Shown: positions 1 to 64,000 of the stretch, piece by piece
How the letters are laid out: every line of letters starts with the position of its first letter
How positions within the stretch are numbered: the first letter of the stretch is position 1
DNA from: a virus
Strand: one strand, 5' to 3'
DNA length: 64,000 nucleotides
Virus record (IMG/VR): IMGVR_UViG_3300040758_000214
Location: 64,001-128,000 of that record
The notes under the pieces: model-generated
What the model was told of the DNA's origin: nothing
Database searches by the model: none
What the model saw: only the letters and a program-made list of their open reading frames with translations
Program-made: the position numbers and the translations under genes

Positions 1-543
1 TTTAAATCTTTCCCAACCATATCTTATATATTGTCCTATACCAGATAAAGCTCTACCAATATTTTGTTTCATTCTTTCAGCTGCATTTCTAAATACATCT
101 GTTTCCATAAATTTAGCTGCAAAATATCCAAAGATAGGTGTTGATTGTGATAGAGCCATTGCAACCATATTTTGTTTATTAAAACTCACATCTTGACTTA
201 TAGCTCTACTATATTGAGCAATTGCATCTTTTGTAGATCTAGCGGTTGCGGATGTAATTTTTATAACACCTCTGGATAATGTATCAATGGTCATACTAAA
301 TTTACTTAATATTTTAGTTACAGATGATGTAACTTCTTTAACACTTCTATCATTATATCCGGCTTGGTCAATGTATTTATAACTCGATCCCATTGAGCCA
401 ATATTAGCGGAGGACCTATTAATATCTCTTCTGGTATCCATATTCATTCTATTAATATTCGCAGCGACAGAATTAATATTTGCTACTTCTGCTATTTCAG
501 CTTTGGATAATGTAGTCTTTACTGGTTTTTTTGGAGGAGCCAT
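1..543 (-). CDS. 5' part of a large probable virion structural protein (runs off window start)
   Basis: ATG at 543, open frame MAPPKKPVKTTLSKAEIAEVANINSV...RYGWERFK to position 1; Ala/Ser-rich helical composition; downstream of terminase. Confidence 0.55.
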   Translation of the reverse strand, partial: MAPPKKPVKTTLSKAEIAEVANINSVAANINRMNMDTRRDINRSSANIGSMGSSYKYIDQAGYNDRSVKEVTSSVTKILSKFSMTIDTLSRGVIKITSATARSTKDAIAQYSRAISQDVSFNKQNMVAMALSQSTPIFGYFAAKFMETDVFRNAAERMKQNIGRALSGIGQYIRYGWERFK

Positions 544-556
544 TCTTTATTTCCCC

Positions 557-1441
557 TTATGCTTTACTTGCTAAGAATGAAATCATTTTGTTATATTTAC
601 TAGATTTATCTGACTCTGATAATATACATATAACTTCTGAAGGAATAAATAATTCTTGAATATGAATTGATGGGACAATATTATTAAATTCTGATTTATA
701 TACGTCTTTAATAGGATCTAATATATCAGAATATTTAGATCTTGATTTAAGCATATCCATCATTCCATAATGAATATACATCATAACTACATTGCAATAT
801 TTAAGTAATAAATTTTCAAAATCATCTGTATTTAATTCTGTAATTTTAGAAAAGTTTTCAAATATTATTTCATATAATTTTCTCGTGCTATACATTCTGG
901 TTAACTCAAAATAATTATACATAAAATTAATAATATTTTTTGTTTCTTTTGTTATATCACCTTTTAACTTAAATACTTTTGTAAAATAAGGAACATAAAA
1001 TTTCAATAATGTTTCACCAAATAATGATATAAATTGTTTAGGATATTCACTTGAAAACATATGAGTTAATTCATGTATAGTTGTTTCTGCTAAAAAATCT
1101 GCATATTTTTGAGTTATAATATTTTCTTTATGGTCTATTAAAATACATATTTTTTTCTCTTCTGGTAAATAAAATCCTACAATATGTTTAGCTTCTGAAG
1201 GTAAATCTTTAAGTTCTAATTCAAATACTCTTAAGAAAACCTTCGTATAATAACACGGGATTAATTTCTTTTTTTCAACTAATCTTATATAATCATTAGC
1301 ATAAGGTTTACTTCTATTACCAATTTTAATAGCATCAATAAATTTTTTAGTTAAAGTTGAAGATGTGTATAAAGGATGATCATTATATTCTGCAACCTTT
1401 TTTAAACTTATATCTATAGCAAGTTCATTAATGTTATCCAT
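557..1441 (-). CDS. HExxH zincin-like metalloprotease-domain protein
   Basis: VGFY...TTIHELTHMF motif with downstream E (PSEVI). Confidence 0.5.
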   Translation of the reverse strand: MDNINELAIDISLKKVAEYNDHPLYTSSTLTKKFIDAIKIGNRSKPYANDYIRLVEKKKLIPCYYTKVFLRVFELELKDLPSEAKHIVGFYLPEEKKICILIDHKENIITQKYADFLAETTIHELTHMFSSEYPKQFISLFGETLLKFYVPYFTKVFKLKGDITKETKNIINFMYNYFELTRMYSTRKLYEIIFENFSKITELNTDDFENLLLKYCNVVMMYIHYGMMDMLKSRSKYSDILDPIKDVYKSEFNNIVPSIHIQELFIPSEVICILSESDKSSKYNKMISFLASKA

Positions 1442-1442
1442 G

Positions 1443-3092
1443 TTACTCCTGATTATATAAACTTAAAATATCTACAAAGCCTTGATGTTCATCTAAATGT
1501 TCTTTGATATCTTTTATTAATTTATCATTATCCATTTCACCAGAATAAACATCTTCATTCATTCCAATTATATCAGAGAATACACTTTCATATTCAACTG
1601 AATGTTGTAACACTAAAGGTGGATCCCATTTTCTTACATAAAAAGCGCAACCTGTTGCTAATGCTAAATCATCTTTACTTCCAATGTCAGCTTCAACTCT
1701 TCCTTTCTTTTCAGTTAAACCAATTAATTCTAATGCTAATCTTTTTGATTTTACAATTTCTGGGAACTCTGTAATGTAAGAATATAAGGAATCTATAATT
1801 AAAGGTCTTGTTTTACTATTATTACTTAACCCTCTTCTCATTTGGCTACCTTGAGTTTTAGATGTAGTGACTCTTGGATTAACAGCTCCTGCAACCTTTT
1901 CTTTATAAAGCATAATCATATATTCACTATTATCAATTTCTTCAGCAACATTATTTCCATAACCACATGTTGTTTCAATAACACAACATCCAGGATATGT
2001 AGAACATGCTAATTTAACAATTTTAGAAAAATCCATAACTTTACACTTTGTATGATATTCCCATACTTGTTCTAAAGTTTCATAATCCCAAACTGTTATA
2101 GCAGAAAAATCTCCTCCATATTCAGAAGCTGTATCAACTCCTATTAAATAAAATTTTCCTTGTATAGGTTTTTGAAATACCCATATTTCACCACCAAATA
2201 TTTTACTTTTTTCAATTGGATCTACAGTATTATTTTGTAATGATATAATCGTTTTTTCATCAAAGAATGATCCTTGTCCTGATAAGAACTTTAGATCAAG
2301 TTCCTGCATTATTTTCTTTTCATCATTACCTGCAAGTCTTCTTTGTGTTTCATACCATTCTGGATCTTCTGCTAATTCTTTAACATCTTTCCAATGTATA
2401 ATAAAATCTTTAAAGATATCAGTTTTGGCTACAGCTGAACAATATCTTTCATAGAACCATTTTCCTCTACCAATTGTCTTATTAGGAGTAGATAATATAA
2501 CAGTTCCATAAGGAATTCCAGCTTTTTTAGCTTGTCTATGATTTGTAGATAAAGTTGAAATCATCCCCGTCCATGCTTCATCCATATTTGAAATAAATGC
2601 TGCTTCATCTATTATTAATAATGTAATGGCTTTACCTCTAAATGTATTTTCTGGTTTTTGTGGGTTAACACAAGCGGTATAAGTCTTACATCCATTTTTT
2701 AATAAATAAGATTGCTCTGATTCTTTTGTATATTTAGGTCTCATCCACTCTGGTAATTTAGAAATCATAGATCTCATAAATCTAACAAAGTCTGTTGCTT
2801 CAGTAGGATTTTTAGAAAGAACTCCAATAACAACATTTTTGAAAAATACTTGGAGCCATACTCCATATACTTGAACAATTGTAGATATTCCAATTTGTCT
2901 TGATTTTAAAACTAATACATATTTCTCTATATCTATTGTATTAATTAATTCAATCTGAGGTTTATATGGACTAAATAATACATCACCTCCTGGTAATTCA
3001 AGATAAATATAATTTCTACAAAAGTATTCAAATGATGCTTTACATTTAAGAAATTCTTGTATACACCATTTCTTATCTATTTTAGTTGCCAT
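1443..3092 (-). CDS. terL: Terminase large subunit (T4 gp17-like)
   Basis: Walker A KSRQIGIST, Walker B LIIDEAAF, coupling motif LSTPN, RNase H nuclease IGVDTA..GGDFS and KDDLALA. Confidence 0.93.
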   Translation of the reverse strand: MATKIDKKWCIQEFLKCKASFEYFCRNYIYLELPGGDVLFSPYKPQIELINTIDIEKYVLVLKSRQIGISTIVQVYGVWLQVFFKNVVIGVLSKNPTEATDFVRFMRSMISKLPEWMRPKYTKESEQSYLLKNGCKTYTACVNPQKPENTFRGKAITLLIIDEAAFISNMDEAWTGMISTLSTNHRQAKKAGIPYGTVILSTPNKTIGRGKWFYERYCSAVAKTDIFKDFIIHWKDVKELAEDPEWYETQRRLAGNDEKKIMQELDLKFLSGQGSFFDEKTIISLQNNTVDPIEKSKIFGGEIWVFQKPIQGKFYLIGVDTASEYGGDFSAITVWDYETLEQVWEYHTKCKVMDFSKIVKLACSTYPGCCVIETTCGYGNNVAEEIDNSEYMIMLYKEKVAGAVNPRVTTSKTQGSQMRRGLSNNSKTRPLIIDSLYSYITEFPEIVKSKRLALELIGLTEKKGRVEADIGSKDDLALATGCAFYVRKWDPPLVLQHSVEYESVFSDIIGMNEDVYSGEMDNDKLIKDIKEHLDEHQGFVDILSLYNQE

Positions 3093-3140
3093 TCTTTTAT
3101 TTTAATTTCCTTTTAAAAATAGTATGAAGATCCTTCTAAT

Positions 3141-3150
3141 ATTTGTTCTA
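3141..3150 (-). promoter_or_regulatory. Candidate phage promoter TAGAACAAAT upstream of terminase
   Basis: TAGAACAWAT-like motif recurs upstream of genes at 4647-4656, 6617-6626, 57378-57387, 59777-59786. Confidence 0.5.
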
Positions 3151-3235
3151 AACTATTTTTAAGTATGGATTAATTTACTATATATATTAATACCTGAGAG
3201 TTGAGTTGTTATGTTATTTGTGTTAGGAGTAAAAA

Positions 3236-3307
3236 ATGTATCAATGGAATCTGCTTGTGTATGTTTGTATGAACTATGGAGATGTGGGAGTGCAACACAA
3301 CAAGTAA
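3236..3307 (+). CDS. Possible 23-aa opposite-strand small ORF (MYQWNLLVYVCMNYGDVGVQHNK)
   Basis: AGGAG SD just upstream, CTATATATATTAAT motif at 3178-3191, hairpin at 3341-3368 downstream. Confidence 0.3.
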   Translation: MYQWNLLVYVCMNYGDVGVQHNK

Positions 3308-3340
3308 GAGGGTAAAATAATTTATTTTATATATAGGCAA

Positions 3341-3368
3341 GGGAACTAGATTATTAAATCTAGTTCCC
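3341..3368. terminator. Intrinsic terminator-like hairpin
   Basis: GGGAACTAGATT-atta-AATCTAGTTCCC, 12-bp perfect stem after 3396..4628. Confidence 0.65.
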
Positions 3369-3395
3369 TATCGGGAATTTTTATTGTTAATTTTT

Positions 3396-4628
3396 TTAGC
3401 TTGATTGATTAGTTCTCATTAAATTAGTAATACAAGTCGTTTGCCATCCCCCGCCTTGTTTTTGAAAATTAATATCGCTTGACTTAAGAATATATTTTCC
3501 AGACAAATTTGTATGTTCAATAATTTTAGTGTTAAATTTAACTGACTCTCCTACATTTATTAATTGAAGGATAGGAAGATTTCTTTCAATTCCAACTATG
3601 ATAGTTGATAGATTTGAAATTTTTTTTGATATATTTGCTATAATTGAAGTATTTGAATTTTCATATCCAGTTTCATTTATTTCATATGTAATTCTATTTG
3701 ACAATTCTGGATCAAAATCTATGTTATTATTTTTTGATATAAGTCCATTTTTTTGGCATATAGTTTGTAAATCATTTTCTAATAATGTAAATAATTTATC
3801 ACTAGGTTTTGCTATAAATCTTGTAGTTTTTGATATAGTCGAAAATCTTTGATTTCCTACATAATTATTTTTAATTGGAGCATAAGTATAGAAGTTTTTA
3901 CCATCACTACATGTACTTATTATTTTAGAATTATCTTTATCATCTAATGCTAATTGATATATTGTAAATGTTTGATTTTTATTCATTTTGGATGCTAAAT
4001 TTTTTATGTATAATTTATTATCATACTGACAAAATATAATACTGGCTCCGGAGTATAATCCAAATTTTTCATCCAAATATTGAATTGTTTTATATAATGT
4101 AGTTGGAGGAATTAATACTTGATCAATTATTTGAGTATTCTCTCCATCACTATCATATATTAAAGTTGAATTTGATTTCTTGCATAGATCTTGAATTATT
4201 TGTCTTAATGTTTGATTAAGATATACATTGTTTACATGATTAGTTATAGTCTTAAAAGGTTTTCTTGGAATAGTTATAATATTAATTAAAGTTCTATCAA
4301 TTTGTTTATTTTGTGATAATTGATCTTTATTAGTTATACTATAATCATTTCTTATCATCATCAATTCAAAGTCCAATTGTTCTGATACAAAAGATTGTTC
4401 TCTAGTTAATTTAATTGATAATTTAATAGGATCTTGACCATATAATTTAGTAAGAATAATATCATTTGAATCCATAAATAATTCGAGATTAAGTATTTGA
4501 TAAGGAGAATTAATAGATGAAACTAATCTTACTCTATTCAAATCTGCAGAATAATCTTTATCTTTTATTCGTAAAGATATATAGTATTGAACCTTATCAA
4601 ATGACGCACCCTTAATAATATTAGACAT
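3396..4628 (-). CDS. Probable baseplate hub / tail structural protein
   Basis: 410 aa beta-rich; hub-like ending (VGESVKF...LSGKYILKSSDINF); next to terminase. Confidence 0.45.
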   Translation of the reverse strand: MSNIIKGASFDKVQYYISLRIKDKDYSADLNRVRLVSSINSPYQILNLELFMDSNDIILTKLYGQDPIKLSIKLTREQSFVSEQLDFELMMIRNDYSITNKDQLSQNKQIDRTLINIITIPRKPFKTITNHVNNVYLNQTLRQIIQDLCKKSNSTLIYDSDGENTQIIDQVLIPPTTLYKTIQYLDEKFGLYSGASIIFCQYDNKLYIKNLASKMNKNQTFTIYQLALDDKDNSKIISTCSDGKNFYTYAPIKNNYVGNQRFSTISKTTRFIAKPSDKLFTLLENDLQTICQKNGLISKNNNIDFDPELSNRITYEINETGYENSNTSIIANISKKISNLSTIIVGIERNLPILQLINVGESVKFNTKIIEHTNLSGKYILKSSDINFQKQGGGWQTTCITNLMRTNQSS

Positions 4629-4712
4629 ATAATTCTCCTCTTTAATATATGTTCTAAAAATAGAACCAAAAAAAAACAGAGAGGGTTTAATTAGCTCTCT
4701 GTTTATTAAACT

Positions 4713-5072
4713 TTATTTCTTTGATCTTTCTATTGTAACAGCAACATGAATTGCCATATCCAAGCCTTCTTTAGTAGGTTCAATTCTAAGAAATGGACTT
4801 TTCTTATTTGGATTATTACAAAAATGTGGGTCGATACTCCCTTGTATTTTTAAATTATCTAATGTAGTATTCTTATACAACATTATCTTATGTCCTTCAT
4901 AATTCTTACAATCAGGATAACATATCTCCAATATTAAAGTCGACCCTACTTGTGTTGAGGATATAATTTCATAATTATTAGGATCAGGATTTGGGAGATA
5001 TATTTTTCTTATCTTTCTTTCATGTGGTTCTTCGTAAGTACTTGCAGATCTATTAAATAATCTAATTCCCAT
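4713..5072 (-). CDS. Hypothetical phage protein
   Basis: ORF with SD; YPDCKNYEGHKI...DPHF motif typical of large-phage hypotheticals. Confidence 0.6.
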   Translation of the reverse strand: MGIRLFNRSASTYEEPHERKIRKIYLPNPDPNNYEIISSTQVGSTLILEICYPDCKNYEGHKIMLYKNTTLDNLKIQGSIDPHFCNNPNKKSPFLRIEPTKEGLDMAIHVAVTIERSKK

Positions 5073-5085
5073 AATAAATCACCTT

Positions 5086-5331
5086 TTATCTAATTCTCCA
5101 ACAGCGTATTCCTTCAGGAACAGTTCTAGTAGTGAATACATAAGGACTATTCCTTCTAGCCTCTGCTAATATTCTTGTTTGAATCATTTTTCTGTGATAT
5201 GTATTATTACTTTCACAATTTATAAGAAATGAATCATTTCTTTCCATGATCTGAAAGGGATAAATACTGGGAGTTCTTCTTCGATTTCGGTTAATTGGCG
5301 GAATGTAAATATTCTTTTCAATTTCAATCAT
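5086..5331 (-). CDS. Small basic DNA-binding-like protein
   Basis: YPF..ME..DSF and FTTRTVPEGIRCWR pattern. Confidence 0.5.
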   Translation of the reverse strand: MIEIEKNIYIPPINRNRRRTPSIYPFQIMERNDSFLINCESNNTYHRKMIQTRILAEARRNSPYVFTTRTVPEGIRCWRIR

Positions 5332-5348
5332 TCAATTCTCCTTTATTT

Positions 5349-5472
5349 TATTTGGTGGCTCGGTTTCTTTCGCACTTCGTTTACAGAACCTTTACGATAG
5401 AAGGTGTAGGGCTTACACGAACTTAAACCGACTGTAACCCGGACCGATAGTTTTGTCTGACACCACCAAATA
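5349..5472 (-). ncRNA. Candidate ~120-nt structured RNA
   Basis: GC-rich intergenic island closed by 10-bp stem TATTTGGTGG/CCACCAAATA; nested TCGGTTT/AAACCGA, TTCGT/ACGAA and two hairpins. Confidence 0.55.
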
Positions 5473-5477
5473 TTTAT

Positions 5478-6542
5478 TTAGTTTGAAGGATTCAAAATGG
5501 CTAATGCATCTGTAATTTGGGATGGAATTACAAGAACACGTTCTGCAACATCTTCCATTAGAAGTTTAGCATTAATATTCTTTTCAAGGGTTGAAAATTT
5601 ACAAATAGCATTAAACAATTTCCAAGATGAAAGTGTTTCCCCTTCATTTACAACAGTTGAAAGATAATTGGAAATATCAACTCTTCTTTTCTTTCCAACT
5701 TTTTCAATTAAATCCATCATTCTTAAAAGATCATCATCTGTTACTGGAGTATTAAAATTAGTCTGGATTAAACTCAATGCATTCTGAGAAAATGCTTGTA
5801 CATAATTTCCAACCGCCGCAGATAATTCACTATGAGCTGATGTTAAATGAATTTGACGAATTGAACTAAGTTTATTTCTAAATCCAAAAGAAATAGATTT
5901 TTCATCACCTTCTAAAACTACAAACCCAAATGAGATTGTAATAGCTTTACGCCCATTATAACTATTTGTTACAATTACTTCTGGATATACATCCCCAACC
6001 TGAGGAATATTGGATACATTTTGAATAACCATTTCATGATACATATAATCCAATGTTGGAGGAATCATAGTATATTCTCTAAATATTGGAGTCTGTATTT
6101 CAGAAATCATTTCTCTAATTTTATTATTTAATGTATCATTGCCTGTAAATTGATAATTATTAGAAACTATACATACATATTTTGGATTACTTGTTTCTTC
6201 ATTTTCTCCTGCGATTGGTCTGGTATATAATCCTAAGAAAGGTACATCAATACTATCAATGGTTTTTAACTCTTTATAAAACACCTCACCAAAAGAATCT
6301 CTATAATTATAAATTCCTGGTTCTGTTAAAGTTAAACCCATTTCTTCATATGCTTCATTGAATTTTCTGTGCGTTGATGTCGTAGTCGGTGATTGCTGTG
6401 TATCACCTTCAGTAGCTTCACCTTGCTCAATTAAATTATTAATAATATCACTTGCTCTGGTTAAATTTTCATTAATCACTGGTTCATTAATTTCTTGAGT
6501 TGGATCTAAATTAATTGCAGTTTCTTCCATTTTATTCTCCAT
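5478..6542 (-). CDS. DUF932-like protein with acidic N-terminal extension
   Basis: IVSNNYQ and VIVTNSYNGRKAI..SFG resemble DUF932 NSxDG motif. Confidence 0.5.
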   Translation of the reverse strand: MENKMEETAINLDPTQEINEPVINENLTRASDIINNLIEQGEATEGDTQQSPTTTSTHRKFNEAYEEMGLTLTEPGIYNYRDSFGEVFYKELKTIDSIDVPFLGLYTRPIAGENEETSNPKYVCIVSNNYQFTGNDTLNNKIREMISEIQTPIFREYTMIPPTLDYMYHEMVIQNVSNIPQVGDVYPEVIVTNSYNGRKAITISFGFVVLEGDEKSISFGFRNKLSSIRQIHLTSAHSELSAAVGNYVQAFSQNALSLIQTNFNTPVTDDDLLRMMDLIEKVGKKRRVDISNYLSTVVNEGETLSSWKLFNAICKFSTLEKNINAKLLMEDVAERVLVIPSQITDALAILNPSN

Positions 6543-6688
6543 TAGGTTAGTTGTTAATTCTCAAAAATGAATACCACTTTTCACATGTAGGGCATTTCCA
6601 TAGTTTATATGATTTTATTTGTTCTATTGTTGGATACTGTTCTTCAAAAATTGGATCGTAATGTTCACAGGTTGTCATTATATTATTC

Positions 6689-7378
6689 TCATTTATTTAA
6701 TAGAATTGGAGCTACTTTATAAAATCCAGATAAACGAATTATTAAAGTATCAATTCTATCTTCTAAATCACCGATTTTTTCTTCTTGAAATCTTTGATGT
6801 GATTCACTTCCTTCAACTGTAATTCCCTGATCATTTGTATAACTTGTAGATGTATTTATTGTATTATGAACTGAGGTTAGTGTTACCGGAGATGTATGAA
6901 TTCCATTAAAGAATGATTCACTTGTTATAACATAAGAATCACTATATTCAATAATTGGGTCTTTACTTTTTTCATATTGAGCTGTTATAATAATTAGACC
7001 ATCCTCTTCTTTATCTTTTCTATGTTTTCTAACTTCAGAATCTTTTTCTATAAATTTAAATTTATTACCTTTGGATAAATTTCCATTATCAAGAAATCGT
7101 TCTAATTCAATAGATTCTCCTTTTCTTAGTATAAGTCCATCACTGGTTACAGATCTTCCATCTATACTAATTTTTACTAAAGCTCTTCTATTCTCATCTG
7201 TGTTATTTAATTTGATTTTATATTCCTCATCGAATGGAAGTTTTACACTAATATTTTTGGAATCTTTATTATCGTTATAAGTCATTCCTCCATTAGGAAT
7301 ATAAACTTTAACTATAGCAAATGAATAAACAGGAATTAAAAGAATAGAAAGAATTAACGAAAAGATTATTTTGTTCAT
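6689..7378 (-). CDS. Secreted/periplasmic beta-sandwich protein
   Basis: Signal peptide; EYKIKLNN...ALVKISIDG motif. Confidence 0.55.
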   Translation of the reverse strand: MNKIIFSLILSILLIPVYSFAIVKVYIPNGGMTYNDNKDSKNISVKLPFDEEYKIKLNNTDENRRALVKISIDGRSVTSDGLILRKGESIELERFLDNGNLSKGNKFKFIEKDSEVRKHRKDKEEDGLIIITAQYEKSKDPIIEYSDSYVITSESFFNGIHTSPVTLTSVHNTINTSTSYTNDQGITVEGSESHQRFQEEKIGDLEDRIDTLIIRLSGFYKVAPILLNK

Positions 7379-7391
7379 ATTTTAAATCTCC

Positions 7392-7667
7392 TTACTTCTT
7401 TTTAGGATCTTTAGCTTTGTCAACTGCGGATTTTAATTTTGCATCTTCTTCAGTTTTAGCTATAGCATCTAATTTTGCTTTGGTTTCTTCTGAGTCTTTT
7501 TGAAGTTGGGTATACTCATTTTTTATAGATGTAAATTGATTGTCTAAAACTTGCATACGATTAATATCATACGCATAACGATATGATAACAATTCTTTTT
7601 CATCCGCAGCTTTAGCTATTCCTGCAATCCCAATTATCAATAATGCTGCAATAAATAATTTTTTCAT
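7392..7667 (-). CDS. Small exported coiled-coil protein
   Basis: Signal peptide (AKA-A) plus heptad-rich body. Confidence 0.55.
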   Translation of the reverse strand: MKKLFIAALLIIGIAGIAKAADEKELLSYRYAYDINRMQVLDNQFTSIKNEYTQLQKDSEETKAKLDAIAKTEEDAKLKSAVDKAKDPKKK

Positions 7668-7821
7668 TTTTGTTTCTCCTTTTTTTAGTTTAAAATTTGA
7701 TATGTTATAAATCCAGCAACCAAAATTCCTAAAATTAACCCATACGATGTTACAGTTTTACTAATTCCTAACATTCCCACAAAAATCCATACTCCAGCAA
7801 TAGCAATACCTGTTCCAATTG

Positions 7822-8613
7822 TCATATGAACTCCAAAACTATACTTTCTGTAAATGGTTTAATATAATAATCAAAGTACTTTTGTTTATCAATATCATCA
7901 GTACATAAAATATTAGCAGTTGATTGTGTTATTTCAATTTCTCCATATCTTTTTAAGAATACATTAAATTTATTATCATCTATTGGAATACAGAATAATA
8001 ATGGATCTTCTGAATATAAAAGTTCATCTTTAATTTTTTGTAAACTTTTAAATAATGAAACTTTATCAAGATAATTTATATTTAATATTTTCTTATACAT
8101 ATTATCCATTTCAGAATATTTATGAGAAACTCCTTTAACAAAATATTGATTTTTATCTTTGGCAATATATTTAGATCTATCTATAGAAATTATAAAAACT
8201 TCAAATACATTTTTCAATTCTAAATTTAAGTGATAATCAGTTTTAGTTAATAATCTCTTTATTATAATCCCATCATATTGCCTTATGATTAAATCATCTT
8301 CTAAAATTTCATTTCTCAATAAATATTCTGAAATTGTAGAATTGGTAATATCTCTTAGAACAGAAGTTATTTTTGGATTATCTCGCATCAACAAACCAAT
8401 TTGTGTATTTCTCACTTCCTTATCATTTTCATTTATATTCGACATATTAAATCCAAGACTTTTTAATATTGAATAGTGGCAATGAGAAATATCATAAGAA
8501 TATATTTGTTGAAGGAATAGTTTACAGTTACGATTGATTTCCATAATCAATTCTTCCAGCTGGGATAACTTCACCTTGTATAATTTTAGGTTCATATGAC
8601 AATTCAGCTTCAA
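7822..8613 (-). CDS. Family-B DNA polymerase catalytic (palm)-like subunit; true start probably MEINRN near 8544
   Basis: Motif A-like YSYDISHCHYSIL, B-like RNTQIGLL, C-like IRQYDGII, KYI and VKGV, C-terminal DIDKQKYFDYYIKP. Confidence 0.6.
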   Translation of the reverse strand: MKLNCHMNLKLYKVKLSQLEELIMEINRNCKLFLQQIYSYDISHCHYSILKSLGFNMSNINENDKEVRNTQIGLLMRDNPKITSVLRDITNSTISEYLLRNEILEDDLIIRQYDGIIIKRLLTKTDYHLNLELKNVFEVFIISIDRSKYIAKDKNQYFVKGVSHKYSEMDNMYKKILNINYLDKVSLFKSLQKIKDELLYSEDPLLFCIPIDDNKFNVFLKRYGEIEITQSTANILCTDDIDKQKYFDYYIKPFTESIVLEFI

Positions 8614-8776
8614 CCCAAAAACAATTCACTAATCCATCAAGATCTTCTAACGTATAATCCATACTTTCTTTTTCTGTTTCTTTTGAAGATCCTGCAGATG
8701 ACCATTCACCGTTTTCATTTATTGATACTGCTATTTTTATTTTTGTAGTTGTTGTTTTAACTTTTATAGGTTCCAT
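8528..8776 (-). CDS. Hypothetical protein
   Basis: ORF with SD (AAAGGA). Confidence 0.55.
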   Translation of the reverse strand: MEPIKVKTTTTKIKIAVSINENGEWSSAGSSKETEKESMDYTLEDLDGLVNCFWVEAELSYEPKIIQGEVIPAGRIDYGNQS

Positions 8777-8788
8777 GTATTATCCTTT

Positions 8789-9550
8789 CTAATTCTCATT
8801 AAATACATACATCAAAGTATCATCTATTAATAAGAGATGATTAATATCAATAACTCCAATTTCTCTTTCATTAAACCAAGTAACTAAATCTTGATTGGTT
8901 GAAATTTTAGATACATATTTCTGTAATTGTTTATAAAGAAGTTGAGCAGGTTCAATGTTTGCAGGATTAGGTAATTTATTAAGAATACTTTGAGCATCAG
9001 GAAGAACCAATTCAACAACATCTTCTGACTTCTTCATTTTTGTTTTTGCATAAGGAATTAGATTTCCACTCCCATCTTCTATACAAAATACATTTATCAA
9101 TCCTGTTTTAACTCCATATGATTTAATAAAGATATTATTATAAGGAGCTGGTGCACGATAAATAATCCTAAAAATATCATGATTAAATATATTCATTTTT
9201 TCAGGTGAGAAATTCATAACTTTTCTCGATGAAGTTTCTTTGAATATAAATATATCTCTTACTTCTTCATTATCAGCATCTATAGGAAATGAAAAAGCCA
9301 TTGTGTCTCTTGGATCAATTCCCCTTATAGTTAATCTTGTTGAAAATACATGCATTTGTTCAATTCTTGCTTTATTGGATTCAAACCAATCGACTAATGG
9401 GACTGTAGTTAATTGAGGTGCACTTTGATTATTCTCTGTAGTTTCCCTCTGTACTTCAGTTTCTTCTGGTTGAATCATATTCTCTCCCGCGTGATTTGCA
9501 TTAGTATCATCTTCCATATTCTTAATCATCTCAGCTAAATTTTCAGTCAT
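8789..9550 (-). CDS. Hypothetical protein
   Basis: 253-aa ORF, strong SD AAGGAG. Confidence 0.7.
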   Translation of the reverse strand: MTENLAEMIKNMEDDTNANHAGENMIQPEETEVQRETTENNQSAPQLTTVPLVDWFESNKARIEQMHVFSTRLTIRGIDPRDTMAFSFPIDADNEEVRDIFIFKETSSRKVMNFSPEKMNIFNHDIFRIIYRAPAPYNNIFIKSYGVKTGLINVFCIEDGSGNLIPYAKTKMKKSEDVVELVLPDAQSILNKLPNPANIEPAQLLYKQLQKYVSKISTNQDLVTWFNEREIGVIDINHLLLIDDTLMYVFNEN

Positions 9551-10086
9551 TTTTACTTTCTCCTTTAGGTTAGTTAATCAAAATCAGAATCTTCATATTC
9601 TATTCTTCCCTTACATCCATTTGAACTATTTGTAAATCCTGCAGTGCATGGTTCACCATTTTCTGGATATTTTGGTCTAAAACCAGATCGTCTTTCATTA
9701 AGTACAAATTCTTCTTTAGTAACTTTTTTTTCTTCTTGATCATAAAATTTTATAAAATATTTCATTTAGAATCCTTTAAGGCATCAATCTCTCTTTTATT
9801 ACATTCAATTTTAAGTCCATATGGTCTGGTACAACATCCTGGTCTACAATCTAAAACATATCGATCTTCCCAAGGGTCTTTAATTATTTTTTTTAACTTT
9901 ACATTTATGCTCGGCAATAATAATTATATCATTCTTTTCCATATTAATATGATCCTTGACATGGTTGAGCACTAAAACGATTTTTACCATCATTTTTATA
10001 TACAACTTCGTATTCAATTCCTTCAACCATAAATTTCTTACCTATTTCAGGAAGTTTAGGTTTTTCTTTGTCTGACTTTTTAATAA

Positions 10087-10431
10087 TTACTGGTCCATTT
10101 TCCATTTGTTTTTTACTCCTTCCTTCCTCCAATCTTCAGGATTAATATCAGAACATAATTCTAATGCAGCTCCAGCTAAAGCCATAACTTTTACAAGATA
10201 AGCATATGTATCAACCGGAGCTGAATTTTGCTCATCCCATTCCTTACAAGTTAATAACCAATCTGGTAAATCACGACTCCAATTTTCAACGTAACTTCTC
10301 TTAGCTTTTTCCAAATATATTTCAACGAATTGTAAAAATGATGCTACATTAAAACTAGGATTCTTTCCAAATACTTTGTTTTGATATTCTCTTTCTTTCA
10401 CATACAAATCTAATATCGTCTGACAATCCAT
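10087..10431 (-). CDS. MazG-like all-alpha protein (tentative)
   Basis: KEREYQ...LVKVMALAGAALE resembles degenerate MazG/dATP pyrophosphohydrolase-like phage proteins. Confidence 0.4.
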   Translation of the reverse strand: MDCQTILDLYVKEREYQNKVFGKNPSFNVASFLQFVEIYLEKAKRSYVENWSRDLPDWLLTCKEWDEQNSAPVDTYAYLVKVMALAGAALELCSDINPEDWRKEGVKNKWKMDQ

Positions 10432-10777
10432 TTATCTCCTTTTCTGATAACACTCTTAGATTTTTTAGTGGTAAATTCTCAATGAAAAAACTTTTAGATT
10501 TTCCTTGTTCTTTTCCTGTTAATACTAAGCATTCAAAATATCTTCTGATATAAGGCGGTGAATAATCATATAAAATTTTTTTATATCTTAAAGTAATTAA
10601 TGCTTTTTGTTTTCTTAAATATTTAGGTATTTTTTCTCTTTGTGTACCTCTAGGATTTGATGTTTCAACAAATTCTACTATATCTCCAACTTTAGTCTTT
10701 CTCGGATTTTCAATTGTATAAATTCTTCCAAACAATATATCTAAAAATGTTTTTAAATTATTAGTGGGTATAAACAT
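10355..10777 (-). CDS. Hypothetical basic protein
   Basis: 140-aa ORF in gene-dense run. Confidence 0.5.
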   Translation of the reverse strand: MFIPTNNLKTFLDILFGRIYTIENPRKTKVGDIVEFVETSNPRGTQREKIPKYLRKQKALITLRYKKILYDYSPPYIRRYFECLVLTGKEQGKSKSFFIENLPLKNLRVLSEKEINGLSDDIRFVCERKRISKQSIWKES

Positions 10778-10779
10778 AA

Positions 10780-11662
10780 CTATTCCTTTACAAAATCACA
10801 ATAATATTCATAATATCTATTTACTCGATTACTAAACACTTTTCCTCTTATTACATCTTTACTCCCACATATAACATGATTTAAAAGTTCATCACATAAT
10901 AAACAATCTTTACATTTTTTACAACCAGGTAAATTAAATGTTCTATCTGGATATATACCTACATTTTCACCAAACTTAATTATTTGTATACTTTGCATAT
11001 ATTAATCACCTGTATTTAAAGACTGACAAATATATCCAGAATCTGTCTTTGTAAATACTGTTTTAAACTTTTCTATTTTTTTAGATCCACATATAATGTG
11101 TTCTACAAGTTCATCAACAAAAATAGCATCTTTACATTTTTTACATTGAGAAAAATCTTCAAGAAAATCAGCAGGCCATACCTCATTTTCCCATTCTATA
11201 GCTTGTATAGTTTTCATAATCAATCCTTAGTATTTAAATAGAAACACTTATAATGCCTACAATCATCATCTAATTTAAATACTTTATATTTTTCTATCTT
11301 TTCAGATCCGCATATAATATGGCCTATAAGTTCATCAATGAGAATAATATCTTTACAATTTTTACATTCAAAAATAAACTTCATTCCATCATAAATAGGA
11401 AAAACTTTATTATTCCATTTAACGAATTGAATAGATTTCATAATTAATCACCAGTATTTAAATAATTACAAATATAGTCGCCATTCTCATCTAATTTAAA
11501 TATACTACAATTTTTTATCCTTTGAGACCCACATATAACATGTTGTATAAGTTCATCTACAAGAATAGCATCTTTACATTTTTTACAATGGCTACAACAA
11601 TCATGATTGTATCTAATACTTTCAATTTTATTATCCCATTTTGCATATTGTATAGTCTTCAT
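10780..11662 (-). repeat. Tandem array of four ~72-aa paralogous Cys/His (Zn-binding) proteins (10780-10998, 11002-11223, 11220-11441, 11444-11662)
   Basis: Shared MKxIQ...CKxCKD..xxDELxxH[IV]ICGS...Y.C pattern. Confidence 0.85.
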
Positions 11663-11664
11663 AA

Positions 11665-12078
11665 TTAATCACCAATATTAAATTTCTTCAAAGTTCCTTT
11701 GATGTTTTCTTCTAATTCTAATTTGACCATATCATTAAAGACATCAATTCCTTGCTCAGTAAATTTAATTAATTCGTATAGAAAGTTTATTGTAATTTGG
11801 CAATATTGTTCTGGTGTTAATTTTACTATTTTTTGTTTGTCTGGCTTCTGGTTCCAAATATAACTATTACTTAATTCACTTTCAAATTCATTTTTTGGGT
11901 ATAATGTTGAAACTTTTTGATCCCTTAAATCTATAGAACATTCTAAATTATTACTTCATGCTACTTTCATATTTTCGGATATATTTTTAAATATATCTAA
12001 TAAATCAACTCCAACGCCTTTACCAACTAAACTCGGATACATCAAAGAAAGATAATCTATTCCAAAATCAGGATTCAT
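11665..12078 (-). CDS. 137-codon ORF interrupted by one in-frame TGA at 11956-11958 (Sec/readthrough, pseudogene or error)
   Basis: GAGGAG SD, ATG 12078, ...ENMKVA*SNNLECSIDL...KFNIGD TAA; fills the gap exactly. Confidence 0.55.
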
Positions 12079-12089
12079 AAGTTACTCCT

Positions 12090-12404
12090 CTACTCAATTT
12101 TATATTTTTCAAATATAATTTTTATTGATTGTTTAATTTCTTCTATGGCAGGACTTTGTAAAATATCATTTTCACAATGTAATAATTTTTCCATTAAATC
12201 TACCATAAAATATCTTAATTCATCCAGGTCACCTTTTAAAGTTCCACCGTATCTATTCTTTATAATAGATACTTTATATTTACCATCATTATTAAAATTA
12301 CGTCGAATTCCAAAAACTAAATCTGAACTATACATTTTTTCAGTTGATGTAGATCTTTCGCCAGTATCAATAGCATAATCACCGTGAATCATAATACTCT
12401 CCAA
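12090..12404 (-). CDS. Hypothetical protein with DnaB-like C-terminal motif
   Basis: SDLVFGI...VSIIKNRYGG resembles the SF4 helicase KNRxG motif; only 104 aa. Confidence 0.4.
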   Translation of the reverse strand: MESIMIHGDYAIDTGERSTSTEKMYSSDLVFGIRRNFNNDGKYKVSIIKNRYGGTLKGDLDELRYFMVDLMEKLLHCENDILQSPAIEEIKQSIKIIFEKYKIE

Positions 12405-13259
12405 TCATAAGTACATTAATCCTGACAATCCTCCTTCTATTCCTTTCCAATTAATTGCAATTGCTTCTGATGGATGTATTGATTCCTCATGGGTACATTT
12501 TACTAACCAATCAAGAATATTATTATTTGTATCTAAAGAATGACTTATCTTTCGGATTGAGTCTTCTACAAACATTGGATTCTCAGCGGCAATTCTTGCT
12601 ACTTCTTGTTCATCAACTCTTTTTAAAATGGGATAAGGAATTGTTTTTACAGAATCTTCGGTATTACAAATTAATTCTTCTAACCATACTATTTGAGGAA
12701 GATTAACTTCAACTAAAATTTCAGCATAACATCTTTGAGCATGAGGAAATCCCATAGATCCAGTTGATTCTAATGCAGCACAAAGAGATGCAGAACATGG
12801 GCAATATGAAGCATATTGAACTTTAACTTTTTCAAAGAATCTAAATGATTTATCAGTCAATCTTCCTTCAAATGAACATTCATAAAATTGTGGAGCACAA
12901 TGATCACTTAATGGAGATTTTTTATTTAATTGTAAGTCAAATTCAAATTTGATAAAACTATCTGTATCATCATTAACATTTAATTTAAAATCTTCTAAAA
13001 TAGCATGTAATGTTTGATGTTTTAATGGTTCATTTAAATAAGGGATTAAATTTCTATGTAATCTTGACATCGAAATTCCCTTTGTATCTTTATTTAAATT
13101 TGTTGTCATATTCACTTTAGCTACAACTTCATGTTGACCTGTAAAATATGATTCTAGTTTAATTGGAACTCTTACATTTTGTACTCCAACTTGATAGATA
13201 GGAATTTCAATTTCTGGTTTACTACATTGAATGTCCGGTAAATTTTTCATGTTATTCAA
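12405..13259 (-). CDS. folE2: GTP cyclohydrolase IB (FolE2)
   Basis: LPDIQ, KGISMSRL, SYCPCS, HAQR, LKRVDEQ, NPMFVED, EESIH. Confidence 0.95.
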   Translation of the reverse strand: MNNMKNLPDIQCSKPEIEIPIYQVGVQNVRVPIKLESYFTGQHEVVAKVNMTTNLNKDTKGISMSRLHRNLIPYLNEPLKHQTLHAILEDFKLNVNDDTDSFIKFEFDLQLNKKSPLSDHCAPQFYECSFEGRLTDKSFRFFEKVKVQYASYCPCSASLCAALESTGSMGFPHAQRCYAEILVEVNLPQIVWLEELICNTEDSVKTIPYPILKRVDEQEVARIAAENPMFVEDSIRKISHSLDTNNNILDWLVKCTHEESIHPSEAIAINWKGIEGGLSGLMYL

Positions 13260-13278
13260 ATTATTTATCTCCTTTAAA

Positions 13279-13314
13279 AAGTACAGGTTAGGTATTTCTA
13301 TCTAACCTGTACTT
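13279..13314 (-). terminator. Intrinsic terminator
   Basis: AAGTACAGGTTAG...CTAACCTGTACTT hairpin followed by T-run on minus strand. Confidence 0.7.
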
Positions 13315-13360
13315 AAACTAAAAATTAGACGTTCTACACGTACTTTACAATAAATGAATA

Positions 13361-15145
13361 TTAGGATGCATCTTTATCTTTATCGGAGTCGTAGAAATTA
13401 GAAACATTTGTTGCGCCTAATTTTGTAGCACCATAATAAGAATTAATACCTCTTGTTACAGTAAATGCTGCTTTACTCACACCAGCAGCGGTTGCATCAA
13501 AATCAGTAATATTTCCTTTCTTAATTCTAAGAGTCTTTTGAATATCTTCAAGATTCTGATTAGCCCCAATGTATGTGAAAGTCCATTTTCCTGTCTCTTG
13601 TAGAGATTCAATTAAATTTCCAATACTTCTTTGATCTCTATATTTCTTAGAATTATTTTCATCACCATCTGTGAGAATTACAAATAAATAATTTGTATTA
13701 TCACCTAATTCCTCTTTCTGATATTTTTCAACAGTTAATCCAATTGCATCCCACAATGCAGTCATTCCCGCAGGTCGATATGTTTCATAACCAATTTTCT
13801 TTAAATCATCACCAGGTTTTCTCCATAGAATAGGACTTCTTACTGAATTTGAAAAGGTCACTAAGCTTACATGACTTTCAATATCATTTGAATTTTCTTT
13901 TATTGCATCAACCTGTTGATTAAATAAATCAATTATTGGATCTTTAATAGTCATCATAGATCCAGATTCATCTAAAATAATAGCAACTTCATTTCTTGCT
14001 TTTCCCGCCCTTACTGCATAATAAGATTCAGAAACTTCTTGTGTTGTTTCATATACTCTCTTACGAATTGAAACTCCAACTTCACCTACACCTGGTTGAA
14101 AAAGAACCATTCTATCCCACTTAGTTCGTTTTCCAGTTTGAATATAATCTCTTTCCCACTTTACATTTTCAAGCCATGTTGGAAGTTTATCATTACCATT
14201 ATTATCCTTCCCAAATTTATGATATGCAAACTCTACTGTGCGAGTTGCAAAAGTCAATTTAGGGATAATTGTGTATGTTAAGAATCTTCTACGATTTGAT
14301 AATTCAATCAACATTTCTTGATTATGCTCATATGTAGGATATGTTGAATTATTATCAGGGACATCTATTGCGACTTCAAAACTCTGAATTTTAATCTTTT
14401 TACCAGGAATTTTTTCAGATGCAGCCCATTCAATTCCAGCTCCATCAGGATATTTTATTCCCTCTTCCAACATCTTTTTGACTTCTGAGAAATAATATTT
14501 TGATTCCTCAGAAAGTCTATTGATTAAAGCTTTCGTCATAAAATAATACTGTCCGTAGAAGCTTATCCATCTATTTGGATGTATAAATTCATTGAAGTGA
14601 ATTTTATTTCCATCACATATATTGTTCTCAAGAAGGAATTTATTTTCTTCAGCGTTCTCGATGAATTGTAGGTCACTCCACCCTTCATGCCACATTCCAT
14701 CAAGATCTGTAATACTGAAGTTCCTATAATCTCCAACATTTTCACTTGTAACAACATTCATATCTTTAATTCTCAAACTGAAGGAAAATGTTTCTTTATT
14801 TGCAACAAGATTAAGAACTTGACCATGCCTATTTTCAGTAGAAATAATTCCCTGACCTTCTTTTATTTTTGTTGCTCTCATCGAAGTATATTGGGGTATG
14901 TTAATTACTGCATTACGCTCAGCTAATTCAAACAGAAAGCAGCTTAAGTCTAAATCTGTAGTCTTAGTTCCATCGTCTGGATCGTATGCTATTCCCGGTT
15001 TTCGGGAATGCATATTGTACCGCCACCAATTTACAACTTCTCCAATTATAGGTCTTATATCTTTTGACCTATCAAGAATACATTCCATTACAGAGTTATC
15101 AAGAATTGTCTTTAATGTGGTTGCTACTTTCTTAGTTTTACTCAT
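13361..15145 (-). CDS. Unknown N-terminal domain fused to C-terminal vWA domain
   Basis: MIDAS IILDESGSM, GMTALWDAIG, ILTDGDENNS, WTFTYIGANQ. Confidence 0.8.
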   Translation of the reverse strand: MSKTKKVATTLKTILDNSVMECILDRSKDIRPIIGEVVNWWRYNMHSRKPGIAYDPDDGTKTTDLDLSCFLFELAERNAVINIPQYTSMRATKIKEGQGIISTENRHGQVLNLVANKETFSFSLRIKDMNVVTSENVGDYRNFSITDLDGMWHEGWSDLQFIENAEENKFLLENNICDGNKIHFNEFIHPNRWISFYGQYYFMTKALINRLSEESKYYFSEVKKMLEEGIKYPDGAGIEWAASEKIPGKKIKIQSFEVAIDVPDNNSTYPTYEHNQEMLIELSNRRRFLTYTIIPKLTFATRTVEFAYHKFGKDNNGNDKLPTWLENVKWERDYIQTGKRTKWDRMVLFQPGVGEVGVSIRKRVYETTQEVSESYYAVRAGKARNEVAIILDESGSMMTIKDPIIDLFNQQVDAIKENSNDIESHVSLVTFSNSVRSPILWRKPGDDLKKIGYETYRPAGMTALWDAIGLTVEKYQKEELGDNTNYLFVILTDGDENNSKKYRDQRSIGNLIESLQETGKWTFTYIGANQNLEDIQKTLRIKKGNITDFDATAAGVSKAAFTVTRGINSYYGATKLGATNVSNFYDSDKDKDAS

Positions 15146-15180
15146 TGTAATTCTCCTTTTTGATTTTTGTTTGATTTGTT

Positions 15181-15348
15181 TTATCCTGCATCATACATTC
15201 TTATATAATATCCACAATTTGAACAACATACATCTCCATCATGCATTGCCATATCATAATTTCTAACTTCTGTTTGAATAGGCGAATCTCCACATTTAGG
15301 ACATTTATCAGGAATTCCCCTTGAGTTTATTCCATGGTTTATTTCCAT
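15181..15348 (-). CDS. 55-aa zinc-ribbon protein (not in ORF track)
   Basis: MEINHG...CPKCG...CSNCGYYIRMYDAG with GAGG SD. Confidence 0.6.
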   Translation of the reverse strand: MEINHGINSRGIPDKCPKCGDSPIQTEVRNYDMAMHDGDVCCSNCGYYIRMYDAG

Positions 15349-15361
15349 TAATTATCCTCTT

Positions 15362-15643
15362 TTAAAATGAATGGCCCCAACTTCTCCAACCAAGTTTGAA
15401 ATACTTTAATAAAATATCTCTTACTTCCCCATTTGTAATTGATTTAAATTGAGAACAATCTATATGTCTATGATTTTTATTTGTAGTTTCACACATTAGA
15501 AGTTTATTATTTAAATCTCTTAGAAAAACTATAGCTTTACTATCTTGATCCTGATCTGGATATATCCAAATTGGATTACAGACACGCTCAGAAAGTTGTT
15601 CCATAATCTCTTCTATTAATTTTTCATCTGTTGTTTCATACAT
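15362..15643 (-). CDS. Hypothetical protein
   Basis: ORF in operon-like run. Confidence 0.55.
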   Translation of the reverse strand: MYETTDEKLIEEIMEQLSERVCNPIWIYPDQDQDSKAIVFLRDLNNKLLMCETTNKNHRHIDCSQFKSITNGEVRDILLKYFKLGWRSWGHSF

Positions 15644-15645
15644 AT

Positions 15646-16395
15646 TTATCCTTTCAATGCAGCTAATCTTGATGATACATCTTTTGGTTTTTCATTTTCA
15701 CCAGATGCTTCTTTTAATGCAGCAGATATATTTTCATCTTCCTTTTCTATATCTGATTTAGTTAAAGATTCAACTCTTAAATTAGCAGCTGCAGCTTCAT
15801 TTCTATCTTTATTTGCTTTAGATTGAAAAGAATTTAATACAACATTTAAATCATTTTTATCTGAACTTAATCCTGCTTTTATTTCAGCCGCATCACTTTT
15901 TAATTGAGACCTTTCTTTTTCAATAGATGCTCTAACCATATCTTGTTTTGCTTTATCAATGGCCTTATGTGCAGCTTCCATCTTTACTGTAAACTCTTTT
16001 AAATACGACGCAACCTCATTATAGATTTCTTCAGCTTCTTGACAATCTTGTTTTTCACTATCAACATCAGGTTTAAGTTCTTCAAGTTTATTTAATAATT
16101 CGTTTAAACTCTTTTCAACATTTGGATCTTGTGTTTCATTAAATTTCTTTTCTAAAATTTCAGCAGCTTTAATTCTTTGTTGATATGCTTTTTCTAAGTC
16201 ATTGTATTTATCTTGTTCTTTTTGAAGGTTATTCCTTGCAGTTGCAACCTTTAAACTTAATTCATCAAATTTCTGTTTAAATACTTCCATCTGAGCTTCA
16301 CTGGCAGTTTCAGGATCGAACTTAACAAGAAAACTTGTAAATTCATTTACTCCATGTTTTACTTCTTCACCAAAAAACTTTTTAAGAAATGACAT
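15646..16395 (-). CDS. pspA: PspA/IM30-family coiled-coil protein
   Basis: MSFLKKFF amphipathic start, long coiled coil, C-terminal SRLAALKG. Confidence 0.7.
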   Translation of the reverse strand: MSFLKKFFGEEVKHGVNEFTSFLVKFDPETASEAQMEVFKQKFDELSLKVATARNNLQKEQDKYNDLEKAYQQRIKAAEILEKKFNETQDPNVEKSLNELLNKLEELKPDVDSEKQDCQEAEEIYNEVASYLKEFTVKMEAAHKAIDKAKQDMVRASIEKERSQLKSDAAEIKAGLSSDKNDLNVVLNSFQSKANKDRNEAAAANLRVESLTKSDIEKEDENISAALKEASGENEKPKDVSSRLAALKG

Positions 16396-16399
16396 TTAA

Positions 16400-16723
16400 T
16401 TATTCTCCTTCATATTTTATTTGAATTTGTTTTAACTTTTTGATATTAATATTAATTATATCATCATCTCCCATATCTTCAAATACAATTAAATCTAAAT
16501 CCTCAATTATTTCTAAACAAATATCTGCTAATTCATCACCAATACATCCAACTTTAAGAGTATTTGTTTTTTCATTTAATAATAAAACAAATTTATTTAT
16601 TATTTCTTCAAATTGTTTATCATTGAGACCATCAGAATATTCTTCTATTTCCAATTTTTTACTTCGTAATATATTCTCAATATCATCAGGAATATAAACA
16701 ATATAATTTGAAGGATAACTCAT
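16400..16723 (-). CDS. Hypothetical acidic protein
   Basis: ORF with SD. Confidence 0.55.
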   Translation of the reverse strand: MSYPSNYIVYIPDDIENILRSKKLEIEEYSDGLNDKQFEEIINKFVLLLNEKTNTLKVGCIGDELADICLEIIEDLDLIVFEDMGDDDIININIKKLKQIQIKYEGE

Positions 16724-16735
16724 TTATTTCTCCTT

Positions 16736-16981
16736 TTATTTTGGGGCATCTCTATTTGGACCACCAGGAACAGATACTTGAACACTAGAAGCTAATACTC
16801 CATCGCCAATAATTTCTATACGTCCTTCATCATAATATTGTCCATCTATACTTTTACCATCTTTATCTATTTTTGGGACTAAACAATATTGGTCACAACC
16901 ATATAAGTATTGAACTCTAGCTGTGATAATCCCTTCAAAATTTGTGATTTTATCTTTACCAAGTTTGCCCAATTCAATCAT
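16736..16981 (-). CDS. Small SH3-like phage protein
   Basis: LGK..KDKITNFEGIITAR..YLYGCDQY...PGGP. Confidence 0.6.
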   Translation of the reverse strand: MIELGKLGKDKITNFEGIITARVQYLYGCDQYCLVPKIDKDGKSIDGQYYDEGRIEIIGDGVLASSVQVSVPGGPNRDAPK

Positions 16982-17228
16982 TTTATTTTTCCCCTTTAAA
17001 TTTATATTCCCATTTATTTTTCCATTTTATTACCAAATTATGATAACTTGAATCATATTCTAAAAGTACAAGTATTTCATTTAAAAGACTTTCTAAATTC
17101 TTTACATAATTTAATTCTCTTTCTATTCTAATATTTTCTTTAGTCTTTATACATTCTTCACAATACTCATCTTCTAAAATAAATTTATTATGATTTGAAC
17201 AATAATATCCATATTCCATAATATTTCC

Positions 17229-17936
17229 TCATATTACAGTAATGAAAGATGGGTCTAAAGGAATACCTATAAGAATTCTTATGTATTCACCTTCATCATC
17301 ATTTTCTTGACTGACTATACAATACTCTGATACATCTTCATTTATTGCTCTACCATAAAAAACCATTTCATGATCAGTCTCCATTTCATTAGAATTAAAT
17401 GGATCAATTGAAATATGTTCCTTCATGTAAATAGGATCAACTTTTTCTCCTCCATGTTCAGGTAAAGTCCTAAGATATGTAATTCCACCTGGAGTATTAA
17501 AATCTTTATATCCTAAAAGTCCATTTTCATCATTTATCCACATATCCCAATCATTAGAATTTTCTGGATAAACTTCATCTATTACTTTTAAATATAAAAT
17601 TTCAATTATATCACCATTAGCCTTATCTTGAACTAATTGAATCATTGCATCTTGGTCATTTTGATATTGTAAATAAAATCTATAAATCTTAAAATCTCCT
17701 CCTAGATTTATATCAATTTGACCAATAGACACAATCTTTCCTTCACCATTAGGAGTCATAACTAAAAGATTATCTTCTCCAGCTAAGATAAAAGGAGTAT
17801 TATCAATTAATACTCCCCTATCTAAAGCAAAATTTAAAGGAAGATTCAAATCAAATCTTTCTTTTTTCTCTACAAAGAATCCTTTTAATCTTTCCATCTT
17901 TCTTTTATTTGCAGCTTTTAATAATTGTAATATCAT
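17229..17936 (-). CDS. YjfK/DUF2491-like protein (PspA-associated)
   Basis: LPLNF, IYRFY, W..W...NGLLG, DHEMVFYGR, GIPL; co-occurs with PspA. Confidence 0.6.
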   Translation of the reverse strand: MILQLLKAANKRKMERLKGFFVEKKERFDLNLPLNFALDRGVLIDNTPFILAGEDNLLVMTPNGEGKIVSIGQIDINLGGDFKIYRFYLQYQNDQDAMIQLVQDKANGDIIEILYLKVIDEVYPENSNDWDMWINDENGLLGYKDFNTPGGITYLRTLPEHGGEKVDPIYMKEHISIDPFNSNEMETDHEMVFYGRAINEDVSEYCIVSQENDDEGEYIRILIGIPLDPSFITVI

Positions 17937-18259
17937 ACAAGTCCTTTCAATCCATATAAAATTTCAAAATTCCAATCTTTGTATTTATTAATTATACCTG
18001 TAAATTCTTCTTCTGATATATCAATAAACTTACTTTTATCATCAAAACACCAATCTATAGTAGGGTCTTCGCATATAGTCTCATATACTTGAAAATTTGA
18101 ATTTTCATTATTACTATCATCATGGGCTGAATCATAAAAATTACCAGTCAAAATTATTCTTTTATTAGTATTATTAATAATATTAGTATCAGTTATAACT
18201 ATTACATTTCCATGATATTTAATATTATTTTTTAATGCAGTTGCAATTATTTCACTCAT
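17933..18259 (-). CDS. Hypothetical protein
   Basis: ORF overlapping neighbours by ATGA. Confidence 0.5.
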   Translation of the reverse strand: MSEIIATALKNNIKYHGNVIVITDTNIINNTNKRIILTGNFYDSAHDDSNNENSNFQVYETICEDPTIDWCFDDKSKFIDISEEEFTGIINKYKDWNFEILYGLKGLV

Positions 18260-18546
18260 AATTTATCTCCATTGTAGGATCTTTTAATATAATAAGTTCC
18301 AAAAGGTGATATTTTATATTCTTCTCTAAATTTTGGTAACTCCCAATGAGATAATCTATGAACTTGCAGAATAAGTTTATTTTTAGATTCTTCTTTTGCA
18401 ACCAGAACACAGATTAAATAATCACCAGTTTTAACTTTATTATTATATAAACTTATTCCATGAAATTTATCTACATTATTAATATTAACATCCGGTTCAT
18501 CATATAAACATGGATCACTAATGTCATTAATCTTTCTATTTTTCAT
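18256..18546 (-). CDS. Hypothetical protein
   Basis: ORF with AGGAG SD. Confidence 0.55.
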   Translation of the reverse strand: MKNRKINDISDPCLYDEPDVNINNVDKFHGISLYNNKVKTGDYLICVLVAKEESKNKLILQVHRLSHWELPKFREEYKISPFGTYYIKRSYNGDKL

Positions 18547-18559
18547 CTATTCTCCTTTT

Positions 18560-18752
18560 TTATTTATAATAGTTTCCATAATATAAACATACGAATATTA
18601 TTATTCCTTTTATTAATTGACCTAAAATTGCACCAAATTGATTTTCTGGTTTATTATGATATTCATTATGTTTATCCTTAATTATTGAATAAATCCCCCC
18701 CTATTAATAACCATATTAAGTAACATGTAAGAATAATTCTAAAATTAATCAT
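18560..18752 (-). pseudogene. Small 2-TM protein frameshifted at a G7 tract (18695-18701)
   Basis: With G6 the frame reads MINFRIILTCYLIWLLIGGIYSIIKDK...IIIFVCLYYGNYYK*. Confidence 0.45.
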
Positions 18753-18761
18753 ATATACTCC

Positions 18762-19742
18762 TTATTTTCCAAATCCTAATTTAGATCCATCATATGAATT
18801 TGGTATAGATTTCATCTTTTTCAATCTTTCAATAGTTTCATCATATTCTCTACCTAGACAAAATATTGCAATGACTAATTCTTTTAAATGGGCTACAGAT
18901 AAATCATGTGTATCTATAACCCATTTTTCAAGATCTTCATCATTCATTTCATCTTGAGATACTCTTGTTCTTAAATAAAATCTTCTTGCTTCAATTGAAG
19001 GCATCCCAATTTTGATAACTTCATCAAAGCGACTGGGCCGATTTACTATCCTAGAATCCAATCGTTCAGGGTAGTTCGTTGTCGCAAGATGAACTACATT
19101 ATTAATTTGATTTTCTCCATCTAATAACGATAAAATTCCCGATTCACCATAATTATTGATTAATTCATCAATATCTTCCTCAACAACGATCAAAGGTCGA
19201 CTTGGCTCTATCAATCTGATAATTCTGAGAGCTTCAGATGCAATATTTGGATTCTTACAAATTAAAACAATTCCTCCTCGTTTAATTATATTTTCGATTA
19301 AAAGCATCACAGTAACTGTCTTTCCGCTGCCCGGCGGCCCCCACAAAATTATCCCTCTTTTGTGTAATTGTTTTCTAGAAATAAATTTATCCCTAGCCGA
19401 CCAGAATATATCAATCGAATTTAATACTTTTGCACTAGCAGAGTCAGGAAGTCTTAATAATTCATCAGTAACCATTACAACTTTTTGAAGGTGAACTCTT
19501 CCATAATCATCTATGGCGGCACTATATGATCCAACTGGCAAATTATTAATTGTTCTCTGTGATGAAATATAAGTATCTCCAGCACTTATTAACCATTGAG
19601 AAAATCCTCCATCATTATGAGGGACTTTACCACATTTAAGAATAGATGAGCCAGCCTCAGTTTCAGGTCCATCACAATTAGAATCATCTTTTTTTATTTC
19701 AGAACCAATTTTTTCTATGAACTCATTTAGATCATCACTCAT
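18762..19742 (-). CDS. AAA+ ATPase
   Basis: GIILWGPPGSGKT, VEEDID, LSLLDG, ATTNYPERLD..NRPSRFD. Confidence 0.9.
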   Translation of the reverse strand: MSDDLNEFIEKIGSEIKKDDSNCDGPETEAGSSILKCGKVPHNDGGFSQWLISAGDTYISSQRTINNLPVGSYSAAIDDYGRVHLQKVVMVTDELLRLPDSASAKVLNSIDIFWSARDKFISRKQLHKRGIILWGPPGSGKTVTVMLLIENIIKRGGIVLICKNPNIASEALRIIRLIEPSRPLIVVEEDIDELINNYGESGILSLLDGENQINNVVHLATTNYPERLDSRIVNRPSRFDEVIKIGMPSIEARRFYLRTRVSQDEMNDEDLEKWVIDTHDLSVAHLKELVIAIFCLGREYDETIERLKKMKSIPNSYDGSKLGFGK

Positions 19743-19774
19743 TATTTATATCCTTTTTTTTGTTTAATTTTCAA

Positions 19775-20746
19775 TTACAATAACATCCAAACAACAACTA
19801 TTGCTGCGGCAATACCAACTCCTACTCCAATATTTCTTAACAAATGACTTTCAGGTTTTGGTGTAGCCATTGGATCCATCTGAGTAGGAGGATTGGGTTG
19901 ATTATTATTTGCATCTTCTACTGCTTTGGATGATAATGCAACATCTTTCATTGTTGGAGGAATATAATTAGGATCTTTTGGTTGACCACTCAATCCATTC
20001 GCTTGATTATCCATTTGATTCAATTTAGCTTTTAATTCAGCATTATCCTGTGCAAGACGATTTGCTTCATTTCTCCATTGAATCATGTCTGGATCTTGTT
20101 GATGTGAATAATACATCATTGCATATTGACGATCATTAATGTGGTCTAACATGAACCATAATGCCATACCATCCCACATTCCAAAATACGGATATGTATT
20201 ATATGCATAATAAGGCGTTGCATAATGATATCCACCATAAAATGAATTTCTATGGACATAATAAGTTCCAGGTGTTACATGATAAACATTTACAACTCTA
20301 TATGCAGTTTGTCTTGAAGAATTTGAATAATGATAATTAGAAGGTGGAGTTTTAAATTTACTTTGTTCTGCTTTATATGATGATAAAGCTTTTGATGATT
20401 CTGCTTTACTCACTCCAGTATTCATTCTTGATTGCATTGCAGTCTTTGGTACATTTGATGTTGGTTTAATTGCTGCTTTTGCTCCACCTGAATTTCCATA
20501 CCCGGAAGGTTTGGAAGTTTGAACTGCAGATGGTTTAAATGCACTATTTGAATATGACCTTGATGGAGACGTTGGAGCAGAATATGAACGACTTGGACTG
20601 CTATTTGAATATGACCTGGATGAATATGAACTTCCTCTAGAATAAGATCTCCCGCCTCCTCCGCCACCAGAAAAACCTTTAGCGAAGGATAAATCCGAAA
20701 TTGTTAAAGTTAATAAAATGGTTAAAAGTATACTAATGCGTTTCAT
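19775..20746 (-). CDS. Exported Gly/Ser-rich membrane-anchored protein, probable PspA-module partner
   Basis: Signal peptide, GGGG/RSYS low-complexity tract, FGMWDGMALWFML, C-terminal TM. Confidence 0.6.
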   Translation of the reverse strand: MKRISILLTILLTLTISDLSFAKGFSGGGGGGRSYSRGSSYSSRSYSNSSPSRSYSAPTSPSRSYSNSAFKPSAVQTSKPSGYGNSGGAKAAIKPTSNVPKTAMQSRMNTGVSKAESSKALSSYKAEQSKFKTPPSNYHYSNSSRQTAYRVVNVYHVTPGTYYVHRNSFYGGYHYATPYYAYNTYPYFGMWDGMALWFMLDHINDRQYAMMYYSHQQDPDMIQWRNEANRLAQDNAELKAKLNQMDNQANGLSGQPKDPNYIPPTMKDVALSSKAVEDANNNQPNPPTQMDPMATPKPESHLLRNIGVGVGIAAAIVVVWMLL

Positions 20747-20767
20747 TTGTTTCTCCTTGAATTTAAT

Positions 20768-23700
20768 TTATTTTTGTATTCCAATTACTGTAAGATAATT
20801 ATGTAAAAGTTTTACAGTTTCTGGACATCCATCTATGACTTTTGTTTCTTTATGATCAGAATCAATCATTTGTTTAATCCATTGGTTCTTCTTATCAATG
20901 CAATCAGACTTTGTAGTTAAGATCTCTCTTAAATTTTCGGTTGCATCTTGCGCTATTAAGCAGGCGAGTTCCATTTCGCCCGCGCGTTGGCCACCAGGAG
21001 GCTTTAAACCCTTATTTAAAATTCCTTTTCGTTTTGTATTTCCACCTCCAATTGGTTGTAGAGTCTTTTTCATATACAGACCAATTCCTCTTGCAGTCAT
21101 TTTGCTTTCAGCAATATGAAGCATACGAAAAAAGTACATCCAACCACATGCAATCATATTCTCAGTAAAACAATCAAATTCAGGGAGATAAACTTTTTGC
21201 TCATATTTACTTCCAGTGAATTCCATTGCAATTTTAAGCATTTCTTTAGTACATGATTCAAATGGGGGTTGAATTATTGTTAACTCTTCAATAAATTCTT
21301 TAGTTACAATTAAGGGGACTCTTTCTATAAATTGACTAGAATACCACTTTCCTTTTGTATTATCTATCATGGAAATAAATGTAATTAAATAACTCTTTAT
21401 ATCATCTTGAGATTTATCAGAATCTATCATTTGAATTAATTGCTTCTTTAAATTTTCTAAGGCTAATCCTAAATGTAATTCAAATATTTGTCCGATATTC
21501 ATTCTAGATGGCACACCTAGAGCATTTATACAAATATCAACATGTCTTCCATCTTCTAATCTTGGCATTTTATCATGTGGAACAATTCTTGAAATTACTC
21601 CTTTATTTCCATGACGATTTCCTATTTTATCTCCTACTGCAATACTTCTTGTATATACTCCATACATTTCTACATACATTCCATTAATTTTCTCATTTTT
21701 ACTTTTATATTTTCCGGTATGAGAAAATTTATCTAAATCATGATCTCTTATAAATTGTAAAGCTTCATCCTTTGGTAATGAATCATAAATAGGTTTTTGT
21801 AATTCTTTTTCATATTCAATTTGACTTTGAATTTTCTTTTCAACCCAATCATTAAATTCTGGTATTTCTTTATTCCATTCATTTGCATAAATATTAACTT
21901 CATTTACACCAACGACTTGTTTCTTAATTGTTAATGGAATAGCTTCTTCAAAGATTGATGAAAAGTCCATTGGTCCACTTGGTATTTCTTTTAAAATTGC
22001 ATAAGGAGTTCCTGCTTTAAGAACTTCAAAATTTAAAGGAGATTTACTTTTTGTTGCTTTTGGATTTGGTAAAGGTTTATAAATCTTTTTCTTTGTTCTC
22101 CTTTCTTCTTCTAATTCATCTTTAGTTCTATAAGGAAGATTAAATAAAACTTTACTCGGTGATAATGTAAATGATAAATCTATAAAATGAATAGAAGTAA
22201 AGACGTCTTTTCCATTTATTAATCTATCAGATATTAAAATTCCATCTTCAAAATTATATCCATCATATGATGTAACTGCAGTTAATAAATTTTTACCAAT
22301 ATTTATTTTACCATTTTTACAAAAACTAGATTCAATTAAAATATCTCCGGCTTTAAATTTATCTCCAACTTTAAAATAAATTGAATCAATTAAATCTAAA
22401 TTTTCAACATATATTTTTCTATAAAAAGTATCAAAAATATCTACGGTTTTATCATCATATACTACAATCATATGATTAGAATCTAAAAATATTACTTCTC
22501 CATTTTGTTTAGCTCTTCTTACAAATTGAGTTTGATCTGTATATAATCCTTCACATCCACTTTGAATCATTGGAATATCAAAATCTGTAAGACAAATTGA
22601 TTGCCTCATTTGAGAAGATGCCATTTGTAATCTTGTTTGGTCATCATGTTCTAAAAATGGAACTAATGATACAGGAATTGAAATAGGTTGTAATTCTAAA
22701 TATTCATCTGTAAATTTTAAATTTGAGTCAAGAATAGTATTTGGAATTAAATTTTGTAATACTCCACAATTTTCTCTATCTGGAGTATCTACAGGACATA
22801 CTCTACCAAACATAGAAGGGGTAATATCTCTTAAATGTTTAGGTACATTTTCTCTATCAAATCCTCCCGGTCCAACTAAACTTGTTCTTGATAATTTTGT
22901 TAATTCATCAATAGGATTAATTGAAAAGTCAAATTGGACTATATCAGACACATTACAATCTGATAATATCTGAGTTGAATTAATATTAAATTTAGGAGAT
23001 TTGGCAGTTCTATTTGACATACAAAAATCAAATATCGTTTTAGAAACCTTAGCTAAAACGATATATTCAAAACATCTAATTCTTTTATTAATATAATTTG
23101 TATCATCTATTTTTTCAGATTGTATTACATCAATCAATTCTTCTAAAATAGATTGAGTTCTAAAGAATTTAGAAGACATAATATCACACTTTAATATAAT
23201 ATCTAAAGCATATATCATATCTTGACCTTTTTGTGTTGGATCATATTTAGAACTAAATTTTCCTAGTTCTTTAATAAAATCATCTTGTGAATAATCTTCT
23301 GATGTATCATAATATCCTTTTAAATCATAAACTAATTTTTCAATCAATGTGTTTGGTGATTCATATTCCATATCTTTTAAACCAAATTTTTGATCTAAAT
23401 AATCTAATCCATAATATGATAATAATAGAAGAGAAAGAGGAACTATTTTATTTAAAAAACTCACTCTAATAAAAGGTTCCTCTTTAAATTCAATCACTGT
23501 AAGAGTTGCACAATTAGTTCTAATCTTAATTGTTTTTCCCCTTGTTACAACAGGAATATCAAACAATTGAAATAATGGAATCTTTCTCTTTCCATTAATA
23601 TAAAAGTAATTCCCATCTATTAATTTTGGAATAGACATTGATAAATTTATTTCTGCAGTAAGTTTTTTAAATTTAATAACAATATTCTTTTTTAATGTCC

Positions 23701-23890
23701 TATCCAATTCTCCTTCCATTGAAAATCTATGATCCCTTATCCCAAAATCAACAATTTCAAAACCAAGTTCTTCAGCTGGAACTAATATTTGTCTAATCTT
23801 ATTTTCTAAATCCTGATATTCATCTTTTCTAATTGTAAATATATTTTTGTTTAAATTGTGCAATTTGTAAAAAGGATTTATTAAGTCCAT
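20768..23890 (-). CDS. rpoB: DNA-directed RNA polymerase beta subunit (phage, unsplit)
   Basis: GRVCPVDTPDRENCG, PFLEHDD..R.QM, GYNFEDG, GDKIGNRHGNKG, GVPSRMNIGQ, GGQRAGEME. Confidence 0.96.
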   Translation of the reverse strand: MDLINPFYKLHNLNKNIFTIRKDEYQDLENKIRQILVPAEELGFEIVDFGIRDHRFSMEGELDRTLKKNIVIKFKKLTAEINLSMSIPKLIDGNYFYINGKRKIPLFQLFDIPVVTRGKTIKIRTNCATLTVIEFKEEPFIRVSFLNKIVPLSLLLLSYYGLDYLDQKFGLKDMEYESPNTLIEKLVYDLKGYYDTSEDYSQDDFIKELGKFSSKYDPTQKGQDMIYALDIILKCDIMSSKFFRTQSILEELIDVIQSEKIDDTNYINKRIRCFEYIVLAKVSKTIFDFCMSNRTAKSPKFNINSTQILSDCNVSDIVQFDFSINPIDELTKLSRTSLVGPGGFDRENVPKHLRDITPSMFGRVCPVDTPDRENCGVLQNLIPNTILDSNLKFTDEYLELQPISIPVSLVPFLEHDDQTRLQMASSQMRQSICLTDFDIPMIQSGCEGLYTDQTQFVRRAKQNGEVIFLDSNHMIVVYDDKTVDIFDTFYRKIYVENLDLIDSIYFKVGDKFKAGDILIESSFCKNGKINIGKNLLTAVTSYDGYNFEDGILISDRLINGKDVFTSIHFIDLSFTLSPSKVLFNLPYRTKDELEEERRTKKKIYKPLPNPKATKSKSPLNFEVLKAGTPYAILKEIPSGPMDFSSIFEEAIPLTIKKQVVGVNEVNIYANEWNKEIPEFNDWVEKKIQSQIEYEKELQKPIYDSLPKDEALQFIRDHDLDKFSHTGKYKSKNEKINGMYVEMYGVYTRSIAVGDKIGNRHGNKGVISRIVPHDKMPRLEDGRHVDICINALGVPSRMNIGQIFELHLGLALENLKKQLIQMIDSDKSQDDIKSYLITFISMIDNTKGKWYSSQFIERVPLIVTKEFIEELTIIQPPFESCTKEMLKIAMEFTGSKYEQKVYLPEFDCFTENMIACGWMYFFRMLHIAESKMTARGIGLYMKKTLQPIGGGNTKRKGILNKGLKPPGGQRAGEMELACLIAQDATENLREILTTKSDCIDKKNQWIKQMIDSDHKETKVIDGCPETVKLLHNYLTVIGIQK

Positions 23891-23938
23891 TCATGTCTCC
23901 TTTTGGTTTAGTTAAAGTATGGATTGTATGATTTTCAA

Positions 23939-24280
23939 TTAAATATGACGTTGTGAATAATTGTTACAATAAACCATTATTGCCTCATATAATGCTAATT
24001 TAAAATCTCTATTAGAAGTAGTAACAATCAATGTATGTTCTTTAGTATAATATAACTTAACATCAGTTATTTTATTTCCACAACAACAAATATTCTCACT
24101 AAAATTTATAGATAATCCGATTGAATTGATTCTTTGTATAGTGCTTTCAACTAAGATTGAGCTTCCTAAATAATTTGGAAGATATCCAAAGTTTCCCCAA
24201 GGATCACACCATCTATTTGCAGAATCCTTTATCATTCCAAAAACTTTTTCAGCAATTTCTTCATTTGTAATTTTATTCAT
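23939..24280 (-). CDS. Phage ABA-sandwich-like protein inserted between RNAP genes
   Basis: NEEIAEKVFG...LPNY pattern. Confidence 0.4.
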   Translation of the reverse strand: MNKITNEEIAEKVFGMIKDSANRWCDPWGNFGYLPNYLGSSILVESTIQRINSIGLSINFSENICCCGNKITDVKLYYTKEHTLIVTTSNRDFKLALYEAIMVYCNNYSQRHI

Positions 24281-26980
24281 TTAAAACTCCCCTAATAATA
24301 TTTTGTCAAAAATTCCCTCATAGTTTCCAGAATTTAAAAGTCCCTTAATTATTGCAGATTTGGGATTCGAAAAAGCAATAGCAAGTAACCATGACTCATT
24401 TGTTGGAGCACTTTGGATTGAAAGGAACTTCGGTGTAACTTTATCTCTATTTTTCATTAATCTCCATTTATAATGTCCGACCCACATTAATTGCGATACA
24501 ATAGATTCAAAATGAACATGAAGTATTCCTTTGCTATTATTATAAACATCGAATAAATCAGAAACTAAATCTTCAGCAGTTTGGTCTTTTTTAAATTTAT
24601 GGAATAAATCAGACACAATTTTTAAATCACTAATTACATCTGATTGTTCCATATCAACAGATCCTTCTTTAATATTTGCTACACCTGATAAGTGGAAGGT
24701 ACGTAAGGTCAATTGTGTAGTGCACTCCCCCAAAGATTGCGCTCCAAGGATACCTATATACTTACTATCATTTAATTTATGAGTATTTCCATAACATGTT
24801 AGACAAATTTCTGGTGATGTGCAATATATTGGGCTTCTCACTTTTAACATTTGACCAACTAATTCTGAGCATTTATTTAATGTAATTAATTCTAATTTAT
24901 CATTATTTAAATAATATTTATTCACTAACATTTTTGCTTTATTTAAATTTTTAACATATACATTTAAATAATCTTTAGTTTCGCAATCCTTTAAATTTTT
25001 ATTTAATAAAAGATTAACTCCAGTGAATATTAATTTTCTTGATAAATATCCAGAAGTTCCAGTATTTAAAGCAACATCTAATAATCCTTTTCTACAACCA
25101 TAAGTTGAATTGAAGAATTCTTCTTCTGTTAATCCATCAAGTAAATTATTTTTAATTGCTTTAGGATATATTTCTCCATTAAAATTAGATACATATCCTC
25201 TGGTTAAAATCATTTGTTTTGCCTGATCCCAATTTCCACGAGCTCCTGAGTCAATTAAGTACGAATACTCAAAATTTTCTCTTAATGAATTTTCAATTTC
25301 AGGACTTGATAATTTATTAATTTGAGTCATTATATCATTAGACTCATAAATTGAATCTTTCAATTCTTGAACATTTGGAATTTCACAATGATTTAGAGAA
25401 ATAGTAGGAGCAAAAATTGTTGCATATTTGAATCCAACTTCTTTAATTTTATCTAGAGTTTGAACTGTTATATTTTCTGGCCAATTATTTTTAATACCAT
25501 TTAATATTTTTATCAGATTCTTTTTTATAACTATTTCATTTATTACCGGAAAATCTTCTGGCAAACATTCATTAAAGATTTTCATTCCTTCTGTAATTTC
25601 AATTCCTTTATATACAACTTTATTTAATAATGATGAAATTTTATTAGATGTAAGTGCATATAATCCCAATATTATATCTTGAGAAGGAACTGTAGCTAAA
25701 CTTTCATTTGCAGGACTTGTTAAATTTTTAGTAACTATTAATTTATCTAATGTTTCTTGTTTTGTCTTTTCTGTGATGGGAATATACACAGCCATCTGGT
25801 CTCCATCAAAATCTGCATTGAATCCTGAGCAAACTAATGGATGAATTTTAATAACATTATCTAATGAAGTTTTAATTTTAAATCCACAAATACTAAGTCT
25901 ATGAAGAGATGGTTGTCTATTTAACAAACATACTTCACCTTTAACAATTTCAGAGATATCATTGAATAAATCTGGTTTTTTCAATTCGATACAATTATCT
26001 ATAAAATCAATTGCATCATTTAATAATTTAAATTTACTATGTTCTATTAATCTTTTTGCTAATGGTAATTTGAATAACTCTAAAACCATAACATATGGAA
26101 GAACACATTCATCTAAATTTAATTTTGGATCAGGAATAATAACTGCTCTTCCTGAGAAATCAATTCTTTTACCTAATATATTTCCTCTTATTAATCCTTC
26201 TTTTTTACTAAGTTTTGTAACTATATGCGCATATAATTCATTTACATCTTTTTGTAATTGCCTAAAATATTGATAATAGAATTGTTTACTATGTTCTATA
26301 TCTACAATTGTATTTTGCATTGTTTCTTTTTTTGTTAAAATTTGCATATAATATCTATTTATTTCATCTACAATTTGATTATTCTTTTCAGATCCTTTTG
26401 CAGCTGGTCTTAAATCAGGTGGTAAAACTATAATATTTCTTATTAATAATGTATCAATATTATCTCTAATTAATTTCCATGCAGGAATATCATCTGCTAA
26501 TGCTATTGAAATTCCATTAACCATTTCATAAATTGCTTCAGTTCTTTCCCATATTCTACATCCTGCTTTTACATTTTCTAATTCCTTTACTACAACATAA
26601 TCATCTCCATCTTTATATAAAATACTTTTTTCATCTTTTAATAATAAGTCTATAGAATTCATTAAAGATGAGCCACCTAAAGTGGTAAGTAAATCATAAA
26701 ATACTGGATTCATAACTTTAATTGGAATTACAATTTTGGCAAATCTTCTTCTTCTTTCATAACTATTTACAATATCAACTTGACATACATTACATGCTCC
26801 ACCATCTGCTCTAGATATACCAAAGTAAGTTCCACACTGACAAGTATAGTTTCTTAATGGTCCAAAAATCTGTTCAGAAAATAAACCATTAGGATGATAA
26901 TTCTTTTTGTCCATCATTTTAATGGATGAAACTTCCTTTAAATTTTCACAGAAAGCATTGATGTTTAGAAGAGTTGGCAT
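24281..26980 (-). CDS. rpoC: DNA-directed RNA polymerase beta' subunit (phage, unsplit)
   Basis: GLFSEQIFGP, Zn ribbon, VLPPDLRP, GKRIDFSGR, LNRQPSLHR, catalytic NADFDGD, TQLTLRTFH. Confidence 0.97.
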   Translation of the reverse strand: MPTLLNINAFCENLKEVSSIKMMDKKNYHPNGLFSEQIFGPLRNYTCQCGTYFGISRADGGACNVCQVDIVNSYERRRRFAKIVIPIKVMNPVFYDLLTTLGGSSLMNSIDLLLKDEKSILYKDGDDYVVVKELENVKAGCRIWERTEAIYEMVNGISIALADDIPAWKLIRDNIDTLLIRNIIVLPPDLRPAAKGSEKNNQIVDEINRYYMQILTKKETMQNTIVDIEHSKQFYYQYFRQLQKDVNELYAHIVTKLSKKEGLIRGNILGKRIDFSGRAVIIPDPKLNLDECVLPYVMVLELFKLPLAKRLIEHSKFKLLNDAIDFIDNCIELKKPDLFNDISEIVKGEVCLLNRQPSLHRLSICGFKIKTSLDNVIKIHPLVCSGFNADFDGDQMAVYIPITEKTKQETLDKLIVTKNLTSPANESLATVPSQDIILGLYALTSNKISSLLNKVVYKGIEITEGMKIFNECLPEDFPVINEIVIKKNLIKILNGIKNNWPENITVQTLDKIKEVGFKYATIFAPTISLNHCEIPNVQELKDSIYESNDIMTQINKLSSPEIENSLRENFEYSYLIDSGARGNWDQAKQMILTRGYVSNFNGEIYPKAIKNNLLDGLTEEEFFNSTYGCRKGLLDVALNTGTSGYLSRKLIFTGVNLLLNKNLKDCETKDYLNVYVKNLNKAKMLVNKYYLNNDKLELITLNKCSELVGQMLKVRSPIYCTSPEICLTCYGNTHKLNDSKYIGILGAQSLGECTTQLTLRTFHLSGVANIKEGSVDMEQSDVISDLKIVSDLFHKFKKDQTAEDLVSDLFDVYNNSKGILHVHFESIVSQLMWVGHYKWRLMKNRDKVTPKFLSIQSAPTNESWLLAIAFSNPKSAIIKGLLNSGNYEGIFDKILLGEF

Positions 26981-27008
26981 CTCTTAGCTCCTTTATTTAA
27001 TTTTATTA

Positions 27009-27266
27009 TTAAAAATTTTCGATTATATATGTAGCTAATGCATTGAAGTGTTCTTTTACAATTTGTGCTGTGATTTTATGTATCTCGGGAATAATTTCTT
27101 GAACTATTTCTTTTACTTCATCTCTTGTTAAAATTTCTCCTTTTTCTTCAAGAGCTATATTTATTTTACTTTCAATTTCAGAATCTAATAATTCATAAAA
27201 TGAATTTTTTGATTCTATTAATCCTTTATTTTTTTTCATCAGAAACTCCTTTAACCTGCTTTTCAA
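27009..27266 (-). CDS. Small helical protein upstream of rpoC
   Basis: ORF; likely start MKKNK. Confidence 0.5.
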   Translation of the reverse strand: MKSRLKEFLMKKNKGLIESKNSFYELLDSEIESKINIALEEKGEILTRDEVKEIVQEIIPEIHKITAQIVKEHFNALATYIIENF

Positions 27267-27408
27267 TTAATTTTTTTGTACGAATCGAAAAAACATCTAC
27301 CATCATTCCGAAAGACTTATTCACAAACTTTTTTAAACTATCAGAAATATCATCAATTAATTCATGAGCTGTTGTTTCTAATTTACTTTTTTCTTTATTA
27401 TCAGGCAT
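27226..27408 (-). CDS. Small hypothetical protein
   Basis: 60-aa ORF with AGGAG SD. Confidence 0.5.
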   Translation of the reverse strand: MPDNKEKSKLETTAHELIDDISDSLKKFVNKSFGMMVDVFSIRTKKLIEKQVKGVSDEKK

Positions 27409-27904
27409 ATATCAATTTCTCCTTTTCTACATCATTTTCATCATAACCATTTATGTTCCAAATAAATCTTTTATTATTTTTTTGTTTTTCTTTATGAATT
27501 CTAAAACTAAAATTTTTTGGATCTGATATATTAATAAATTCAAAACAATTCCAATATGATTTATAAAAGGTATTATAATTATAAGTTAAGAATTGATGTT
27601 CTATTATTTCTAAATCAGAATCTATTTCAAATAAATTTTGTTTAAAGAATTCTTGTATACAAAATATATTGGTAACTGGATTTTTATTTGGGTGAGGATT
27701 TTTAAACATTATAGATTCCAAATATCCATTTTTTAATTTTATCTCATATTTATTAATAATGAATTTATAAGGTATTTTTATTATTTCATATTTTTTTTCA
27801 TTCTTAATTAATATTTTAGGAATAATGAAACAATTAACTTTTATATGAATGATATTGATCTTATTTTCAACACTTGCTTTAATCAATTCTATTTTGTTTA
27901 GCAT
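27401..27904 (-). CDS. Putative E2 (UBC-fold)-like protein
   Basis: KNPHPNKNPVTNIFCI = HPN motif with downstream Cys; follows an E1-like gene. Confidence 0.45.
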   Translation of the reverse strand: MLNKIELIKASVENKINIIHIKVNCFIIPKILIKNEKKYEIIKIPYKFIINKYEIKLKNGYLESIMFKNPHPNKNPVTNIFCIQEFFKQNLFEIDSDLEIIEHQFLTYNYNTFYKSYWNCFEFINISDPKNFSFRIHKEKQKNNKRFIWNINGYDENDVEKEKLIYA

Positions 27905-27918
27905 AAGTATATGTCTCC

Positions 27919-28791
27919 TTATGCCGAAATAGTTTGAGTAATAATTTTTACTAAATATTTATTCTGTCTTGCTAAAGGCATACAAACTCTATAAGTCATA
28001 TTTTTATCTATTAACATTGATAAAATCTGTTCTCTAACATCATCAACATCTTTTAATTGTGTCATTCTTATTTCTTTTATATTTTCTTTTTTTTCATCTT
28101 TTAGAGAAAATAATATTGGAAACTTTTTATTTCTTTCTATAATATCGGATACATGAAGATCTAAATCTTCTAATATTTCATCACTATCATGACTTTCAAA
28201 TATAACATTGACTCCATCATTATAATTTTTAAATTCATAAAAGTCAGATTTTGTTAAATCTAAATCAATTGAATATAATTTTTTTAAATCTACTAATTCT
28301 TTAATCATTCCACTTTCAAAATATTGAGTAGCCATTAATGCAGCCATTTCAATTTTAGATTTACTAAGTTCTACAGAATATCTTGTATTTACTAATGGCT
28401 TATATGTAATATTTTTTCTACAATCTAAAACTAAAAAATCCGAATATTGAAAATACATTTTAACATCAACTCTATTATTTCTATTATTAAAATTATCAGT
28501 GCAATCTATAATTAAATCAATATTATTCGGGATTATAGTATGATCTATAAAATTTGTTTTAGAAACAATAACTTTAATATCTTTATAATCTCTAAGTATT
28601 TTATTTCTAATTGGATAAACTTTTCCTTGCCCGATATCATTTTGATTATATAATGAATTAATCAAATTTTTCTCATTGACAATATCTGAATCATATAATA
28701 ATAATTCTTTAACACAACCAGATTTAGCTAAATGATATGAAAAGAAACTCCCCAACGATCCAACTCCAGCAATTAAAATCCTATTAAACAT
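27919..28791 (-). CDS. ThiF/E1-like adenylation-domain protein (second copy)
   Basis: IAGVGSLGS, YDSDIVNEKNL, GQGKV, IIDCTDN. Confidence 0.8.
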   Translation of the reverse strand: MFNRILIAGVGSLGSFFSYHLAKSGCVKELLLYDSDIVNEKNLINSLYNQNDIGQGKVYPIRNKILRDYKDIKVIVSKTNFIDHTIIPNNIDLIIDCTDNFNNRNNRVDVKMYFQYSDFLVLDCRKNITYKPLVNTRYSVELSKSKIEMAALMATQYFESGMIKELVDLKKLYSIDLDLTKSDFYEFKNYNDGVNVIFESHDSDEILEDLDLHVSDIIERNKKFPILFSLKDEKKENIKEIRMTQLKDVDDVREQILSMLIDKNMTYRVCMPLARQNKYLVKIITQTISA

Positions 28792-28801
28792 AATACTCCT
28801 T

Positions 28802-29035
28802 CTACTGCTTGAAATTCTCCATCCGTTCTACAATATCATTAATTTCGCCTTGTAAAAACTTAACTTCTGACAAACTAAGTCTTCCTAGTTTTAAAAATTT
28901 TCCGTCATTTGATATTCTTGTCAATTGTAATTTAGGGGCTCCACCCTTATAAGAATAAACTTCACCTTTAATATTAACATCATCTTCTAAAGGTTTAATT
29001 TCAAATAATAATTTGTCATCTTCTTGATTATACAT
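28802..29035 (-). CDS. PC4/YdbC-like ssDNA-binding protein
   Basis: VYSYKGGAPKLQLTR...KLGRLSLSEV. Confidence 0.6.
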   Translation of the reverse strand: MYNQEDDKLLFEIKPLEDDVNIKGEVYSYKGGAPKLQLTRISNDGKFLKLGRLSLSEVKFLQGEINDIVERMENFKQ

Positions 29036-29054
29036 TTATATCTCCTATGTTTAA

Positions 29055-29086
29055 TGAAAAGGGATATTTTTACATATCCCTTTTCA
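29055..29086 (-). terminator. Intrinsic terminator-like hairpin
   Basis: TGAAAAGGGATAT...ATATCCCTTTTCA. Confidence 0.65.
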
Positions 29087-29105
29087 ATTTTATTAAACAA
29101 CTTTA

Positions 29106-29567
29106 TTATTCGGAATAGATATCTATATGATCAGGCATGTATTCACTTTTGAATTGAAAATATTTTGCTGCTACTTTTATGGGATAACTCTTTGGAACAT
29201 CTATTTTTATTCCAGATTTATCATTTTTCTTTGCTGGACAAAATAATAAATTATTTTGAATGGCTTCTTGTGCAGCTCTTTCTAATTTTTCAGAATCTGA
29301 AATAATAATTTTTTCAATCCAAAATTCAACATTCCTATCAGGGATTATTTCATATGAATTTTCTCCGCTCATTAAAGCTTTCATTGCTCTTCCAAAAGCA
29401 ATATTTCTAGATTTCTTTCTAATATGATTATCTAGAATTGAACAGATAGAAATTCCCCTTGCAATTAATTTTCTATCTGCATCTTCAATTTCACATACTG
29501 TAAATGCATTATTTAGTATGTCAGTTTTTTTATATGAATATCTTATTCTTAGATTACTCACGTCCAT
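29106..29567 (-). CDS. Hypothetical phage protein (G.S.C...D....R.IA..RA family)
   Basis: ARGISICSILDNHIRKKSRNIAFGRA. Confidence 0.5.
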   Translation of the reverse strand: MDVSNLRIRYSYKKTDILNNAFTVCEIEDADRKLIARGISICSILDNHIRKKSRNIAFGRAMKALMSGENSYEIIPDRNVEFWIEKIIISDSEKLERAAQEAIQNNLLFCPAKKNDKSGIKIDVPKSYPIKVAAKYFQFKSEYMPDHIDIYSE

Positions 29568-29591
29568 ATCTATCTCCAGACTATGTTTTTT

Positions 29592-29623
29592 AGGGATGCA
29601 TTACTTTAATATAATGCATCCCT
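29592..29623 (-). terminator. Intrinsic terminator-like hairpin after Ubl gene
   Basis: AGGGATGCATTA...TAATGCATCCCT. Confidence 0.65.
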
Positions 29624-29638
29624 TCCAATTAATAAAAA

Positions 29639-30283
29639 TTACCCTTTACGGCCACTAGTTTTCAGATATTCAAGATTATCATTTTCCTGAATAACATAAT
29701 TCAATCCTACTTCTTTTCCACACGCAAGGGCACGAGGAATATTGCTACCAATATTCAGAACTTCCTTAAGAAACTCTGCAACCTGTCCAACAGTTTTTCC
29801 GATTACATTAAAATTCCCAGAGGAAGCTCCACAAGAAACATGAATAGTGGATTTAATTCTATCGGATGAAGAATTAGGATTAACAACAGTATTCTTCATT
29901 GTTATTTCCATCGTAGAAATACCACCAATTGACGGACCAGTAACTGTGGATCTTACAGGAGCACTAGCCACACCAATCTTAGAAAGAATAGCTGCAACTA
30001 ATTCATCCTTAGGTTTTTTACTCATTCCAGAAATACTAAGTTCCTGACAAATTTCACGAAGATCAGAATTGGTCAACTCTAGAAGACCTTCTTTTGTATA
30101 ACGAGGAGCTGTAGCAGAAGAAGTCTGATTGTTGGCGGTTGAACCAGCCTTGGATAAAATTGCTTCCATGATAACATCTTTACGTGCTTTACTCATTCCA
30201 GTGATACCAAGACTCTGGCAAATTTCACGAAGCTCACCATTGGTTTTTTCAACTAATTCGCCATAATTATAAGTTCTTGCCAT
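29639..30283 (-). CDS. Ubiquitin-like (beta-grasp) protein with two N-terminal Rho-N/HEH repeats, C-terminus ...SGRKG
   Basis: Two ~43-aa repeats (ELREICQSLGITGMSK / DLREICQELSISGMSK); C-terminal ~70 aa GKTVGQV...YVIQENDNLEYLKTSGRKG. Confidence 0.8.
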   Translation of the reverse strand: MARTYNYGELVEKTNGELREICQSLGITGMSKARKDVIMEAILSKAGSTANNQTSSATAPRYTKEGLLELTNSDLREICQELSISGMSKKPKDELVAAILSKIGVASAPVRSTVTGPSIGGISTMEITMKNTVVNPNSSSDRIKSTIHVSCGASSGNFNVIGKTVGQVAEFLKEVLNIGSNIPRALACGKEVGLNYVIQENDNLEYLKTSGRKG

Positions 30284-30376
30284 TTGTAATTCTCCTATTC
30301 ATTTTTTGGTTTTTACTACAATTAAAGTTATCCTTGTATAGAAAGGATTCTTAATTTAAAATTGTATAATTTGGTC

Positions 30377-31066
30377 TTACTTTTTCAATTCTCTAGACTT
30401 TGAATCTACTTTCATTGTTGTAATGTCAAAATATGCTTCTGAGTTTTTATAATTTTCCTGCAATACATTATAAAACGCACAGCACATTAGTGTTGCCGCA
30501 GCTAAATTGGTAAAATATAATTGAGGTTCACCAGCTGCAGATAATTCTTGGCAACTCATTTCATCTGGTGATTTATCATCAGGTTCATCAATTTCTGGAT
30601 GATAATCAGTCAAACTTGGCGTTAAATCTTCACCTCCTTTTCTTACATATATTTGAACATTACCATCTACATAATCATTCCCCCCGGAGATTAATGTAAT
30701 GTTGTTCAAACTTTTTGAATAATCTGATACAAGTTTTCTAGTTTTATGATTATCAACCGCTAAAAATACAGTATCACCATCTTCAATCAAAGTATCAATT
30801 ACATCTTTATTTACATAAAATGGAAATGATTTAAATTCAATATTATTAAATTTAGATTGAAGTTCAAATGATTTCACTTGTGCCTTATTTCCCATATTGG
30901 AAAAATCTTGTCTTTCAAAATTTTTGGTTTCATATTCATCACCATCAATTAAAGTCACATTTGCTTTGGTATTTGAATAATTAATAAACCTTGAAATTTT
31001 TTCTGATAAAATAGATCCAATTCCTCCTAATCCAATAATTTTAATCGTATGGCCAGAGTGGTACAC
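30377..31066 (-). CDS. E1/ThiF ubiquitin-activating-like enzyme
   Basis: GLGGIGS, IDGD, KNFERQ, NKA, AVDNHKTR, SGGN, putative catalytic MSC, QLYFTN. Confidence 0.9.
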   Translation of the reverse strand: MYHSGHTIKIIGLGGIGSILSEKISRFINYSNTKANVTLIDGDEYETKNFERQDFSNMGNKAQVKSFELQSKFNNIEFKSFPFYVNKDVIDTLIEDGDTVFLAVDNHKTRKLVSDYSKSLNNITLISGGNDYVDGNVQIYVRKGGEDLTPSLTDYHPEIDEPDDKSPDEMSCQELSAAGEPQLYFTNLAAATLMCCAFYNVLQENYKNSEAYFDITTMKVDSKSRELKK

Positions 31067-32228
31067 TTATAAGCTCCTCTGTTTCTATAATTTTACTACG
31101 ATCATCTTTTTCTTTTTTGGTTATAAATGTATCATCTTTTTTGCATTTTTTAATCATACCTAATAATTCTTTTTCATCTTTAGCAAACTTTAAATTACAT
31201 TTATAACATGGATTAAAATATTTAGATTGTTGTGATTTAATGGCAGATGATGATATAGTTTGAGGTAAATTAGGTGTATGAATAGTTTTCTTTTGATTAT
31301 ACTCATGATCATCTACACCACCATTAACTCTATTCATATACCTATAAAACCACATATCATTTTCAAGGTCATCATTTATATTTCCACCATATCCACCATC
31401 ACTATAAAAACTATATCCATTATTATGTTGTCCATATCCTCCAAAACTATAAGCTTTTCTGAAATTATATTTCTCAACATTTATTAACCATTTTGGATCA
31501 CATTCTACACTTGATAAATGTTGTGAAATTATATATCCTGTTGTAGTTTTCATTTCCTTTTGATAAACTTTTTCTTTCCCAATTACTTCATATTTTGGTC
31601 TAAACATTGACTTAAAATATTTTGTATATTCAGTTTTATAAACTCCATCAATATAATCCAATGGATCAACTTCAACTCTATAACCATTTGACGCTATGGA
31701 TGCTACAATTTTATGAGTATCAGAATCAATTTCTCCAACAGTAATATGCAAACCATCAAAATCTTCTTCATCATGAGTATCTGTTCCAGAGTGAAAGGCG
31801 CTGAATCCTGGATGACTATGAATTGAACATACTGGTTGATAATTTTTTATAGATATCTGATAATTATCTTCCACATTAACACTTGCTCCTGAAACTGATT
31901 GCTCTGGAATATGCACCTTAAATGCCTTTTTCTTTGGATTATAATAAATAATTGCTAATCCTTCTGCTCTATGCCCATGATATACTTTTTTGAAAAAGTC
32001 AAATATTTGTGCATATATAATTCCAGGAATTTTTGGAATATCCATTGATGCATAACATCCAATATCTTCTAGAAATGATATATTTTTTACTGGAACTAAA
32101 CTATCTATTAATCCCATTTTTTTCTTTAAATATACACCACCTTTAGCGATAATATAACATATATCGTCTTTTGGCATTCCTTGTTCTTTATCAAATGTAT
32201 ATACATTAAACATACTATTATTAGACAT
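31041..32228 (-). CDS. JAB/MPN (JAMM) metallo-isopeptidase
   Basis: AEG...PEQSVSGASV...SIHSHPGFSAFHSGTD..DE...GLHITVG. Confidence 0.9.
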   Translation of the reverse strand: MSNNSMFNVYTFDKEQGMPKDDICYIIAKGGVYLKKKMGLIDSLVPVKNISFLEDIGCYASMDIPKIPGIIYAQIFDFFKKVYHGHRAEGLAIIYYNPKKKAFKVHIPEQSVSGASVNVEDNYQISIKNYQPVCSIHSHPGFSAFHSGTDTHDEEDFDGLHITVGEIDSDTHKIVASIASNGYRVEVDPLDYIDGVYKTEYTKYFKSMFRPKYEVIGKEKVYQKEMKTTTGYIISQHLSSVECDPKWLINVEKYNFRKAYSFGGYGQHNNGYSFYSDGGYGGNINDDLENDMWFYRYMNRVNGGVDDHEYNQKKTIHTPNLPQTISSSAIKSQQSKYFNPCYKCNLKFAKDEKELLGMIKKCKKDDTFITKKEKDDRSKIIETEELISVPLWPYD

Positions 32229-34767
32229 TGAAAAACCTCCAGTCCTTTCTATAAATTCTTGGTAAATAATCTATGGGAATAAATCCACTTAAGAAATTTG
32301 GTAAAACATAAGTATACGTAGATGGTGCTTTGGCATTGGATTCAATAAATCTTTGTGTACATATACCAGACAACTTTTTGGATGAAATATTTTGTGTAGC
32401 ATAGGTATAAGAATCGCATAATGCTGATTGAATATCTATAGACTCTTGTTTTGTTAATACCAATTCTCTAATATTATTTTTATCAATGATTATATCTCCC
32501 GGTTGAAATTTAATATGATCAGTATTTTCAAAAATTGTAACTTTTAATTTCTTATAAACTGGATCCTCCCTATTTACAAATTTAAAATTCTTTAGATTTT
32601 CTTCTTCCATCCAAATTGCAGAATAATTAGAAGTTAGAATTAAAGGATATTTATCTGTATCAACTAATATTGCCATGACTAAATGTGTATCTTTCTTTAA
32701 GAATAATGGAATTTTATTTACAGTTACAATTTTGTCTCCAACTGAAATTCCATTTAGATTAGTTACACATTTCCTAACTTTCTCTACAGAAATTATCATA
32801 GATCTAAAATCAATGTATTCAATACTTTTTATATTACCTTTACAATCTACAGTATCAATATACATTTTAAATGTTTCTTTACAGAAATTAAATCCTGTTA
32901 TATTTCTATGAATAAACATTTCTGGTGGATTATCCCAATCAACATAAATAATATTATCTCCAATTTTAAAATCAATATTAAAACATAATCCTTTTAATTG
33001 TATAGAATTATTATCTTTTAAAATTTCAGATTTTACTATATCTAATCTTTGTTCCATTATAATCGAATCATTATTTCTAGAATTTTTAATCATTAGAATA
33101 ATATTATTATTAGTTATATATAATTTATGATCATTTGTAATTTGGCAAATACTTTCTTTCAAATCATTGATTATAATTGTATTTCCATATGAGAAAATTG
33201 AAAGATTTTCTCTTTCATTCTCAACATGAGGAGCTATTCTATTATCTATATCAGAATGCTTAATATGATATAAGTTTTCTCCTAATTTAAATTGTAAATA
33301 AAATATCCCCCTAATTATTTCTGCTTTTTCAAAAGTTATTATAGCATTTCCAAATATAATTGATGCTCTAGTTCTTGATTTACCTTTATCTACATATAAG
33401 TTTCCTTTCTTAAAATTAATATTATTTATAGTTAAATCTTCTGGATTTATTATTTCTATATTCTTTAATGATTCTAAAATATAATAATCAGTTCCAATTA
33501 AAAATTCTATTTTTCCTCTTCTATTACTTCTAATTTTCTCAATTTTCTTAAATTCTTTAACTTCAGAATTTTTATCAATACAAATTATATCTCCTATTTT
33601 ATAAATTATTCCATTCAATTCATACTCAGTTAAAATATTTTCTTTATTATATGTATTTTTTATTGCAGATAATAAAGAACTATCACTTATTTTATATTTA
33701 ACAAATTCTCCTTTTGAATTCTCTAACATTACTCCACTTATAGTACTAGAATCTATAAATGATTGTTTAGTTGCTGGATCTATTTTTATAGTCCCTAAAA
33801 ATTCATAGATATAATGTTTTTCATCATTAATTACAATTTCATCTCCAATTCCTAATGCATGTTCATCTGTGAAATAATGACTTTGACAATGTGATGTGAC
33901 AGTTTTTGGATCTAATTTAACAGAAGGAATATTACATATCATATCTATAGTATCTTTAAATAAATATGCTCCAGCATTATCAATATTACTTCTATCCCCA
34001 CCATTAAAATTTCTAGTCAAATCTTGTATTTCTGAAATGATATTAAAATTAAATGTTTTCCATTTTGTAGAAAATATAAACATAGGATCAATTGATGTAT
34101 TATATTCCCAATGTAAAAATGATGAAACTTCTGGTACATCATTATACATATTATAAACATATGTAATATCACCATTGAATTGATTAGCCCAAAATGCATT
34201 AATTAATTCTTCTACTTTTTCTCCTAATGATAGATTAGTATTTTTGGCATTATTTGGACCTAAACATACATGACCATTAGAGTCAAGATTTGTAAAATTT
34301 GCATGTAATAAATAATCATGAAATGATGACATTGGGTGTAATCTAAAAAATACTCTAAGTTCTTTAGGGCAATCATCCAAAAATGCAAGGAAGAAAACTA
34401 CATATGGAAATGATAAATTAAAATAATAAGGAGGTTTATTTTTTAGAAAGTCGGAATAACCATACTCTTTTAATCTTCCAGTTCGTCTTAAATTTTCTAT
34501 AACAGTATCGAATTGTAAATCAACACAAATATTTCTTATAGCAGGAGGTTCTTCAATAATTAAATATGTATAATTTTCAATTTGTTTGTAAAACCTACAG
34601 TTTCTAGGTAAAATATCAGATTGAATATTGTTTGAGGCATATAATCTATCATAAAAATCTTTAGTTTTAATATGTTTTACTTCTGAAAGAACATTAAATG
34701 TATCTGAATTTTCTGTTAATGGTTTTACTAAACGAACTTCATTTTGATTAATTAAAATATGTTCCAT
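32221..34767 (-). CDS. Prokaryotic E2 family D domain plus ~600-aa tail with repeated KOW/SH3-like motifs
   Basis: IEEPPAIR, SFPYVVF, ANFTNLDSNGHVCLG, FWANQFN; tail motifs IGDEI, KIGDII, KKGNLY, KIGDNI, SVGDKI, QPGDII. Confidence 0.75.
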   Translation of the reverse strand: MEHILINQNEVRLVKPLTENSDTFNVLSEVKHIKTKDFYDRLYASNNIQSDILPRNCRFYKQIENYTYLIIEEPPAIRNICVDLQFDTVIENLRRTGRLKEYGYSDFLKNKPPYYFNLSFPYVVFFLAFLDDCPKELRVFFRLHPMSSFHDYLLHANFTNLDSNGHVCLGPNNAKNTNLSLGEKVEELINAFWANQFNGDITYVYNMYNDVPEVSSFLHWEYNTSIDPMFIFSTKWKTFNFNIISEIQDLTRNFNGGDRSNIDNAGAYLFKDTIDMICNIPSVKLDPKTVTSHCQSHYFTDEHALGIGDEIVINDEKHYIYEFLGTIKIDPATKQSFIDSSTISGVMLENSKGEFVKYKISDSSLLSAIKNTYNKENILTEYELNGIIYKIGDIICIDKNSEVKEFKKIEKIRSNRRGKIEFLIGTDYYILESLKNIEIINPEDLTINNINFKKGNLYVDKGKSRTRASIIFGNAIITFEKAEIIRGIFYLQFKLGENLYHIKHSDIDNRIAPHVENERENLSIFSYGNTIIINDLKESICQITNDHKLYITNNNIILMIKNSRNNDSIIMEQRLDIVKSEILKDNNSIQLKGLCFNIDFKIGDNIIYVDWDNPPEMFIHRNITGFNFCKETFKMYIDTVDCKGNIKSIEYIDFRSMIISVEKVRKCVTNLNGISVGDKIVTVNKIPLFLKKDTHLVMAILVDTDKYPLILTSNYSAIWMEEENLKNFKFVNREDPVYKKLKVTIFENTDHIKFQPGDIIIDKNNIRELVLTKQESIDIQSALCDSYTYATQNISSKKLSGICTQRFIESNAKAPSTYTYVLPNFLSGFIPIDYLPRIYRKDWRFFNV

Positions 34768-34803
34768 AATGTATTCACCCTTTCACGATTCAATAATTTG
34801 GTT

Positions 34804-35106
34804 TTATTTTTTAATATAGAATCTTTCTTTTGTTGGTGTTTCTAAATATTCAACTCTATCATATGGAATACTTCTCCATTCTTTCTTTTCTAAATCAAAA
34901 ACTCTAAGGATATTTTGTTTTACTAAATTTAATATTGCTGCTAAATCAACTTTTTTAGGTTGTTTTATTTTTGGAATCAAATCAAATTGTAAAGTACATT
35001 TCATCATCCTTATTGTTTTATCTTTTTTAATAAATCTAATTATCACTTCTGGTTGTGTTCTTATAATCTTTAAAAAATCAATTGCATTATTTATTGGTTC
35101 ATTCAT
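34804..35106 (-). CDS. WYL-like SH3 beta-barrel protein
   Basis: FIKKDKTIRMMKCTL...VFDLEKKEWRSI. Confidence 0.7.
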   Translation of the reverse strand: MNEPINNAIDFLKIIRTQPEVIIRFIKKDKTIRMMKCTLQFDLIPKIKQPKKVDLAAILNLVKQNILRVFDLEKKEWRSIPYDRVEYLETPTKERFYIKK

Positions 35107-35112
35107 ATCATA

Positions 35113-36138
35113 TTAAACTCCTCTTTTTTCTGTATGAAGTATTTCATCTTTATTATCGGACAAGTTCGTGTGGAGAACACAGGTCCAATTACATCTAAGA
35201 CAAAGTTCTTTCTTATCCCTTTTAATTAAATCTAAGAATAAAGGATTTATTTTTCCATCGTAATCCAAGAAATTTGTAACTGAAGCAGATGTAGTATGTC
35301 TTCCACCAATCCTGAGGCATAATCTACATGCTCCATCCGCGTCAATTGTGATATTTGTTAAATTCTTTTCTAATTCACAATCATATTCACTTGGTAATAT
35401 CTCAAATAATTTTGGTAATAATTTATCTGCCATATGAACATCTAATTTTTCATCTATTATTCTTTTAAATATGTCAGATAATTCTTTTGTTGGTTTGACT
35501 AAAACATTTTCATCTGTAACATTTGCAAAATCATAATATGGAGATTTAGAAATATCTATAAATGTAATATCAGATGATATTCCATTATTTGAAAGTTCTT
35601 TAACTAATGGATAAAGATATTTAACATTGTCATTATCAACTGTTATTTCTGCAACCAAATCTTTTATTTTTCCTTTTAAACTCTTAAGTCTATTAAACCC
35701 TGCAATGCATTTTTTGTATCTATCATTGTCTTTAGATATATTAGGATCAAATATTAAAGGATCTACGGAACTTGATAAACCTTTCACCTCTACTTTTTCT
35801 AAAAGATCATTTAATGATTTCTGAACTGAATTTGAATTATTTGTGATAATTGTATAATATATATCATTTGAATTACAATATGCAATTATTTGTGGTAAAT
35901 CATTTCTTAATAAGGGTTCTCCTCCATAGAAAATATGAAAGCAATCTGGGTTATGTTTTTTTAGTTTAGATAATCCCTCAAGTACTGTTTTGGTTGACAT
36001 TTCATTCTTATAAAAATGCCCAATATCAGGATATTCTCTTGGTTTATTTTCATAGTCAGATACTATTCTACAGTATGAACATTTTAAATTACAACGTCTT
36101 GTTAATAACCAATTTACTATTCTTATTTTATCTGCCAT
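35113..36138 (-). CDS. Radical SAM enzyme with C-terminal SPASM/twitch-like Cys cluster
   Basis: CNLKCSYC, YGGEPLLR, ITN; CRLC...CLRCNWTC. Confidence 0.9.
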   Translation of the reverse strand: MADKIRIVNWLLTRRCNLKCSYCRIVSDYENKPREYPDIGHFYKNEMSTKTVLEGLSKLKKHNPDCFHIFYGGEPLLRNDLPQIIAYCNSNDIYYTIITNNSNSVQKSLNDLLEKVEVKGLSSSVDPLIFDPNISKDNDRYKKCIAGFNRLKSLKGKIKDLVAEITVDNDNVKYLYPLVKELSNNGISSDITFIDISKSPYYDFANVTDENVLVKPTKELSDIFKRIIDEKLDVHMADKLLPKLFEILPSEYDCELEKNLTNITIDADGACRLCLRIGGRHTTSASVTNFLDYDGKINPLFLDLIKRDKKELCLRCNWTCVLHTNLSDNKDEILHTEKRGV

Positions 36139-36147
36139 TACACCTCC

Positions 36148-36360
36148 TTATACCATTACTAATTCTTCATTGCATGCCATACAAATAAAAGTTTGAATTG
36201 GTTGCATCTCTTCCTTACCTGTGGGTGAAATTAAAATAGAAATTTTCTTTATTCTTATTGCAGTTATAAAATAAATCCCTTCACATTTTGTACATTTAAT
36301 ATCCGGACATTCTGCTAAATTAATTTTTATAGACTGTTGTGGTTGCATTGCTTGCCCCAT
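36148..36360 (-). CDS. Small zinc-ribbon protein
   Basis: CTKC...SPTGKE...CMAC. Confidence 0.65.
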   Translation of the reverse strand: MGQAMQPQQSIKINLAECPDIKCTKCEGIYFITAIRIKKISILISPTGKEEMQPIQTFICMACNEELVMV

Positions 36361-36379
36361 TTTAACCTCTCTTTTATTT

Positions 36380-36607
36380 TTATGTTAATATTATTAAACT
36401 TATAACTCTAAAACAACAATATATTATTATAACCATATCCATAGCAATAATAATTCCTAAAAATATACCCGTTAAAATCATAAATTTTTTTACGAGTATA
36501 TTTTCTTCATCTTTTAAATTTTTTAGTAGTGAAAATAAACATATAAATAATATCACTCCTATTATAAAACCACCAAAACTACTTCCAACATAATCAATAT
36601 TCCCCAT
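36380..36607 (-). CDS. Small 2-TM membrane protein
   Basis: Two hydrophobic segments. Confidence 0.55.
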   Translation of the reverse strand: MGNIDYVGSSFGGFIIGVILFICLFSLLKNLKDEENILVKKFMILTGIFLGIIIAMDMVIIIYCCFRVISLIILT

Positions 36608-36624
36608 AATTTATAAACCTCATA

Positions 36625-36888
36625 TTATTTCTCTTCCTCATCTCCACAACTATTACAAGATATTAATTGTCTACCACATCTTGGGCATCTCTCCATATCA
36701 CATCCAATATGATGAACACCACCAAATTTAATATTACAATCATGGCATCTTTGACTAGGCCCGCCATAATCCGGAGTATATGGAACTTGTGCCATTTTAA
36801 CTCCATCAGGATATTCTATATCTTCAACTATACAACTTATTGTTTTTTCATCCATCATTTCTTGTTTACATGCTCCGCATATTGCCAT
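36625..36888 (-). CDS. Cys-rich zinc-binding phage protein
   Basis: RCHDC...GGVHHIGCDMERCPRCGRQLISC. Confidence 0.7.
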   Translation of the reverse strand: MAICGACKQEMMDEKTISCIVEDIEYPDGVKMAQVPYTPDYGGPSQRCHDCNIKFGGVHHIGCDMERCPRCGRQLISCNSCGDEEEK

Positions 36889-36900
36889 ATATTCACCTTT

Positions 36901-39099
36901 CTACTTTTTATTAAAGAAACTCAAAACTTCGTCAGCTTCTATAGAATCTATATGTCTATGACTTATTAAAAATATAGATTTATCCTTTGCTAAATATCTT
37001 AATATCTTAGACACATAACCTATATTTTCATCATCTAATGCATCAAAGATTTCATCAAATAACATTATGTTGAATTTAACATCTTGAACTAAACATTGTA
37101 AATCTGATAATGTTAAAATTGTTGCAATATCTACAACTCTTGTTTGCCCTCCAGATAATTTTTTTCTCATATTTGCTTTAGTTTGTGTGTCTAAAACATT
37201 TACAGAAATCTTATCTCTAAATTCTCCAGACTTAGTTTCTCTCATGGTATCGAAAGATACAATATATCTTCCTCCACTAATTTTCTCAAGATATTCTGAA
37301 ACCTTACTGTTCATAAAGGGAATAGATTCATCTATTAATATATTAGGAATACCAGAAGGAGAGAACCCAATCTTCCAAAATTCAACCATTGTGATTAATT
37401 CTGATTGTTCTATAATTGACTTTTTCAACTCTTCTAATTCTTTAGTCAATTCAACTTTTCTATGAGTTAAAGATTCTAAAATTTCTTCATCAAATTTATC
37501 ACTTTCTTTACTATTTAATTGAGTTTTAATAGATTCAATTGTCAATTTAATTTTATTAAAATTTTCTACTTTTTTTTTCTTTTCAGTATATTGAGTTAAA
37601 TAATTTACTAATTCATTATTTAATTCTAAACCTTTTTGTTTTACTGAATATACATTTTGGGTATAAGTCTTTTCTATTGTTTCTTTACATTCAATTAATT
37701 TATTTGATAGTTTTCCATATGCTTCTTTTAATTTATCTCCAATCTCTTTTATTTTATTTTTAGCATCTTCTTCAATAATATTTAATTTTTCTTTTAAATC
37801 TCTTTCATGTTCTCTTATAAGAATATCTAAATCTTCAATATCATGTAATAAACATTTAACATCCATTGATAAATTAGATTTTTGATCTCTTAATACTTTA
37901 ACTTCTTCATCTTTTTTATTAAGATGATCCTTTATATGTATTAACTTATCTTGCCCCACAACTTGTTGGCATAATTCACAAACAACTTCATCCTTATTCA
38001 AAGTGTCTATTAAACTTTTTATCTCTTTTTCTAATTTACTAATCTCTAAATCTGTTCTTTGAATATTCCTTTTATTATTTTCTAATGATACATTCATATT
38101 ACTTTTTAGTATTTTATATTTATTTACTACTTCTTGTTGAGTTGATAAATCTTTTATTTTATTATTTGATTCTAATTCAATTTCAGATTTTTGACTTGTG
38201 GCCTGATTTTTAAATTCTGATTGTTTTAATTGAACTTTAGCTTCTATATCTTTTATTTGATTTATTTTTTCTTGTTCAAACTTTTGTAATTGATTTTTCC
38301 AATTCTCTATCTCAATTTTTAAATTTGTAATCTTATTTTCAATATTATCTTTTTCTAAATATTTTAATTCTTTATCTAAATTTGAATATGTATCATTTTC
38401 CTGTTTTAATTTGATCTTTAGTTCTTCTATATCTAATTTTTTTCTTTTATTAAATTCTTCTTTTTGTGATATTACATTTTTAATTTGATTAGTAGTTTCT
38501 TGTATTAAATTATTTGTAACTTCTTGTTTAGTTTTAGATTTTTCAAATTCAATTTCTAATCCTTTTAATTTCTTATCTGCTTTTTTATAATAATCTACAT
38601 ATTCTTCCAATTGAAGGATCATTCTGAATATAGCCTTTTGATCCGTATCACCTAAGTCTGTAAAAAACGTTTTGCATTTTTGTGAGAAATAAAGAACATT
38701 CATAAGTAATTTTTGAGGGAGAATTAATTTTTCAATTTCTTCTAAAAATTCTTTATGTCCACGTTTTATATTTTCACCATTTTTTGTTAATATTACTGTA
38801 TTACCAAATTTCTTATGTTCACAATATCTGTCAGCTCTATATTTATCATTTCCTTCGAACCATGTCACCCATGTGTGACAATTACTTCCAATCTTATCAT
38901 TAACACAATCACTTCCAACCAAATCTTTTGAGGTCCTATTGTATAATGTATATGGGAGAATATCGAAAATTGTTGATTTGCCGCTTCCGTTTGGCCCCGT
39001 AATCAACGTAAGGGCCCCAGATCTTATGTCTAAAATAATAGGTGATATATAGTTACAAAAATTTTCAGCTCCAAATTGGATAAAATTTATGCTTCGCAA
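36901..39099 (-). CDS. sbcC: SbcC/Rad50 (T4 gp46-like) ATPase
   Basis: GPNGSGKS, coiled coil with CELC zinc hook, LSGGQ, FDEIFDALD, ISH. Confidence 0.93.
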   Translation of the reverse strand: MRSINFIQFGAENFCNYISPIILDIRSGALTLITGPNGSGKSTIFDILPYTLYNRTSKDLVGSDCVNDKIGSNCHTWVTWFEGNDKYRADRYCEHKKFGNTVILTKNGENIKRGHKEFLEEIEKLILPQKLLMNVLYFSQKCKTFFTDLGDTDQKAIFRMILQLEEYVDYYKKADKKLKGLEIEFEKSKTKQEVTNNLIQETTNQIKNVISQKEEFNKRKKLDIEELKIKLKQENDTYSNLDKELKYLEKDNIENKITNLKIEIENWKNQLQKFEQEKINQIKDIEAKVQLKQSEFKNQATSQKSEIELESNNKIKDLSTQQEVVNKYKILKSNMNVSLENNKRNIQRTDLEISKLEKEIKSLIDTLNKDEVVCELCQQVVGQDKLIHIKDHLNKKDEEVKVLRDQKSNLSMDVKCLLHDIEDLDILIREHERDLKEKLNIIEEDAKNKIKEIGDKLKEAYGKLSNKLIECKETIEKTYTQNVYSVKQKGLELNNELVNYLTQYTEKKKKVENFNKIKLTIESIKTQLNSKESDKFDEEILESLTHRKVELTKELEELKKSIIEQSELITMVEFWKIGFSPSGIPNILIDESIPFMNSKVSEYLEKISGGRYIVSFDTMRETKSGEFRDKISVNVLDTQTKANMRKKLSGGQTRVVDIATILTLSDLQCLVQDVKFNIMLFDEIFDALDDENIGYVSKILRYLAKDKSIFLISHRHIDSIEADEVLSFFNKK

Positions 39100-39125
39100 T
39101 AGTCCTCCTTCACCTTGAACTTAAT

Positions 39126-39875
39126 TTATTTTACTTTAATTATTTTTCGTCCAAGAATCCATTCTTCATTTAAATAATTATATACTAATTCTCTTTTAAC
39201 CATTTTTGATTTATTTGTTTTAATATTTAAAATCCAACAAAATCCTGAAGTTGAAAATTTAGATTTATCATATAATTCTTTTGCATGGGCAGAAACATGG
39301 GAACTATTGGTCATTAATTCCAAATTTTCTATTCTATTATCATCTTTAATTCCATTTATATGATGTACCACTTCATCTTTAGTTAAATATCTCCCTATAT
39401 GTTGTTCCATTATAAAACGATGCTCCAGTATAAAATTTCCTCTAGAATAAGGGTGATTCTCAATATATATTAAAATATATCCATCACCATCAACAAATCT
39501 TCCACCTTTCCAATTGGGATTTTTATTTCCTTTATTTAATCCTTTTAATGATGCTTTATATTCTTCTGATAATTTTTTATGAGGTTTATGTTTTCCACCT
39601 TTTCTACATTTAGAACATTTTGAACCAGCTAAATGATTATTTGGAAATTGTTCAAATATACCATGAATCTTACATATTATTTTTACTTTAATTCCTTGAT
39701 TAACATACACTGTTTCAGAATAATTAAATAAATCACCATGTATTTCTTTTGCTTTTTTAATAAACAACTCAGTATTATATAATTTACTTGATATAACTGA
39801 CACATGATGATTAAATAAAAATCTATTCTTTTCATTAGTTACTTCCCCACCACAACCACATTCACATAATTTCAT
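39126..39875 (-). mobile_element. Free-standing HNH homing endonuclease between sbcD and sbcC
   Basis: CECGCG, ICKIHG..Q....H..GSKCSKC, NPNWKGG, EHR..ME..IGR.L..DEVVHHINGIKDDNRIENL. Confidence 0.85.
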
Positions 39876-39898
39876 CTACATTTAAATCTCCTTATCTT

Positions 39899-40909
39899 TT
39901 AACATGCATTAATTATATCCATTCCAACTTTTTTATATTTCTCTTGTAATTCTTTAGGTATTTCCTTTATTCCCATGTACTTTTCTAATTTATCACTCAT
40001 AGTCATACTTGAATTGATCCCGCGATTTGTAATATCATGATCAGTCTTGTCAATAATTATAAAATCATTTTCAATATCCTTTGTATCTATATTTTCAGTC
40101 TTTTTAATTTTAATCAAATGTCCTTCTTTTTGTAATTTTCTACATTCTTCTATAACTTCAGTTCGATTAGCATTAGTCATAGAGAATTCAAAATGTTTTG
40201 TATATCCTTCTATTAATTTTGATTTAATCGTATATTTTTCAGTATCCACAATTAAAAATCTTTTTTCTTCTCCACATTCATTCCATGTATCTTGAACAAT
40301 TGAACCGGGAATATAAACCTCAATATCTGGTCGTATTATTTCCTGCGGTAGGTGATAATGGGAAATTATAACTTTCTTATATTTTCCAATTAAGTCAGAT
40401 AGTTTTATATCACTTACAAGACTTATACCACTTGATAAAATTGATTCTGATAAACCGAAGTGAGAAATCAAATAATCAGCAGAATTACTCTTTACTTTTT
40501 CAGCAACCTTAGTTGAATAAGGCATAAATAATACATTTTCAATTTGCAATTGAGAATCAAAGGGAACTCTTATAACATTTTTTTCTGTATCTAAACATCG
40601 TAAAGCAGATACAACATTCTCAGAACTTTTTGAAGAAAGGTCATGGTTTCCATCGATGCATATTATCTGTAAATCAGAGAAGTCTCGAATAAATGATAAT
40701 AAAACATCAAGAGCGATTGAATAGATGATGTTTTTATTATGAAGCACATCACCTGCAATAATAATAATTTTAATTCCATTTTCTCTACAATATATCCCCA
40801 TACTATAAAGGATATTTTTTTTCTGATACAAACGCTCAGGTAAATTTTCAACAATATTATCGTTTAAATTTCCAGTTAAATGAATATCTCCAGTTATTAA
40901 TGCTCGCAT
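39899..40909 (-). CDS. sbcD: SbcD/Mre11 (T4 gp47-like) nuclease
   Basis: GDIH, AGDV, GNHD, SHF, HYH..Q, PGS. Confidence 0.92.
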   Translation of the reverse strand: MRALITGDIHLTGNLNDNIVENLPERLYQKKNILYSMGIYCRENGIKIIIIAGDVLHNKNIIYSIALDVLLSFIRDFSDLQIICIDGNHDLSSKSSENVVSALRCLDTEKNVIRVPFDSQLQIENVLFMPYSTKVAEKVKSNSADYLISHFGLSESILSSGISLVSDIKLSDLIGKYKKVIISHYHLPQEIIRPDIEVYIPGSIVQDTWNECGEEKRFLIVDTEKYTIKSKLIEGYTKHFEFSMTNANRTEVIEECRKLQKEGHLIKIKKTENIDTKDIENDFIIIDKTDHDITNRGINSSMTMSDKLEKYMGIKEIPKELQEKYKKVGMDIINAC

Positions 40910-40912
40910 TGA

Positions 40913-41161
40913 TTATTTCTTTCCTTTCTTTCCATTTCCTTTCTTAGGTTCAACTTCTAATTCTATTAAAAATCCTTTATGAACACATTCCATTTTGATG
41001 TCACTTTTTTCAACTTTACAAATAATTTTATATGTTGAAAAACAACTTCTACAAAATGCCTCCATATATAATATATCATCAACTATAGTAATAGTTTTAG
41101 GACCTGTCATATTAGATTTATTACATTCTGTACATATCCATGTTTTTGGTTGAATGTTCAT
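40913..41161 (-). CDS. Small zinc-ribbon protein
   Basis: CTEC...CRSC. Confidence 0.55.
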   Translation of the reverse strand: MNIQPKTWICTECNKSNMTGPKTITIVDDILYMEAFCRSCFSTYKIICKVEKSDIKMECVHKGFLIELEVEPKKGNGKKGKK

Positions 41162-41172
41162 TTTTATTTTCC

Positions 41173-43243
41173 TTAAAAGTTAATATCTTCATGTTTAGGA
41201 AAATCTCTACTAATTTTGGAATCTTCAATATGAGAATTAAATAAGTTTTTCTGAATCGTTCTTACCATTTCTCCGTACGCGATATTTTTTATGAATACAT
41301 CTTCATCTATACCACAAATATAAAATCCTAAAATTTCACATATTAATACTAATTCTTCTCCATCAAAATAATCAAAAGTATCATTATCTCTAATACACTC
41401 TAAGTCACTTAACAAGTAAGATTTTGCAATATGAATGTCTGTTTCATTTATTTGTAAACATTTATCACAAGTATATCTCTCATTTAAAACTTTTTCATAT
41501 ATTTCATTCCATTTAGATTCAATTTTTTTCGCCATAATTTCACGTGTAATAGTTTTAGGTATAAAAACTATAAATGAGCCACAAGATTTAATATCATTAA
41601 GTGTTAACATTCTTCACCTCGATATGCCATGTTTATAATCATACCATGATATTCACAAAAGTCATAATATACTTTCAATAGAAATCCAATCTCATCTAAA
41701 AAATCCATAGCAATATAATAATTATTACATTGTTCAACTCCATTTGCATCATAAGTATGAATTAAATTACATTGAATGGTTCTAAGAATATTTATTATTT
41801 TATCTTTATTATATATTTCATAATGAGCTGAAACATGTTCAAATATATCCTTAAATTTTTCTACAAAAAGTTCCACATCACAATTTTCAGGTAAATTTAC
41901 TACAGCAATAGACCCCATTTGTCCATTCATACATTTCACCTCTTTAATAAGAATAATGGATCTGCTTTTTCTAATTCAATAAATTGTCTTAATTCTTTTG
42001 TATTTATATTAATTATTTTATCATTCCCTCCAGATCCACATTCAGTACTATTAATAACTAATCCTAAATTTTCAAAAATTTCACGACATACTTCAAAAAG
42101 AATATGATTTTCATAACTATATATTTCATCATTTAGTTCAAATTCCGCAATTATTTTATAAATATCTGGCATATCTTCTTCGTCATAATCATTACTTACT
42201 ATTTCTATAGCTTTATCTACAATATCTTTTTTACTTTCTAAAATCTGCGTAATATTTTGAGGCATGTACACAATAAAACAAGTAGAGGAAGAATTAGTCA
42301 CGAAGCTTCTTCTAACCTTCATAACCTCCTCCATGTTCAAAGTTAATTTTGGTTATACCTTTTAATTTTGCTTCTTGTAATTCTTTAATTAGTTCATCAA
42401 TATCCATAGATATACTTCCACAATGCTCACATGATTCGGGATATCCATCTATAAGAATTTCTTTATTTCCAAGTGATACAATTATAAAACTAGTGCTGGA
42501 AGAATTGGTTACAAAATCTAAACGTCTTTTCATAAAATTATCTCCTTAATTATATTCTATGTCTAAAACTTTAATTTTTGAATTTCCTAACATTTCTCTA
42601 AACTTATTATCATCTTGTTCGCATTCTTCATATAGTAAATAATCAATAGGATCACCATCACTATGAAATGAAATTCTAGAAATAGTATTTCCTTTTTTAA
42701 TTCCATCTAATAATAACTCTTTTGTATTATCTGAAATATCATCAGATTCAACAAAATCTAAAATATCTTCTTCTGTTTTAAATTCGTCTGAAATATGTGT
42801 TGAAAGGTCAACTTCAATCATTAATTTAATTTTTAAGTCATTTTCTTTTCTATATGCAATTATAAAACTGGTACTTGAGCTATTCGTTACAAAACTTTGT
42901 CTTCTTTTCATAATAAATTCCTTCTTTCTAATAATTCTTTTAATAATCCTAATTCTCCATCTGTTATTATAAAAACAGAAATTTCAGGATCTAAAATTTT
43001 ATCATAACATATAGTCAATCCTAACGCTTCAAATATCTCACTTGAAGTTACTCCATTCATTAAATATCTCAATCTAGAAAAATCATTTATCTGAATATCT
43101 TTTAAATCTTCAATTATATTTTCAATTTCATTTTCTAATCCTAATTTTATTAATTCATCTTTTCTAGATTCAACTAATTTTATTATATCTAATCCTTCTG
43201 GTACATAACATATATGACAATGTGATGACATATTATTCCTCAC
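41173..43243 (-). repeat. Cluster of six small genes, three with R-x-x-FVTNSSSTxF N-termini (41936-42340, 42312-42533, 42546-42911) and three apparently degenerate relatives
   Basis: RRSFVTNSSSTCF, RLDFVTNSSSTSF, RQSFVTNSSSTSF; neighbours share SF/SI-V-x-x-P and E.LG pattern. Confidence 0.7.
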
Positions 43244-44720
43244 TTAATAATTTTATAACTTGCTCTTCTTCTAATTCATTTTTATTTCCATTAGAATCTA
43301 CATATAAATATCTTATATTCCAATTTTTTAATTTATAAAATTCTAATCTTTTTAATAATGTCCTACTAATATCTACACAAGAAATATCTACAAGATCCAT
43401 CACAAGTGGTTCTATTTTATCTTTAGAAATGCGCAAAATTCTGCCAGTCATTTGGTCTACATTATTTATCGGACTGCTCATGATCAATAAATTCTTTTCT
43501 GGACAATCAACGCCGTCTCTAAATCGACCAGGTGTAGTAAATATAATTTTTTTGCTAAGAACTTCATTTCCCGCACCAGATATAAATTTAGTTTTATCTT
43601 CAGTATTAGTTTTATTGTATAATTCATCTATTAATTTTATTCGTTCTGCCATAAATATAATATTTCGATCTTCTGATATAAATTTATTTAATAATCCTAT
43701 TGCTATTTTCATAAAAGGTTTTGAATTTTTAATCATATTTAAATAACGTGAGCGTTGAAATTTCCCAGCCCAATAAATATATCGTTTTCTAGATTGTACT
43801 ATTTCATAATCAAAAAGTAAAACTACAACTCTTGCATCCATTGTAGATGATTTACCTTCTGGTATAATAATTGGGCCACAGTGCATTTGCATTATATCGT
43901 TCGTATTTTCATGAAAAGGTGTTGCCGACAACCCATAAACTCTTTTCACAGGTAAATGCAAACTACATTCTGAAAATGTAGGAGCGCCAACTGCAGTATG
44001 TAGTTCATCAACTATAAGTGTATGAATTCTTGCATGATTTAATTCAATTAAAAATTCTTGTCTATTTCTTTTCAATAACGATATAAATGTTTGGTCTGTG
44101 CATAATATAATCTTTTTCTTTAATACTTCTTTAAAATTAGAAGATGTAAGTTTTCCCATGTCATTTATATCTATATTAGTAAAATTCAAAAAGCCTTGTT
44201 TTTTTCCTTCAGTATTTACACCCATCCATTGGTCGATTAATGATGTTCTATGTGTAAGAATTAATGTTTTTTTCTTTAAAGTTGCAATAATATAAATTGA
44301 TAGTATCGTTTTCCCTGACCCTGGCGGGCACTGAATAATTCCCATATCATGACTTAACATATATTCAACAGTATTTCTTTGTAATTCATCACGTAAAATT
44401 ATCGAGTGTTCTATTTCAATATCTTCACCATCATTAATTTTATCTTCAATCTTACATAATAAATAATCATGAATAGGGAAAAATCTCGGAATCTTAAGAA
44501 ATTTTTCCCCTTCAATATAGAATTTATAAACTGTATAAGTTGACGTATTATAATCCTTAAACCTTCTTGTTAATTTCTTTTTAATAAATTGATACCATTT
44601 TTCATTTTTATATTCTGTAGGGATTATTATTCCTGATGTCCGTTTAAAAATCAACATTGCATATATTACTCCTCTTATTTTCATCAAAACATTCTGCCCA
44701 TTCTGGCCTAGGTGAATCAC
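43233..44720 (-). CDS. Superfamily 2 DNA helicase (UvsW/XPB-like); real start likely MLIFKR
   Basis: LRDELQ, CPPGSGKT, VDELH, GLSATP, DGVD, QMTGRILR. Confidence 0.88.
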   Translation of the reverse strand: MIHLGQNGQNVLMKIRGVIYAMLIFKRTSGIIIPTEYKNEKWYQFIKKKLTRRFKDYNTSTYTVYKFYIEGEKFLKIPRFFPIHDYLLCKIEDKINDGEDIEIEHSIILRDELQRNTVEYMLSHDMGIIQCPPGSGKTILSIYIIATLKKKTLILTHRTSLIDQWMGVNTEGKKQGFLNFTNIDINDMGKLTSSNFKEVLKKKIILCTDQTFISLLKRNRQEFLIELNHARIHTLIVDELHTAVGAPTFSECSLHLPVKRVYGLSATPFHENTNDIMQMHCGPIIIPEGKSSTMDARVVVLLFDYEIVQSRKRYIYWAGKFQRSRYLNMIKNSKPFMKIAIGLLNKFISEDRNIIFMAERIKLIDELYNKTNTEDKTKFISGAGNEVLSKKIIFTTPGRFRDGVDCPEKNLLIMSSPINNVDQMTGRILRISKDKIEPLVMDLVDISCVDISRTLLKRLEFYKLKNWNIRYLYVDSNGNKNELEEEQVIKLLSEE

Positions 44721-45311
44721 ATATAATATGAAATACTAATTCATCTGCTAATATACAATGAATACATCTTTGACATGTTTTAAATCTTCCATAATAATAA
44801 ACTTCTATCCATAAATCAGATTCACCATCTTGCTCATATAAGAAAGGATAAGTTTTATTATTTAAATAATCAAATGTTAATTTCATAATTAATCCTCAGT
44901 TCTTGGACTAAAGCATGTAGTCCACTCTGGATTTTTAGAATGACATATTATATGAAAAATTAATTCATCTGCTAATACACAATTAATACATGTTGAACAT
45001 TTTTTAAATCTATAATACCATTGATTGCCTTTCTTAAAATTAAGATCATCATATTCTATAGGCCAATCATCAGGATTATGTAAATAATCAAATGTTAATT
45101 TCATAAGTTAATCCTTTATCTTTTTTTTAAAACAATCATGCCAATCTACATCATCTTTATTGCATATTATATGAAAAATTAATTCATCTGCAAATTCACA
45201 ATAAATACATTTTGAACATGTGTTAAATCTACTATAACATTCATTAACATCCATATTAAATTCGTGTAGATATTTATCAGGAGTAATTAGAAAATCAAAA
45301 GTTATCTTCAT
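44644..45311 (-). repeat. Tandem array of three ~70-aa Cys/His proteins (44644-44886, 44889-45104, 45108-45311)
   Basis: MKLTFD...RF..CxxCxxC..ADELxFHIIC...W..CF. Confidence 0.85.
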
Positions 45312-45314
45312 ATA

Positions 45315-45743
45315 TTATTCCTCTGTATATGTAGCACACGAATCTTCATTTTCCCATATTTTAACTGAAACTAATCTCATATAATTATTATCATGAGATG
45401 GTTTGAATGATAATCTTAAATGCTCATAAATAAATTGTGATAAATATTCTGCAGTAGGATCTTTAATTAATCTAAAACATCTGGATTTATCTAAAACTTC
45501 ACTTGGAATAAATTCATCTTTTTCATTTATTAATAGACTATGATCTAAACTATCCATAATTGCAGAATCAACTATTTTTTTAAGATCACCAAAATCAATC
45601 ACCATATCTTGAGCATTAAGTTTTTCAGATTTTATTTTGATCTTCACGGTTAGGTTGTGGCCGTGGATGAATTGGCATCTTGCTGAATTTTTACTCAGAC
45701 GATGGCCCACTGGAACTCTAAATGTCTTTTCTACATAATACAT
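45315..45743 (-). CDS. queD: 6-carboxytetrahydropterin synthase QueD
   Basis: GHRL....CQFIHGHN, MVIDFGDLK, LDHSLL, PTAE, IWE. Confidence 0.92.
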   Translation of the reverse strand: MYYVEKTFRVPVGHRLSKNSARCQFIHGHNLTVKIKIKSEKLNAQDMVIDFGDLKKIVDSAIMDSLDHSLLINEKDEFIPSEVLDKSRCFRLIKDPTAEYLSQFIYEHLRLSFKPSHDNNYMRLVSVKIWENEDSCATYTEE

Positions 45744-45746
45744 ATT

Positions 45747-46841
45747 TTATCTCCTTTCTTTATAATATCCTGACCTATTTCCATAGATATTCATTTCATT
45801 ACTATAATAAGTTCTTGGATTTTGTCTAAACTCTATTTCAATTCCAATTTTATAACACTCATTTCTTAATAATTCAGTCAATCGTTCAATATTTAATTGA
45901 GTTGCTTTTCTATCAGCACTTTCTAAAAATGGACCAAATGGATCTGGTTTTCCACAAATTTCATTGATCCAATAAATAATTCCATTTCCTTTGCATTTAT
46001 CACAACATTTTAAAAGAGTATAAGTATAATATGGAGATACCCCTTCACCATTACAATCAGGACATTTTATTTTACCTTCTTGATCTATCATACGGATCTT
46101 TCCTTTTAACCGTCATTTCAAATTCTCCTAAATCTATTAATATAGAACTTTCACTTCTTCTATATAAAACAAATGGAGACATATATATTGAATTATAAAA
46201 TAATTCCCTAGCCATTGCATATAATTCTTCTATATTTTTTTGTTTAACTTCTACATCTTTTTTAGATATTCCTCGAATATAATAATCATATTTTGATGCT
46301 ATTGGATTTATACCTATATGCATAGAATCAAATTCTTCTGGATGGTGTTTTTGTTTATTCATCAATTCATCGATCCAATACAATCGTGTGCCTTGACAAC
46401 TCGGGCAAACCCTATGAATTGTATAAAGTGGAGTCATTCCTTCATTATTACAAGTATCACATTTAATTTCGCCATTCTCATTTATTTCAGTCATAATTCT
46501 TCACCTGATCCATAAATCTTAGTTCTTAATTTTCTTTTAATAGTATACTCATATTCTTTACCTATAAAATTAATAGAAGTTGCTCCCCTAAAAATGGACA
46601 TTATATTATCAGATTCAAAAATTCTATTAAAGAAATATTCTAACACATAAGTATTTGAATTTTCAACTAATCTTAATATTTCTGTATTAAATGCATTAGA
46701 AGAATTACCCATTAATTTATCGATCCAAAAAGATCTTCCTGCTCCATGACACTGAGAACATACATGAAATGTGGAAAATTTTTCTAAAACATATCCTTCA
46801 CTTTTACATAAATCACATGATTCTAATCCATCTTCATTCAT
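45747..46841 (-). repeat. Three tandem paralogs with DnaJ-type CxxCxGxG zinc finger (45747-46091, 46072-46494, 46491-46841)
   Basis: CxxC..EG...CxxCxG...[YF]WI[DN][EK] in all three. Confidence 0.75.
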
Positions 46842-46864
46842 AGAGATTCTCCTAAGTAATTAAT

Positions 46865-47428
46865 TTAACCTAATTCTTCATCATTAATTGTCCAAACTCT
46901 ATTTTCTTTAAGTAACATTTCAGGAGATAATAAAGGATCTTTTCCTTCTAATTGTCTTTTCAACAATCTATCATACAAAACAATATAAACTGCAGCTGCT
47001 AAATTTGTACAGTGATAAGTTGGAATTGAAATAAATCTATGACAATATCTTAAATAACTTGTTGAAATTTGTCCATCTTCAGGACCAAAGACATATACTG
47101 CATTATCTGGATGTTTAAATGTAGTTAATGATTCTGAACCAGGAACTAATTCTAATGCTACGGGAACTGAATTTTCAAATTGATCGAAAGGATAATCATA
47201 TTGTATTAATTCAACTTCTGAATATCCTCTCATTCTCTCTTCCCTTGGTAATCTTTGACCTTCATCTAATCTAATTCTGTTCCCAGAATACCAACATTGT
47301 TTAATTCCAAAGCATGATGCGGCTCTCACACAAGCACCCAAGTTTCTATCATACTTTGGATTATTTAATATTATAGCTGGAGTTATTCCGTATTTCTTTC
47401 CATTTTTTCCTAGTAATTTTTTATCCAT
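46865..47428 (-). CDS. trmH: SpoU/TrmH-family SPOUT RNA methyltransferase
   Basis: NPKYDRNLGACVRAA..FG, YVFGPEDG, IPT..CTNLAAA. Confidence 0.85.
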   Translation of the reverse strand: MDKKLLGKNGKKYGITPAIILNNPKYDRNLGACVRAASCFGIKQCWYSGNRIRLDEGQRLPREERMRGYSEVELIQYDYPFDQFENSVPVALELVPGSESLTTFKHPDNAVYVFGPEDGQISTSYLRYCHRFISIPTYHCTNLAAAVYIVLYDRLLKRQLEGKDPLLSPEMLLKENRVWTINDEELG

Positions 47429-47558
47429 TATCGGATCCTTTATTAATTAATTCTTTAATTCTATCTCTGCATAATTTTTTATCTCTTTCATAAACTAGAT
47501 ATTGATACCATTTAATTCTTTTTATTATTTCAAATATTTCTTTATTCATATATTACCT

Positions 47559-48869
47559 CTATACAATATTATGATAAGCACTTAACACAAATTCGTCAAT
47601 ATTTTTTAAATAATCATAGGTTTGATTTAATTTATTATTCAATTCTGTAACATCATCTTTAACAGTAAGTAATTTTCTTATATTATATTTTTGAAATAAT
47701 TCTTTAATTATTTTATCATCAACTTTTAATTCTTCACTTATTTTTTTAGCTATTTCATCAACAGGGGTATCTGTTTTTAAATATATAGATAAAATAGGTT
47801 TTATCTTACTCAATAATATATTTTCATCTATATTCTTTTTATATCTTTCAATCTCTGAATTTAACATTATAATATTAGTGTTTTTATACATATTATAAGT
47901 ATTTAATAACATTTCATCTACGGACATTATATAAGGATTTATCTTATTTTTATCTACTACAATCATTTCAAATGGTACATTTCCAGATAAAACTTTGTCT
48001 AATTTATTTACAAAATTATTGAATATTTCGTCTCTATTTCTTTGTTTAATTACTTCAAATACTATTTCTGTTTTTCCTGCTGCAGATAAATTATTATATC
48101 CAATATCTTGATTATTTAATTCTTTTTCAAATTTAGATAATATGGTTTCAAATCTATTATCAGGAGGCCATGAATTAACAGAAACTTTACACCTAATTTT
48201 ATCAACTTTATATATTCCTTGAACTTTAATAGATGCTTTTCCTGTAGATAATAATGATTCTAATTCTTCATCTGACGCTAAAATTTTACATTCTGAAATT
48301 GGTTTAATTAATGGTTTTTCTTTATTTTTTCCTATTAAGAATAATAATCTTTTATTTAAATCTTCAATTGTATAACATGGGATATATGTTTTATAACCAA
48401 AACCTATTCCTGTTGTATATCTGGTTCCTAATAAACAAAATGGGAACATTGTTGGTAAATAATCAGGTTCTTTATCTAATTCTGATTCATTCCATGGAAC
48501 ATAATCAATCAATTTAAAAGCCATATCTAAAGTTCTTTTGGATAATTTACATTCAGTATATCTCATTGCTGCTGGAGGTTTAGGTTCTATTCCCCAATAT
48601 GTACCCATATTGCCTTGTTTTTCCAAAAATCCCATATGATACATTTGAACTATAGTTCCATATACACTTGAATGAGGATGAAAATTTCCAAGTGTGAAGC
48701 CCTCAACCTTTGCACATTTTACTAAATGATCTTTTGCTATCATATAACAAGATAATAAAACACGGCGTTCAACCGGGCGTAATCCATCATTTGATAATGG
48801 GAATTGTCTAAAATGATTTACATATTGTCCATATTCTGCATAGAATTCTGGTATTAATTTATCCACCAA
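47559..48869 (-). CDS. gyrA: Type IIA topoisomerase A subunit (T4 gp52-like, no C-terminal pinwheel)
   Basis: DGLRPVERRVL, FHPHS, QGN.G, AAMRYTE catalytic Tyr, GIGFG. Confidence 0.9.
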   Translation of the reverse strand: MVDKLIPEFYAEYGQYVNHFRQFPLSNDGLRPVERRVLLSCYMIAKDHLVKCAKVEGFTLGNFHPHSSVYGTIVQMYHMGFLEKQGNMGTYWGIEPKPPAAMRYTECKLSKRTLDMAFKLIDYVPWNESELDKEPDYLPTMFPFCLLGTRYTTGIGFGYKTYIPCYTIEDLNKRLLFLIGKNKEKPLIKPISECKILASDEELESLLSTGKASIKVQGIYKVDKIRCKVSVNSWPPDNRFETILSKFEKELNNQDIGYNNLSAAGKTEIVFEVIKQRNRDEIFNNFVNKLDKVLSGNVPFEMIVVDKNKINPYIMSVDEMLLNTYNMYKNTNIIMLNSEIERYKKNIDENILLSKIKPILSIYLKTDTPVDEIAKKISEELKVDDKIIKELFQKYNIRKLLTVKDDVTELNNKLNQTYDYLKNIDEFVLSAYHNIV

Positions 48870-49256
48870 TTACCTCCTAACTTCATCTATCTTCTTTAAA
48901 TCTAATTCTATATTATAACATCCATCTCCACCCATTTTATCTAATATTATAGTTCCTTCTTCTGGATTTCTAAAATAATCTGTTTTATCTAATAATGGAT
49001 GCCAATCTTTTTCACCAATAATATAACATGGATCTGGCACAACAAGTTTCCCTGACCAAATTATTAGTATTCCTTCGCCACTAACATTTCCATTCCATGT
49101 TTTTCTAATTCTCCATTTACAATTATAAGTTCCATTTTCAACATCTAAGATTGTATGGAGATTTTCATTTCTTCTTTCATATTTATCATAATATTTATCA
49201 TCTGATAATAAAATAGTTCCAGAATCAACTCCAATATCTTTAACTTTTAGTTTCAT
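48870..49256 (-). CDS. Hypothetical protein (DUF4241-like VDSG/GGDG motifs)
   Basis: IGVDSG...DPCY...GGDGCY. Confidence 0.5.
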   Translation of the reverse strand: MKLKVKDIGVDSGTILLSDDKYYDKYERRNENLHTILDVENGTYNCKWRIRKTWNGNVSGEGILIIWSGKLVVPDPCYIIGEKDWHPLLDKTDYFRNPEEGTIILDKMGGDGCYNIELDLKKIDEVRR

Positions 49257-49510
49257 TTTACGTCACCATTCTCCTTCCTTTTTAGGTCCTCATATGGAGC
49301 AAGTATTCTTCTGTAAAATTCCAATTTACAACATTCTAATTCTGTAATTAAAGATGATGAAATTCTATAAGACATACCCAATTTTTTAATTAATCCTACC
49401 AATATTTTATAGATTACATAATTAAGCTCACCTGGCTCATTAATATTTTCAACTAATAAATTTATTTCATTTTCAAACTTTTCTCTAGCTTCTTTCTTAA
49501 TATACGGCAT
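49253..49510 (-). CDS. Conserved phage protein (MPYI...GELNY...YED.K...NGDV)
   Basis: Widespread phage family motif. Confidence 0.7.
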   Translation of the reverse strand: MPYIKKEAREKFENEINLLVENINEPGELNYVIYKILVGLIKKLGMSYRISSSLITELECCKLEFYRRILAPYEDLKRKENGDVK

Positions 49511-49526
49511 ATGGTTCCTTTCAATT

Positions 49527-51326
49527 TTATATTTTCCAAATTCCTTCTAATAACTCCCGTTTATGTTCAGATCCTTTAAACAACTCTAATATTTTTTCAA
49601 GATTAGATGTCCACTTTACTTGTATTAAATTTCTTGTTCCTTCATCTAATGTACATATTTTTAATTGTTCAGGATTGAATTCCCCTAGGCCTTTGTAGCG
49701 ACGAAGAGTTATCCCTTTTTCTTTGGCTTTTAATACATCTTCATCTTTCCATAAAGGTATAAAAGTATCACCTTTATGAATTGCATATAGTGGTGTTTGG
49801 GCCAAATAGAACTTTCCTTCTTTTATTATATCTGGAACTAATGTAGCTAATGTTATAGTCATTAAACAAAATATATGATGACCATCTGCATCTGCATCTG
49901 TAGCACATATAATTTTATCATACTTTAATTTATTAATATCAAAATGTGGTCCTGTTCCTGTCCCTAATGCTTCTATTAATTCCTTAACTTCCTTATGTTC
50001 TAATATTTCTTTTTTATTTATTATTGATGGTATTTTTCCTTTAAGGGGCAATATGGCGTGTATTTTAGGATCTCTACATTCAGAAAAAGATCCTCCTGCT
50101 GAGTCACCTTCAACAATAAATAATTCTCCGTGATTAGATGAACAATCCTCTAATTTAGTAAACTTAATTGAAACTCTTCTTCCATTTAAATTATTATTTG
50201 TTTTCTTATGATTTAATTTTTTTCTATAATCATCAAAGAAATTTAAAATATTCTCTAATTGTTGAGGACTCTTATTAAATACACTTTCTAATTCTTGTTT
50301 TAATTTATTTGATAATGCAATAAAATCATCTTTTCTATTATTTAATTTTCCTTTAGATTGACCAGAGAAATCAGGTTTCATTAACTTTAAACTTAAATAA
50401 CACCTAAGCCCACAAAATACATCGCCTGGTTGGAAGTTTTTATTCAATTTTTTTGCTTTACTAATAAAGAAGTCTCTTAATATATCATTAAATACTAATA
50501 CATGAGATCCTCCTTCATCAACAGGTAAAAGATTCACAGATGATATATATTTAGGAGATACAGATCCATTAAATGAATATGTAAATGTAGAATTAAATTC
50601 TTCTGGACCAATTTTTGAATTTAAATTAAATGTTTGTGATATTTCAGTATCAGTTTCATTTAGACATTGAAATTTAAAAAATTCATCTTTTGATGTTTTA
50701 ATAATTTCTTTATTTCCGTCTACATTTAATACAAATGAACACTTAGGTAATTCTAAAGAAGCAACCAATAATCTTTTTCTTAATCTATCAATGTTTGGTA
50801 TTAAACTTTGAAATATACTCTTAGCCGGCTTGAATTGTATTTTTGTTGAAAATGGGACTTGCACTGTAAAATCGTCTTCAATTTTTTGATGTAATTTTGC
50901 ATTTTTGAATACTAATTTTACATGCTTTTGATCTCGATATATCTCTATTATATAAGTATCACATAATGCATTTACCGCAACAAGTCCTATACCATGGAGG
51001 CCGCATGTAGTTTCATATGCTGTTTTCTTATGTTTAAACTTTCCGCCACTATGCAATTTACTAGAGATGATAAATGGGACATTCCCATCAACAGGAATGC
51101 CCCGTCCATTATCGATCACGGAGTAAATATTTTCTTTCAAATCAATTAAAATAGCAATAACATTGGCATGATTAGAAACTGCTTCATCTAATGAATTATC
51201 TAAAACTTCTTCTATAAGATGTGTGGGAGTTTCAGTCGAATCTATATACATCGACGGGTTTACCCTAATATGCTCAATTTCTTCTATTACATGAATATCC
51301 TTTGATGTATAATTATCATTAGCCAT
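49527..51326 (-). CDS. gyrB: Type IIA topoisomerase B subunit
   Basis: EVLDNSLDE, DNGRGIP, LHSGGKF, GLHGIG, VEGDSAGG, PLKGK, TDADADG, RYKGLGE. Confidence 0.95.
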   Translation of the reverse strand: MANDNYTSKDIHVIEEIEHIRVNPSMYIDSTETPTHLIEEVLDNSLDEAVSNHANVIAILIDLKENIYSVIDNGRGIPVDGNVPFIISSKLHSGGKFKHKKTAYETTCGLHGIGLVAVNALCDTYIIEIYRDQKHVKLVFKNAKLHQKIEDDFTVQVPFSTKIQFKPAKSIFQSLIPNIDRLRKRLLVASLELPKCSFVLNVDGNKEIIKTSKDEFFKFQCLNETDTEISQTFNLNSKIGPEEFNSTFTYSFNGSVSPKYISSVNLLPVDEGGSHVLVFNDILRDFFISKAKKLNKNFQPGDVFCGLRCYLSLKLMKPDFSGQSKGKLNNRKDDFIALSNKLKQELESVFNKSPQQLENILNFFDDYRKKLNHKKTNNNLNGRRVSIKFTKLEDCSSNHGELFIVEGDSAGGSFSECRDPKIHAILPLKGKIPSIINKKEILEHKEVKELIEALGTGTGPHFDINKLKYDKIICATDADADGHHIFCLMTITLATLVPDIIKEGKFYLAQTPLYAIHKGDTFIPLWKDEDVLKAKEKGITLRRYKGLGEFNPEQLKICTLDEGTRNLIQVKWTSNLEKILELFKGSEHKRELLEGIWKI

Positions 51327-51329
51327 TTA

Positions 51330-51530
51330 TTACTCCGATTTAAAATCATCACATTTTTCAATTTCATCTGAGATAGTATTTAGTAAAACATGAATTGCAG
51401 TTAAAACATAAATTTCATTATGACCGCAACCTTTAGCAATTTCTCCTGCATAGTTATATGCTTCTTGTATTGACTCTCTTTTAGAAAATAAATTATTTTT
51501 TAACTCTTTTGATAATTCTCCCATTAACAT
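51330..51530 (-). CDS. Small hypothetical protein
   Basis: 66-aa ORF. Confidence 0.55.
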   Translation of the reverse strand: MLMGELSKELKNNLFSKRESIQEAYNYAGEIAKGCGHNEIYVLTAIHVLLNTISDEIEKCDDFKSE

Positions 51531-51533
51531 TAT

Positions 51534-52832
51534 CTATTCCTCTTTATCTATGTGGATAACCCAGCCAGTCTTATTTACCGCATCTTCTGATCCATTATTA
51601 ATGATCCAAAGTAGCTTACGAGGAAGCTTTGCTCTACTAATTTCATTAAAATTCTCACAATATCCATCAGTGAAACAAAGAACTATATCTGATCCTAGTT
51701 CTTTAGCCCTTTCAAAAGCAGGATATAAAATAGTTCCTCCTCTCCCTAAAACTTTTGGATCAATATCATTAACTCTTTTTACAACATATTCTTTTTGTAC
51801 GATTGTATCTACTTCTAAAACTATAGTTTTACAGTGCCTATCATTCTCAATAATATTCTTTATTCCACTTAATGCTTCCATTAATTGTTTAGTATTAACT
51901 GAGCCAGATGTATCAATAATAATTGTAATTGAGAATGTAAAGTCCCTCACACGTCCAGGAAAGGGAGAAATCTCTGGCACATTCAATGTATCAATTGCAA
52001 AGACCCAAGTTCTTTTTCTATTTATTCTTGTGGATGAATTTTGAAATTTACTAACTCTTGACCCTTTTACTAATTTCCTAATAATTTGATAATAAGGAAG
52101 CTTTGGAGGACCTAAAACTTCATCAATTAATTGTTGAATGTGAGCCGGAAGTTTTCCCCTATTTTTATTAAAAGTTTTAGCTGATTCTTTTACTAATTCT
52201 GTAGTGAAATTTTCAATTTTTCGTGCTATGGTATTTGCATCTGCAGCACTTATTTCACTCCAAGAAGAATGATCATCAATTGTTTGGTCTCCACTTTCAC
52301 CATCTCCCTGACCTTCTCCAGATCCTTGTCCATTCCCACCACTTTTACTTCTTTTTTGCATTAATTCATCATAATAATATTCTGTAGTATGTTTCGGTGG
52401 TAATTGAAATAGTTCTGGAAATAATAATGGCCATTCTTTATTACTAATTACTACAGTTTTAGGAGCTCCCATTTGTTCATTAACTGCGCAATCTGATACT
52501 ACATTAAAAACCTTCATTATATCCATTTTTTGTTTTTCAGATGTAGAAAAGTTTATTAATCTCAATAATCTAGGAATATGTTTATTTAGAAGATGTAATC
52601 CTTCATGTTCTAAAACAACTTGTAATGCTTCATCGCCAGTTCCATCAAAAAAGTTGGGGTTATATCTTAAAGATAAAACCCCATCAGGCTCAGGAGCAAC
52701 TCCCATTATAGATGGAAGATTTTTGTCCTCGATCCTCAAAACTCTAGAGAATAGATATCCCCAATAAGAGCATTTTAGAATCATTTTCGCGATCAGCTCT
52801 TTGATTCTTTTATCACAATTCTCAGTTGTCAT
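51534..52832 (-). CDS. Metallopeptidase (HExxH) + vWA protein (DUF2201-type)
   Basis: LEHEGLH, N..SDCAVN, DDHSSW, IIDTSGS, GRGGT, FTDGY. Confidence 0.88.
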   Translation of the reverse strand: MTTENCDKRIKELIAKMILKCSYWGYLFSRVLRIEDKNLPSIMGVAPEPDGVLSLRYNPNFFDGTGDEALQVVLEHEGLHLLNKHIPRLLRLINFSTSEKQKMDIMKVFNVVSDCAVNEQMGAPKTVVISNKEWPLLFPELFQLPPKHTTEYYYDELMQKRSKSGGNGQGSGEGQGDGESGDQTIDDHSSWSEISAADANTIARKIENFTTELVKESAKTFNKNRGKLPAHIQQLIDEVLGPPKLPYYQIIRKLVKGSRVSKFQNSSTRINRKRTWVFAIDTLNVPEISPFPGRVRDFTFSITIIIDTSGSVNTKQLMEALSGIKNIIENDRHCKTIVLEVDTIVQKEYVVKRVNDIDPKVLGRGGTILYPAFERAKELGSDIVLCFTDGYCENFNEISRAKLPRKLLWIINNGSEDAVNKTGWVIHIDKEE

Positions 52833-53208
52833 TTTGAAGTATCCTTTTTATTCCCTCGTGAAAATCTAATATAACCTGGTATACTTTTTCATTAAAATCT
52901 TTATCTTTTAGCATTTTTATCATAAAAGATACACAATATCTAAATTCATCAGAAACTCTTGGATATCCATCAACTTTTAAAACAAATAAATATTTAATAT
53001 CAAATGGAACATCTATTAAAAAATTAATCATATTTCTAACTTCTTCATCATAATGTTCTGGTTTATTATTAAATAAAAAATCTAAAAATTCGTTCATTAG
53101 TTTCTCAAGACTTATATTATCTTCTTTTGTAATCATATCTAAAACTTTATCTCTAACTTCATCGTAATTATAAAATATATCATTTGCATTAATTTCTAAA
53201 TTTTTCAT
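52822..53208 (-). CDS. Stand-alone paralog of the C-terminal domain of the upstream ATPase
   Basis: INANDIFYNYDEVRDKVLDM..EDN vs INPKDIFYDYDKKVRNKILQM..KDN; FLIDVPFD vs FLTDVPVD; SDEF in both. Confidence 0.75.
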   Translation of the reverse strand: MKNLEINANDIFYNYDEVRDKVLDMITKEDNISLEKLMNEFLDFLFNNKPEHYDEEVRNMINFLIDVPFDIKYLFVLKVDGYPRVSDEFRYCVSFMIKMLKDKDFNEKVYQVILDFHEGIKRILQNDN

Positions 53209-53220
53209 AATTAATTTCCT

Positions 53221-54444
53221 CTATTTTGAAGTATCCTTTTTTCTTGTTTCAATAAGAATGTTATAAAATTTCTCAGTATAATTTTTATCTTTCATAAGAT
53301 CAATCTGTAATTTTGTGTAATATTTAAATTCATCTGAAGTTCTATCACAACCATCAATTTGTAATACAAATATAGAAGCTGTATCTACAGGAACATCAGT
53401 TAAGAATTTAATAATATTTTTAAGTTCATCTTCTTTAACTTGAGGTTTACTTGTAACTAAAAATGTTGAAAAAGATACCATTATATCTCCAAGACTGGCA
53501 TTATCTTTTTCTTCAACCATTTGTAGTATTTTATTTCTAACTTTTTTATCATAGTCATAGAAAATATCTTTTGGATTAATTCCCTTTTTCTCTTTAATGA
53601 AATCTACTAATAATCTTGTTTTATGAATATTTAATAATCCAGATAATAATATTTCTATATCATCTAAATTTTCTTTAACTCCTCCATTCAATTCATAATT
53701 CCATAAAATATTAGAAGCTCTTTCATAAGATGCAGGATTTGCATACACTGATCCCAATTTTTGAACTTCATAATCATAGAGATAATTAGGATGAGTTTGA
53801 ATAAACTCAATTATGTATGGATGGAAATTTGCAGAAATTCCATATTTTAAAAAATCTTCAACTGATACTTCTGTATATATATGAAGCATTCTCCTTAAGC
53901 CAGCCGCATCTTCTATAGTATCAACACTATATTCTTGATCATCAGGGTTATCAAGAGCAACAACAAACCAACCTTTTGGAAAATCCATTAAATGCAATTT
54001 ATTTTCATTTTGGACTTGCCATAATAATTGCTGCAACGAATGATCTCCCCTATTACATTCATCAATGACAAATAAACCAAAACTATTTGGATCTTTTGGA
54101 ACAAAATCTGAATACAACATTTTGAATGATGTTTTTCCATTATCAATAATTGGGAATGGAATAATAAAATCATCTCTTGAAAGGACCGGAGATTTTATTA
54201 TCTTAGTTTCAAATTTAACTTTTAAAATTTCTGATAATTCATTAGCAATTTGACTACAAATTTGTGTCTTACCTACACCTGCTGGGCCAATAATATGAAA
54301 TGCTTGTTTTTCTATATCTCTTCCTTGTTCCCAAGATTTCATTGTATTTATAATATTTGTCTTTATAAGTGATTTAATTTTAGAAATTGTTGCAACTGAA
54401 ATGTTCAATCTTTCAAAGTATTTTTGTTCGTTGGCCTTGCTCAC
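53221..54444 (-). CDS. MoxR-like AAA+ ATPase (partner of vWA metallopeptidase)
   Basis: GPAGVGKT, FVIDECNRG, LDNP, AGLRR, NPASYE. Confidence 0.85.
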   Translation of the reverse strand: MSKANEQKYFERLNISVATISKIKSLIKTNIINTMKSWEQGRDIEKQAFHIIGPAGVGKTQICSQIANELSEILKVKFETKIIKSPVLSRDDFIIPFPIIDNGKTSFKMLYSDFVPKDPNSFGLFVIDECNRGDHSLQQLLWQVQNENKLHLMDFPKGWFVVALDNPDDQEYSVDTIEDAAGLRRMLHIYTEVSVEDFLKYGISANFHPYIIEFIQTHPNYLYDYEVQKLGSVYANPASYERASNILWNYELNGGVKENLDDIEILLSGLLNIHKTRLLVDFIKEKKGINPKDIFYDYDKKVRNKILQMVEEKDNASLGDIMVSFSTFLVTSKPQVKEDELKNIIKFLTDVPVDTASIFVLQIDGCDRTSDEFKYYTKLQIDLMKDKNYTEKFYNILIETRKKDTSK

Positions 54445-54465
54445 AATTCACTCTCCCTTTATTTA

Positions 54466-54497
54466 GGCAAGGGGAGAATTTTATCTCCCCTTTCGCC
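54466..54497 (-). terminator. Intrinsic terminator-like hairpin
   Basis: GGC-AAGGGGAGA...TCTCCCCTT-TCGCC. Confidence 0.6.
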
Positions 54498-54518
54498 ATT
54501 TGTTTAATTTAGTTGAAC

Positions 54519-55460
54519 TTAAAATTCTACATCTTCAAAGTTAAAGGATACCGGTGGTTCTTTGACTTCTTGTTTTAATGGTTCACTTGATGAAGTAGTT
54601 GTATCATTTCCCACTTCAAATTTATTGGATTCATCAACATGTTGATGATCTCCTTCCTCATCACTTGTATATCCTGATGCCTGAGATGGAGCTCGTTTGC
54701 TATCATCGAATTTTTCGTTAAATTTTTCGATAGTTTTCTTTGCTAATTTTAATATAGATTGAACTTTATCTGCAGATAATTTAGTTCCTTCTTCAAGAGT
54801 AAAAACTGACTTTCTTCCATATTGTGAATCTGCTTCTCCAATTCCAATCTTTGTTACAAATCTTTTATTATTAACAACATTCTTTTCAAATTTCTTTGTG
54901 TCTTCAGTTACTGGTGTAAAAATTGGATCTAAATCCATTTTGGAAAGTTTGTCTAAATATCCTGAAATATTAGAATATTTCATACCTTTCCCTCTAATAA
55001 ATACAAATACTGGTTTCTTATCTTCACTTAAAATAGGATTACCATTTGCATCACAATAAATACCAGAAACAATTAATTGACTTTTACATGGGGCACAAAA
55101 TTCACTATTGGATCTTTCAGATGCATTAGCTCCACATACTCTACCTTTAAAACCATACCAAGGCGGATTTCCAGTTTGATATGAAAAACATTCTGTCCTA
55201 TCTTTTTGAGTCCTTGCATCTCTTATAGATTTAACTAAAACTCTTTTTACATGAGTTATAATCATATGTACTTCATCTAAATTATATGCAACACCTCTAA
55301 CTTGAAAATATCCAGGTTTTTCCTCAATTCCTATATGGTTTTTCCTTCTCTGTCCTGAAATATATACTGAATGAAAAAATTCATCTTCAGGTGCTACAGT
55401 TTCAATTACATTATGCCCGGTTCCCATCAGTTCTGTGTATTCTTCAATCATCTTTGACAT
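54519..55460 (-). CDS. Probable single-stranded DNA-binding protein
   Basis: Cys cluster, beta-rich core, long acidic tail ending FNFEDVEF. Confidence 0.55.
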   Translation of the reverse strand: MSKMIEEYTELMGTGHNVIETVAPEDEFFHSVYISGQRRKNHIGIEEKPGYFQVRGVAYNLDEVHMIITHVKRVLVKSIRDARTQKDRTECFSYQTGNPPWYGFKGRVCGANASERSNSEFCAPCKSQLIVSGIYCDANGNPILSEDKKPVFVFIRGKGMKYSNISGYLDKLSKMDLDPIFTPVTEDTKKFEKNVVNNKRFVTKIGIGEADSQYGRKSVFTLEEGTKLSADKVQSILKLAKKTIEKFNEKFDDSKRAPSQASGYTSDEEGDHQHVDESNKFEVGNDTTTSSSEPLKQEVKEPPVSFNFEDVEF

Positions 55461-55482
55461 ACTCCTTATTACTTGACTAGAC

Positions 55483-56142
55483 TTAGTTGACTTGCTTTCG
55501 ATTTGGTACTAAAGAATAATTTGAATAATTTCTGCCATTTGGTTGTGTTATTATTGAAAATTCATCATTAAACCAGCATTGTAAGTGATGATTCAAAAGA
55601 AAAGTTGATAAAAATTCATGACGATTTTTAATTTCTGGAAAATCAATCTTTTCATTTACAACTATTGTATTGAATTTTCTAATTTTTTCATCTGTTAAAG
55701 TTTCTGTTAATAGTTTCGGATGAGGACAATATATTATAGCTAATTTGTCTCCAATCATCCTAAAGATTTCATTTTTGTAGAAATAAACATTTGTATCTAA
55801 ATCAAATGCTACATTATCACAATTCAAAACTCTTTGTATTGATGTATGTGCTCGGCATAAAAAACCAGATTCTTTTTTCGATTTACATGATTCACAATTC
55901 TCTATATTAATCTTAATACTTTCTCTGGTAACATCTTTTGTAGTTAAATTATTAAAATATGTAAGAATTTTTTTCTTATTTAATAAAAATTTGATTATAG
56001 TAATTGGATAAACATCAGCTTTTAAATTTGCAATAAATCCCTCAGATGATATATTCATGAATTCCCCCAACAATAATTTAAACCAAAAAACTGCTAATTT
56101 TTTTTCAGTTTGAGCACCGCTATATCTTAATAAATTAACCAT
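55483..56142 (-). CDS. Hypothetical Zn-binding protein (likely start MNISSEG)
   Basis: CESC...LCRAH; GGGG SD before MNIS. Confidence 0.6.
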   Translation of the reverse strand: MVNLLRYSGAQTEKKLAVFWFKLLLGEFMNISSEGFIANLKADVYPITIIKFLLNKKKILTYFNNLTTKDVTRESIKINIENCESCKSKKESGFLCRAHTSIQRVLNCDNVAFDLDTNVYFYKNEIFRMIGDKLAIIYCPHPKLLTETLTDEKIRKFNTIVVNEKIDFPEIKNRHEFLSTFLLNHHLQCWFNDEFSIITQPNGRNYSNYSLVPNRKQVN

Positions 56143-56181
56143 TATAAAAATGATTAATTCACTAGGATATAGCGGTGCTCA
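56111..56181. repeat. 16-bp perfect inverted repeat
   Basis: TGAGCACCGCTATATC (56111-56126) / GATATAGCGGTGCTCA (56166-56181). Confidence 0.8.
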
Positions 56182-56235
56182 TAGTAATTTTTCACCATGT
56201 GCCGTGCTAATCACAATACTACGAATAACTTATAG

Positions 56236-56361
56236 TCATTCACTTGTAATTCCTAAAACTTTTGCAACCAATAAAATTTTCGATGCCGTTGTCTTGCGGA
56301 GATAATCTTCAATCTTCCTCCGTAGTTTTTTAATTTGGTCAGAATGTTTCTCTTCAGTCAT
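56236..56361 (-). CDS. 41-aa basic helical peptide (not in ORF track)
   Basis: MTEEKHSDQIKKLRRKIEDYLRKTTASKILLVAKVLGITSE. Confidence 0.45.
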   Translation of the reverse strand: MTEEKHSDQIKKLRRKIEDYLRKTTASKILLVAKVLGITSE

Positions 56362-56486
56362 ACGGAAAAATAATCATAAAATTGAAGACTTAATCAATCC
56401 ACAATAAGTTGAATACCTTTTACCTCCTCCCTTCATTCCCTGATATTTTTTATTGAATATTAATAATTTAATTATCACCCCCTTTT

Positions 56487-57239
56487 TTAGACCATTATTG
56501 AATTATAATGGTCATGAATTAGATTTATTGGTATTTCTAATTTGTATGTATTTCTTAGTCCTAAGACTAATTCTTTTGGAAGAGTATTCTTTTTCATAAT
56601 ATTTAAAAAATTATCATGGTTAAAAATAATACAACTCTTTTTAATCTCTTGATAATCATTAATTCTATGATATTGTTTCCTTCCTTTATCTATTGGATAA
56701 TTGTATAAATGTTTTAATATATTGATGCAATCAATTTTTGTATGTTTTCCTATATGTTTTCTAAAAGATTTTTTATCTCCATTTAAAATATGAAAAGTAT
56801 CAGTTCTTCCTAAGGAATGTGATATTAAATCTGATACTTTATTTCTATATTTTATAGATATATTTTCTAAAGATTCTTCATCTCTTTCAAAAAGAAACTT
56901 TAAAATAATTCTTTTAGTTCTTGAGTTATTAATTCTTCTATTTTTCAAAATTAAAAGATTCTTTAAACTTTTTTCTATATCATCTTTTCTAAGAATTTCC
57001 ATAATAATTCTCATCTCATATTCATCATTACTATGGTCAACTTTATTATGATTGTCTAAAAGTTTATAAATCATTATTCCCTTTAATGAACTATCTAAAG
57101 GAAGAAGCATTGATGATATAAAAGTAGATCTATTGTATAATAAAAATCGATCCAAAATATCATCAATTTCATTGTTAATTCCAACCTCACATAATATTTT
57201 TACAAAATCAAAAGCATCACAATTCATAACCGCTCCCAT
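56487..57239 (-). CDS. Basic helical protein, possibly TROVE/Ro60-related (no vWA)
   Basis: RINNSRTKRIIL...IKYRNKV...HSLG motif; adjacent to Y-RNA-like genes. Confidence 0.35.
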   Translation of the reverse strand: MGAVMNCDAFDFVKILCEVGINNEIDDILDRFLLYNRSTFISSMLLPLDSSLKGIMIYKLLDNHNKVDHSNDEYEMRIIMEILRKDDIEKSLKNLLILKNRRINNSRTKRIILKFLFERDEESLENISIKYRNKVSDLISHSLGRTDTFHILNGDKKSFRKHIGKHTKIDCINILKHLYNYPIDKGRKQYHRINDYQEIKKSCIIFNHDNFLNIMKKNTLPKELVLGLRNTYKLEIPINLIHDHYNSIMV

Positions 57240-57543
57240 TTAAATTTATTTAATTCTATATGGGAATCGAAAAAATAAATCACTTTTCCGACGGATCAGA
57301 GGAATAACCAATTTTTTTATTAAACGAATTACTAAACTTAGTAGCATTTATTGGTTATCCTATTGGAATTTATATTTATTTGTTCTATTATTTTATGGAT
57401 ATTAGATTTGTAAATATCACAGTATATTACAAAAAGTATATCCATAAAATTATAATAAAGGAGTTTTGAAATGTAACTTTTATATCAATACTCTAATCTT
57501 AAAGTTCACATTTCAGTTTTCCTTTTTATCCTAAAATTTTAAG

Positions 57544-57577
57544 GTGGAGGGAAGAGATAGCCTTCTCTTCCCCCCCG
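57544..57577 (-). terminator. Terminator hairpin downstream of permuted tRNA-like RNA
   Basis: GGGAAGAGA..TCTCTTCCC stem. Confidence 0.6.
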
Positions 57578-57639
57578 TTCGAGTAAATTTTCCATTATCT
57601 TTATCATAGATAATATCCAATAACGATTAGAAATCTTTC

Positions 57640-57772
57640 GTTGAATGTATAATCTCAAGATAATAAGCCAACGCACTACCACTGTGCTACACCCCGATAA
57701 AATTTTTTTTGGCCGGGGCGAATGGACTCGAACCATCGTATTTGGGCAACTTTTTTGGATTAATACACCAGC
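57640..57772 (-). ncRNA. Circularly permuted tRNA-like RNA (YrlA/Y-RNA architecture)
   Basis: T arm GATGG-TTCGAGT-CCATT, CGCCCCG-G-CCA, 13-nt A/T linker, then CGGGGTG-TA-GCAC-AGTGGTA-GTGC D arm; ends pair into long stem. Confidence 0.75.
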
Positions 57773-57801
57773 TAATTAAAGTCTATTCTTTTCTGAATTT
57801 G

Positions 57802-57891
57802 TGGGTCGAAAGTCTGAATTTAAAGATAATCCCAAAGACTTATAACTACTGTATGCTGTGGGAGATTAAAGATAATGATAAGTTTGACCCA
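57802..57891 (-). ncRNA. Candidate second small (Y-like) RNA
   Basis: TGGGTC/GACCCA closing stem, inner CCCA/TGGG stem, two ATTATCTTTAA repeats. Confidence 0.45.
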
Positions 57892-57899
57892 ATCAAATC

Positions 57900-58649
57900 T
57901 TAAACACCATGAATATATGAAAATATCTTGGCACCAATTTCATCTTGAACTATTTCTTGACAATTTGCTTGTTGCCTTGCTTTCTTGATAGACATGATTA
58001 GTTTATCAAGTCTTCCAATTATCAGAGATTTCTCAGCTGGAGTTAACATTCCACTATATTTGGTAGTTTGCCATTTTCCAGTCGCCACTTGTTCTTCCCA
58101 TTTTTCAACCTGCGCTGGGTGTTTATCAGTGGGAGGAACTAAAACATGATGTTTGAAGGCTTTAGCCGTCTTTATAGTTTCTTCGGGATACTTTGTTTTA
58201 TAAACTCCTTTTCCAATGGTTGTATCTTCTTCCCATGAAATACCAGGAGCCAGAGTTGGAATAGCATCATACATCACTCTGAGCTCATTAAGTCTTGATT
58301 CCATGTTAAGCAAATATGTAGCAGGAGCATTATTGACTATAGCAATTCCATCAACAACAACATCTGCCACAGCCTGCTGGTTTGTTTTTTCTTTTTGAAG
58401 TAATGCATCAAAATATCTTCCAACTGTTTCTGATACATAGTCCAGTTTAGCATGAACTGTAGTGACTATTTCTCGATGCTCAGCTCCAATTACTCCTTGT
58501 TGATCTTCATCTTTAAACATTATGAGTAGCTTGTCATATCCACTGAAATGTTCAGGTTTCTTAAAGGTAGATGTTGCTTCTGCAACTAACTTGTCAGAAA
58601 CACCTTTCAAAGATCCTTCAACTGCAAGTAATTCATGTAATTTTCCCAT
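57900..58649 (-). CDS. Conserved coiled-coil protein (DUF7873-like)
   Basis: KLHELLAVE...PATYLL..E...IPTL...PTDKHPAQV...AR..AN. Confidence 0.7.
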   Translation of the reverse strand: MGKLHELLAVEGSLKGVSDKLVAEATSTFKKPEHFSGYDKLLIMFKDEDQQGVIGAEHREIVTTVHAKLDYVSETVGRYFDALLQKEKTNQQAVADVVVDGIAIVNNAPATYLLNMESRLNELRVMYDAIPTLAPGISWEEDTTIGKGVYKTKYPEETIKTAKAFKHHVLVPPTDKHPAQVEKWEEQVATGKWQTTKYSGMLTPAEKSLIIGRLDKLIMSIKKARQQANCQEIVQDEIGAKIFSYIHGV

Positions 58650-58860
58650 TTCACAATTCTCCCATTTGTATTAAATTTGAAGTTCTTATTTTATTTCTAT
58701 TATCGCAATTACTTTATCATCTACAATTTTTGTGTCAATAACTTTAATATCACGCGATGCATCAGTATTAAAAAATAAATTCAACGCTTTAACATTTTCA
58801 GCATTTGTTATCTCACGTTCTTTAATCATGATTCCTCCTTCTTTATTTGTAAATCAAAAA

Positions 58861-58937
58861 TGGTCCGGGTTACTGGATTTGAACCAATGGCCCTCTGCGC
58901 CCAAGGCAGATGCGCTACCAGACTGCGCTAAACCCGG
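58861..58937 (-). tRNA. tRNA-Pro(TGG), CCA encoded
   Basis: Full cloverleaf CCGGGTT/AACCCGG, anticodon arm TCTGC-CTTGGGC-GCAGA, TTCAAAT T loop. Confidence 0.93.
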
Positions 58938-58958
58938 ATAAATACTTAATTTTATCCC

Positions 58959-59284
58959 CACCCCTACCTTGGGAATTGGATCGTTTCATCAAAGTCCATG
59001 TGGGTATTCCAAGGACGGCTCCACCGAAATTGGCATCCCGGCTTCATTGCCTCCCCACTATCCTATAATGGATCATTCTGATGATTAGGGTATAGAATAT
59101 CAACCGGTCTCAATTTCTACTTTTCGACTAAGATGGTGGAGTCGAAATATTTACTACCCCGATTTGTCAACCCTTTTAGGTCGATGGCTGCCAATACCGG
59201 TCTATTGTCAAGGGTCTGACTTAGATCGACATTTGATCATGAGCTTTGCGCCGTTGTTACAAGGCACGCTCTGACGATGGGGTG
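58959..59284 (-). ncRNA. ~330-nt structured RNA containing a 23S rRNA L1-stalk (H76-H78) mimic at 59000-59065
   Basis: CACCCC/GGGGTG closing stem; TAGGATA-GTGGG-GA-GGCA-ATGAAG-CCGGGAT-GCCA-ATTTCGG-TGG-AGCC-GTCCTTGGAATA-CCCAC colinear with bacterial 23S ~2111-2178. Confidence 0.8.
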
Positions 59285-59377
59285 TAATTTAATCATACCC
59301 ACACAAGGACAATGATATGATTATAGAAATGAATGTTGAATTCCATGATCTAAACTTTAAAACCCTTCATTCTAAAA

Positions 59378-59391
59378 ATTAATATATATAG
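59378..59391 (-). promoter_or_regulatory. Candidate promoter CTATATATATTAAT upstream of L1-stalk RNA/tRNA-Pro
   Basis: Identical 14-mer at 3178-3191 (+). Confidence 0.45.
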
Positions 59392-59413
59392 CAACTCAAA
59401 CTATAATGGATTT

Positions 59414-59701
59414 TTACATCCACTGTTTTTTCTTCTTTGTACGTTTCCATCCTTTAATTCTTCGTTTAGAAACAAGTTCATCATCCCAAGCATTAGGAAG
59501 ATTAACATGTGATCTTCTCAATCTCAATTTAATTTTATATTCTTTACATTCTTCTAAAACATCAAACCATTTTTTTCTTTCTTGTGTAGTTTTAGGATGC
59601 CTCATGTAATGACAACAAGAATTATGATAATGACTAATTCCAGGGACTGGACCTCTTCTAAAGATAAACTTCAATCCTCTTCTTGTATAAAAAACTTTCA
59701 T
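59414..59701 (-). CDS. Small highly basic R/K/H/W-rich protein
   Basis: HPKTTQERK...RLRRSHVNLPNAWDD...GWKRTKKKKQW. Confidence 0.65.
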   Translation of the reverse strand: MKVFYTRRGLKFIFRRGPVPGISHYHNSCCHYMRHPKTTQERKKWFDVLEECKEYKIKLRLRRSHVNLPNAWDDELVSKRRIKGWKRTKKKKQWM

Positions 59702-59709
59702 CTTTAACC

Positions 59710-59755
59710 TCCATTAAGTATAATGAACTTAATGGAAGAATGTTGGTTTATACAT
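59710..59755 (-). promoter_or_regulatory. Leader peptide (MYKPTFFH) + RBS-sequestering hairpin
   Basis: 10-bp stem TCCATTAAGT/ACTTAATGGA overlaps GGAGG SD; leader stop lies in 5' arm. Confidence 0.55.
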
Positions 59756-59800
59756 ATTCAAATCTCCTATAGTTTATATTGTTCTAAAAATTTTTATTAT

Positions 59801-60034
59801 TTACTTATATAATGGAGTTCCATCATTACATCTCCAACTTCCATTTGCAATTAAAATTAAATCTATAATTGTCCCGATAAAAAACCATCCGCATGTCAGA
59901 AGATAGATAACACCAGACCCAAGTTTTCCGGTATATAATCTATGCAATCCTGCTATTCCAAAAAATCCAATAAAACAAAATACAAGAGCTAACCAAAAAA
60001 GTTTCTTACTTTCTATTACAGGTTGAAGTTCCAT
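59801..60034 (-). CDS. TM2-domain membrane protein
   Basis: GLHRLYTGK...GVIYLLTCG.F.IG.IIDLI. Confidence 0.88.
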   Translation of the reverse strand: MELQPVIESKKLFWLALVFCFIGFFGIAGLHRLYTGKLGSGVIYLLTCGWFFIGTIIDLILIANGSWRCNDGTPLYK

Positions 60035-60061
60035 TATTTAATTTCCTTTCTGTATAAAATA

Positions 60062-60137
60062 TGGTAGGGGATGTCTGACTCGGACAGACGTATGCCAGAT
60101 TCAAAATCTGGTGCGTTAACCACTTCGCCAATCCCCA
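60062..60137 (-). tRNA. tRNA-Gln(TTG), CCA encoded, atypical
   Basis: CCAGA-TTTTGAA-TCTGG anticodon arm; U1:U72 mismatch, A73, T loop TCCGAGT. Confidence 0.82.
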
Positions 60138-60145
60138 ATAAAAAT

Positions 60146-60266
60146 TTTGGCGTATTCTTATGTTCAGACTGAGAGCCGTTGTTGTCTATCCAAAGTACTG
60201 GAATCTTTATAAGACAGCTTCACCGCAATCTCTAGTAATAAGTAACCTGCATGTTTATACACCAAA
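60146..60266 (-). ncRNA. Candidate ~120-nt rod-like RNA between tRNA-Asn and tRNA-Gln
   Basis: TTTGGTGTAT/ATACGCCAAA closing stem; inner GAGA/TCTC, TGTCT/AGACA, TCCA/TGGA. Confidence 0.5.
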
Positions 60267-60271
60267 TCATG

Positions 60272-60343
60272 CTCCGGAGGAAAGATTCGAACTTCCGACC
60301 TGAGAGTTAACAGCTCCCGGCTCCACCACTGAGCTACTCCGGA
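60272..60343 (-). tRNA. tRNA-Asn(GTT), no encoded CCA
   Basis: TCCGGAG/CTCCGGA acceptor, GGGAG-CTGTTAA-CTCTC, TTCGAAT. Confidence 0.93.
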
Positions 60344-60349
60344 ATAATC

Positions 60350-60685
60350 TTACAAATATTTCATTGCTAAAACTACGGCTTCTGATATATAACCAATAAT
60401 TTTAGAAGCTAAACTTACATCTGAAATTATTACTTTAATGTTATCTTCTTCGATTTGAAGGGTTGACGCTTGTGCCTTTAAAGCAGCTGTAGCATTAACA
60501 AAATCAATATCATCTTGTATTGTCTGAGTATGTAAAAGTTGTGATAAATAGGAATCGAGTTGACTATATTCCATACTTATTTTCATTATAGCTACAGGAT
60601 CTGTTGAATTTCTTCCTGCTTGAATCAATAAACTTTGAGCTGATCTTATTGGTTCAATTATTTTTAATATATCTTGCTTTGCCAT
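60350..60685 (-). CDS. Helical partner of upstream lipoprotein
   Basis: 111-aa helical ORF adjacent to lipoprotein. Confidence 0.6.
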   Translation of the reverse strand: MAKQDILKIIEPIRSAQSLLIQAGRNSTDPVAIMKISMEYSQLDSYLSQLLHTQTIQDDIDFVNATAALKAQASTLQIEEDNIKVIISDVSLASKIIGYISEAVVLAMKYL

Positions 60686-60698
60686 TTATTTGTTCCTT

Positions 60699-61610
60699 TC
60701 ATTTAGATGGAGTTGTGGCTTTTAATGCATTTTTAGATATTGAAATTAAATTATTTATACTAGGAAGTATATCTGCAGTATTTGCATTAGCAATTGCTTT
60801 ATTTGCAACTAAAATTGCATCTAACGTATTATTCATTTGTTCTGCTGCATTGTCTGAAGTTGTTAAATCAAAATTTGTTTGGGATATTAATCTTTCTCCA
60901 AATGGATTTATTGATTGTAAAATTTTTCTTGATTGCATTATATCAAAGAAACTCATATTACTTTTATTTTCATGACTCTTTGATATAATCCATCTTAGAT
61001 TTATTTCAACTTTATCCATTTTACTATCAATATTTTGAGCAAGACTTGAGTTTTCACTTTTTAAATCTTTTACAATTGTTTCTAAATATGGTTGCATTGC
61101 AGTTGCAGAACTTTTAACTTCTGTAAATTTTTTATGGTCTAAAATCATATCTGTAATAGCAATCATTGCCACTTTAATTCCTGTTGTAATTTCAGAATTA
61201 AGAGTTTGCGTTTTATATGTTTTAATTGTATTACTTATATCACCTACCATTTCAGAATCTAAAGCTGTATCATCATTAGTTGCAAGGACTTTCATTTTGT
61301 CTGCATATAATGTTAAAGTATCCATTAAAGTCTGACGTATTTTTATTTGGTCATCTGTTAAAAGTATAGGATTACATTTTCCTGATATATCAAAAGTAGT
61401 TCCATTTCCATTTGAATATTCAAATGCTTGTGTATAAAATCCTGTAACACAATCCATTGTTTGTACTGCCTTAAAAAAATTCATCTCAGATGTTGCTAAA
61501 GAATGTACCCCAGTACTAAATTGAGCTATAGGGGACTGAATTTGCATAAGTCCGCATCCATTTAAAATTACTGTTAATAAAAAAACATATACTAATTTAT
61601 AACTTTTCAT
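60699..61610 (-). CDS. Lipoprotein
   Basis: Lipobox LNGC after hydrophobic signal. Confidence 0.75.
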   Translation of the reverse strand: MKSYKLVYVFLLTVILNGCGLMQIQSPIAQFSTGVHSLATSEMNFFKAVQTMDCVTGFYTQAFEYSNGNGTTFDISGKCNPILLTDDQIKIRQTLMDTLTLYADKMKVLATNDDTALDSEMVGDISNTIKTYKTQTLNSEITTGIKVAMIAITDMILDHKKFTEVKSSATAMQPYLETIVKDLKSENSSLAQNIDSKMDKVEINLRWIISKSHENKSNMSFFDIMQSRKILQSINPFGERLISQTNFDLTTSDNAAEQMNNTLDAILVANKAIANANTADILPSINNLISISKNALKATTPSK

Positions 61611-61641
61611 TTTATTTGTCCTTTTTGTTTATTGATTCAAT

Positions 61642-61962
61642 TTACCAATAACCATTTAGATGAGTGCGAATTTCTTTTTTTAAGTCATTCTCATCTGTTT
61701 CACGCCATTCACACCATCCCCAATCAGAAAATCTTATTGTATCTGAAAAACTACGATAGAATTTACCATCTTTAAAAGAAAATCGGAGCATATTATGATA
61801 ACCCCAATGATCATGTTTTATTTTATCTTTACAATTACAAGGTTCGTTGAAGTCAAGTATTCCTTTTTCTTTTATCTCTTTTATAATATCTTTTACTTTA
61901 ACGCCTCTAATTGCTTTTCGTTCATATGGAACTTCTTCAACCTCTTCTAATTCTTGTATCAT
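61642..61962 (-). CDS. Hypothetical protein
   Basis: ORF with AAGGAG SD. Confidence 0.55.
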   Translation of the reverse strand: MIQELEEVEEVPYERKAIRGVKVKDIIKEIKEKGILDFNEPCNCKDKIKHDHWGYHNMLRFSFKDGKFYRSFSDTIRFSDWGWCEWRETDENDLKKEIRTHLNGYW

Positions 61963-61977
61963 TTAAATACTCCTTAA

Positions 61978-62409
61978 TTATTGATAATCTTCTGTTTGAA
62001 TTATACCAAACTTATGAAAATATCTTAAAGGTCTCCACTTGTGCCCCTGCACAAGAAATCCCCATTTTTGGTATGGTCTCCCACAAAATATAATTGTCCA
62101 TGCACCTTCTTTAGGAATATCTAGATAATGCAATTGTGTAGCTTTCATTTTTCTTGGATGCCATGCAGTTGCTTCAAATGTTCCTTCTGGTGTTACATTT
62201 TTATATTTACCTTTTATAATTATTGAAATTAAATCACATGAGTGATCATGAAAATATCTTCTATCATCAGATTTTATCCAATGATGAAGTCGTATAGAAT
62301 AACCAAATAAAATTAATGTCCATCTATAAAGATAAGGACATTCTTTATATCCTAATTTCTCTTTCCATCTTATTTGAAATATTGTTCCAAATTTATTATA
62401 TGGTTTCAT
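61978..62409 (-). CDS. Cupin-fold phage protein
   Basis: IRLHH...SDD..YFHDH...H...AWTI...G...WGF. Confidence 0.7.
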   Translation of the reverse strand: MKPYNKFGTIFQIRWKEKLGYKECPYLYRWTLILFGYSIRLHHWIKSDDRRYFHDHSCDLISIIIKGKYKNVTPEGTFEATAWHPRKMKATQLHYLDIPKEGAWTIIFCGRPYQKWGFLVQGHKWRPLRYFHKFGIIQTEDYQ

Positions 62410-62636
62410 TTTAATTCTTTCAATTTAATTTCATAAATCATTATATCAAATTCAATTAATTCTTTTAGTCTATAATAGCCATCACACATTCTATGAGGAC
62501 AACAATCTCCTTTTTCTTCGATAATCATTAATGTTGTTTTAAGATCTTTTATTTTTTCTTTAATACTTATAAATTTTTTATCAAGTCTTTTCATATCTTC
62601 TATCTTTTCTTTTTCACTTATAAATTCTTCATTCAT
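62406..62636 (-). CDS. Hypothetical protein
   Basis: ORF with GAGG SD. Confidence 0.5.
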   Translation of the reverse strand: MNEEFISEKEKIEDMKRLDKKFISIKEKIKDLKTTLMIIEEKGDCCPHRMCDGYYRLKELIEFDIMIYEIKLKELK

Positions 62637-62654
62637 ATATTACCTCATATGATG

Positions 62655-62834
62655 TCAGTGCCCAAGGAATCGAACCTCGTACCTCCCACATGTGTTGGAT
62701 AACGTCCAGCTCATTTTCAAAATAAATTTCTATCATTGGCCTAATGATCATCCTTCAAATTTACTCACAAATCCTTTCATACATCCTCCCCGAAATTAAT
62801 CGGATGGTCGCTCTCCCATCTGAGCTAGACACTG
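62655..62834 (-). ncRNA. tRNA scaffold with 114-nt insertion replacing anticodon loop
   Basis: CAGTGTC/GGCACTG-A acceptor, GCTC-AGATGGGA-GAGC D arm, CGAGG-TTCGATT-CCTTG T arm; insert has GGAGG + ATG mini-ORF. Confidence 0.75.
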
Positions 62835-62842
62835 ATAAAATA

Positions 62843-62911
62843 TTTCCTGAATGGATGTCTCCCAGGTCCTCGGGCCCCCAGTATATTTAATATACTCATC
62901 CATTCAGGAAA
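62843..62911. other. 15-bp perfect stem with internal hairpin (structured element)
   Basis: TTTCCTGAATGGATG/CATCCATTCAGGAAA enclosing AGTATATT/AATATACT. Confidence 0.65.
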
Positions 62912-62929
62912 ACTTAATATTTTAACTTC

Positions 62930-63100
62930 ACCCCTGCTTTAGATTCCGCTAAAGCTTTAACGGACTGGTCGTCCGAACCATTTGTCTCGCCAGAGTTATT
63001 TGTGAATTATTGTTCACAAAACATATCACTGGGTACTTGAACACCAGCTCCCTTCACACCAGTCCTCGGTTAACGACCGGGAATCGAACCCGTACTATCG
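62930..63100 (-). ncRNA. Candidate structured RNA beginning with a tRNA T-arm
   Basis: CGGG-TTCGATT-CCCG, then GGACTGGT/ACCAGTCC stem enclosing hairpins, then GCTTTAG/CTAAAGC. Confidence 0.55.
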
Positions 63101-63105
63101 AATAC

Positions 63106-63495
63106 CTATAGAGAATCTGCAAGTTTCTTAAGATCCTCAAGAGAAGATCCTGCAAGTTGTTCATTCTCCTTCTGTGCGATGATTGAAAGGATTTGTTGTT
63201 TCTTTTCTTTATTGGATCTTGCAAGAGCAGCAGCTTCATTTTCAACCAAACGAACTTCAATGATATGTTTTACAATATCAAACTTCAATTGAATCATTGC
63301 GTCTGATTTATTTTCCTTGTTAACAAAGGATATATCATCTCCACTTTTTAATTGATGGTGAAGATCTATAGCAATTGCATCCAAATTAACTTTTCCTGTA
63401 TTACTGGACAAAGGAATATCCCATAGATCTTCAATACTTAAAAGACCTTTTGGTGAATCGAAACGAACTTTAAGTCGTGAGGCTTTTTCAAACAT
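63106..63495 (-). CDS. Conserved phage protein
   Basis: MFEKASRLK.RF.S.KG.LS.EDLWD.PL family. Confidence 0.75.
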   Translation of the reverse strand: MFEKASRLKVRFDSPKGLLSIEDLWDIPLSSNTGKVNLDAIAIDLHHQLKSGDDISFVNKENKSDAMIQLKFDIVKHIIEVRLVENEAAALARSNKEKKQQILSIIAQKENEQLAGSSLEDLKKLADSL

Positions 63496-63505
63496 GATTT
63501 TCTCC

Positions 63506-64000
63506 TTAGAAATTAATTTTTATGGTGCGGGTAAAGGCACCTTTAACTCTACATAATACACTATTCCGTTGTGTTGATGAGAACCCGAGGCCACTTAATT
63601 GATCCTGTGATTCTTCTGTTTTCATCTTTGATCCTACTACTTCAAAAACCTTACGATGTTCATTTAGTTCCTCAGTAAGAAACTCATTGAAAAACCCTCG
63701 TGCTTTTCCATCATTTAGACACCCATTGATCATAAAAAAGTAATGTTTATTTCCCACAGCTTTTTCATCCCAATGGTTCGGAGAATTCATAATTACAGAG
63801 ACTTTATTAAAGACATTCGTAGATATTCCCCATACTTCCTTTACAGCATTAGATGATGGAAGAGATTGAATAAATTCAATCCCCTTAGAATGTGAATATT
63901 TCAATTCTGCAACCACAACTATATCACCAGTCTTCATAGGTTTAGGATAAAAGAAATGATGTATAGTACCCATAAAGTCAATCTCTACTTCGAATCCTAC
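63506..64000 (-). CDS. C-terminal part of conserved large phage protein (TerD-like region); starts outside window
   Basis: Frame open to 64000 (VGFEVEIDFMGTIH...); SPNHWD...GNKHYFF...HRKVFE...QLSGLGFSST. Confidence 0.7.
   Translation of the reverse strand, partial: VGFEVEIDFMGTIHHFFYPKPMKTGDIVVVAELKYSHSKGIEFIQSLPSSNAVKEVWGISTNVFNKVSVIMNSPNHWDEKAVGNKHYFFMINGCLNDGKARGFFNEFLTEELNEHRKVFEVVGSKMKTEESQDQLSGLGFSSTQRNSVLCRVKGAFTRTIKINF

Follow-up and report, generated by a model that had tools for sequence, protein, structure and literature searches.

A probable two-module ubiquitin-like conjugation apparatus encoded upstream of the RNA polymerase genes of large uncultured phages

Analysis of a 64,000-nucleotide stretch of viral DNA (positions 64,001 to 128,000 of IMG/VR record IMGVR_UViG_3300040758_000214; hereafter the window) revealed a cluster of minus-strand genes at 27401-34767 encoding, in transcription order, a giant E2-like protein (E2D), a JAMM/JAB metallopeptidase (JAB), a minimal ThiF-type E1 (E1a), a ubiquitin-like (Ubl) tag, two proteins with no assigned family, a second E1-fold protein (E1b) and a UBC-like E2 candidate (p167). 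We consider it likely that this region is a virus-owned Ubl protein-conjugation apparatus, that it belongs to the vertically inherited core of one clade of large uncultured phages, and that it is organized in two separable modules. Underlying this reading are the gene content, the conservation of catalytic residues, the folds predicted for E1b and for p167, the synteny, and a divergence that goes in step with that of RpoC. All ORFs of the original prediction were recovered on the minus strand at their predicted positions, and every motif that it had quoted was located in its ORF. Its proposal that the virus owns the machinery agrees with a phage-borne cluster that holds all four Ubl-conjugation parts and whose catalytic residues are kept across dozens of relatives.

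The genes show operon-like packing, with 8 nt shared between the E2D stop and the JAB start, and 26 nt between the JAB and E1a genes. The cluster had been placed directly ahead of rpoC/rpoB, which is nearly but not exactly the case, as an 85-aa ORF (27009-27266) intervenes between p167 and rpoC (24281..26980, minus strand), the gene of the 899-aa phage RNA polymerase beta' subunit (Rpb1 domains 2-5); rpoB (20768-23890), encoding the 1040-aa beta subunit (Rpb2 domains 3, 6, 7), lies downstream of rpoC. On the other side, a 100-aa WYL_2 (Sm-like SH3 barrel) protein (34804..35106, minus strand; PF10902, 1.4e-8) is a conserved neighbour, encoded just before the cluster in 54 of 60 loci, and a radical-SAM gene (35113-36138), syntenic in 53 of the 60, is found two genes upstream of the cluster.

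The first gene (32221..34767) encodes the 848-aa E2D, in which the motif quoted for E2 family D, NFTNLDSNGHVCLG, was found. Neither Prok-E2_D nor any other Pfam family was matched by the window's own copy, and a PDB profile search with E2D returned no match; 12 of 15 homologues matched Prok-E2_D (PF14460, best 2.2e-7), mostly below the cut-off (above it in one) and over profile positions 88-154 only (66 of 171). On this sequence evidence, the N-terminal ~270 aa are related to Prok-E2_D, with Cys168 and Asn160 as candidate catalytic residues; both belong to the positions invariant in 49 sequences that include CPR homologues (P54, E72, P75, R78, P121, N160, C168, W193). The C-terminal ~570 aa match no family and contain weak internal repeats with GDxI motifs (305-408 with 600-691, E 0.017). 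E2D is the fastest-evolving member of the cluster (mean identity 0.31), and we infer that its C-terminal region is a built-in substrate-recognition region.

The 395-aa JAB (31041..32228) carries HSHPGFSAFHSGTD, an exact JAMM HxH-x7-S-x2-D motif as originally proposed, and its E88 and IHSH-x7-S-x2-D are kept in 51 homologues. The protein barely missed the Prok-JAB cut-off (24.4 bits against 25; E 2.9e-5) and matched PRTRC_A (TIGR03735; E 7.2e-7) over positions 29-188 of 192, scoring 28.9 against a trusted cut-off of 101.8. E1a (30377..31066; 229 aa, GTG start) has the predicted GLGGIG, NFERQ, VDNHKTR and MSC motifs and matches ThiF (PF00899) with an E-value of 1.5e-18 over positions 23-224 of 238; its best NCBIfam matches are ThiF and MoeB adenylyltransferases, and its match to PRTRC_ThiF (TIGR03736; 4.7e-9) scored 35.9 against a trusted cut-off of 144.75. 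The GxGGxG, NFERQ and VDNHKTR motifs, together with Cys172, are kept in 54 homologues.

The 214-aa tag (29639..30283) comprises two Rho_N (HeH-type) domains (3.4e-15, two stretches), a linker and a predicted beta-grasp domain, and terminates in ...EYLKTSGRKG, bearing out the ...SGRKG end first read from the sequence. Its homologues matched beta-grasp families at lenient E-values (TGS, 38 of 50; ThiS, 33; Ub-Mut7C, 20), the best of them sub-threshold in Pfam (TGS 6.3e-5, ThiS 9.6e-4) and suggestive of a ThiS/TGS-like fold. K213 and G214 are invariant, and the tail ...GDxLEFxKxxGxKG is conserved among relatives, 59 of which end exactly in KG (42), in KGC (14) or in longer extensions (3); 17 thus extend the tag past the conserved KG by 1-7 residues, and L088 does so by 9. 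Termination at Gly or in a short extension is what classically marks a Ubl that is processed and then activated at its C-terminus. From the native C-terminal Gly, JAB had been assigned a role in deconjugation rather than maturation. This is true of this phage but not of the family as a whole, and since residues follow KG in the tags of 17 of the 59 relatives, JAB most likely also matures the tag in this phage family.

The tag gene had further been said to be followed by a terminator. An 11-bp hairpin with an 8-nt loop (29593..29622, minus strand; arms GGGATGCATTA and TAATGCATCCC by direct reading of the sequence) is indeed present 17 nt past the stop codon, but an A-run rather than a U-run follows it and the terminator scan did not score it; the hairpin is followed by TAAAAAACATAG and a GGAGATA ribosome-binding site. 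The two genes that separate the tag from E1b encode proteins of 153 aa (29106..29567) and 77 aa (28802..29035), both on the minus strand and with no family assigned; between them lies a perfect, terminator-like hairpin of 13 bp (29055..29086, minus strand). The label of PC4-like protein was backed by no tool for either ORF. The 153-aa protein is conserved (invariant N20, C25, R37, G38, S43, R60 and A61) and is a neighbour encoded at the same position in 26 of 60 loci; the 77-aa protein is found in 12 of the 60.

The second ThiF protein of the original prediction, E1b (27919..28791; 290 aa), matches PF00899 over residues 4-104 (E 1.7e-15). In its AF2 model (pLDDT 82.6), residues 1-~185 adopt a complete adenylation-domain fold whose nearest structural match is the E1 domain of Cap2 (7tsq_B; VIA Z 19.4, 169 residues aligned, model range 1-212), and the best PADLOC matches are Cap2 models as well (1e-11). 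NLINS stands in place of NLxRQ, the Arg-Gln being missing throughout a family that has NLx[NKT]S, and no invariant loop cysteine was found in that family, features suggesting that E1b may adenylate nothing. Invariant residues are G9, G11, G14, D34, N42, K57, D96, C97, D99, Y138 and A290. An extra beta-beta-alpha-beta-beta domain, always C-terminal, spans residues ~205-290 and ends the protein with ...ITQTISA; the family tail is ...ETG(A/G/S)A (consensus ...ELIPETGAA), with Ala as the last residue in 90 of 96 cluster representatives, and this ...G(A/G/S)A terminus resembles a tail for conjugation. The p167 gene (27401..27904; 167 aa) begins 14 nt downstream of E1b. The protein contains the anticipated HPN..C signature, HPNKNPVTNIFC, as an invariant HPN-x8-C (His71-Pro72-Asn73 and Cys82); across 39 sequences P29, H71, N73 and C82 never vary. 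Its AF2 model (pLDDT 83.1) is UBC-like, the Foldseek and VIA match lists consisting mostly of E2/UEV/RWD folds, with middling scores all under Z 6 (best match 1yrv, Z 5.8, rmsd 3.9, 105 aligned); the top two matches of a PDB profile search, both non-significant, are E2s aligned on HPN..C. The E1b/p167 pair is a separable module with an invariant small-residue tail on E1b, a peculiarity that the original prediction had missed.

The gene order recurs in related phages: it is kept, ahead of rpoC/rpoB, in ~54 of 60 loci reached via E2D, and in 16 of 18 loci of the close clade for which RpoC was the independent starting point. Recurrence in ~54 loci from other phage contigs is far above chance. Pairwise distances of E2D, E1a, JAB and the Ubl track those of RpoC (Spearman 0.70-0.87), and the strict synteny and the co-divergence are more in keeping with a core role in the phage than with a mobile accessory against defences. 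The purposes first proposed for the cluster, modification of RNAP or of defence factors or a counter to host Ubl immunity, are guesses. The two modules are separable in nature. The E2D-JAB-E1a-Ubl quartet occurs alone, with 72-85-aa tags, on CPR-bacterial MAG contigs, and without E1b and p167 in one phage subgroup (L055-L059); L087, conversely, has E1b and p167 but no quartet.

For the chemistry we infer the following scheme. In the first module, E1a would adenylate Gly214 of the tag, a beta-grasp preceded in the family by one or two HeH/Rho_N nucleic-acid-binding domains, and the tag would move, probably via E1a Cys172, to Cys168 of E2D, whose large, fast-evolving C-terminal region would pick the target, acting as an E2/E3 hybrid does, before ligation of the tag to a target amine. 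JAB would take the tag off again and, where the tag is made with a C-terminal extension, would expose the Gly first. In the second module, a Cap2-like E1 fold that is devoid of the Arg-Gln of the ATP-phosphate motif and fused to a tailed domain would be paired with a small HPN-Cys E2. This pair may form a second branch of conjugation that activates the C-terminus of E1b itself, as Cap2 does with that of the CD-NTase, or E1b may be a non-catalytic partner of E1a. That the RNA polymerase genes are adjacent and that the tag has HeH domains only hints at nucleic-acid-associated proteins as targets.

The latter option, developed into a heterodimeric E1, is a tentative possibility. E1b would be a catalytically dead scaffold pairing with E1a, as SAE1 pairs with SAE2 and APPBP1 with UBA3; p167 would be a second E2 for the same tag with different targets, and the E1b tail a regulatory pseudo-substrate or docking element. 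The family-wide loss of NLxRQ is in keeping with such a role, as are the fit of the E1b model to inactive subunits (SAE1 8vy5_B, Z 16.3; APPBP1 2nvu_A, Z 16.5), nearly as good as to Cap2, the correlation of E1a and E1b distances (r 0.55), and the finding of no second free-standing Ubl within 143 kb of the record. Yet E1b keeps GxGxxG, D34, K57 and the Mg-binding Asp96 invariant, which is unusual in a dead subunit; each module is found without the other, and the conserved terminal Ala at the exact end of E1b would be left unexplained.

It is rather improbable that the cluster serves counter-defence, as a phage copy of host Ubl machinery whose JAB strips phage proteins or primed cGAS of host Ubl, or whose E1 and E2 mis-direct conjugation to tag and inactivate host defence proteins, even though the known bacterial relatives serve in phage defence (Bil, 10.1101/2023.09.04.556158; CBASS Cap2/Cap3, 10.1101/2022.03.31.486616). 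E2D and p167 do evolve fast (mean identity 0.31-0.32), like arms-race proteins. Anti-defence genes, however, are usually variable accessory genes, whereas the location of this cluster within the replication/transcription region is fixed and its divergence follows that of RpoC (r up to 0.87); E1a (mean identity 0.58) is almost as conserved as RpoC (0.64), and a deconjugase alone would be enough for stripping, yet tag, E1 and E2 are all retained. A sulfur-carrier pathway, in which E1a would adenylate a ThiS-like tag to yield a thiocarboxylate as sulfur donor for nucleic-acid or cofactor modification, perhaps with the radical-SAM enzyme and with no protein conjugation, would suit the ThiS/MoaD-type similarity of the tag, the NCBIfam matches of E1a and the syntenic radical-SAM gene, but is very unlikely because the E2 cysteines are conserved and a JAB peptidase is present, the E2-like protein (invariant Asn and Cys) and JAB being translationally coupled to E1a and co-travelling with it even in CPR contigs, while E1a lacks a rhodanese domain, 143 kb of a record only ~46% complete yielded neither a rhodanese nor a PP-loop ATPase or cysteine desulfurase, and HeH domains play no part in sulfur transfer.

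No paper on a phage-borne Ubl cassette was found; in the papers that were, such kits appear solely as defences of bacteria against phages or as cassettes of plasmids. The PRTRC cassette of plasmids and ICEs likewise combines, on a mobile element, a JAB, a minimal ThiF E1, a small Ubl and an E2-like protein, and the window's JAB covers nearly the whole PRTRC_A profile; the scores of JAB and E1a, however, lie far under the trusted cut-offs, there is no ParB-like partner, the E2 has 848 aa, the tag bears HeH domains and the element that holds the genes is a large phage of lytic type. The ISG15-like anti-phage system Bil (BilABCD; operon type 6d, PMC1779556) also has a Ubl with a C-terminal Gly, an E2, a JAB and an E1 as separate genes of one operon, and its conjugation onto protein targets has been demonstrated (10.1101/2023.09.04.556158), but Bil is host-encoded and defensive whereas the present cluster is virus-borne, and PADLOC run on the cluster returned only CBASS-type E1-E2 models. 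Type 6d is characterized by E2s in which a His that follows the Cys is conserved and by a JAB-N domain with conserved Arg/Trp (Iyer et al. 2006, PMC1779556); no invariant His was seen after Cys168 in the alignments of E2D homologues. In type II CBASS, Cap2 (an E2-E1 fusion; Cap3 is the JAB), the best structural match of E1b, activates the C-terminus of a non-Ubl protein, the substrate CdnD ending in ...TGRFA (preprint 10.1101/2022.03.31.486616), which is similar to the ...ETGAA of the E1b family; the phage cluster, by contrast, encodes E1 and E2 in two genes and has no CD-NTase; its candidate tail belongs to the E1-like protein itself, which is without the Arg-Gln of NLxRQ. The bacterial ubiquitination-like Bub operons, among the structural matches (BubCD E1 9eav_A, Z 16.0 to E1b; BubB E2-like 9eav_D, Z 4.5 to p167), are a similarly diverged E1/E2/Ubl set, and BubCD also has no E1 catalytic cysteine; Bub reportedly acts via oxyester intermediates and a serine protease (PMC11601596), whereas the phage E2 candidates keep invariant cysteines and the phage peptidase is a JAMM enzyme. 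Phage-encoded Ubl and JAB proteins are known from the TAPI/TAPK tail-assembly pair in phages of the lambdoid and T1-like groups (Iyer et al. 2006, PMC1779556), which is located in the tail module with no E1 or E2; the window's cluster has both and is part of the replication/transcription region. Adjacent homologues of JAB (5e-18) and E1a (2e-29), annotated merely as 'PRTRC_A domain' and 'ThiF family', are encoded by cultured jumbo phages of Bacillus (vB_BauM_KLEB27-3 gp195/gp194, vB_BceM_WH1 and Edson); profiles found no E2D, tag, E1b or p167 in these phages, and there is no RNA polymerase adjacency.

What is new here is the two-module layout, an E1b with a Cap2-like fold, no Arg-Gln and an extra C-terminal domain, and tags extended past KG in part of the family. 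Just ahead of the genes for its RNA polymerase, a clade of large uncultured phages would own a ubiquitin-style tagging kit, along with another, unusual pair of enzymes.

The source IMG/VR virus record is linear, 143,060 bp long, with a G+C content of ~27% and a completeness of ~46% (CheckV), and nearly all of its genes, including those of the cluster under study, are carried by the minus strand. First in transcription order is an 848-aa E2-like protein (E2D; 32221-34767), followed by a predicted 395-aa JAMM peptidase (JAB; 31041-32228), a 229-aa ThiF-type E1 (E1a; 30377-31066) and a 214-aa ubiquitin-like protein (Ubl) referred to here as the tag (29639-30283), the four of which make up module 1, or the quartet. 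Genes encoding proteins of 153 aa (29106-29567) and 77 aa (28802-29035) separate the quartet from module 2, composed of a 290-aa second E1-fold protein (E1b; 27919-28791) and, 14 nt downstream, a 167-aa HPN-Cys protein (p167; 27401-27904). An 85-aa ORF adjoins the cluster downstream and precedes the genes for RNA polymerase beta' (RpoC; 24281-26980) and beta (RpoB; 20768-23890). The region upstream of the cluster holds genes of SbcD-like, HNH and SbcC-like type along with three small ORFs, a radical-SAM gene and a WYL_2 gene. The first three cluster genes overlap, E2D with JAB by 8 nt and JAB with E1a by 26 nt, which resembles an operon with translational coupling.

E1a matches PF00899 with 67.3 bits (cut-off 28.1) over profile positions 23-224 of 238, and its GxGGxG (GLGGIG), NFERQ and VDNHKTR motifs as well as Cys172 are kept in 54 homologues; its sequence is that of a full-length ThiF-family protein of the E1/ThiF-MoeB superfamily. 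JAB scores slightly under the cut-off of Prok-JAB (PF14464; 24.4 bits for a cut-off of 25), its alignment spans almost all of the PRTRC_A profile, and its JAMM/MPN+ zinc site is complete (E88 and H137-S-H139-x7-S147-x2-D150) and kept in 51 homologues, as predicted of a JAMM peptidase.

The tag contains two Rho_N (HeH-type) domains, which are all that the window copy matches at default thresholds and which suggest that it brings or finds nucleic acid. When the C-terminal ~85 residues of 50 homologues were searched under lenient Pfam settings for beta-grasp families, 38 matched TGS (best 6.3e-5), 33 ThiS (best 9.6e-4) and 20 Ub-Mut7C, making this region a candidate ubiquitin-like beta-grasp domain (ThiS/MoaD/Ub clan). 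The C-terminus itself follows a conserved pattern, ...GDxLEFxKxxGxKG, in which K213 and G214 never vary and which reads Arg-Lys-Gly at the end of the window copy; it is the strongest single item of evidence. The frame stops right after KG in 42 of 59 relatives and runs past the Gly by 1-7 aa in the 17 others (one Cys in 14, 2-7 residues in three); the tag of another of the loci compared (L088) carries 9 aa beyond the Gly. An exposed or shortly extended Gly is the hallmark of modifiers that are activated at their C-terminus and matured by a peptidase, and the short extensions found in relatives indicate that JAB is probably also a maturase.

The window copy of E2D matched neither Prok-E2_D (PF14460) at E 0.1 nor any other family. 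Twelve of its first 15 homologues did match Prok-E2_D, one of them above the cut-off (31.2 bits), over a stretch confined to profile positions 88-154 of 171, i.e. from the cysteine onward. None of 49 sequences, distant CPR-bacterial ones included, departs from Asn160 or Cys168, and the surrounding N-x7-C-L-G is similar to the active-site loop of E2 enzymes; E2D is probably an E2. Searched as a profile against the PDB, the E2D family yielded no matches, whether full-length or N-terminal, and the Atlas model is poor (pLDDT 0.56, every TM < 0.3), its faint Agenet/BAH/SH3-like rows providing at most a lead. The C-terminal ~570 residues display only weak internal repeats and matched no family. E2D had no tblastn match among 50,697 GenBank phages, and a blastn comparison of the cluster with GenBank phages gave none either. 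One relative encodes two tandem E2D paralogues of 787 and 822 aa (L078:872-5679), the first of which terminates in ...EEVLKGAA, reminiscent of the E1b tail described below. An 87-aa ORF elsewhere in the genome (C1:141158-141421, outside the window) bears a weak likeness to E2D profile positions 204-265 (E 7.8e-4) and may be an E2D fragment or a chance match.

Module 1 most likely follows the standard relay: E1a would adenylate Gly214 of the tag, which would then be transferred, probably via Cys172 of E1a, onto Cys168 of E2D. Substrate recognition would fall to the long, variable C-terminal part of E2D, and JAB would reverse the mark in addition to trimming the tag precursor where needed.

The original prediction of a phage-owned Ubl conjugation system upstream of the phage RNA polymerase genes called for an examination of synteny in related phages, and the arrangement held up well. 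Sixty loci were compared, 58 retrieved by scanning IMG/VR for the E2D family and two from exact-protein look-ups, and about 54 of them share a common order: radical-SAM, WYL_2, E2D, JAB, E1a, tag, (153 aa), (77 aa), E1b, p167, (85 aa), RpoC, RpoB. The phage contigs that hold the E2D-family loci reach 277 kb. When RpoC served as the anchor of a separate, independent scan, the full set of six genes lay upstream of it in 16 of the 18 close-clade loci with sufficient flank, and cluster genes were found beside none of the RpoC relatives under ~35% identity. RpoC distances between pairs of loci are paralleled by those of E2D, E1a, JAB and the tag (Spearman coefficients of 0.70-0.87, descriptive only as the pairs are non-independent). 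Mean pairwise identity declines from RpoC (0.64) through E1a (0.58), the tag (0.50), JAB (0.43), E1b (0.40) and p167 (0.32) to E2D (0.31). This pattern of identities and distances looks like that of a core module passed on vertically, with fast evolution in the parts that face the substrate, and the fixed site beside the polymerase genes hints at targets involved in transcription or in DNA metabolism. The radical-SAM protein (35113-36138) and the WYL_2 protein, an Sm-like barrel (34804-35106), keep their position relative to the cluster in 53-54 of the 60 loci.

Other relatives carry one part of the cluster. Five loci (L055-L059) have the quartet without module 2, with ~16 kb between the quartet and RpoC in the L056 contig, and contigs from CPR MAGs (Uhrbacteria, Saccharibacteria, Falkowbacteria; L065, L066, L067, L069) likewise have the quartet only, in varied gene order. 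The tags of these CPR contigs, which could be either chromosomal or viral, are bare beta-grasps of 72-85 aa or have other N-terminal regions, and end in GTKG, GVGG, GEKG or GDKA; their E2D proteins are shorter or otherwise extended (380-1048 aa). Conversely, locus L087 has E1b and p167 and lacks the quartet, from which it follows that the two modules are separable. In GenBank (50,697 phages), three cultured Bacillus jumbo phages (vB_BauM_KLEB27-3, WH1 and Edson) possess neighbouring JAB and E1a homologues only. In one Bacillus phage, vB_BauM_KLEB27-3 (L061; gp194-gp197), two hypothetical ORFs of 564 and 273 aa precede the JAB (PRTRC_A-like)/ThiF pair; these might represent highly diverged counterparts of the E2 or the tag, undetected by the profiles used here. 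Some contigs of the clade were binned into archaeal MAGs (L062, L063 and the locus of protein P0163; Heimdallarchaeota, Thermoplasmatales and a 255-kb Thorarchaeota contig), which could reflect mis-binning or provide a hint as to the host.

Module 2 includes a second candidate E1. The sequence match of E1b to PF00899 (57.3 bits) is limited to residues 4-104, and its AF2 model (pLDDT 82.6) displays a complete E1 adenylation fold from residue 1 to ~185, the closest match being the E1 domain of CBASS Cap2 (7tsq_B; Z 19.4, rmsd 2.4, 169 aligned, model range 1-212). As modelled, E1b thus belongs by its adenylation fold to the E1/ThiF-MoeB superfamily. Its GxGxxG motif, D34, K57 and Mg-binding D96 are invariant. 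The catalytic Arg-Gln of NLxRQ is missing (NLINS in the window; NLx[NKT]S across 74 full-length representatives), and the family has no invariant loop cysteine. Residues ~205-290 form an extra domain with a beta-beta-alpha-beta-beta order in the AF2 model, for which PDB profile and Pfam searches gave no match and an Atlas search nothing usable. That order is only suggestive of a beta-grasp, and an assignment as such was dropped; hhalign against the tag family shows no similarity. A profile of the domain recovered just 96 proteins among 1.84 billion representatives, 74 of them full-length (~280-320 aa) and with the domain at the very end in every one. The final residue is Ala in 90 of the 96 and the final three are G[AGS]A in 79, the family consensus being ...ELIPETGAA and the window protein ending in ...IITQTISA. 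The combination of an unvarying small residue with an unvarying protein end implies that the free carboxyl terminus is important. In E. cloacae, CdnD, the substrate of Cap2, has the C-terminus ...TGRFA, whose alanine becomes adenylated (10.1101/2022.03.31.486616).

As for p167, His71, Pro72, Asn73 and Cys82 are invariant or nearly so, and the top two rows of a PDB profile search, both non-significant, are eukaryotic E2s aligned on HPN...C. The AF2 model (pLDDT 83.1) best matches 1yrv (Z 5.8, rmsd 3.9, 105 aligned); E2/UEV/RWD folds account for most of the top 30 VIA rows and ~40 of the top 50 Foldseek rows, BubB and the E2 domain of Cap2 being among the matches. The HPN motif and the model combined point to a probable UBC-like E2, with Z values that are middling. 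The 88 database relatives of p167 have no Pfam domains and no names. The comparison of p167 with E2D by hhalign is non-significant (E 0.33), its sole alignment superposing the two cysteines, and a complex prediction for E1b and p167 was uninformative in either direction (score 0.15, for a mark of 0.32).

Two readings of module 2 are both live. It may be a Cap2-like branch in which the tail of E1b is itself the activated moiety and p167 the E2; alternatively, E1b may be a non-catalytic partner of E1a, and p167 a second E2 for the same tag. We regard as rather unlikely the full scheme in which E1b is an E1 fused to its own conjugation tail, the G(A/G/S)A end being activated and passed to p167 so that the entire E1b is attached to a target; the tail would be activated in trans inside an E1b dimer or an E1a/E1b dimer, or by E1a.

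A pure sulfur-carrier pathway, devoid of conjugation, is kept alive as an explanation of the cluster by the ThiS-like character of the tag and the syntenic radical-SAM gene, but it leaves a coupled E2 with an invariant cysteine, JAB and the HeH domains unexplained, and the 143 kb of this incomplete record contain neither a rhodanese nor a PP-loop ATPase nor a cysteine desulfurase. A counter-defence role for the cluster is possible but fits its core-gene behaviour more poorly.

For the 153-aa and 77-aa proteins lying between the two modules, Pfam and PDB-profile searches gave no support to the earlier description of a PC4-like protein at this location. The 153-aa protein has a sharply conserved core (N..T.C...RG..ICS..D...RA..A) and no family; three of its relatives weakly match Rv2632c-like (E 0.009). 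Its gene is flanked by two strong minus-strand hairpins (29593-29622 and 29055-29086) with a common GGGAT...ATCCC core, each followed by AAACATAG, a GGAGATA ribosome-binding site and the next ATG. The paired hairpins may represent a recurring processing or termination-reinitiation signal of the phage.

With respect to known systems, JAB scores 28.9 against the NCBIfam equivalog PRTRC_A (cut-off 101.8) and E1a 35.9 against PRTRC_ThiF (cut-off 144.75), and the phage cluster has no ParB-like gene whereas PRTRC cassettes are expected to have a ParB-related partner. With PADLOC, just the two E1s match Bil/CBASS type II models, namely the Cap2 'E1-E2' models (2e-5 and 1e-11); the E2s, JAB and the tag have no match, and the cluster has no CD-NTase. 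Because it falls below their profile cut-offs, the quartet was not filed under PRTRC or Bil; it is distantly related to both the PRTRC cassette and Bil-type operons and a member of neither. Bacterial E1/E2/JAB/Ubl operons were predicted by Iyer et al. 2006 (PMC1779556), who reported in phages only a tail-assembly Ubl/JAB pair devoid of E1 or E2. The literature searched, the coverage of which is incomplete and leaves absence unproven, offered no account of phages encoding an E1-E2-JAB-Ubl set. What is added here is the clade-wide conservation beside the RNA polymerase, the organization into two modules, a Ubl tag with HeH domains, evidence of JAB doubling as a maturase, and the E1b tail.

In the literature searched, prokaryotic Ubl conjugation has been experimentally demonstrated only for host anti-phage systems (Bil, CBASS Cap2/Cap3, Bub), plasmid cassettes being predicted to perform it as well. 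The present virus has a complete predicted kit of its own, fixed beside its RNA polymerase genes and apparently inherited vertically clade-wide, with such unusual parts as a HeH-domain tag, an 848-aa E2 that perhaps chooses its own substrates and an E1-fold protein with a conjugation-tail-like end. The whole system is testable through heterologous expression. Should the E1b-tail scheme prove true, the phage would link a whole E1-fold protein covalently to a target, and this branch, together with the HeH-Ubl and a giant E2/E3-like enzyme, would give the virus a ubiquitin-like cascade of its own, with two branches, as an integral part of the transcription/replication programme in a huge-phage clade. 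The question thereby shifts from bacteria tagging phages to what phages tag, and why.

What the first reader, a model, noticed from the sequence alone, without database searches (positions are those of the whole stretch)
29639..30283. Ubl modifier fused to two Rho-N/HEH nucleic-acid-binding repeats
Seen: aa ~5-47 and ~62-104 are direct repeats (L.E.TN..LREICQ.L.I.GMSK..KD....AILSK.G), then an S/T/P linker and the Ubl domain. The gene has a strong SD, its own terminator and a less AT-biased codon usage, suggesting high expression. Inference: conjugation would graft DNA/RNA-binding modules onto targets, tethering them to nucleic acid rather than marking them for degradation.
Basis: partly seen in the sequence, partly recalled or inferred. 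Interest (0 to 1): 0.72.

Follow-up and report, generated by a model that had tools for sequence, protein, structure and literature searches.

The report
Phage ubiquitin-like modifier with HeH repeats
A large uncultured phage encodes a ubiquitin-like tag with two small Rho-N/SAP-type heads, next to its own activating, conjugating and trimming enzymes; this looks like a virus-owned ubiquitin-style tagging system of a kind so far studied only as bacterial anti-phage defence.

Summary
Window 29639-30283 (-) encodes 214 aa: two Rho_N/HeH repeats (57% identical; Pfam E 3.4e-15), a linker, and a C-terminal beta-grasp ending in a free Gly (..GRKG).

The gene lies in a cluster conserved in about 80 jumbo-phage contigs: Prok-E2_D-type E2 (848 aa), JAMM peptidase, intact ThiF E1 (invariant Cys172), the Ubl, a second ThiF lacking the RQ motif, an HPN-x8-C UBC-like E2, then RNA polymerase beta'/beta.

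Relatives support a processed, conjugatable modifier. Most end exactly at KG and others carry short caps (KGC, KGR). Some are head-to-tail poly-Ubl arrays of 2-4 units joined at KG. One (L058) is a tandem of two whole HeH-Ubl units.

A complex model puts the tail Gly in the E1 nucleotide loop (score 0.74, best control 0.08).

HeH+Ubl is the commonest architecture in the family, with 0 to 3 HeH copies. A GC-rich hairpin follows the gene in 67 of 68 loci.

Nucleic-acid binding by the repeats, covalent conjugation and the targets remain untested.

I rate it a new variant of a known kind (Bil/PRTRC-like systems). I found no paper describing it. Other first-stage notes of this scan describe the same cluster on this same genome; none was followed up.

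The parts
29639..30283 (-). HeH-HeH-Ubl gene, 214 aa including the stop codon
   Evidence: ORF list. Family alignment A1.
30143..30271 (-). Rho_N/HeH repeat 1 (aa 5-47)
   Evidence: Pfam Rho_N. pLDDT above 90. Z 8.0, rmsd 1.4 A over 47 residues to Rho 1-47.
29972..30100 (-). Rho_N/HeH repeat 2 (aa 62-104); this is the copy shared with single-repeat relatives
   Evidence: 57% identity to repeat 1. Aligns with the sole HeH of 146-184-aa homologues. Z 7.0-7.5 to Rho 1-47.
29864..29971 (-). S/T/P-rich linker plus conserved pre-Ubl segment (aa 105-140)
   Evidence: pLDDT below 50. Family consensus T..EF...S..TKP....G.K.
29642..29863 (-). Beta-grasp Ubl domain (aa 141-214) with the invariant VSCGA motif (SCGASSG in this protein) and terminal ..G-x-K-G
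   Evidence: The tail and the SCGASSG loop form the predicted E1 interface.
30292..30296 (-). Shine-Dalgarno AGGAG, 8 nt upstream of the ATG
   Evidence: Read from the sequence.
29593..29623 (-). 13-bp stem-loop 3' of the gene; a GC-rich hairpin is found here across the family
   Evidence: -20.1 kcal/mol, z -4.7. A hairpin is present in 67 of 68 distinct loci, with median MFE -24.6 against -5 to -10 after neighbouring genes. There is no U tract in this window.
30377..31066 (-). E1a: compact ThiF-type adenylating enzyme, 229 aa, predicted activator of the Ubl
   Evidence: Pfam ThiF 1.5e-18. Invariant GxGGxG, N49, R52, Q53, K61, D105, N106, R110 and C172. Complex score 0.74 against 0.08 for the best control.
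31041..32228 (-). JAMM/JAB metallopeptidase, 395 aa, predicted to process precursors and remove conjugates
   Evidence: Prok-JAB 2.9e-5. PRTRC_A 7.2e-7. Invariant E89, H137-x-H139, S147 and D150.
32221..34767 (-). 848-aa protein: N-terminal Prok-E2_D-type E2 domain (about aa 1-250, invariant Cys168) plus an uncharacterised C-terminal part of about 600 aa
   Evidence: Alignment A3. Prok-E2_D matched in 21 of 25 homologues, best E 3.8e-7, the window's own copy 0.071. The C-terminal part gave no usable look-alike.
27919..28791 (-). E1b: second ThiF-like protein, 290 aa, lacking the RQ motif and with a conserved exact C-terminus
   Evidence: ThiF 1.7e-15 over the N-terminal half only. Alignment A5 and its C-terminal columns.
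27401..27904 (-). p167: small UBC-like E2 candidate with invariant HPN-x8-C
   Evidence: Alignment A2. AF2 pLDDT 81. All 50 rows shown in the VIA table are E2 enzymes, Z 4.3-5.2 over about 90-100 residues. The PDB profile top hit is an E2, aligned at HPN..C, E 0.19.
29106..29567 (-). p153: variable insert between the Ubl and E1b (28 of 82 loci), function unknown
28802..29035 (-). p77: variable insert (16 of 82 loci), function unknown

Best explanation
The gene encodes a phage ubiquitin-like modifier of the ThiS/MoaD-type beta-grasp class. Its N-terminus carries two helix-extended-helix (Rho_N/SAP-like) modules.

Proposed pathway:
1. In this phage the protein is made mature, with a free C-terminal Gly214. 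In relatives with a cap or with poly-Ubl arrays, the neighbouring JAMM peptidase cuts after KG.
2. E1a binds the beta-grasp through the invariant SCGASSG loop and adenylates Gly214.
3. The acyl group passes to E1a Cys172, then to the Cys of an E2: Cys168 of the 848-aa Prok-E2_D protein, Cys82 of the small HPN-x8-C protein, or both.
4. The modifier ends on target amino groups.
5. The JAMM peptidase can reverse the mark.

Because the HeH modules lie upstream of the Ubl, every conjugate carries them. I infer that they either bring the modifier to nucleic-acid-associated substrates or tether modified proteins to DNA or RNA. The number of HeH copies (0-3 across the family) would tune avidity.

A hairpin that recurs right after the gene, a strong Shine-Dalgarno site and less AT-biased codons fit a need for much more modifier than enzymes.

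Status of the steps. Shown by sequence analysis or structure modelling: the domains, the catalytic motifs, the synteny, the precursor forms and a modelled E1 docking. Inferred: every chemical step, the targets and nucleic-acid binding.
For: Domains:
- Rho_N twice.
- Beta-grasp fold; poly-Ubl relatives reach the Pfam ThiS cut-off (43 bits).

C-terminus:
- G211, K213 and G214 are invariant, and the protein ends at Gly.
- Among 71 distinct viral homologues, most end at KG. Fifteen end KGC; others end KGR, KGF, GKGYK, RKGVILTK or RKGIDVGL.
- L058 encodes two complete HeH-Ubl units joined at ..GRKG|ADET.
- P0045, P0049, P0090, P0130 and P0152 are arrays of 3-4 Ubl units joined at KG and ending in a cap.

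Enzymes:
- E1a has every ThiF/MoeB catalytic residue and an invariant Cys172.
- The JAMM motif is intact.
- The E2 domain matches Prok-E2_D in 21 of 25 homologues, with invariant Cys168.
- p167 has invariant HPN-x8-C and a UBC-like model.

Synteny:
- The order E2, JAB, E1a, Ubl, E1b, E2' is kept in about 80 viral loci.
- A poly-Ubl locus has the same E2, JAB and E1 set.

Docking:
- ipSAE is 0.74 against 0.08 for the best of 3 controls. That mark was reached by 58 of 80 solved complexes and 2 of 110 mismatched pairs. The runs share at least 89% of contacts and the partner's pLDDT is at least 77.
- Tail residues 207-214 lie against E1a residues 12-17, 103-107 and 110.
- This pair resembles solved E1-Ubl complexes, so the pass may partly reflect likeness.

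Expression signals.

Precedent: bacterial BilA Ubls have a conserved Gly followed by 0-9 residues that the JAB enzyme BilC removes (PMC10557695). Bacterial Ubls carry varied N-terminal domains (PMC11601603).
Against: - No experiment exists, and no cultured phage with this gene was found.
- The terminus is K-G rather than G-G.
- E1a is a short, single-domain ThiF of the kind that serves sulfur carriers, without a separate Cys domain or UFD.
- Fold scores for the beta-grasp and for p167 are middling (Z about 5).
- The HeH repeats are about charge-neutral, and nucleic-acid binding by such isolated modules is not established for this family.
- No E3 and no target is identifiable.
Confidence: 0.68

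Rival explanations
1. Sulfur carrier. The beta-grasp would be a ThiS/MoaD/TtuB-like thiocarboxylate carrier, activated by E1a, that delivers sulfur for a nucleic-acid or cofactor modification. The HeH repeats would dock it on the nucleic-acid substrate, and the JAMM peptidase would only uncap precursors, as Mec+/CysO and QbsD/QbsE do.
For: - The best sequence-family hits are ThiS and TGS.
- TtuB and MoaD are among the fold hits.
- E1a is a compact ThiF/MoeB-type enzyme.
- The phage carries DNA-hypermodification-type genes: FolE2 and a radical SAM gene just upstream of the cluster.
Against: - Pfam scans of the cluster genes and of the 20 largest other ORFs of the window found no rhodanese, cysteine desulfurase or PP-loop sulfurtransferase.
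- Two E2-like proteins with invariant Cys are conserved in the cluster.
- Head-to-tail poly-Ubl arrays and whole-unit tandems have no precedent that I know of among sulfur carriers.
- The terminus is KG, not GG.
Confidence: 0.1
2. Non-covalent adaptor. The HeH-Ubl would never be ligated. The beta-grasp would act as a docking domain that recruits the E1, E2 or JAB proteins, or other factors, to nucleic acid. The true conjugated species would be something else, for instance the conserved C-terminus of E1b.
For: - Many UBL-domain proteins are adaptors (established knowledge).
- E1b homologues all stop at the same conserved C-terminus (..ETGAA or ..TISA), and E1b sits next to its own small E2.
Against: - The terminal Gly is invariant at the very end of the Ubl.
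- Relatives with caps or poly-Ubl arrays need cleavage exactly after KG.
- The model threads the tail into the E1a nucleotide loop.
- The E1b tail region shows no profile similarity to the Ubl.
Confidence: 0.07
3. Counter-defence mimic. The cluster would exist mainly to interfere with host ubiquitin-like immunity (Bil, or CBASS Cap2/Cap3), for example by deconjugating or competing. The HeH-Ubl would then be a decoy rather than a tag for phage-chosen targets.
For: - Host Ubl systems attack phage assembly (10.1101/2023.09.04.556158).
- The E1 proteins here give weak hits to CBASS E1-E2 models.
Against: - The whole cluster sits at a fixed place next to the RNA polymerase genes in about 80 divergent contigs, as core genes do and unlike mobile anti-defence cargo.
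- A decoy would not need its own complete E1, E2 and JAMM set, nor HeH modules.
- This rival concerns biological purpose; it is compatible with the same chemistry.
Confidence: 0.1

Closest known systems
Bacterial Bil (BilABCD) ubiquitin-like conjugation systems, Type I and Type II
   Same: Both have a Ubl, an E2, a JAB/JAMM peptidase and an E1 in one cluster. In both, the Ubl has a conserved C-terminal Gly followed in some members by 0-9 residues that the JAB removes (PMC10557695; 10.1101/2023.09.04.556158). Models of both place the Ubl tail in the E1 nucleotide loop.
   Different: This cluster is encoded by a phage as a syntenic core block, not by a bacterial defence island. Its E1 is a 229-aa single-domain ThiF with a separate RQ-less ThiF, rather than one polypeptide holding inactive-adenylation, active-adenylation and Cys domains. 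It has two E2-like genes, one fused to a tail of about 600 aa. The Ubl ends in KG and carries HeH modules. No Bil-specific profile was available to test membership.
PRTRC / Prok-E2_D - JAB - ThiF cassettes of mobile elements (Iyer, Burroughs and Aravind; PMC1779556)
   Same: The nearest sequence families for the enzymes are Prok-E2_D, PRTRC_A for the JAB and PRTRC_ThiF for E1a. A related E2-JAB-ThiF trio is annotated in Bacillus jumbo phage vB_BauM_KLEB27-3.
   Different: All NCBIfam matches are far below the curated cut-offs. No ParB partner is seen. The Ubl does not match the PRTRC or Prok_Ub Ubl profiles and has HeH modules.
Bacterial Ubls with N-terminal accessory domains (Gong et al., PMC11601603)
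   Same: [quoted passage not shown]
   Different: The accessory domains reported there are N/G-rich tails, coiled coils and tandem DUF1508; Rho_N/HeH is not among them. Their three-domain Ubls form Ca2+-dependent filaments, whereas the arrays here are repeated whole units each ending in KG, as polyubiquitin precursors are.
Eukaryotic ubiquitin genes (polyubiquitin; ubiquitin-ribosomal protein fusions) and SUMO with SAP-domain PIAS ligases
   Same: The gene organisation is parallel: head-to-tail arrays with a one-residue cap (often Cys), and Ubl followed by a basic extension (P0068, P0158). In the SUMO pathway a SAP/HeH module links the modifier system to chromatin (established knowledge).
   Different: No close sequence relationship exists. 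Here the HeH sits on the modifier itself rather than on the E3. The similarity in gene organisation is probably convergent.
Lambda/T1 tail assembly protein I (Ubl) with the TAPK JAB peptidase
   Same: This is a phage-encoded beta-grasp with a conserved C-terminal Gly next to a JAB peptidase (PMC1779556).
   Different: The tail-assembly module has no E1 or E2 and lies among tail genes. The present cluster has a full cascade and lies among transcription and DNA-metabolism genes.

Membership tests
Rho_N / HeH (Pfam PF07498; SAP-LEM-HeH fold) | Profile match above the curated cut-off | tested here: met
   56.2 bits against a cut-off of 24.9, two stretches. 22 of 25 family members match.
Rho_N / HeH (Pfam PF07498; SAP-LEM-HeH fold) | Helix-extended-helix fold superposable on Rho residues 1-47 | tested here: met
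   pLDDT above 90. Z 7.0-8.0, rmsd 1.1-2.0 A over 44-49 residues. The FAN1 and Hcc-1 SAP domains also match, Z about 5.5.
Rho_N / HeH (Pfam PF07498; SAP-LEM-HeH fold) | Binds DNA or RNA | not testable with these tools
   Only indirect evidence: the conserved G-M-S-K-K-x-K turn and viral Rho_N/SAP 'virion core' look-alikes in BFVD.
Ubiquitin-like beta-grasp modifiers (ThiS/MoaD/Ub superfamily) | Beta-grasp fold | tested here: met
   The AF2 topology is beta-beta-alpha-beta-beta-beta. Top Foldseek rows are beta-grasp proteins, and the VIA rows that cover residues 141-214 are all beta-grasp, Z 5.1-5.8; these scores are middling. ThiS matches 13 of 25 members, best E 2.2e-4. Poly-Ubl forms score 41-43 bits against a cut-off of 22.5.
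Ubiquitin-like beta-grasp modifiers (ThiS/MoaD/Ub superfamily) | Conserved Gly at the C-terminus or just before a short removable cap | tested here: met
   G214 is invariant.
Ubiquitin-like beta-grasp modifiers (ThiS/MoaD/Ub superfamily) | Cognate E1 with intact adenylation site and catalytic Cys; tail fits the site | tested here: met
   E1a invariants. Complex model 0.74 against 0.08 for the best control, with the caveat of likeness to solved complexes.
Ubiquitin-like beta-grasp modifiers (ThiS/MoaD/Ub superfamily) | Covalent attachment to target proteins | not testable with these tools
   Needs biochemistry or mass spectrometry.
Bil (BilABCD) systems | Ubl, E2, JAB and E1 encoded together | tested here: met
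Bil (BilABCD) systems | Multidomain E1 (inactive adenylation, active adenylation and Cys domains) in one polypeptide | tested here: not met
   E1a is 229 aa with a single ThiF domain; the second, RQ-less ThiF is a separate gene.
Bil (BilABCD) systems | Sequence-profile membership | tested here: inconclusive
   PADLOC 2.0 gave only weak CBASS E1-E2 hits; no Bil-specific model matched or was recognisable.
PRTRC cassette (NCBIfam TIGR03734-03742) | Matches above the curated cut-offs for PRTRC_A, PRTRC_B and PRTRC_ThiF | tested here: not met
   28.9 bits against 101.8, 11.2 against 131.45 and 35.9 against 144.75. The proteins are related but not members.
Prok-E2_D (PF14460) | Profile match and conserved catalytic Cys | tested here: inconclusive
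   The window's copy scores E 0.071, below the cut-off, while 21 of 25 homologues match, best 3.8e-7. Cys168 is invariant.
UBC-fold E2 (for p167) | HPN motif followed by a catalytic Cys on a UBC-like fold | tested here: met
   HPN-x8-C is invariant in 25 sequences of 23% mean identity. All 50 rows shown in the VIA table are E2 enzymes, Z 4.3-5.2; this Z is modest. The Pfam UQ_con model matched only 1 of 25 members, at E 0.055.
Sulfur-carrier ThiS/MoaD/TtuB systems | C-terminal Gly-Gly and a partner sulfurtransferase or synthase in the neighbourhood | tested here: not met
   The terminus is K-G. No such partner appears among the Pfam-scanned cluster genes or the 20 largest other ORFs of the window.

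The most novel reading that the evidence does not exclude
A clade of jumbo phages, and a wider set of viral elements, would run their own SUMO-like pathway. In it the modifier itself carries chromatin-type HeH/SAP modules, so that conjugation covalently installs nucleic-acid anchors on chosen proteins. Candidate targets are phage or host transcription, nucleoid or packaged proteins; the cluster always abuts the phage RNA polymerase genes. The same Ubl family would have independently arrived at polyubiquitin-like arrays, one-residue caps and Ubl-basic-extension fusions, which are hallmarks of eukaryotic ubiquitin genes.
Probability: 0.3. Interest if true: 0.85.

Novelty: new variant of a known kind. 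Interest (0 to 1): 0.66.

Why it matters
Complete ubiquitin-like conjugation cascades in prokaryotes have so far been characterised as bacterial anti-phage defence (Bil, CBASS Cap2/Cap3) or left without a function (Bub, PRTRC).

Here the cascade belongs to the virus. It sits at a fixed core position in about 80 divergent jumbo-phage contigs, and its modifier carries HeH modules.

If conjugation is confirmed, three things follow:
- phages would use ubiquitin-style tagging for their own programme;
- we would have a natural example of a modifier that delivers a binding module to its targets;
- there would be a tractable family in which poly-Ubl precursors, caps and Ubl-extension fusions evolved outside eukaryotes.

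The short E1, the two E2s and the JAMM enzyme would also make a compact system for protein-ligation tools.

Tried and rejected
- Cultured relatives. tblastn of the Ubl against 50,697 GenBank phage records found nothing. E1a finds only distant ThiF genes in Bacillus jumbo phages, whose clusters lack a recognisable Ubl.
- Cellular genomes. A scan of 185,579 species genomes gave 2 loci. Both are MAG contigs; one has the same length, 34,718 bp, as viral contig L054. I read them as binned phage DNA.
- PDB sequence-profile searches. The Ubl core's best hit is the Dun1 FHA domain (E 0.0055), over the short NG..V....L..GD..F stretch only. I rejected this as a local motif shared by FHA and ThiS-like domains, because the model and every fold hit are beta-grasp. 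The E2 domain of the 848-aa protein found nothing.
- E1b tail as a fused Ubl. hhalign against the Ubl profile gave probability 0.4%, so the idea is unsupported.
Neither PDB nor Pfam gave a PC4 hit, for the profile or for 16 members.
- p153. No PDB or Pfam relative was found.
- C-terminal 600 aa of the 848-aa protein. ESM Atlas gave no usable feature hit, and all structural rows but one had TM scores of 0.26 or less; that one reached 0.46 on the match's side, over 111 residues of an unannotated 172-aa cluster.
- P0046 (3308 aa, 19 stretches) from the profile search is a false positive: a repetitive surface protein whose weak scores add up. Counts at E up to 1e-3 are therefore upper bounds.
- Expression data.
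- Literature. Five full-text searches found no description of this phage cluster or of a Rho_N-Ubl fusion. The library lacks most subscription-journal papers, so prior description cannot be excluded.
Full report
**What is there**

Window 29639-30283 (minus strand) is a 214-aa ORF.
- It is preceded by AGGAG 8 nt upstream of the ATG.
- Residues 2-47 and 59-104 are 57% identical, BLASTP E 3e-16.
- Both repeats match Pfam Rho_N: E 3.4e-15, 56.2 bits against a cut-off of 24.9, with weaker SAP and HeH hits.
- AlphaFold2, run with a 25-sequence alignment, models both repeats as helix-extended-helix units at pLDDT above 90. It models residues 105-156 as disordered and residues 146-207 as beta-beta-alpha-beta-beta-beta at pLDDT 77-92.
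- The repeats superpose on E. coli Rho residues 1-47 (Z 7-8, rmsd 1.1-2.0 A). They also match the FAN1 and Hcc-1 SAP domains.
- The C-terminal domain aligns with ISG15, MoaD, ubiquitin, Fubi and an archaeal ubiquitin at Z 5.1-5.8. The top Foldseek rows are beta-grasp proteins, at weak E-values.
- At sequence level, 13 of 25 family members touch ThiS and 19 touch TGS. Poly-Ubl relatives exceed the ThiS cut-off.

**Genomic setting**

The window is part of a 143-kb IMG/VR virus record, estimated 46% complete. It has 28% GC and nearly all long ORFs lie on one strand. It encodes a T4-type terminase, topoisomerase II, SbcCD-like proteins, FolE2 and unsplit RNA polymerase beta' and beta.

Around the gene, in transcription order:
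- An 848-aa protein. Its first 250 residues or so belong to Prok-E2_D (21 of 25 homologues match, best E 3.8e-7) and carry an invariant Cys168.
- A JAMM peptidase with invariant E89, H137-x-H139, S147 and D150.
- E1a, a 229-aa ThiF with invariant GxGGxG, N49, R52, Q53, K61, D105, N106, R110 and Cys172.
- The HeH-HeH-Ubl.
- Two variable small ORFs.
- E1b, a ThiF-like protein that keeps the glycine loop and the D-C-x-D motif but has N-S in place of R-Q.
- p167, which has an invariant HPN-x8-C and a confident model (pLDDT 81). All 50 rows shown in its VIA structural-alignment table are E2 enzymes, Z 4.3-5.2.
- A small ORF, then the RNA polymerase beta' and beta genes.

This order is kept in two metagenome contigs and 80 viral contigs of up to 277 kb.

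**Evidence that the Ubl is a processed, activatable modifier**

- In the family alignment, G211, K213 and G214 are invariant, and the protein ends at Gly.
- Among 71 distinct viral homologues, most end at ..G-x-K-G. Fifteen carry one extra Cys, and others carry R, F, YK, VILTK, IDVGL or DRKGC.
- L058 encodes a 319-aa head-to-tail fusion of two diverged, complete HeH-linker-Ubl units, joined directly after ..GRKG.
- A profile of the Ubl core, searched against 1.84 billion representative proteins, gave 246 hits at E up to 1e-10.
- The sequences fetched from that search include stand-alone 68-73-aa Ubls and arrays of two to four units, each ending in KG and followed by a terminal cap. They also include Ubls followed after KG by lysine-rich or globular extensions.
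- One four-unit array lies beside an E2 homologous to the 848-aa protein's N-terminus (hhalign probability 97.4%), a JAB and a ThiF.

These forms only make sense if a peptidase cuts after KG. The JAB enzyme BilC does exactly this for BilA in bacteria (PMC10557695).

- A complex prediction of E1a with the Ubl core scored 0.74 against 0.08 for the best control. That mark was reached by 58 of 80 solved complexes and 2 of 110 mismatched pairs. The runs share at least 89% of contacts, and the partner's pLDDT is at least 77.
- In that model, tail residues 207-214 lie against the E1a glycine loop, D105, N106 and R110. The invariant SCGASSG loop lies against E1a residues 212-221.
- This pair resembles solved E1-Ubl complexes, so the pass may partly be memory. 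It does explain why those two Ubl segments never vary.

**The HeH part**

The fusion is not a peculiarity of this gene. Of 189 family proteins examined, 113 have one HeH before the Ubl and 14 have two (one of these shows three by Pfam). Many of the rest have a diverged HeH-like N-terminus.

The two-repeat form recurs in several divergent members. The repeat nearest the Ubl is the one shared with single-repeat relatives.

I could not test nucleic-acid binding:
- The conserved G-M-S-K-K-x-K turn is basic, but each repeat is about charge-neutral overall.
- From general knowledge, the Rho 1-47 bundle is not by itself an established RNA-binding unit, whereas SAP domains bind AT-rich DNA.
- BFVD look-alikes are tandem Rho_N/SAP proteins of large DNA viruses, some annotated as virion core proteins. 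This is suggestive only.

**Expression signals**

Gene GC is 37.5% and GC3 0.22, against 19-30% and 0.11-0.17 for most listed genes; only the 77-aa ORF p77 comes near in GC3, at 0.205.

The 13-bp hairpin after the stop codon (-20.1 kcal/mol, z -4.7) lacks a U tract here. A GC-rich hairpin nevertheless occurs within 70 nt of the stop in 67 of 68 distinct loci. The median MFE is -24.6 kcal/mol, against -5 to -10 after E1a, JAB, E1b or p167, and several loci have T tracts.

The sequence differs between loci but the hairpin recurs. I read it as a conserved terminator, attenuator or stabiliser that ends the E2-JAB-E1a-Ubl unit.

**Interpretation**

Best explanation, confidence about 0.68: this is a phage-owned ubiquitin-like conjugation pathway whose modifier carries HeH modules onto its targets or to nucleic-acid-bound substrates.

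The chemistry is inferred from motifs, synteny, precursor forms and a model. The nucleic-acid role is the weakest link; I put it at about one in three.

Rivals:
- A sulfur-carrier role. This is weakened by the two Cys-bearing E2s, the poly-Ubl arrays and the absence of sulfurtransferases.
- A non-covalent adaptor.
- A counter-defence mimic, which concerns purpose rather than chemistry.

**Comparison with known systems**

- Composition and precursor logic match Bil systems. The enzymes are nearest to the Prok-E2_D and PRTRC families but fall far below the curated cut-offs.
- The E1 is split into a short active ThiF and a separate degenerate one, unlike BilD.
- N-terminal accessory domains on bacterial Ubls are known: N/G-rich tails, coiled coils and DUF1508 (PMC11601603). 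Rho_N/HeH is not among them.
- Five literature searches found no description of a phage-encoded cascade of this type. The library omits most subscription-journal papers.
- Close relatives are essentially absent from 185,579 cellular genomes and from cultured phages.

Verdict: a new variant of a known kind; interest 0.66.

Other first-stage notes of this scan describe the same cluster on this same genome. None had been followed up, and I treated them only as leads.

Noticed in passing
window 27919-28791 (-); alignment A5: All 26 E1b homologues stop at the same conserved C-terminus (..ELIPETGAA; ..IITQTISA in this subclade), and the gene ends 14 nt before the HPN-x8-C E2-like ORF. This could be a second, E1-borne acyl donor, or only a structural tail. 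hhalign finds no relation to the Ubl profile.
   Followed up: partly
L058:9989-10948: A 319-aa ORF made of two diverged complete HeH-linker-Ubl units joined right after ..GRKG, like a di-ubiquitin precursor that includes the accessory domain.
   Followed up: partly
P0045, P0049, P0090, P0130, P0152 (poly-Ubl); P0068, P0158, P0178 (Ubl plus C-terminal extension): The same Ubl family occurs as arrays of 2-4 units with terminal caps, and as Ubl followed after KG by lysine-rich tails or a 150-aa domain. This parallels polyubiquitin and ubiquitin-ribosomal-protein fusion genes.
   Followed up: partly
L085 (Bacillus phage vB_BauM_KLEB27-3, OM634661.1 160827-175372): A cultured Bacillus jumbo phage has a 270-aa ORF (255 aa as annotated) with an E2-like P..N......C.G motif, a JAB annotated 'PRTRC_A domain' and a ThiF in a row, but no recognisable Ubl ORF beside them. 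It could serve as an experimental entry point to phage E2-JAB-E1 modules.
   Followed up: partly
L030:5414-5776, L045:5415-5852, L052:5333-5773: In one subclade an extra ORF just upstream of the big E2 encodes a single Rho_N-like head followed by a long acidic, proline-rich tail and no Ubl.
   Followed up: no
window 29106-29567 (-), alignment A8: p153 belongs to a family present in 28 of 82 loci, with invariant T23, C25, R37-G38, I41-C42-S43 and A61. It has no Pfam, PHROG or PDB relative.
   Followed up: partly
window 20768-26980 (-): The RNA polymerase beta' (899 aa) and beta (1040 aa) genes are unsplit, with beta' transcribed first. The nearest cultured relatives are Rhizobium jumbo phages, at about 25% identity.
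   Followed up: partly
window 34804-36138 (-): A radical SAM protein (341 aa) and a WYL_2 Sm-like protein (100 aa) precede the cluster in most loci (65 and 66 of 82). The window also encodes FolE2 at 12405-13259, which suggests base hypermodification.
   Followed up: no

Follow-up and report, generated by a model that had tools for sequence, protein, structure and literature searches.

The minus strand of a genome fragment from a large uncultured peat phage encodes, close to tRNA genes, an RNA that is, judged from its sequence and pairing, a free-standing and fold-preserving copy of the L1-stalk head of 23S rRNA (helices H76-H78). The element lies in a 64,000-nt stretch of DNA (the window) of a 143-kb IMG/VR phage record, which is 46% complete by CheckV and has a GC content of 28%. 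It is considered highly probable that the element is a functional L1-stalk RNA selected for its fold. The best explanation of its role, to which a probability of about 0.55 is given, is that it would act as an off-ribosome L1-stalk head, binding host uL1 and docking tRNA elbows, from a tRNA-linked transcript. So far the L1 stalk is familiar solely as a mobile element of the ribosome, one that passes deacylated tRNA on from the E site. A separate copy selected in unrelated large phages beside tRNA genes implies a job for the stalk head off the ribosome, and no current model of phage takeover or of translation has such a job. An earlier note on this DNA stated that no RNA class like this had been described, and this holds: Rfam 15 has no such family, and full-text searches of open-access papers gave no phage-encoded or free-standing L1-stalk RNA. 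A phage-encoded uL1 protein has been described (PMC13157829).

The core of the element (59065 to 59000, minus strand) is present exactly as quoted in the earlier note and aligns without gaps to positions 2113-2178 of E. coli 23S rRNA. The reference was rrlB of MG1655, with which the E. coli sequence given in the earlier note agrees. Of the 66 positions 49 are identical, namely 32 of the 36 that are unpaired and 17 of the 30 in paired columns. Six pairs show double-compensatory changes, one G-C pair is changed to G-U and none is broken, and all 15 H77/H78 pairs are kept; the near-identical loops and compensatory helix changes first reported are thereby confirmed. The similarity ends at the core. 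In a blastn search against a small rRNA database the core gave E ~3e-10 and the other ~420 nt of the locus no match. Sensitive blastn of the 483-nt intergenic region (59420-58938) against E. coli 16S, 23S and 5S rRNA and two other 23S sequences matched only the 63-nt core, and the same rRNA set revealed no other rRNA-like stretch in the whole 143-kb phage record. The element is therefore located outside any rRNA operon, as had been proposed, and its flanks do not continue as host 23S rRNA, the feature that had been named as the sign of a chimeric assembly or a pseudogene.

The LSU model RF02541 gave zero matches in the phage record, even at E up to 10. True rRNA controls (L003, L155 and L157) scored 894-2404 bits and contain the conserved upstream sequence GAAAGACCCCGUGAACCUUUACUAUAGCUU, wholly or as far as the contig extends. 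The local match to H76-H78 that had been expected from this model is consequently missing for the window's module, but it exists for some of the related modules; where loci of the family are reported at all, coverage is limited to model positions ~2125-2216. Among 120 real 23S sequences, sampled from a looser pattern search, the closest shares 57/66 positions with the core. Six of the nine differences from this nearest type form three double-compensatory pairs, and the remaining three are positions that are variable in real 23S rRNA too. Neither the H77 variant GUGGG/CCCAC nor the U-A closing pair of H78 occurs in any of the 120 sequences, and the window's own H77 variant had 0 matches in a metagenome scan. 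An exact search for the H78 arm in 185,579 species-representative genomes also returned 0 matches, and no donor was identified.

The core forms part of a complete module, with the following elements:

58987-59083, minus strand: complete stand-alone L1-stalk module of 97 nt, delimited by sequence, pairing table and covariance models
59083-59079 (CAUCA), internal loop, 59072-59068 (UCCAU), paired with 58999-58995 (AUGGA) and 58991-58987 (UGAUG), minus strand: H76-like stem
59000-59065, minus strand: 66-nt core, comprising the H77-H78 head with the junction and T-loop strands (E. coli 2113-2178)
59059-59067, minus strand: linker UA (U59067, A59066) followed by UAGGAUA; A59066 equals position 2112, a platform residue
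59064-59059, minus strand: T-loop 1 (2114-2119), mapped from PMC3664808
59058-59054 (GUGGG) paired with 59004-59000 (CCCAC), minus strand: H77
59051-59017, minus strand: H78 (3 + 7 bp)
59005-59016, minus strand: loop B of 12 nt, GUCCUUGGAAUA, with T-loop 2 (2167-2171) at 59011-59007
59009, minus strand: G at position 2169, platform partner of A59066, mapped from PMC3664808

The flanks of the core carry no 23S sequence and nevertheless rebuild the junction exactly. The order UCCAU-UA-UAGGAUA ... CCCAC-AUGGA equals G2110-UG-UAGGAUA ... CCACC-C2179 of E. coli, with a 2-nt linker and direct continuity of H77 and H76. The H76-like stem suggested for UCCAU/AUGGA forms next to the junction and is extended by CAUCA/UGAUG across the internal loop. 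Based on the positions of the T-loops and of the tRNA-elbow platform 2112:2169 given by Lehmann et al. 2013 (PMC3664808), the window's module contains UAGGAUA and UUGGAAUA, has the six T-loop core residues (AG..A, UG..A) and places A59066 opposite G59009 in the platform. The full 12-nt loop B and both T-loops are present, so the interdigitated T-loops are kept, unlike in the uL1 mRNA operators, a distinction already drawn in the earlier note. The contacts of uL1 are the H77 duplex, the linker, the base of H78 and loop B (Hu et al. 2017, PMC5689012), and all four elements are present in the module, in which the linker is GA.

Homologs of the module were collected by pattern searches. A lineage-neutral pattern with every stem position set to N gave 19 places in IMG/VR; one (L003) is a full 23S rRNA, three (L135, L146 and L149) are rRNA-like pieces at contig ends, excluded as possible chimeras, and the rest are isolated modules. 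A second scan with variable H78 length added L152 and L153, and a metagenome scan added L156 plus two true rRNA operons used as controls. In total there are 14 further distinct isolated modules; viral contigs of 43-412 kb carry 13 of them, and the remaining one is in a metagenome contig of 35 kb; the search for homologs in large-phage contigs that had been recommended thus gave both relatives and H77/H78 covariation. Covariance model R1 detects exactly one copy per module-bearing record, including a single match of 90 bits in the phage record of the window. Model R2, from whose training the window's module was left out, scores it at 84.6 bits (E 3e-27, 58994-59073) as the sole match in 64 kb. 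Genuine 23S stalks score 83-95 bits with R2, the same range as the window's module.

The pairing of the module is preserved through extensive sequence change. In an ungapped alignment of 13 sequences and 80 columns (A1), H77 occurs in 12 sequence variants, is 100% paired and shows double changes at 5/5 pairs. Pairing is 100% in the outer part of H78 and 96.7% in the inner part, where 7/7 pairs show double changes. Covariation reaches a score of 0.841, whereas shuffles give 0.217 (0/500) and slid registers <=0.21. Since the search patterns left the stems unconstrained, they did not impose the pairing. They did fix some loop letters; UAG before GAUA and the motif UUG.AAUA were free in the first scan, yet they are invariant. 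UAGGAUA is found unchanged in 13/13 phage modules, and the loop B motif UUG.AAUA, the six T-loop core residues, the GA linker and the first and third base pairs of H78 are likewise invariant, with loop B at full length. The 2112:2169 platform is always pairable, being A:G, G:A, G:G or A:A in nine of the 13 modules and U:A in four; the A:G type occurs in 10/81 distinct real 23S sequences. As both the uL1 contacts and the T-loop platform are conserved, the sequence leaves both ligands of the ribosomal stalk head possible.

Shared identity among the phage modules is 38% in stem columns and 84% in loops, versus 85% and 91%, respectively, in real 23S rRNA from many phyla. There are 12 H77 variants in 13 phage modules, compared with six in 81 distinct real 23S sequences. 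In L136, L139 and L147, which form a clade, two tRNA-Arg genes enclose the module at an identical position, and its stems differ among the members by compensatory changes. The recurrence of the family in phages and its heavy covariation argue for a stalk-head copy selected for structure rather than a decaying rRNA scrap, in agreement with the original interpretation.

Two members of the family differ in form. In L152 (2486-2600, plus strand) and L153 (471-585, plus strand) H78 is one nucleotide shorter with an ACAA loop, and the 3' strand of H76 is followed by a U-run (UUUCCUUUUUUC). The U-run resembles an intrinsic terminator, and in these records the module may be a self-contained RNA of ~90 nt. 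Another module, with stems of gammaproteobacterial type (GGUGG/CCACC), stands at the end of IMGVR_UViG_3300000032_000059 (L002:1-90, minus strand; 42.8 kb, CheckV 90% complete). Upstream of it are a protein gene and a terminator-like hairpin instead of 23S sequence; either it was captured recently or the assembly broke at a repeat shared with host rRNA.

When the locus and three variants of the module were compared by blastn with GenBank phages, the only matches were to tRNA-Pro or to short rRNA records with a wrong label, and no cultured phage with the module was detected. By BLAST and by covariance model the RNA is missing from relatives identified via the neighbouring DUF7873 protein (L004) or the ATPase (L005-L007); the three relatives closest to this phage, which include a complete 277-kb genome, lack it. 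A uL1 gene (Ribosomal_L1) is absent from the window's record and from all 14 module-bearing records, so any uL1 partner would be that of the host.

The stretch occurs in several peat and wetland metagenomes from different studies. Contigs from three peat runs other than the source span the module and its phage flanks with zero differences (X3, 58895-59173; X4, 58800-59158; X5, 58991-59147), and those of X3 and X4 continue into tRNA-Pro. These data bear on the reading that the element is a functionless piece of host 23S rRNA, acquired by illegitimate recombination or produced by an assembly chimera. Some viral contigs do end in rRNA pieces (L135, L146 and L149), and the absence of the element from the three closest relatives is in line with a chance acquisition. 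On the other hand, the independent assemblies place the module inside phage sequence, the flanks are not 23S, the H78 arm is unmatched among species-representative genomes and every substitution preserves the structure. The module is moreover a GC island (49%) within a genome of 28% GC, and a covarying family exists. The inert-scrap reading is effectively refuted.

Several other records with 23S-like matches were encountered. The 6469-bp record L146 (IMGVR_UViG_3300049694_000004) has matches to a tobamovirus IRES and the UPD pseudoknot together with a 23S-like end, and is probably a chimera in which plant-virus sequence is joined to rRNA sequence from an organelle or a bacterium. A circular 2750-bp RefSeq 'E. 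coli plasmid' (NZ_AP027888.1, L001) is annotated wholly as 23S rRNA; its L1 stalk (GAGCC ... GGAGGC, GGGAUAC) is unlike that of E. coli, and a fragment of foreign rRNA was probably assembled here as a plasmid. Seven phage-named records of 2-7 kb with 23S-like L1-stalk matches (PQ800148.1, OR850160.1, OR844775.1, OR845186.1, OR845267.1, OR850889.1 and KM209255.1) are probably host rRNA.

The genomic neighbourhood links the module to tRNA genes, the closest of which is:

58861-58937, minus strand: tRNA-Pro(UGG), called by ARAGORN and scoring 65.4 bits with the Rfam tRNA model

This gene lies 21 nt past 58959, the downstream limit of the RNA drawn in the earlier note, which had correctly reported that distance, and begins 62 nt past the end of the core. 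Genes for tRNA-Gln and tRNA-Asn are placed 1-1.3 kb upstream on the same strand. The other neighbours are a 47-aa ORF, a DUF7873 protein and a 95-aa ORF; there is no r-protein gene near the window's module. Ten of the 15 distinct modules are situated within tRNA regions, on the tRNA strand, and five have no tRNA in the fetched locus. In L136, L139, L147 and the window the end of the core is 49-62 nt upstream of a tRNA.

DUF7873 (PF25283) is the only neighbour protein common to different lineages, in two of them, and no functional lead for the neighbour proteins was obtained from the protein atlas. The window's copy (57900-58649, minus strand) is ~350 nt downstream of the module. A homolog with 39% identity in an unrelated phage ends ~25 nt upstream of the module there. 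The family is present in 4/20 records (including L144:6595-7344, minus strand, and L140:55-624, plus strand), one of the four being without the module, and the close relatives of the window's phage lack both DUF7873 and the module. The protein and the module may constitute a co-transferred cassette.

Further tRNA-like sequences were observed, although fusion to a T-arm or tRNA-like element is not general among the phage modules. Perfect T-arm hairpins are located 190-210 nt downstream of the modules in L142 (6200-6240, plus strand) and L144 (minus strand, ~190 nt). These hairpins, GGAUG-UUCGAAU-CGUCC and ACCGG-UUCAAAU-CCGGU, receive no tRNA call from ARAGORN or Rfam and may be degenerate tRNA-like elements. 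In the closest relative (L005:2270-2360, plus strand) two T-arm-like fragments, GGUUCGAUCCC and GGUUCAAUUCC, also uncalled as tRNAs, have tRNA-Arg on one side and a 105-aa ORF on the other and occupy the gap equivalent to that of the window's RNA. Outside the window, at 1980-2066 and 129672-129750 of the phage record, ARAGORN calls a tRNA-Cys (ACA) and a tRNA-Asn (AUU) with unusual anticodons, which may be miscalls or tRNA-like RNAs.

The remaining features of the locus surround the module:

59312-59339, minus strand: weak sigma-70-like site TCAACA-16-TATCAT (9/12 match), a candidate start only
59087-59305, minus strand: 5' structured domain, MFE -62.8 kcal/mol, z = -3.31, with the centroid identical to the MFE fold; phage-specific
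58938-58986, minus strand: 49-nt linker from the module to tRNA-Pro, defined by sequence and containing AUUCCCAAGG and GGGGUG

The region 59305-58938 is a GC island of 44% in the 28% GC genome, with 37-48% within the island versus 15-33% in the flanks. Its 5' 219 nt form a closed domain of several helices (z = -3.3). The multi-stem RNA of ~330 nt envisaged in the earlier note is made plausible by the GC island and by this 5' fold, but only the ~97-nt module is common to the phages. No homolog of the 5' domain was found in the relatives or in the other module-bearing records, so the conserved unit is the ~97-nt module only. Other parts of that model are not supported. The closure by CACCCC/GGGGUG is not seen in the MFE fold, which closes the 5' domain by GGGUAUG/UAUACCC. 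The promoter scan gives nothing at 59378 on the minus strand; the only candidate is the weak site at 59339-59312, and sigma-70-like sites in the region are no more numerous than in shuffles. No terminator was detected between the module and tRNA-Pro by the promoter and terminator scan. The switch by alternative pairing of AUUCCCAAGG is rejected: its complementarity to T-loop 2 does not exceed that of shuffled flanks (p = 0.28), and it has no counterpart in the other modules, so that the pairing is neither above chance nor a feature of the family.

The element is best explained as an off-ribosome stalk head with two ligands. It would be transcribed, probably, as part of a structured precursor of ~370 nt that ends at tRNA-Pro, and cleavage by RNase P at the 5' end of tRNA-Pro would free the upstream RNA. 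The free RNA would then fold like the rRNA original and display the two binding surfaces of the stalk. The first would be the uL1 site, made up of H77, the GA linker, the base of H78 and loop B. The second would be the double T-loop platform (2112:2169), which would stack on the G19:C56 elbow of a tRNA. Recruitment of host uL1 would yield a small L1-stalk particle able to grip the elbows of tRNAs or pre-tRNAs, and in this manner the phage could hold, shield or sort tRNAs off the ribosome. The data establish the sequence, its fold-preserving evolution, the phage family, the genomic context and the non-rRNA status of the element, while transcription, processing, the binding of uL1 and tRNA and the benefit to the phage are proposed.

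Some observations go against this scheme. The platform is U:A in 4/13 modules, and strict elbow stacking may consequently not be the common function; the Y:R platform type is rare in 23S rRNA (3/591) and absent from the platforms of RNase P and T-box RNAs (PMC3664808). The base identities of H77, strongly conserved in 23S rRNA, are free in the phage copies and so recognition by uL1 could be relaxed. The absence of the module from the three closest relatives indicates that it is dispensable. In addition, a universal elbow binder could not separate phage from host tRNAs, the abundance of tRNA would make stoichiometry a problem, and the clustering with tRNA genes may reflect merely the common transcription and processing of RNA genes.

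Narrower roles have to be weighed against this one; a uL1 sponge and an RNase decoy, like a tRNA-elbow binder, were already candidates in the earlier note. The RNA could be purely a high-affinity decoy that titrates free host uL1, with no involvement of tRNA; the result would be a derepressed or disturbed uL1-autoregulated L11 (rplKA) operon, or new 50S subunits starved of uL1. The presence of the four uL1-contact elements, the invariance of the GA linker and H78 base, and the 14 module-bearing records without their own uL1, which would make the host protein the target, are all in favor of such a sponge. The full-length loop B gives rRNA a higher affinity for uL1 than the mRNA operator (PMC5689012), and retention of the T-loops could therefore serve affinity alone. 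However, the H77 sequence that is conserved in rRNA varies freely in the modules, a sponge would not account for the link to tRNA arrays and its value to the phage is not evident; this role seems rather unlikely.

A cis-acting role, limited to the RNA's own transcript, is quite improbable. The module would dock the elbow of the neighbouring pre-tRNA or recruit uL1 as a chaperone, guiding folding, processing or stability of the precursor, and would not be a stable trans-acting RNA. In four lineages a tRNA does follow the core on the same strand at a distance of 49-62 nt, the module and tRNA-Pro have no terminator between them, and PMC1920258 attributes strong RNA chaperone activity to uL1. Many modules, however, are more than 500 nt away from the nearest tRNA or have none in their locus, the partner tRNA varies with the lineage (Pro, Arg), and the H76 stem followed by a U-run in L152 and L153 suggests a self-contained small RNA. 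Conservation of the entire head, and not just of the uL1 operator core, would also suit a decoy for some other factor that recognises the stalk, such as a host defence enzyme or toxin, or an E-site factor (an ABCF protein or EF-P). Little probability is assigned to this decoy role, since no conserved protein partner is found near the modules and, to our knowledge, no toxin or defence system directed at the L1 stalk exists.

Compared with the general proposal of an off-ribosome stalk head with two ligands, its most specific version is tentative and rather doubtful: that phages make a free L1-stalk particle, consisting of the RNA and host uL1, that clamps tRNA elbows away from the ribosome. If true, the particle could protect tRNAs and pre-tRNAs, or sort them, when host defence is directed at tRNA, or hold deacylated tRNA so that the stringent response stays untriggered. 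The element in general may mark a further front in the conflict of phage and host, over the homeostasis of tRNA or ribosomal proteins. The RNA of ~100 nt is easily synthesised and has two testable candidate ligands, uL1 and the tRNA elbow, and the family supplies a series of naturally occurring compensatory variants of a classic rRNA domain. Adding it to RNA databases would stop such loci being misread as rRNA fragments or contamination.

The module was finally compared with known RNA systems. At gathering score and at E up to 10, Rfam identifies only tRNAs over the locus. RNase P RNA, GOLLD, ROOL and group I introns were rejected as identities, with no family match at gathering score or E up to 10 (58800-60500), as was the T-box riboswitch (RF00230), with no Rfam match at E up to 10 and no alternative-pairing partner above chance. 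GOLLD and ROOL are structured ncRNAs of phages and prophages that cluster with tRNAs and have no reported homology to rRNA. The closest system is the ribosomal L1 stalk itself (23S H76-H78, E. coli ~2093-2196; RF02541 ~2125-2216), with which the module shares the three-helix junction, the linker lengths, the double T-loop, the loop B sequences and the GA linker. The phage version differs from it in being outside rRNA, with a short and unrelated H76 and non-23S flanks, in having freely evolving stems and a U:A platform in 4/13 cases, and in being encoded among phage tRNA genes.

The uL1 mRNA operators (the rplKA or L11-operon leader and the Methanococcus L1 mRNA site) are likewise copies of the uL1 site off the ribosome, and consist of an H77-equivalent helix, a linker and the base of an H78-like helix (PMC5689012). 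In the operators J2-1 and loop B are much shorter and the interdigitated T-loops are missing, whereas the phage module keeps the full head. The operators are located in the 5' UTR of r-protein genes and act in cis, whereas the module lies in tRNA arrays with no r-protein gene nearby. Identity with a uL1 mRNA operator was rejected on these grounds, as the record has no Ribosomal_L1 gene and the element possesses the full loop B and T-loops rather than a minimal site. T-box and RNase P RNAs share with the module the same six-residue T-loop core and a purine-rich stacking platform (PMC3664808). The phage module has no specifier loop, antiterminator or T-box sequence, nor the conserved regions of RNase P, and it is a homolog of the rRNA version, including H78, and not a mere analog.

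Follow-up and report, generated by a model that had tools for sequence, protein, structure and literature searches.

Valine-accepting RNAs that do not decode occur in plant RNA viruses such as TYMV, where tRNA-like structures with a pseudoknotted acceptor stem form the 3' ends of the RNA genomes. Other RNAs, the non-proteinogenic tRNAs, donate amino acids outside translation, as illustrated by Staphylococcus tRNA-Gly and the cross-bridges of the cell wall. Together with mimics of the YrlA type, and judged by analogy, these RNAs would be the nearest functional analogues of the phage gene that is described here, which encodes an RNA resembling tRNA-Val with 114 nt inserted on the 5' side of its anticodon loop. 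The nearest published observation comes from the Lak megaphages, in which 'enigmatic' tRNA introns of unknown type were found (Devoto et al. 2019, PMC6784885).

The likeness to the Lak introns is that tRNA genes of large phages have an anticodon loop that is interrupted by about 100 nt, and that no Rfam class fits. However, the Lak cases are located in ordinary tRNAs (Thr, Tyr) and were compared with intron-less alleles (PMC6784885), whereas the genes considered here form one paralogous tRNA-Val-like lineage that has C1-G72 and is linked to a cupin gene, in which U33 is lost and the loop varies continuously from 6 to 207 nt. An intron-less allele of the present gene was not found among three other near-identical assemblies, and the sole one that spans the gene carries the full insert.

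With the TYMV structures the phage RNA shares that a viral RNA has kept the ValRS identity bases (the middle and 3' anticodon positions plus the discriminator) and a tRNA-like L-shape, but in the present case the gene stands by itself in a DNA phage, the upper part of the cloverleaf is normal, the anticodon domain is expanded, and valylation is putative. YrlA and the bacterial Y RNAs (RF02553) are mimics of the tRNA elbow that are encoded beside the gene of a partner protein, in an RNA-repair context that is represented here by RtcB. Nevertheless, YrlA is permuted and has neither an acceptor end that can be aminoacylated nor anticodon bases. Membership of this group was rejected, since there is no RF02553 match at E<=10 and no Ro60/TROVE match in the 143,060-bp record, which covers about 46% of the genome; an Rnl2-type ligase was not found in this record either. 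The Staphylococcus tRNA-Gly type resembles the phage RNA in that paralogous tRNAs have kept their synthetase identity and carry changes that are expected to avoid translation. In that case the anticodon loop is normal and the changes are in the T stem, whereas here the loop is expanded and the associated protein is a cupin instead of a Fem-type transferase.

Detection and anatomy of the RNA gene

The analysis was done on a stretch of 64,000 nucleotides (the window), which corresponds to bases 64001-128000 of a 143,060-bp IMG/VR virus record with a G+C content of about 28% and an estimated completeness of 46%. All genes around the element are on the minus strand. The features are collected in Table 1.

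Table 1 Window coordinates of the tRNA-Val-like RNA gene, its parts and the two downstream genes
Feature	Position	Strand	Basis or remark
Whole tRNA-Val-like RNA gene (RNA nt 1-180)	62655..62834	-	ARAGORN intron mode; identical in L033
Acceptor 5' strand CAGUGUC (C1)	62828..62834	-	7/7 pairs with 62656-62662
D arm GCUC-AGAUGGGA-GAGC (G18, G19, G20)	62810..62825	-	Sequence and ARAGORN; relatives have a canonical D stem
Anticodon-stem 5' strand ACCAU (nt 27-31)	62804..62808	-	4/5 pairs with GUGGG
Inserted domain, nt 32-145	62690..62803	-	On the 5' side of the loop; Rfam at E<=10 gave no family
P1 hairpin CCGA-UUAAUU-UCGG	62790..62803	-	Directly after the anticodon-stem 5' strand
Mini-ORF AUG..UGA (MKGFVSKFEG)	62748..62780	-	Not considered a gene; GGGGAGG at 62785-62791
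P2 hairpin AUCAUU-AGGCC-AAUGAU	62732..62748	-	Loop holds self-complementary GGCC
P3 hairpin UGGA-CGUUA-UCCA	62696..62708	-	Sequence reading; no alignable relative for covariation
Valine-type anticodon C34 A35 C36 plus A37 U38	62690..62694	-	Adjoins the 3' strand of the anticodon stem on its 5' side
Anticodon-stem 3' strand GUGGG (nt 39-43)	62685..62689	-	Sequence reading
T arm CGAGG-UUCGAUU-CCUUG, with G50.U64	62663..62679	-	Sequence and ARAGORN; G50.U64 in 23/26 members
Acceptor 3' strand GGCACUG plus discriminator A73	62655..62662	-	Sequence reading; A73 and C74 in 26/26 of the family
76-aa ORF, Cys-rich, own SD GAGG	62406..62636	-	Between RNA and cupin; starts 19 nt after the RNA
143-aa cupin-fold protein	61978..62409	-	PHROG 4786; conserved neighbour of the RNA family

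Read along the minus strand from 62834 to 62655, the sequence bears out the anatomy given in the initial annotation, which consisted of acceptor, D and T arms, an ACCAU/GUGGG stem and a 114-nt loop with hairpins. One of the seven acceptor pairs is G.U, and A27.G43 is the unpaired position of the anticodon stem. U8 and A9 are present, as are G20 and G45; G26 is found between the D arm and the anticodon stem, the variable loop is AGGUA, and the 3' edge of the large loop reads CACAU, followed by GUGGG. C74 directly follows A73, at 62654. Since CCA is not encoded in the RNA gene, a CCA-adding enzyme would be needed, and the phage encodes a nucleotidyltransferase of the CCA-adding type. The negative observations made earlier also hold, i.e. 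that the insert is too short for a group I intron and that U33, a terminal G, a clear BHB and G3:U70 are absent.

Default ARAGORN and Rfam do not call the element, Rfam not even at E<=10, and tRNA-Pro, tRNA-Gln and tRNA-Asn are the sole tRNAs that they find in the window. When introns are allowed, a check that had been suggested in the initial annotation, ARAGORN calls the element at positions 126654-126834 of the genome (62654-62834 of the window), and a tmRNA call is absent. In 20 composition-preserving shuffles of the 143-kb genome, with a total of 2.86 Mb, the intron mode gave 0 calls. The whole element is included in a stretch of 1356 nt that has 100% identity with a Logan contig (L033) from another sequencing run; for a JGI contig and an ENA contig the identity is 99.8%, as far as these contigs extend. 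The phage is present in the samples SRR13201617, JGI 3300039412 and ENA ERZ27249702. An assembly artefact is excluded by the independent identical assembly, and the sequence of the element is real.

Compared with shuffled sequences, the folding energy has a z value of -0.73 for the 180 nt and of -0.58 for the 114-nt insert alone. Neither value is exceptional, and the argument is founded on the tRNA architecture and the relatives instead of folding energy. The element gives no RF00005 match at E<=10 and departs from a canonical elongator tRNA by its 114-nt loop, from which no excision yields U33. Placement of splice sites by a deletion scan with ARAGORN is not possible, since nearly any deletion is accepted as a tRNA.

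The insert had initially been interpreted as the possible message part of a miniature tmRNA analog or tRNA-mRNA hybrid, and the sequence on which that proposal was based is indeed present: an SD-like GGGGAGG is followed, after 4 nt, by an AUG-initiated frame of ten codons (MKGFVSKFEG) that ends with UGA. As in tmRNA, a tRNA-like acceptor and T arm are joined to a large extra domain. However, tmRNA has G3:U70 as alanine identity and a conserved tag frame and lacks both a D stem and an anticodon stem, none of which applies here. The phage RNA has G3-C70 and a D stem, neither ARAGORN nor Rfam (RF00023) gives a tmRNA call, and the reading frame is not conserved, on which grounds tmRNA was rejected. 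An AUG ORF of at least 8 codons is absent from 15 of 32 related inserts, only 5 of the 32 have an SD-like site, and the encoded peptides are unrelated. When the insert of the window is shuffled, an ORF of at least 10 codons appears in 45% of the cases, and one with an SD-like site in 8.6%. Being unconserved and near chance, the ORF and SD site lend no support to a tmRNA-like function.

Relatives of the RNA and the neighbouring cupin gene

Searches with the RNA itself were of little use for finding relatives. When 50,697 phage records were searched with the element by blastn, no match at E<=1 was obtained, IMG/VR contained no sequence that fitted exact or degenerate patterns for the 5' half, the 3' half or the insert-exon junction, and a gapped pattern of D arm and T arm found only two adjoining normal tRNAs. 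The upstream neighbour, a gene for a 129-aa protein, was uninformative since the element is absent from the 30 IMG/VR loci with relatives of this gene and from the locus of its closest homologue in the databases (73%). Homologues of the downstream 143-aa cupin were found on 34 IMG/VR contigs, many of them of 200-675 kb, and on most of these contigs ARAGORN in intron mode calls a same-strand 'tRNA with intron' of 150-230 nt just upstream of the cupin gene. A cupin profile scan of metagenome contigs provided 80 more loci with a like picture; in the same mode the RNAs on these contigs are often called tRNA-Val (GAC, UAC or AAC), with inserts of 117-155 nt.

The linkage is also found in the reverse direction. 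The T-arm/acceptor pattern GGGGGTTCGAATCCTTC-N5-TGAC was present at 18 IMG/VR loci, with a cupin homologue directly downstream in 16 of the 18. According to a strict pattern, the RNA is located within 1.3 kb upstream of the cupin gene in 48 of 103 loci, and further members beyond these were recognized by eye. A minority of the cupin loci have a protein-coding gene directly upstream and no RNA (e.g. L127, L133, L158, L163, L170). The search for homologs and covariation that had been proposed in the initial annotation thus yielded a syntenic family with covarying stems. On the basis of this comparison, the window element can be assigned to a hitherto undescribed family of phage tRNA-Val look-alikes that are mostly encoded just upstream of a cupin gene.

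In the alignment of the cupin homologues, H54-D55-H56 and H94 are invariant. The best Foldseek hits of an AF2 model (pLDDT 84.5) are small Mn/Fe cupins, e.g. TM1459, BacB, DddK/Q and HppE, which are generic metal cupins. PHROG 4786 carries the label 'cysteine dioxygenase' and the atlas gives a weak cysteine-dioxygenase lead; there is no Pfam or NCBIfam match. In the window, the RNA is encoded on the same strand as the cupin and upstream of it, the RNA ending at 62655 and the cupin gene running from 62409 to 61978, with the 76-aa ORF in between. This ORF has no tblastn match in the related loci and no Pfam, PHROG or NCBIfam hit.

In many relatives the AUG of the cupin gene is located only 2-12 nt after the tRNA-like 3' end, which leaves no room for an SD, and therefore the RNA and the cupin are probably co-transcribed in these phages. 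Processing of the tRNA type may then create the 5' end of the cupin mRNA. This brings in the possibility that the element as a whole is a cis-acting processing or translation signal, i.e. a tRNA-shaped leader that is cut by RNase P and 3' tRNA-processing enzymes and so releases or controls a downstream mRNA (in the window that of the 76-aa ORF and the cupin), comparable to tRNA punctuation. The short distances without SD would fit such a role, as would the conserved pairing of the RNA with genes on the same strand. We nevertheless consider it an improbable explanation: conservation of A35-C36 and of the P2 loop would be left unexplained, in the window an ORF with an SD of its own follows after 19 nt, and in other members the RNA and the cupin gene are 200-800 nt apart. 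A cis-acting function is compatible with the explanation that we prefer and does not exclude it.

Conservation was counted in 26 members with a clean anticodon stem, the positions of the anticodon loop being scored in 25. C1-G72, A73 and C74 are each present in all 26 members. At the 3' side of the loop, A35 occurs in 23/25, C36 in 24/25, A37 in 19/25 and U38 in 18/25, whereas N34 can be any base, with A the commonest; the consensus that precedes the anticodon-stem 3' strand is N-A-C-(A/U)-(U/A). U33 is found in 11 members and absent from 14. The acceptor, D, anticodon and T stems are nearly always paired, by many types of pairs; for the anticodon stem, 126 of the 130 cells are canonical, and compensatory changes occur. 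The variable sequence is confined to the 5' side of the anticodon loop, and the size of this loop covers a wide range. L048 and L116 have a normal 7-nt Val(UAC) loop. Short loops of non-standard size occur in L045 and L051 (8 nt), L041 (12 nt) and L068 (6 nt), and an extra uninterrupted copy in L167 has a 7-nt loop with A33. The other members have 46-207 nt, and L053 and L059 possess a D-loop insert besides. The window element shows all features of the family, i.e. C1-G72, A73, C74, CACAU next to GUGGG, and the 114-nt expansion on the 5' side.

These data have consequences for two earlier proposals. C1-G72 and A73 had been taken as identity elements of the Pro type, which is not borne out, as the family keeps the valine-type A35-C36 and the window element has CACAU. 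It had further been suggested that homologs might reveal a pseudo-tRNA with an unconserved random insertion. This is correct insofar as the insert sequences cannot be aligned, but the architecture and one hairpin motif are conserved. A decaying pseudo-tRNA is ruled out by the invariant C1-G72, A73 and C74, the near-invariant A35 and C36 and the covariation of the stems. Taken together, a pseudo-tRNA that received a random insertion and a coding tmRNA-like RNA with a translated mini-ORF are given hardly any credence. The insert sequence is unique to this phage and contains GGGGAGG with the 10-codon ORF, as both would have it, but the family-wide retention of the bases just mentioned argues against them, and so do the near-chance occurrence of ORF and SD, the D stem, and the lack of G3:U70 and of a tmRNA call.

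Local alignment of the window insert with the inserts of other members gave scores below the shuffle null, and since there is no alignable relative the helices of this insert itself could not be tested for covariation. By eye, a recurrent layout can be recognized, consisting of a P1 helix that directly adjoins the 5' strand of the anticodon stem, a purine-rich stretch, a P2 hairpin and a single strand that ends with NACAU. RNAalifold recovered the cloverleaf, P1 and P2 from four related members, with eight pairs changed on both sides, and the inserts of the family are more structured than shuffled sequences (mean z -1.59). Hairpins of which the loop includes a 4-nt palindrome with G/C are present in 25 of 32 inserts, compared to 7.7+-2.4 in shuffles, which do not preserve hairpin content. 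The loop UAGGCCA of the window element recurs in L122, L147 and the very distant L079, and the P2 loops of other members contain (A/U)AGCUA, GAUC or UGCA. When L147/L122 are compared with their close relative L144, GGCC has been replaced by GAUC, a double change by which self-complementarity is kept. The P2 pattern could be as expected under selection for dimerisation by loop-loop (kissing) interaction; a binding site for a dimeric protein is an equally possible reason for the palindrome. Of the functions proposed initially, a tRNA-scaffolded stable RNA comes close to what the family comparison supports.

Splicing, retention and charging

From the sequence comparisons we lean towards the view that these genes represent a phage-specific, undescribed family of expanded tRNA-Val look-alikes, in which an insert such as the 114 nt of the window element most likely stays in the mature RNA. 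The ValRS identity bases are A35, C36 and A73, plus G20 and G45, as is known from work with E. coli and T. thermophilus. The conservation pattern of the family would fit charging, and not decoding. Since the ValRS identity set is kept whereas features for the ribosome are lost, a non-decoding and probably valine-accepting tRNA mimic that keeps its insert is the favoured reading.

In such a mimic, the tRNA-like top half, with C1-G72, A73 and C74 in the acceptor and the D/T elbow, would be suitable for RNase P processing and CCA addition, and the bases that are read by ValRS would allow loading with valine. Loss of the 7-nt loop and of U33, both required by the ribosome, would prevent decoding. 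The 5' side of the anticodon loop would be replaced by a folded domain composed of P1, a purine-rich linker and P2, of which the GGCC loop might bring about kissing of two RNAs or serve as a protein site. We infer that the RNA escapes splicing, is loaded with valine and functions together with the cupin, be it as amino-acid donor, substrate or RNP partner, and not in translation. A more specific scheme is that of a valine-charged mimic that pairs with itself via the GGCC loop, never enters the ribosome and presents its aminoacyl end or its A35-C36 strand to the cupin metalloenzyme; in this detailed form the proposal is speculative and we would not expect it to be correct in full. If it were, the phage would encode a tRNA-dependent non-ribosomal reaction or an RNP of a kind not described so far.

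Retention of the insert is supported by the syntenic relatives without a large insert, which have loops of 6, 8 or 12 nt or a 7-nt loop with A33; we know of no mechanism that is able to splice loops with 1-5 extra nt. With Rfam, neither the window nor the relatives yielded the signature of a known intron or ribozyme. A role besides normal decoding is also indicated by the occurrence of an ordinary tRNA-Val(UAC), with U1 or G1 and the loop CUUACAA, next to the family member in L081 and L085. The anticodon of the window RNA would be CAC, reading GUG, which is rare in this phage (6.8% of the valine codons). On the other hand, several observations do not fit the mimic well. The phage encodes RtcB, the ligase of enzyme-catalysed tRNA splicing, and NAC-A-U at the 3' edge is also expected of an intron-bearing tRNA-Val. 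Simple excision forms a canonical U33 loop in some members, the window insert cannot be aligned with a relative and does not surpass shuffled sequences in folding, and the approximately 109 extra nt that adjoin nt 34 may be a difficulty for charging by ValRS. Furthermore, several cupin loci have only a protein gene upstream, and in the window the 76-aa ORF intervenes.

Several of these points concern the main rival to a retained insert, which is splicing. The gene would then be an intron-bearing tRNA-Val(CAC), from which the 114 nt are cut by an endonuclease or ribozyme, after which the halves are joined by RtcB to give a decoding tRNA. We regard this as unlikely, even though the RtcB gene is there, many relatives are called tRNA-Val with introns of 117-155 nt by ARAGORN in intron mode, and the anticodon with nt 37-38 has been kept beside an intact and covarying anticodon stem. 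Excision in L040, L042 and L064 leads to a perfect 7-nt loop with U33, and insertions, 17-104 nt in size, are present in further tRNAs of L085, several of these insertions having their own 5' motif in common. tRNA introns of unknown type have moreover been reported for the Lak megaphages (PMC6784885).

Against splicing it must be noted that no excision in the window element gives U33, the candidate loops being CC/CACAU or AA-CACAU, and that the 14 of 25 members mentioned above lack this base as well. Loops with 1-5 extra nt are unspliceable, yet they are kept in the syntenic slot. The commonest wobble base is A34, which to our knowledge occurs in bacterial-type tRNAs only in tRNA-Arg(ACG). The canonical tRNA-Val genes of L081 and L085 and the low use of GUG in this phage also argue against a decoding tRNA, and there is no Rfam signal of a group I intron or ribozyme and no BHB that is visible by eye.

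Group I introns of bacterial tRNAs (Leu-UAA, fMet, Ile, Arg) are likewise insertions inside the anticodon loop, but they measure at least 200 nt, possess a conserved P3-P9 core, have U at the 5' splice site and end with G. This class was rejected for the window element, which has no RF00028 match at E<=10 and a 114-nt insert with neither boundary base; the 207-nt insert of L079 did not match RF00028 either. Rfam gave no match to a self-cleaving ribozyme at E<=10 in the window element. Inspection by eye for a BHB showed no 3-4-3 motif, and the nucleotides that follow the 5' strand pair locally as P1 and not with the 3' end of the insert. An EndA-type splicing endonuclease (tRNA_int_endo) had no match in the record, i.e. 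in about 46% of the genome.

The loss of decoding features next to a conserved tRNA body and conserved bases on the anticodon side may also be explained by a decoy or sponge, i.e. a non-decoding tRNA-Val mimic that titrates a factor recognising the anticodon region of tRNA-Val, be it a defence nuclease of the host directed at tRNAs or some other tRNA-binding factor. The combination of RtcB and a CCA-adding-type enzyme would suggest that the phage is under pressure from defences that damage tRNA. Still, the linkage with the cupin and the conserved C1-G72, A73 and C74 would have no explanation, and we know of no anticodon nuclease that is specific for tRNA-Val. A decoy is thus judged to be quite improbable.

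Significance for large phages

The tRNA genes of large phages are usually regarded as helpers in codon usage or as spares against host nucleases. The lineage described here is a paralogous tRNA-Val lineage in which charging signals are kept, decoding signals are dropped and a variable structured domain has been gained, and in many jumbo phages from the environment it is accompanied by the same small metal enzyme. For genome annotation it is relevant that default tRNA finders and Rfam miss such genes.

If the insert is spliced after all, bacterial viruses would possess a type of tRNA intron for which there is no known mechanism, which is the question that the Lak phages raised in 2019. If, as we favour, the RNA is a non-decoding mimic that is charged and used outside translation, or if it forms an RNP with the cupin, it would represent a new use of the tRNA fold by phages, and it would provide a handle on an abundant cupin.

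Distant family members and a probable second type of insert

The family of expanded tRNA-Val look-alikes extends to two large contigs, L079 and L084, which carry its most distant members (see the table). Their insert is 207 nt long and G+C-rich, is not recognised as a group I intron in a comparison with Rfam, and has a UAGGCCA hairpin loop in common with the element. The identity of the accompanying cupin is only 33%, and its gene is located about 850 nt downstream.

Several further tRNA genes with inserts of 17–104 nt in the anticodon loop are present in L085, an IMG/VR contig of 392,823 bp. The longer inserts start at the 5' end with AUAC(G/A)G, followed in two of them by a covarying hairpin with the loop ACCGAAAC. 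These inserts look like a second family, different from the insert of the tRNA-Val look-alike.

Sequences adjoining the element

The spacer that separates the element from the upstream 129-aa gene folds far better than shuffled sequences (z -3.04) and contains an isolated T-arm-like sequence, GGGUUCGAUUCCC, on the minus strand. The GGGCCC in its 14-bp hairpin is self-complementary as well as complementary to the GGCC loop of hairpin P2 in the element's insert. Comparison of the spacer with Rfam, including YrlA, gave no match.

The neighbouring module, which encodes a DUF8224 / PHROG 1735 protein of about 670 aa and the 129-aa PHROG 2018 protein, is widely conserved among phages, and in some relatives it is directly followed by a tRNA or a long hairpin.

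Features of the phage and its relatives (G000:C1, whole virus record, coordinates outside the window; L, loci or contigs of relatives)
Feature	Position	Strand	Remarks
Two-gene module	window 63106-64000 and beyond	-	DUF8224 / PHROG 1735 + PHROG 2018 proteins
Spacer	window 62835-63105	-	270 nt
Spacer hairpin	window about 62845-62910	-	GGGCCC in apical region
tRNA-Gln(UUG)	window 60062-60137	-	
tRNA-Asn(AUU)	G000:C1:129672-129750	-	ARAGORN call; CCA-encoding
RtcB RNA ligase	G000:C1:12975-14180	-	180.6 bits
CCA-adding/poly(A)-polymerase-family enzyme	G000:C1:42117-42482	-	118.2 bits
Insert-bearing tRNA genes (examples)	L085 10093-10269, 10378-10556, 2737-2890, 5993-6151	-	
Most distant family members	L079 1013-1291; L084		IMG/VR; L079, 308 kb; L084, 280 kb
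tmRNA gene	L081 965-1334	-	Rfam RF00023, 55.2 bits
Amber-suppressor-type tRNAs	L045 2322-2394; L051 2244-2397		anticodon CUA

Other RNA genes and RNA repair

The anticodon loop of the same phage's tRNA-Asn(AUU) is odd: it can be drawn as CCAUUAA with a closing U.U pair, or with 9 nt, and it lacks U33, as does the element; in tRNA-Gln(UUG), the top of the acceptor stem has a U1.U72 mismatch. The RtcB RNA ligase and the CCA-adding/poly(A)-polymerase-family enzyme jointly provide the phage with an RNA-repair toolkit.

Among the relatives, the 101-kb phage contig L081 possesses both a tmRNA gene and a tRNA-Val look-alike. In some others (L045 and L051), the family member is immediately preceded by amber-suppressor-type tRNAs, a hint that these phages recode a stop codon.
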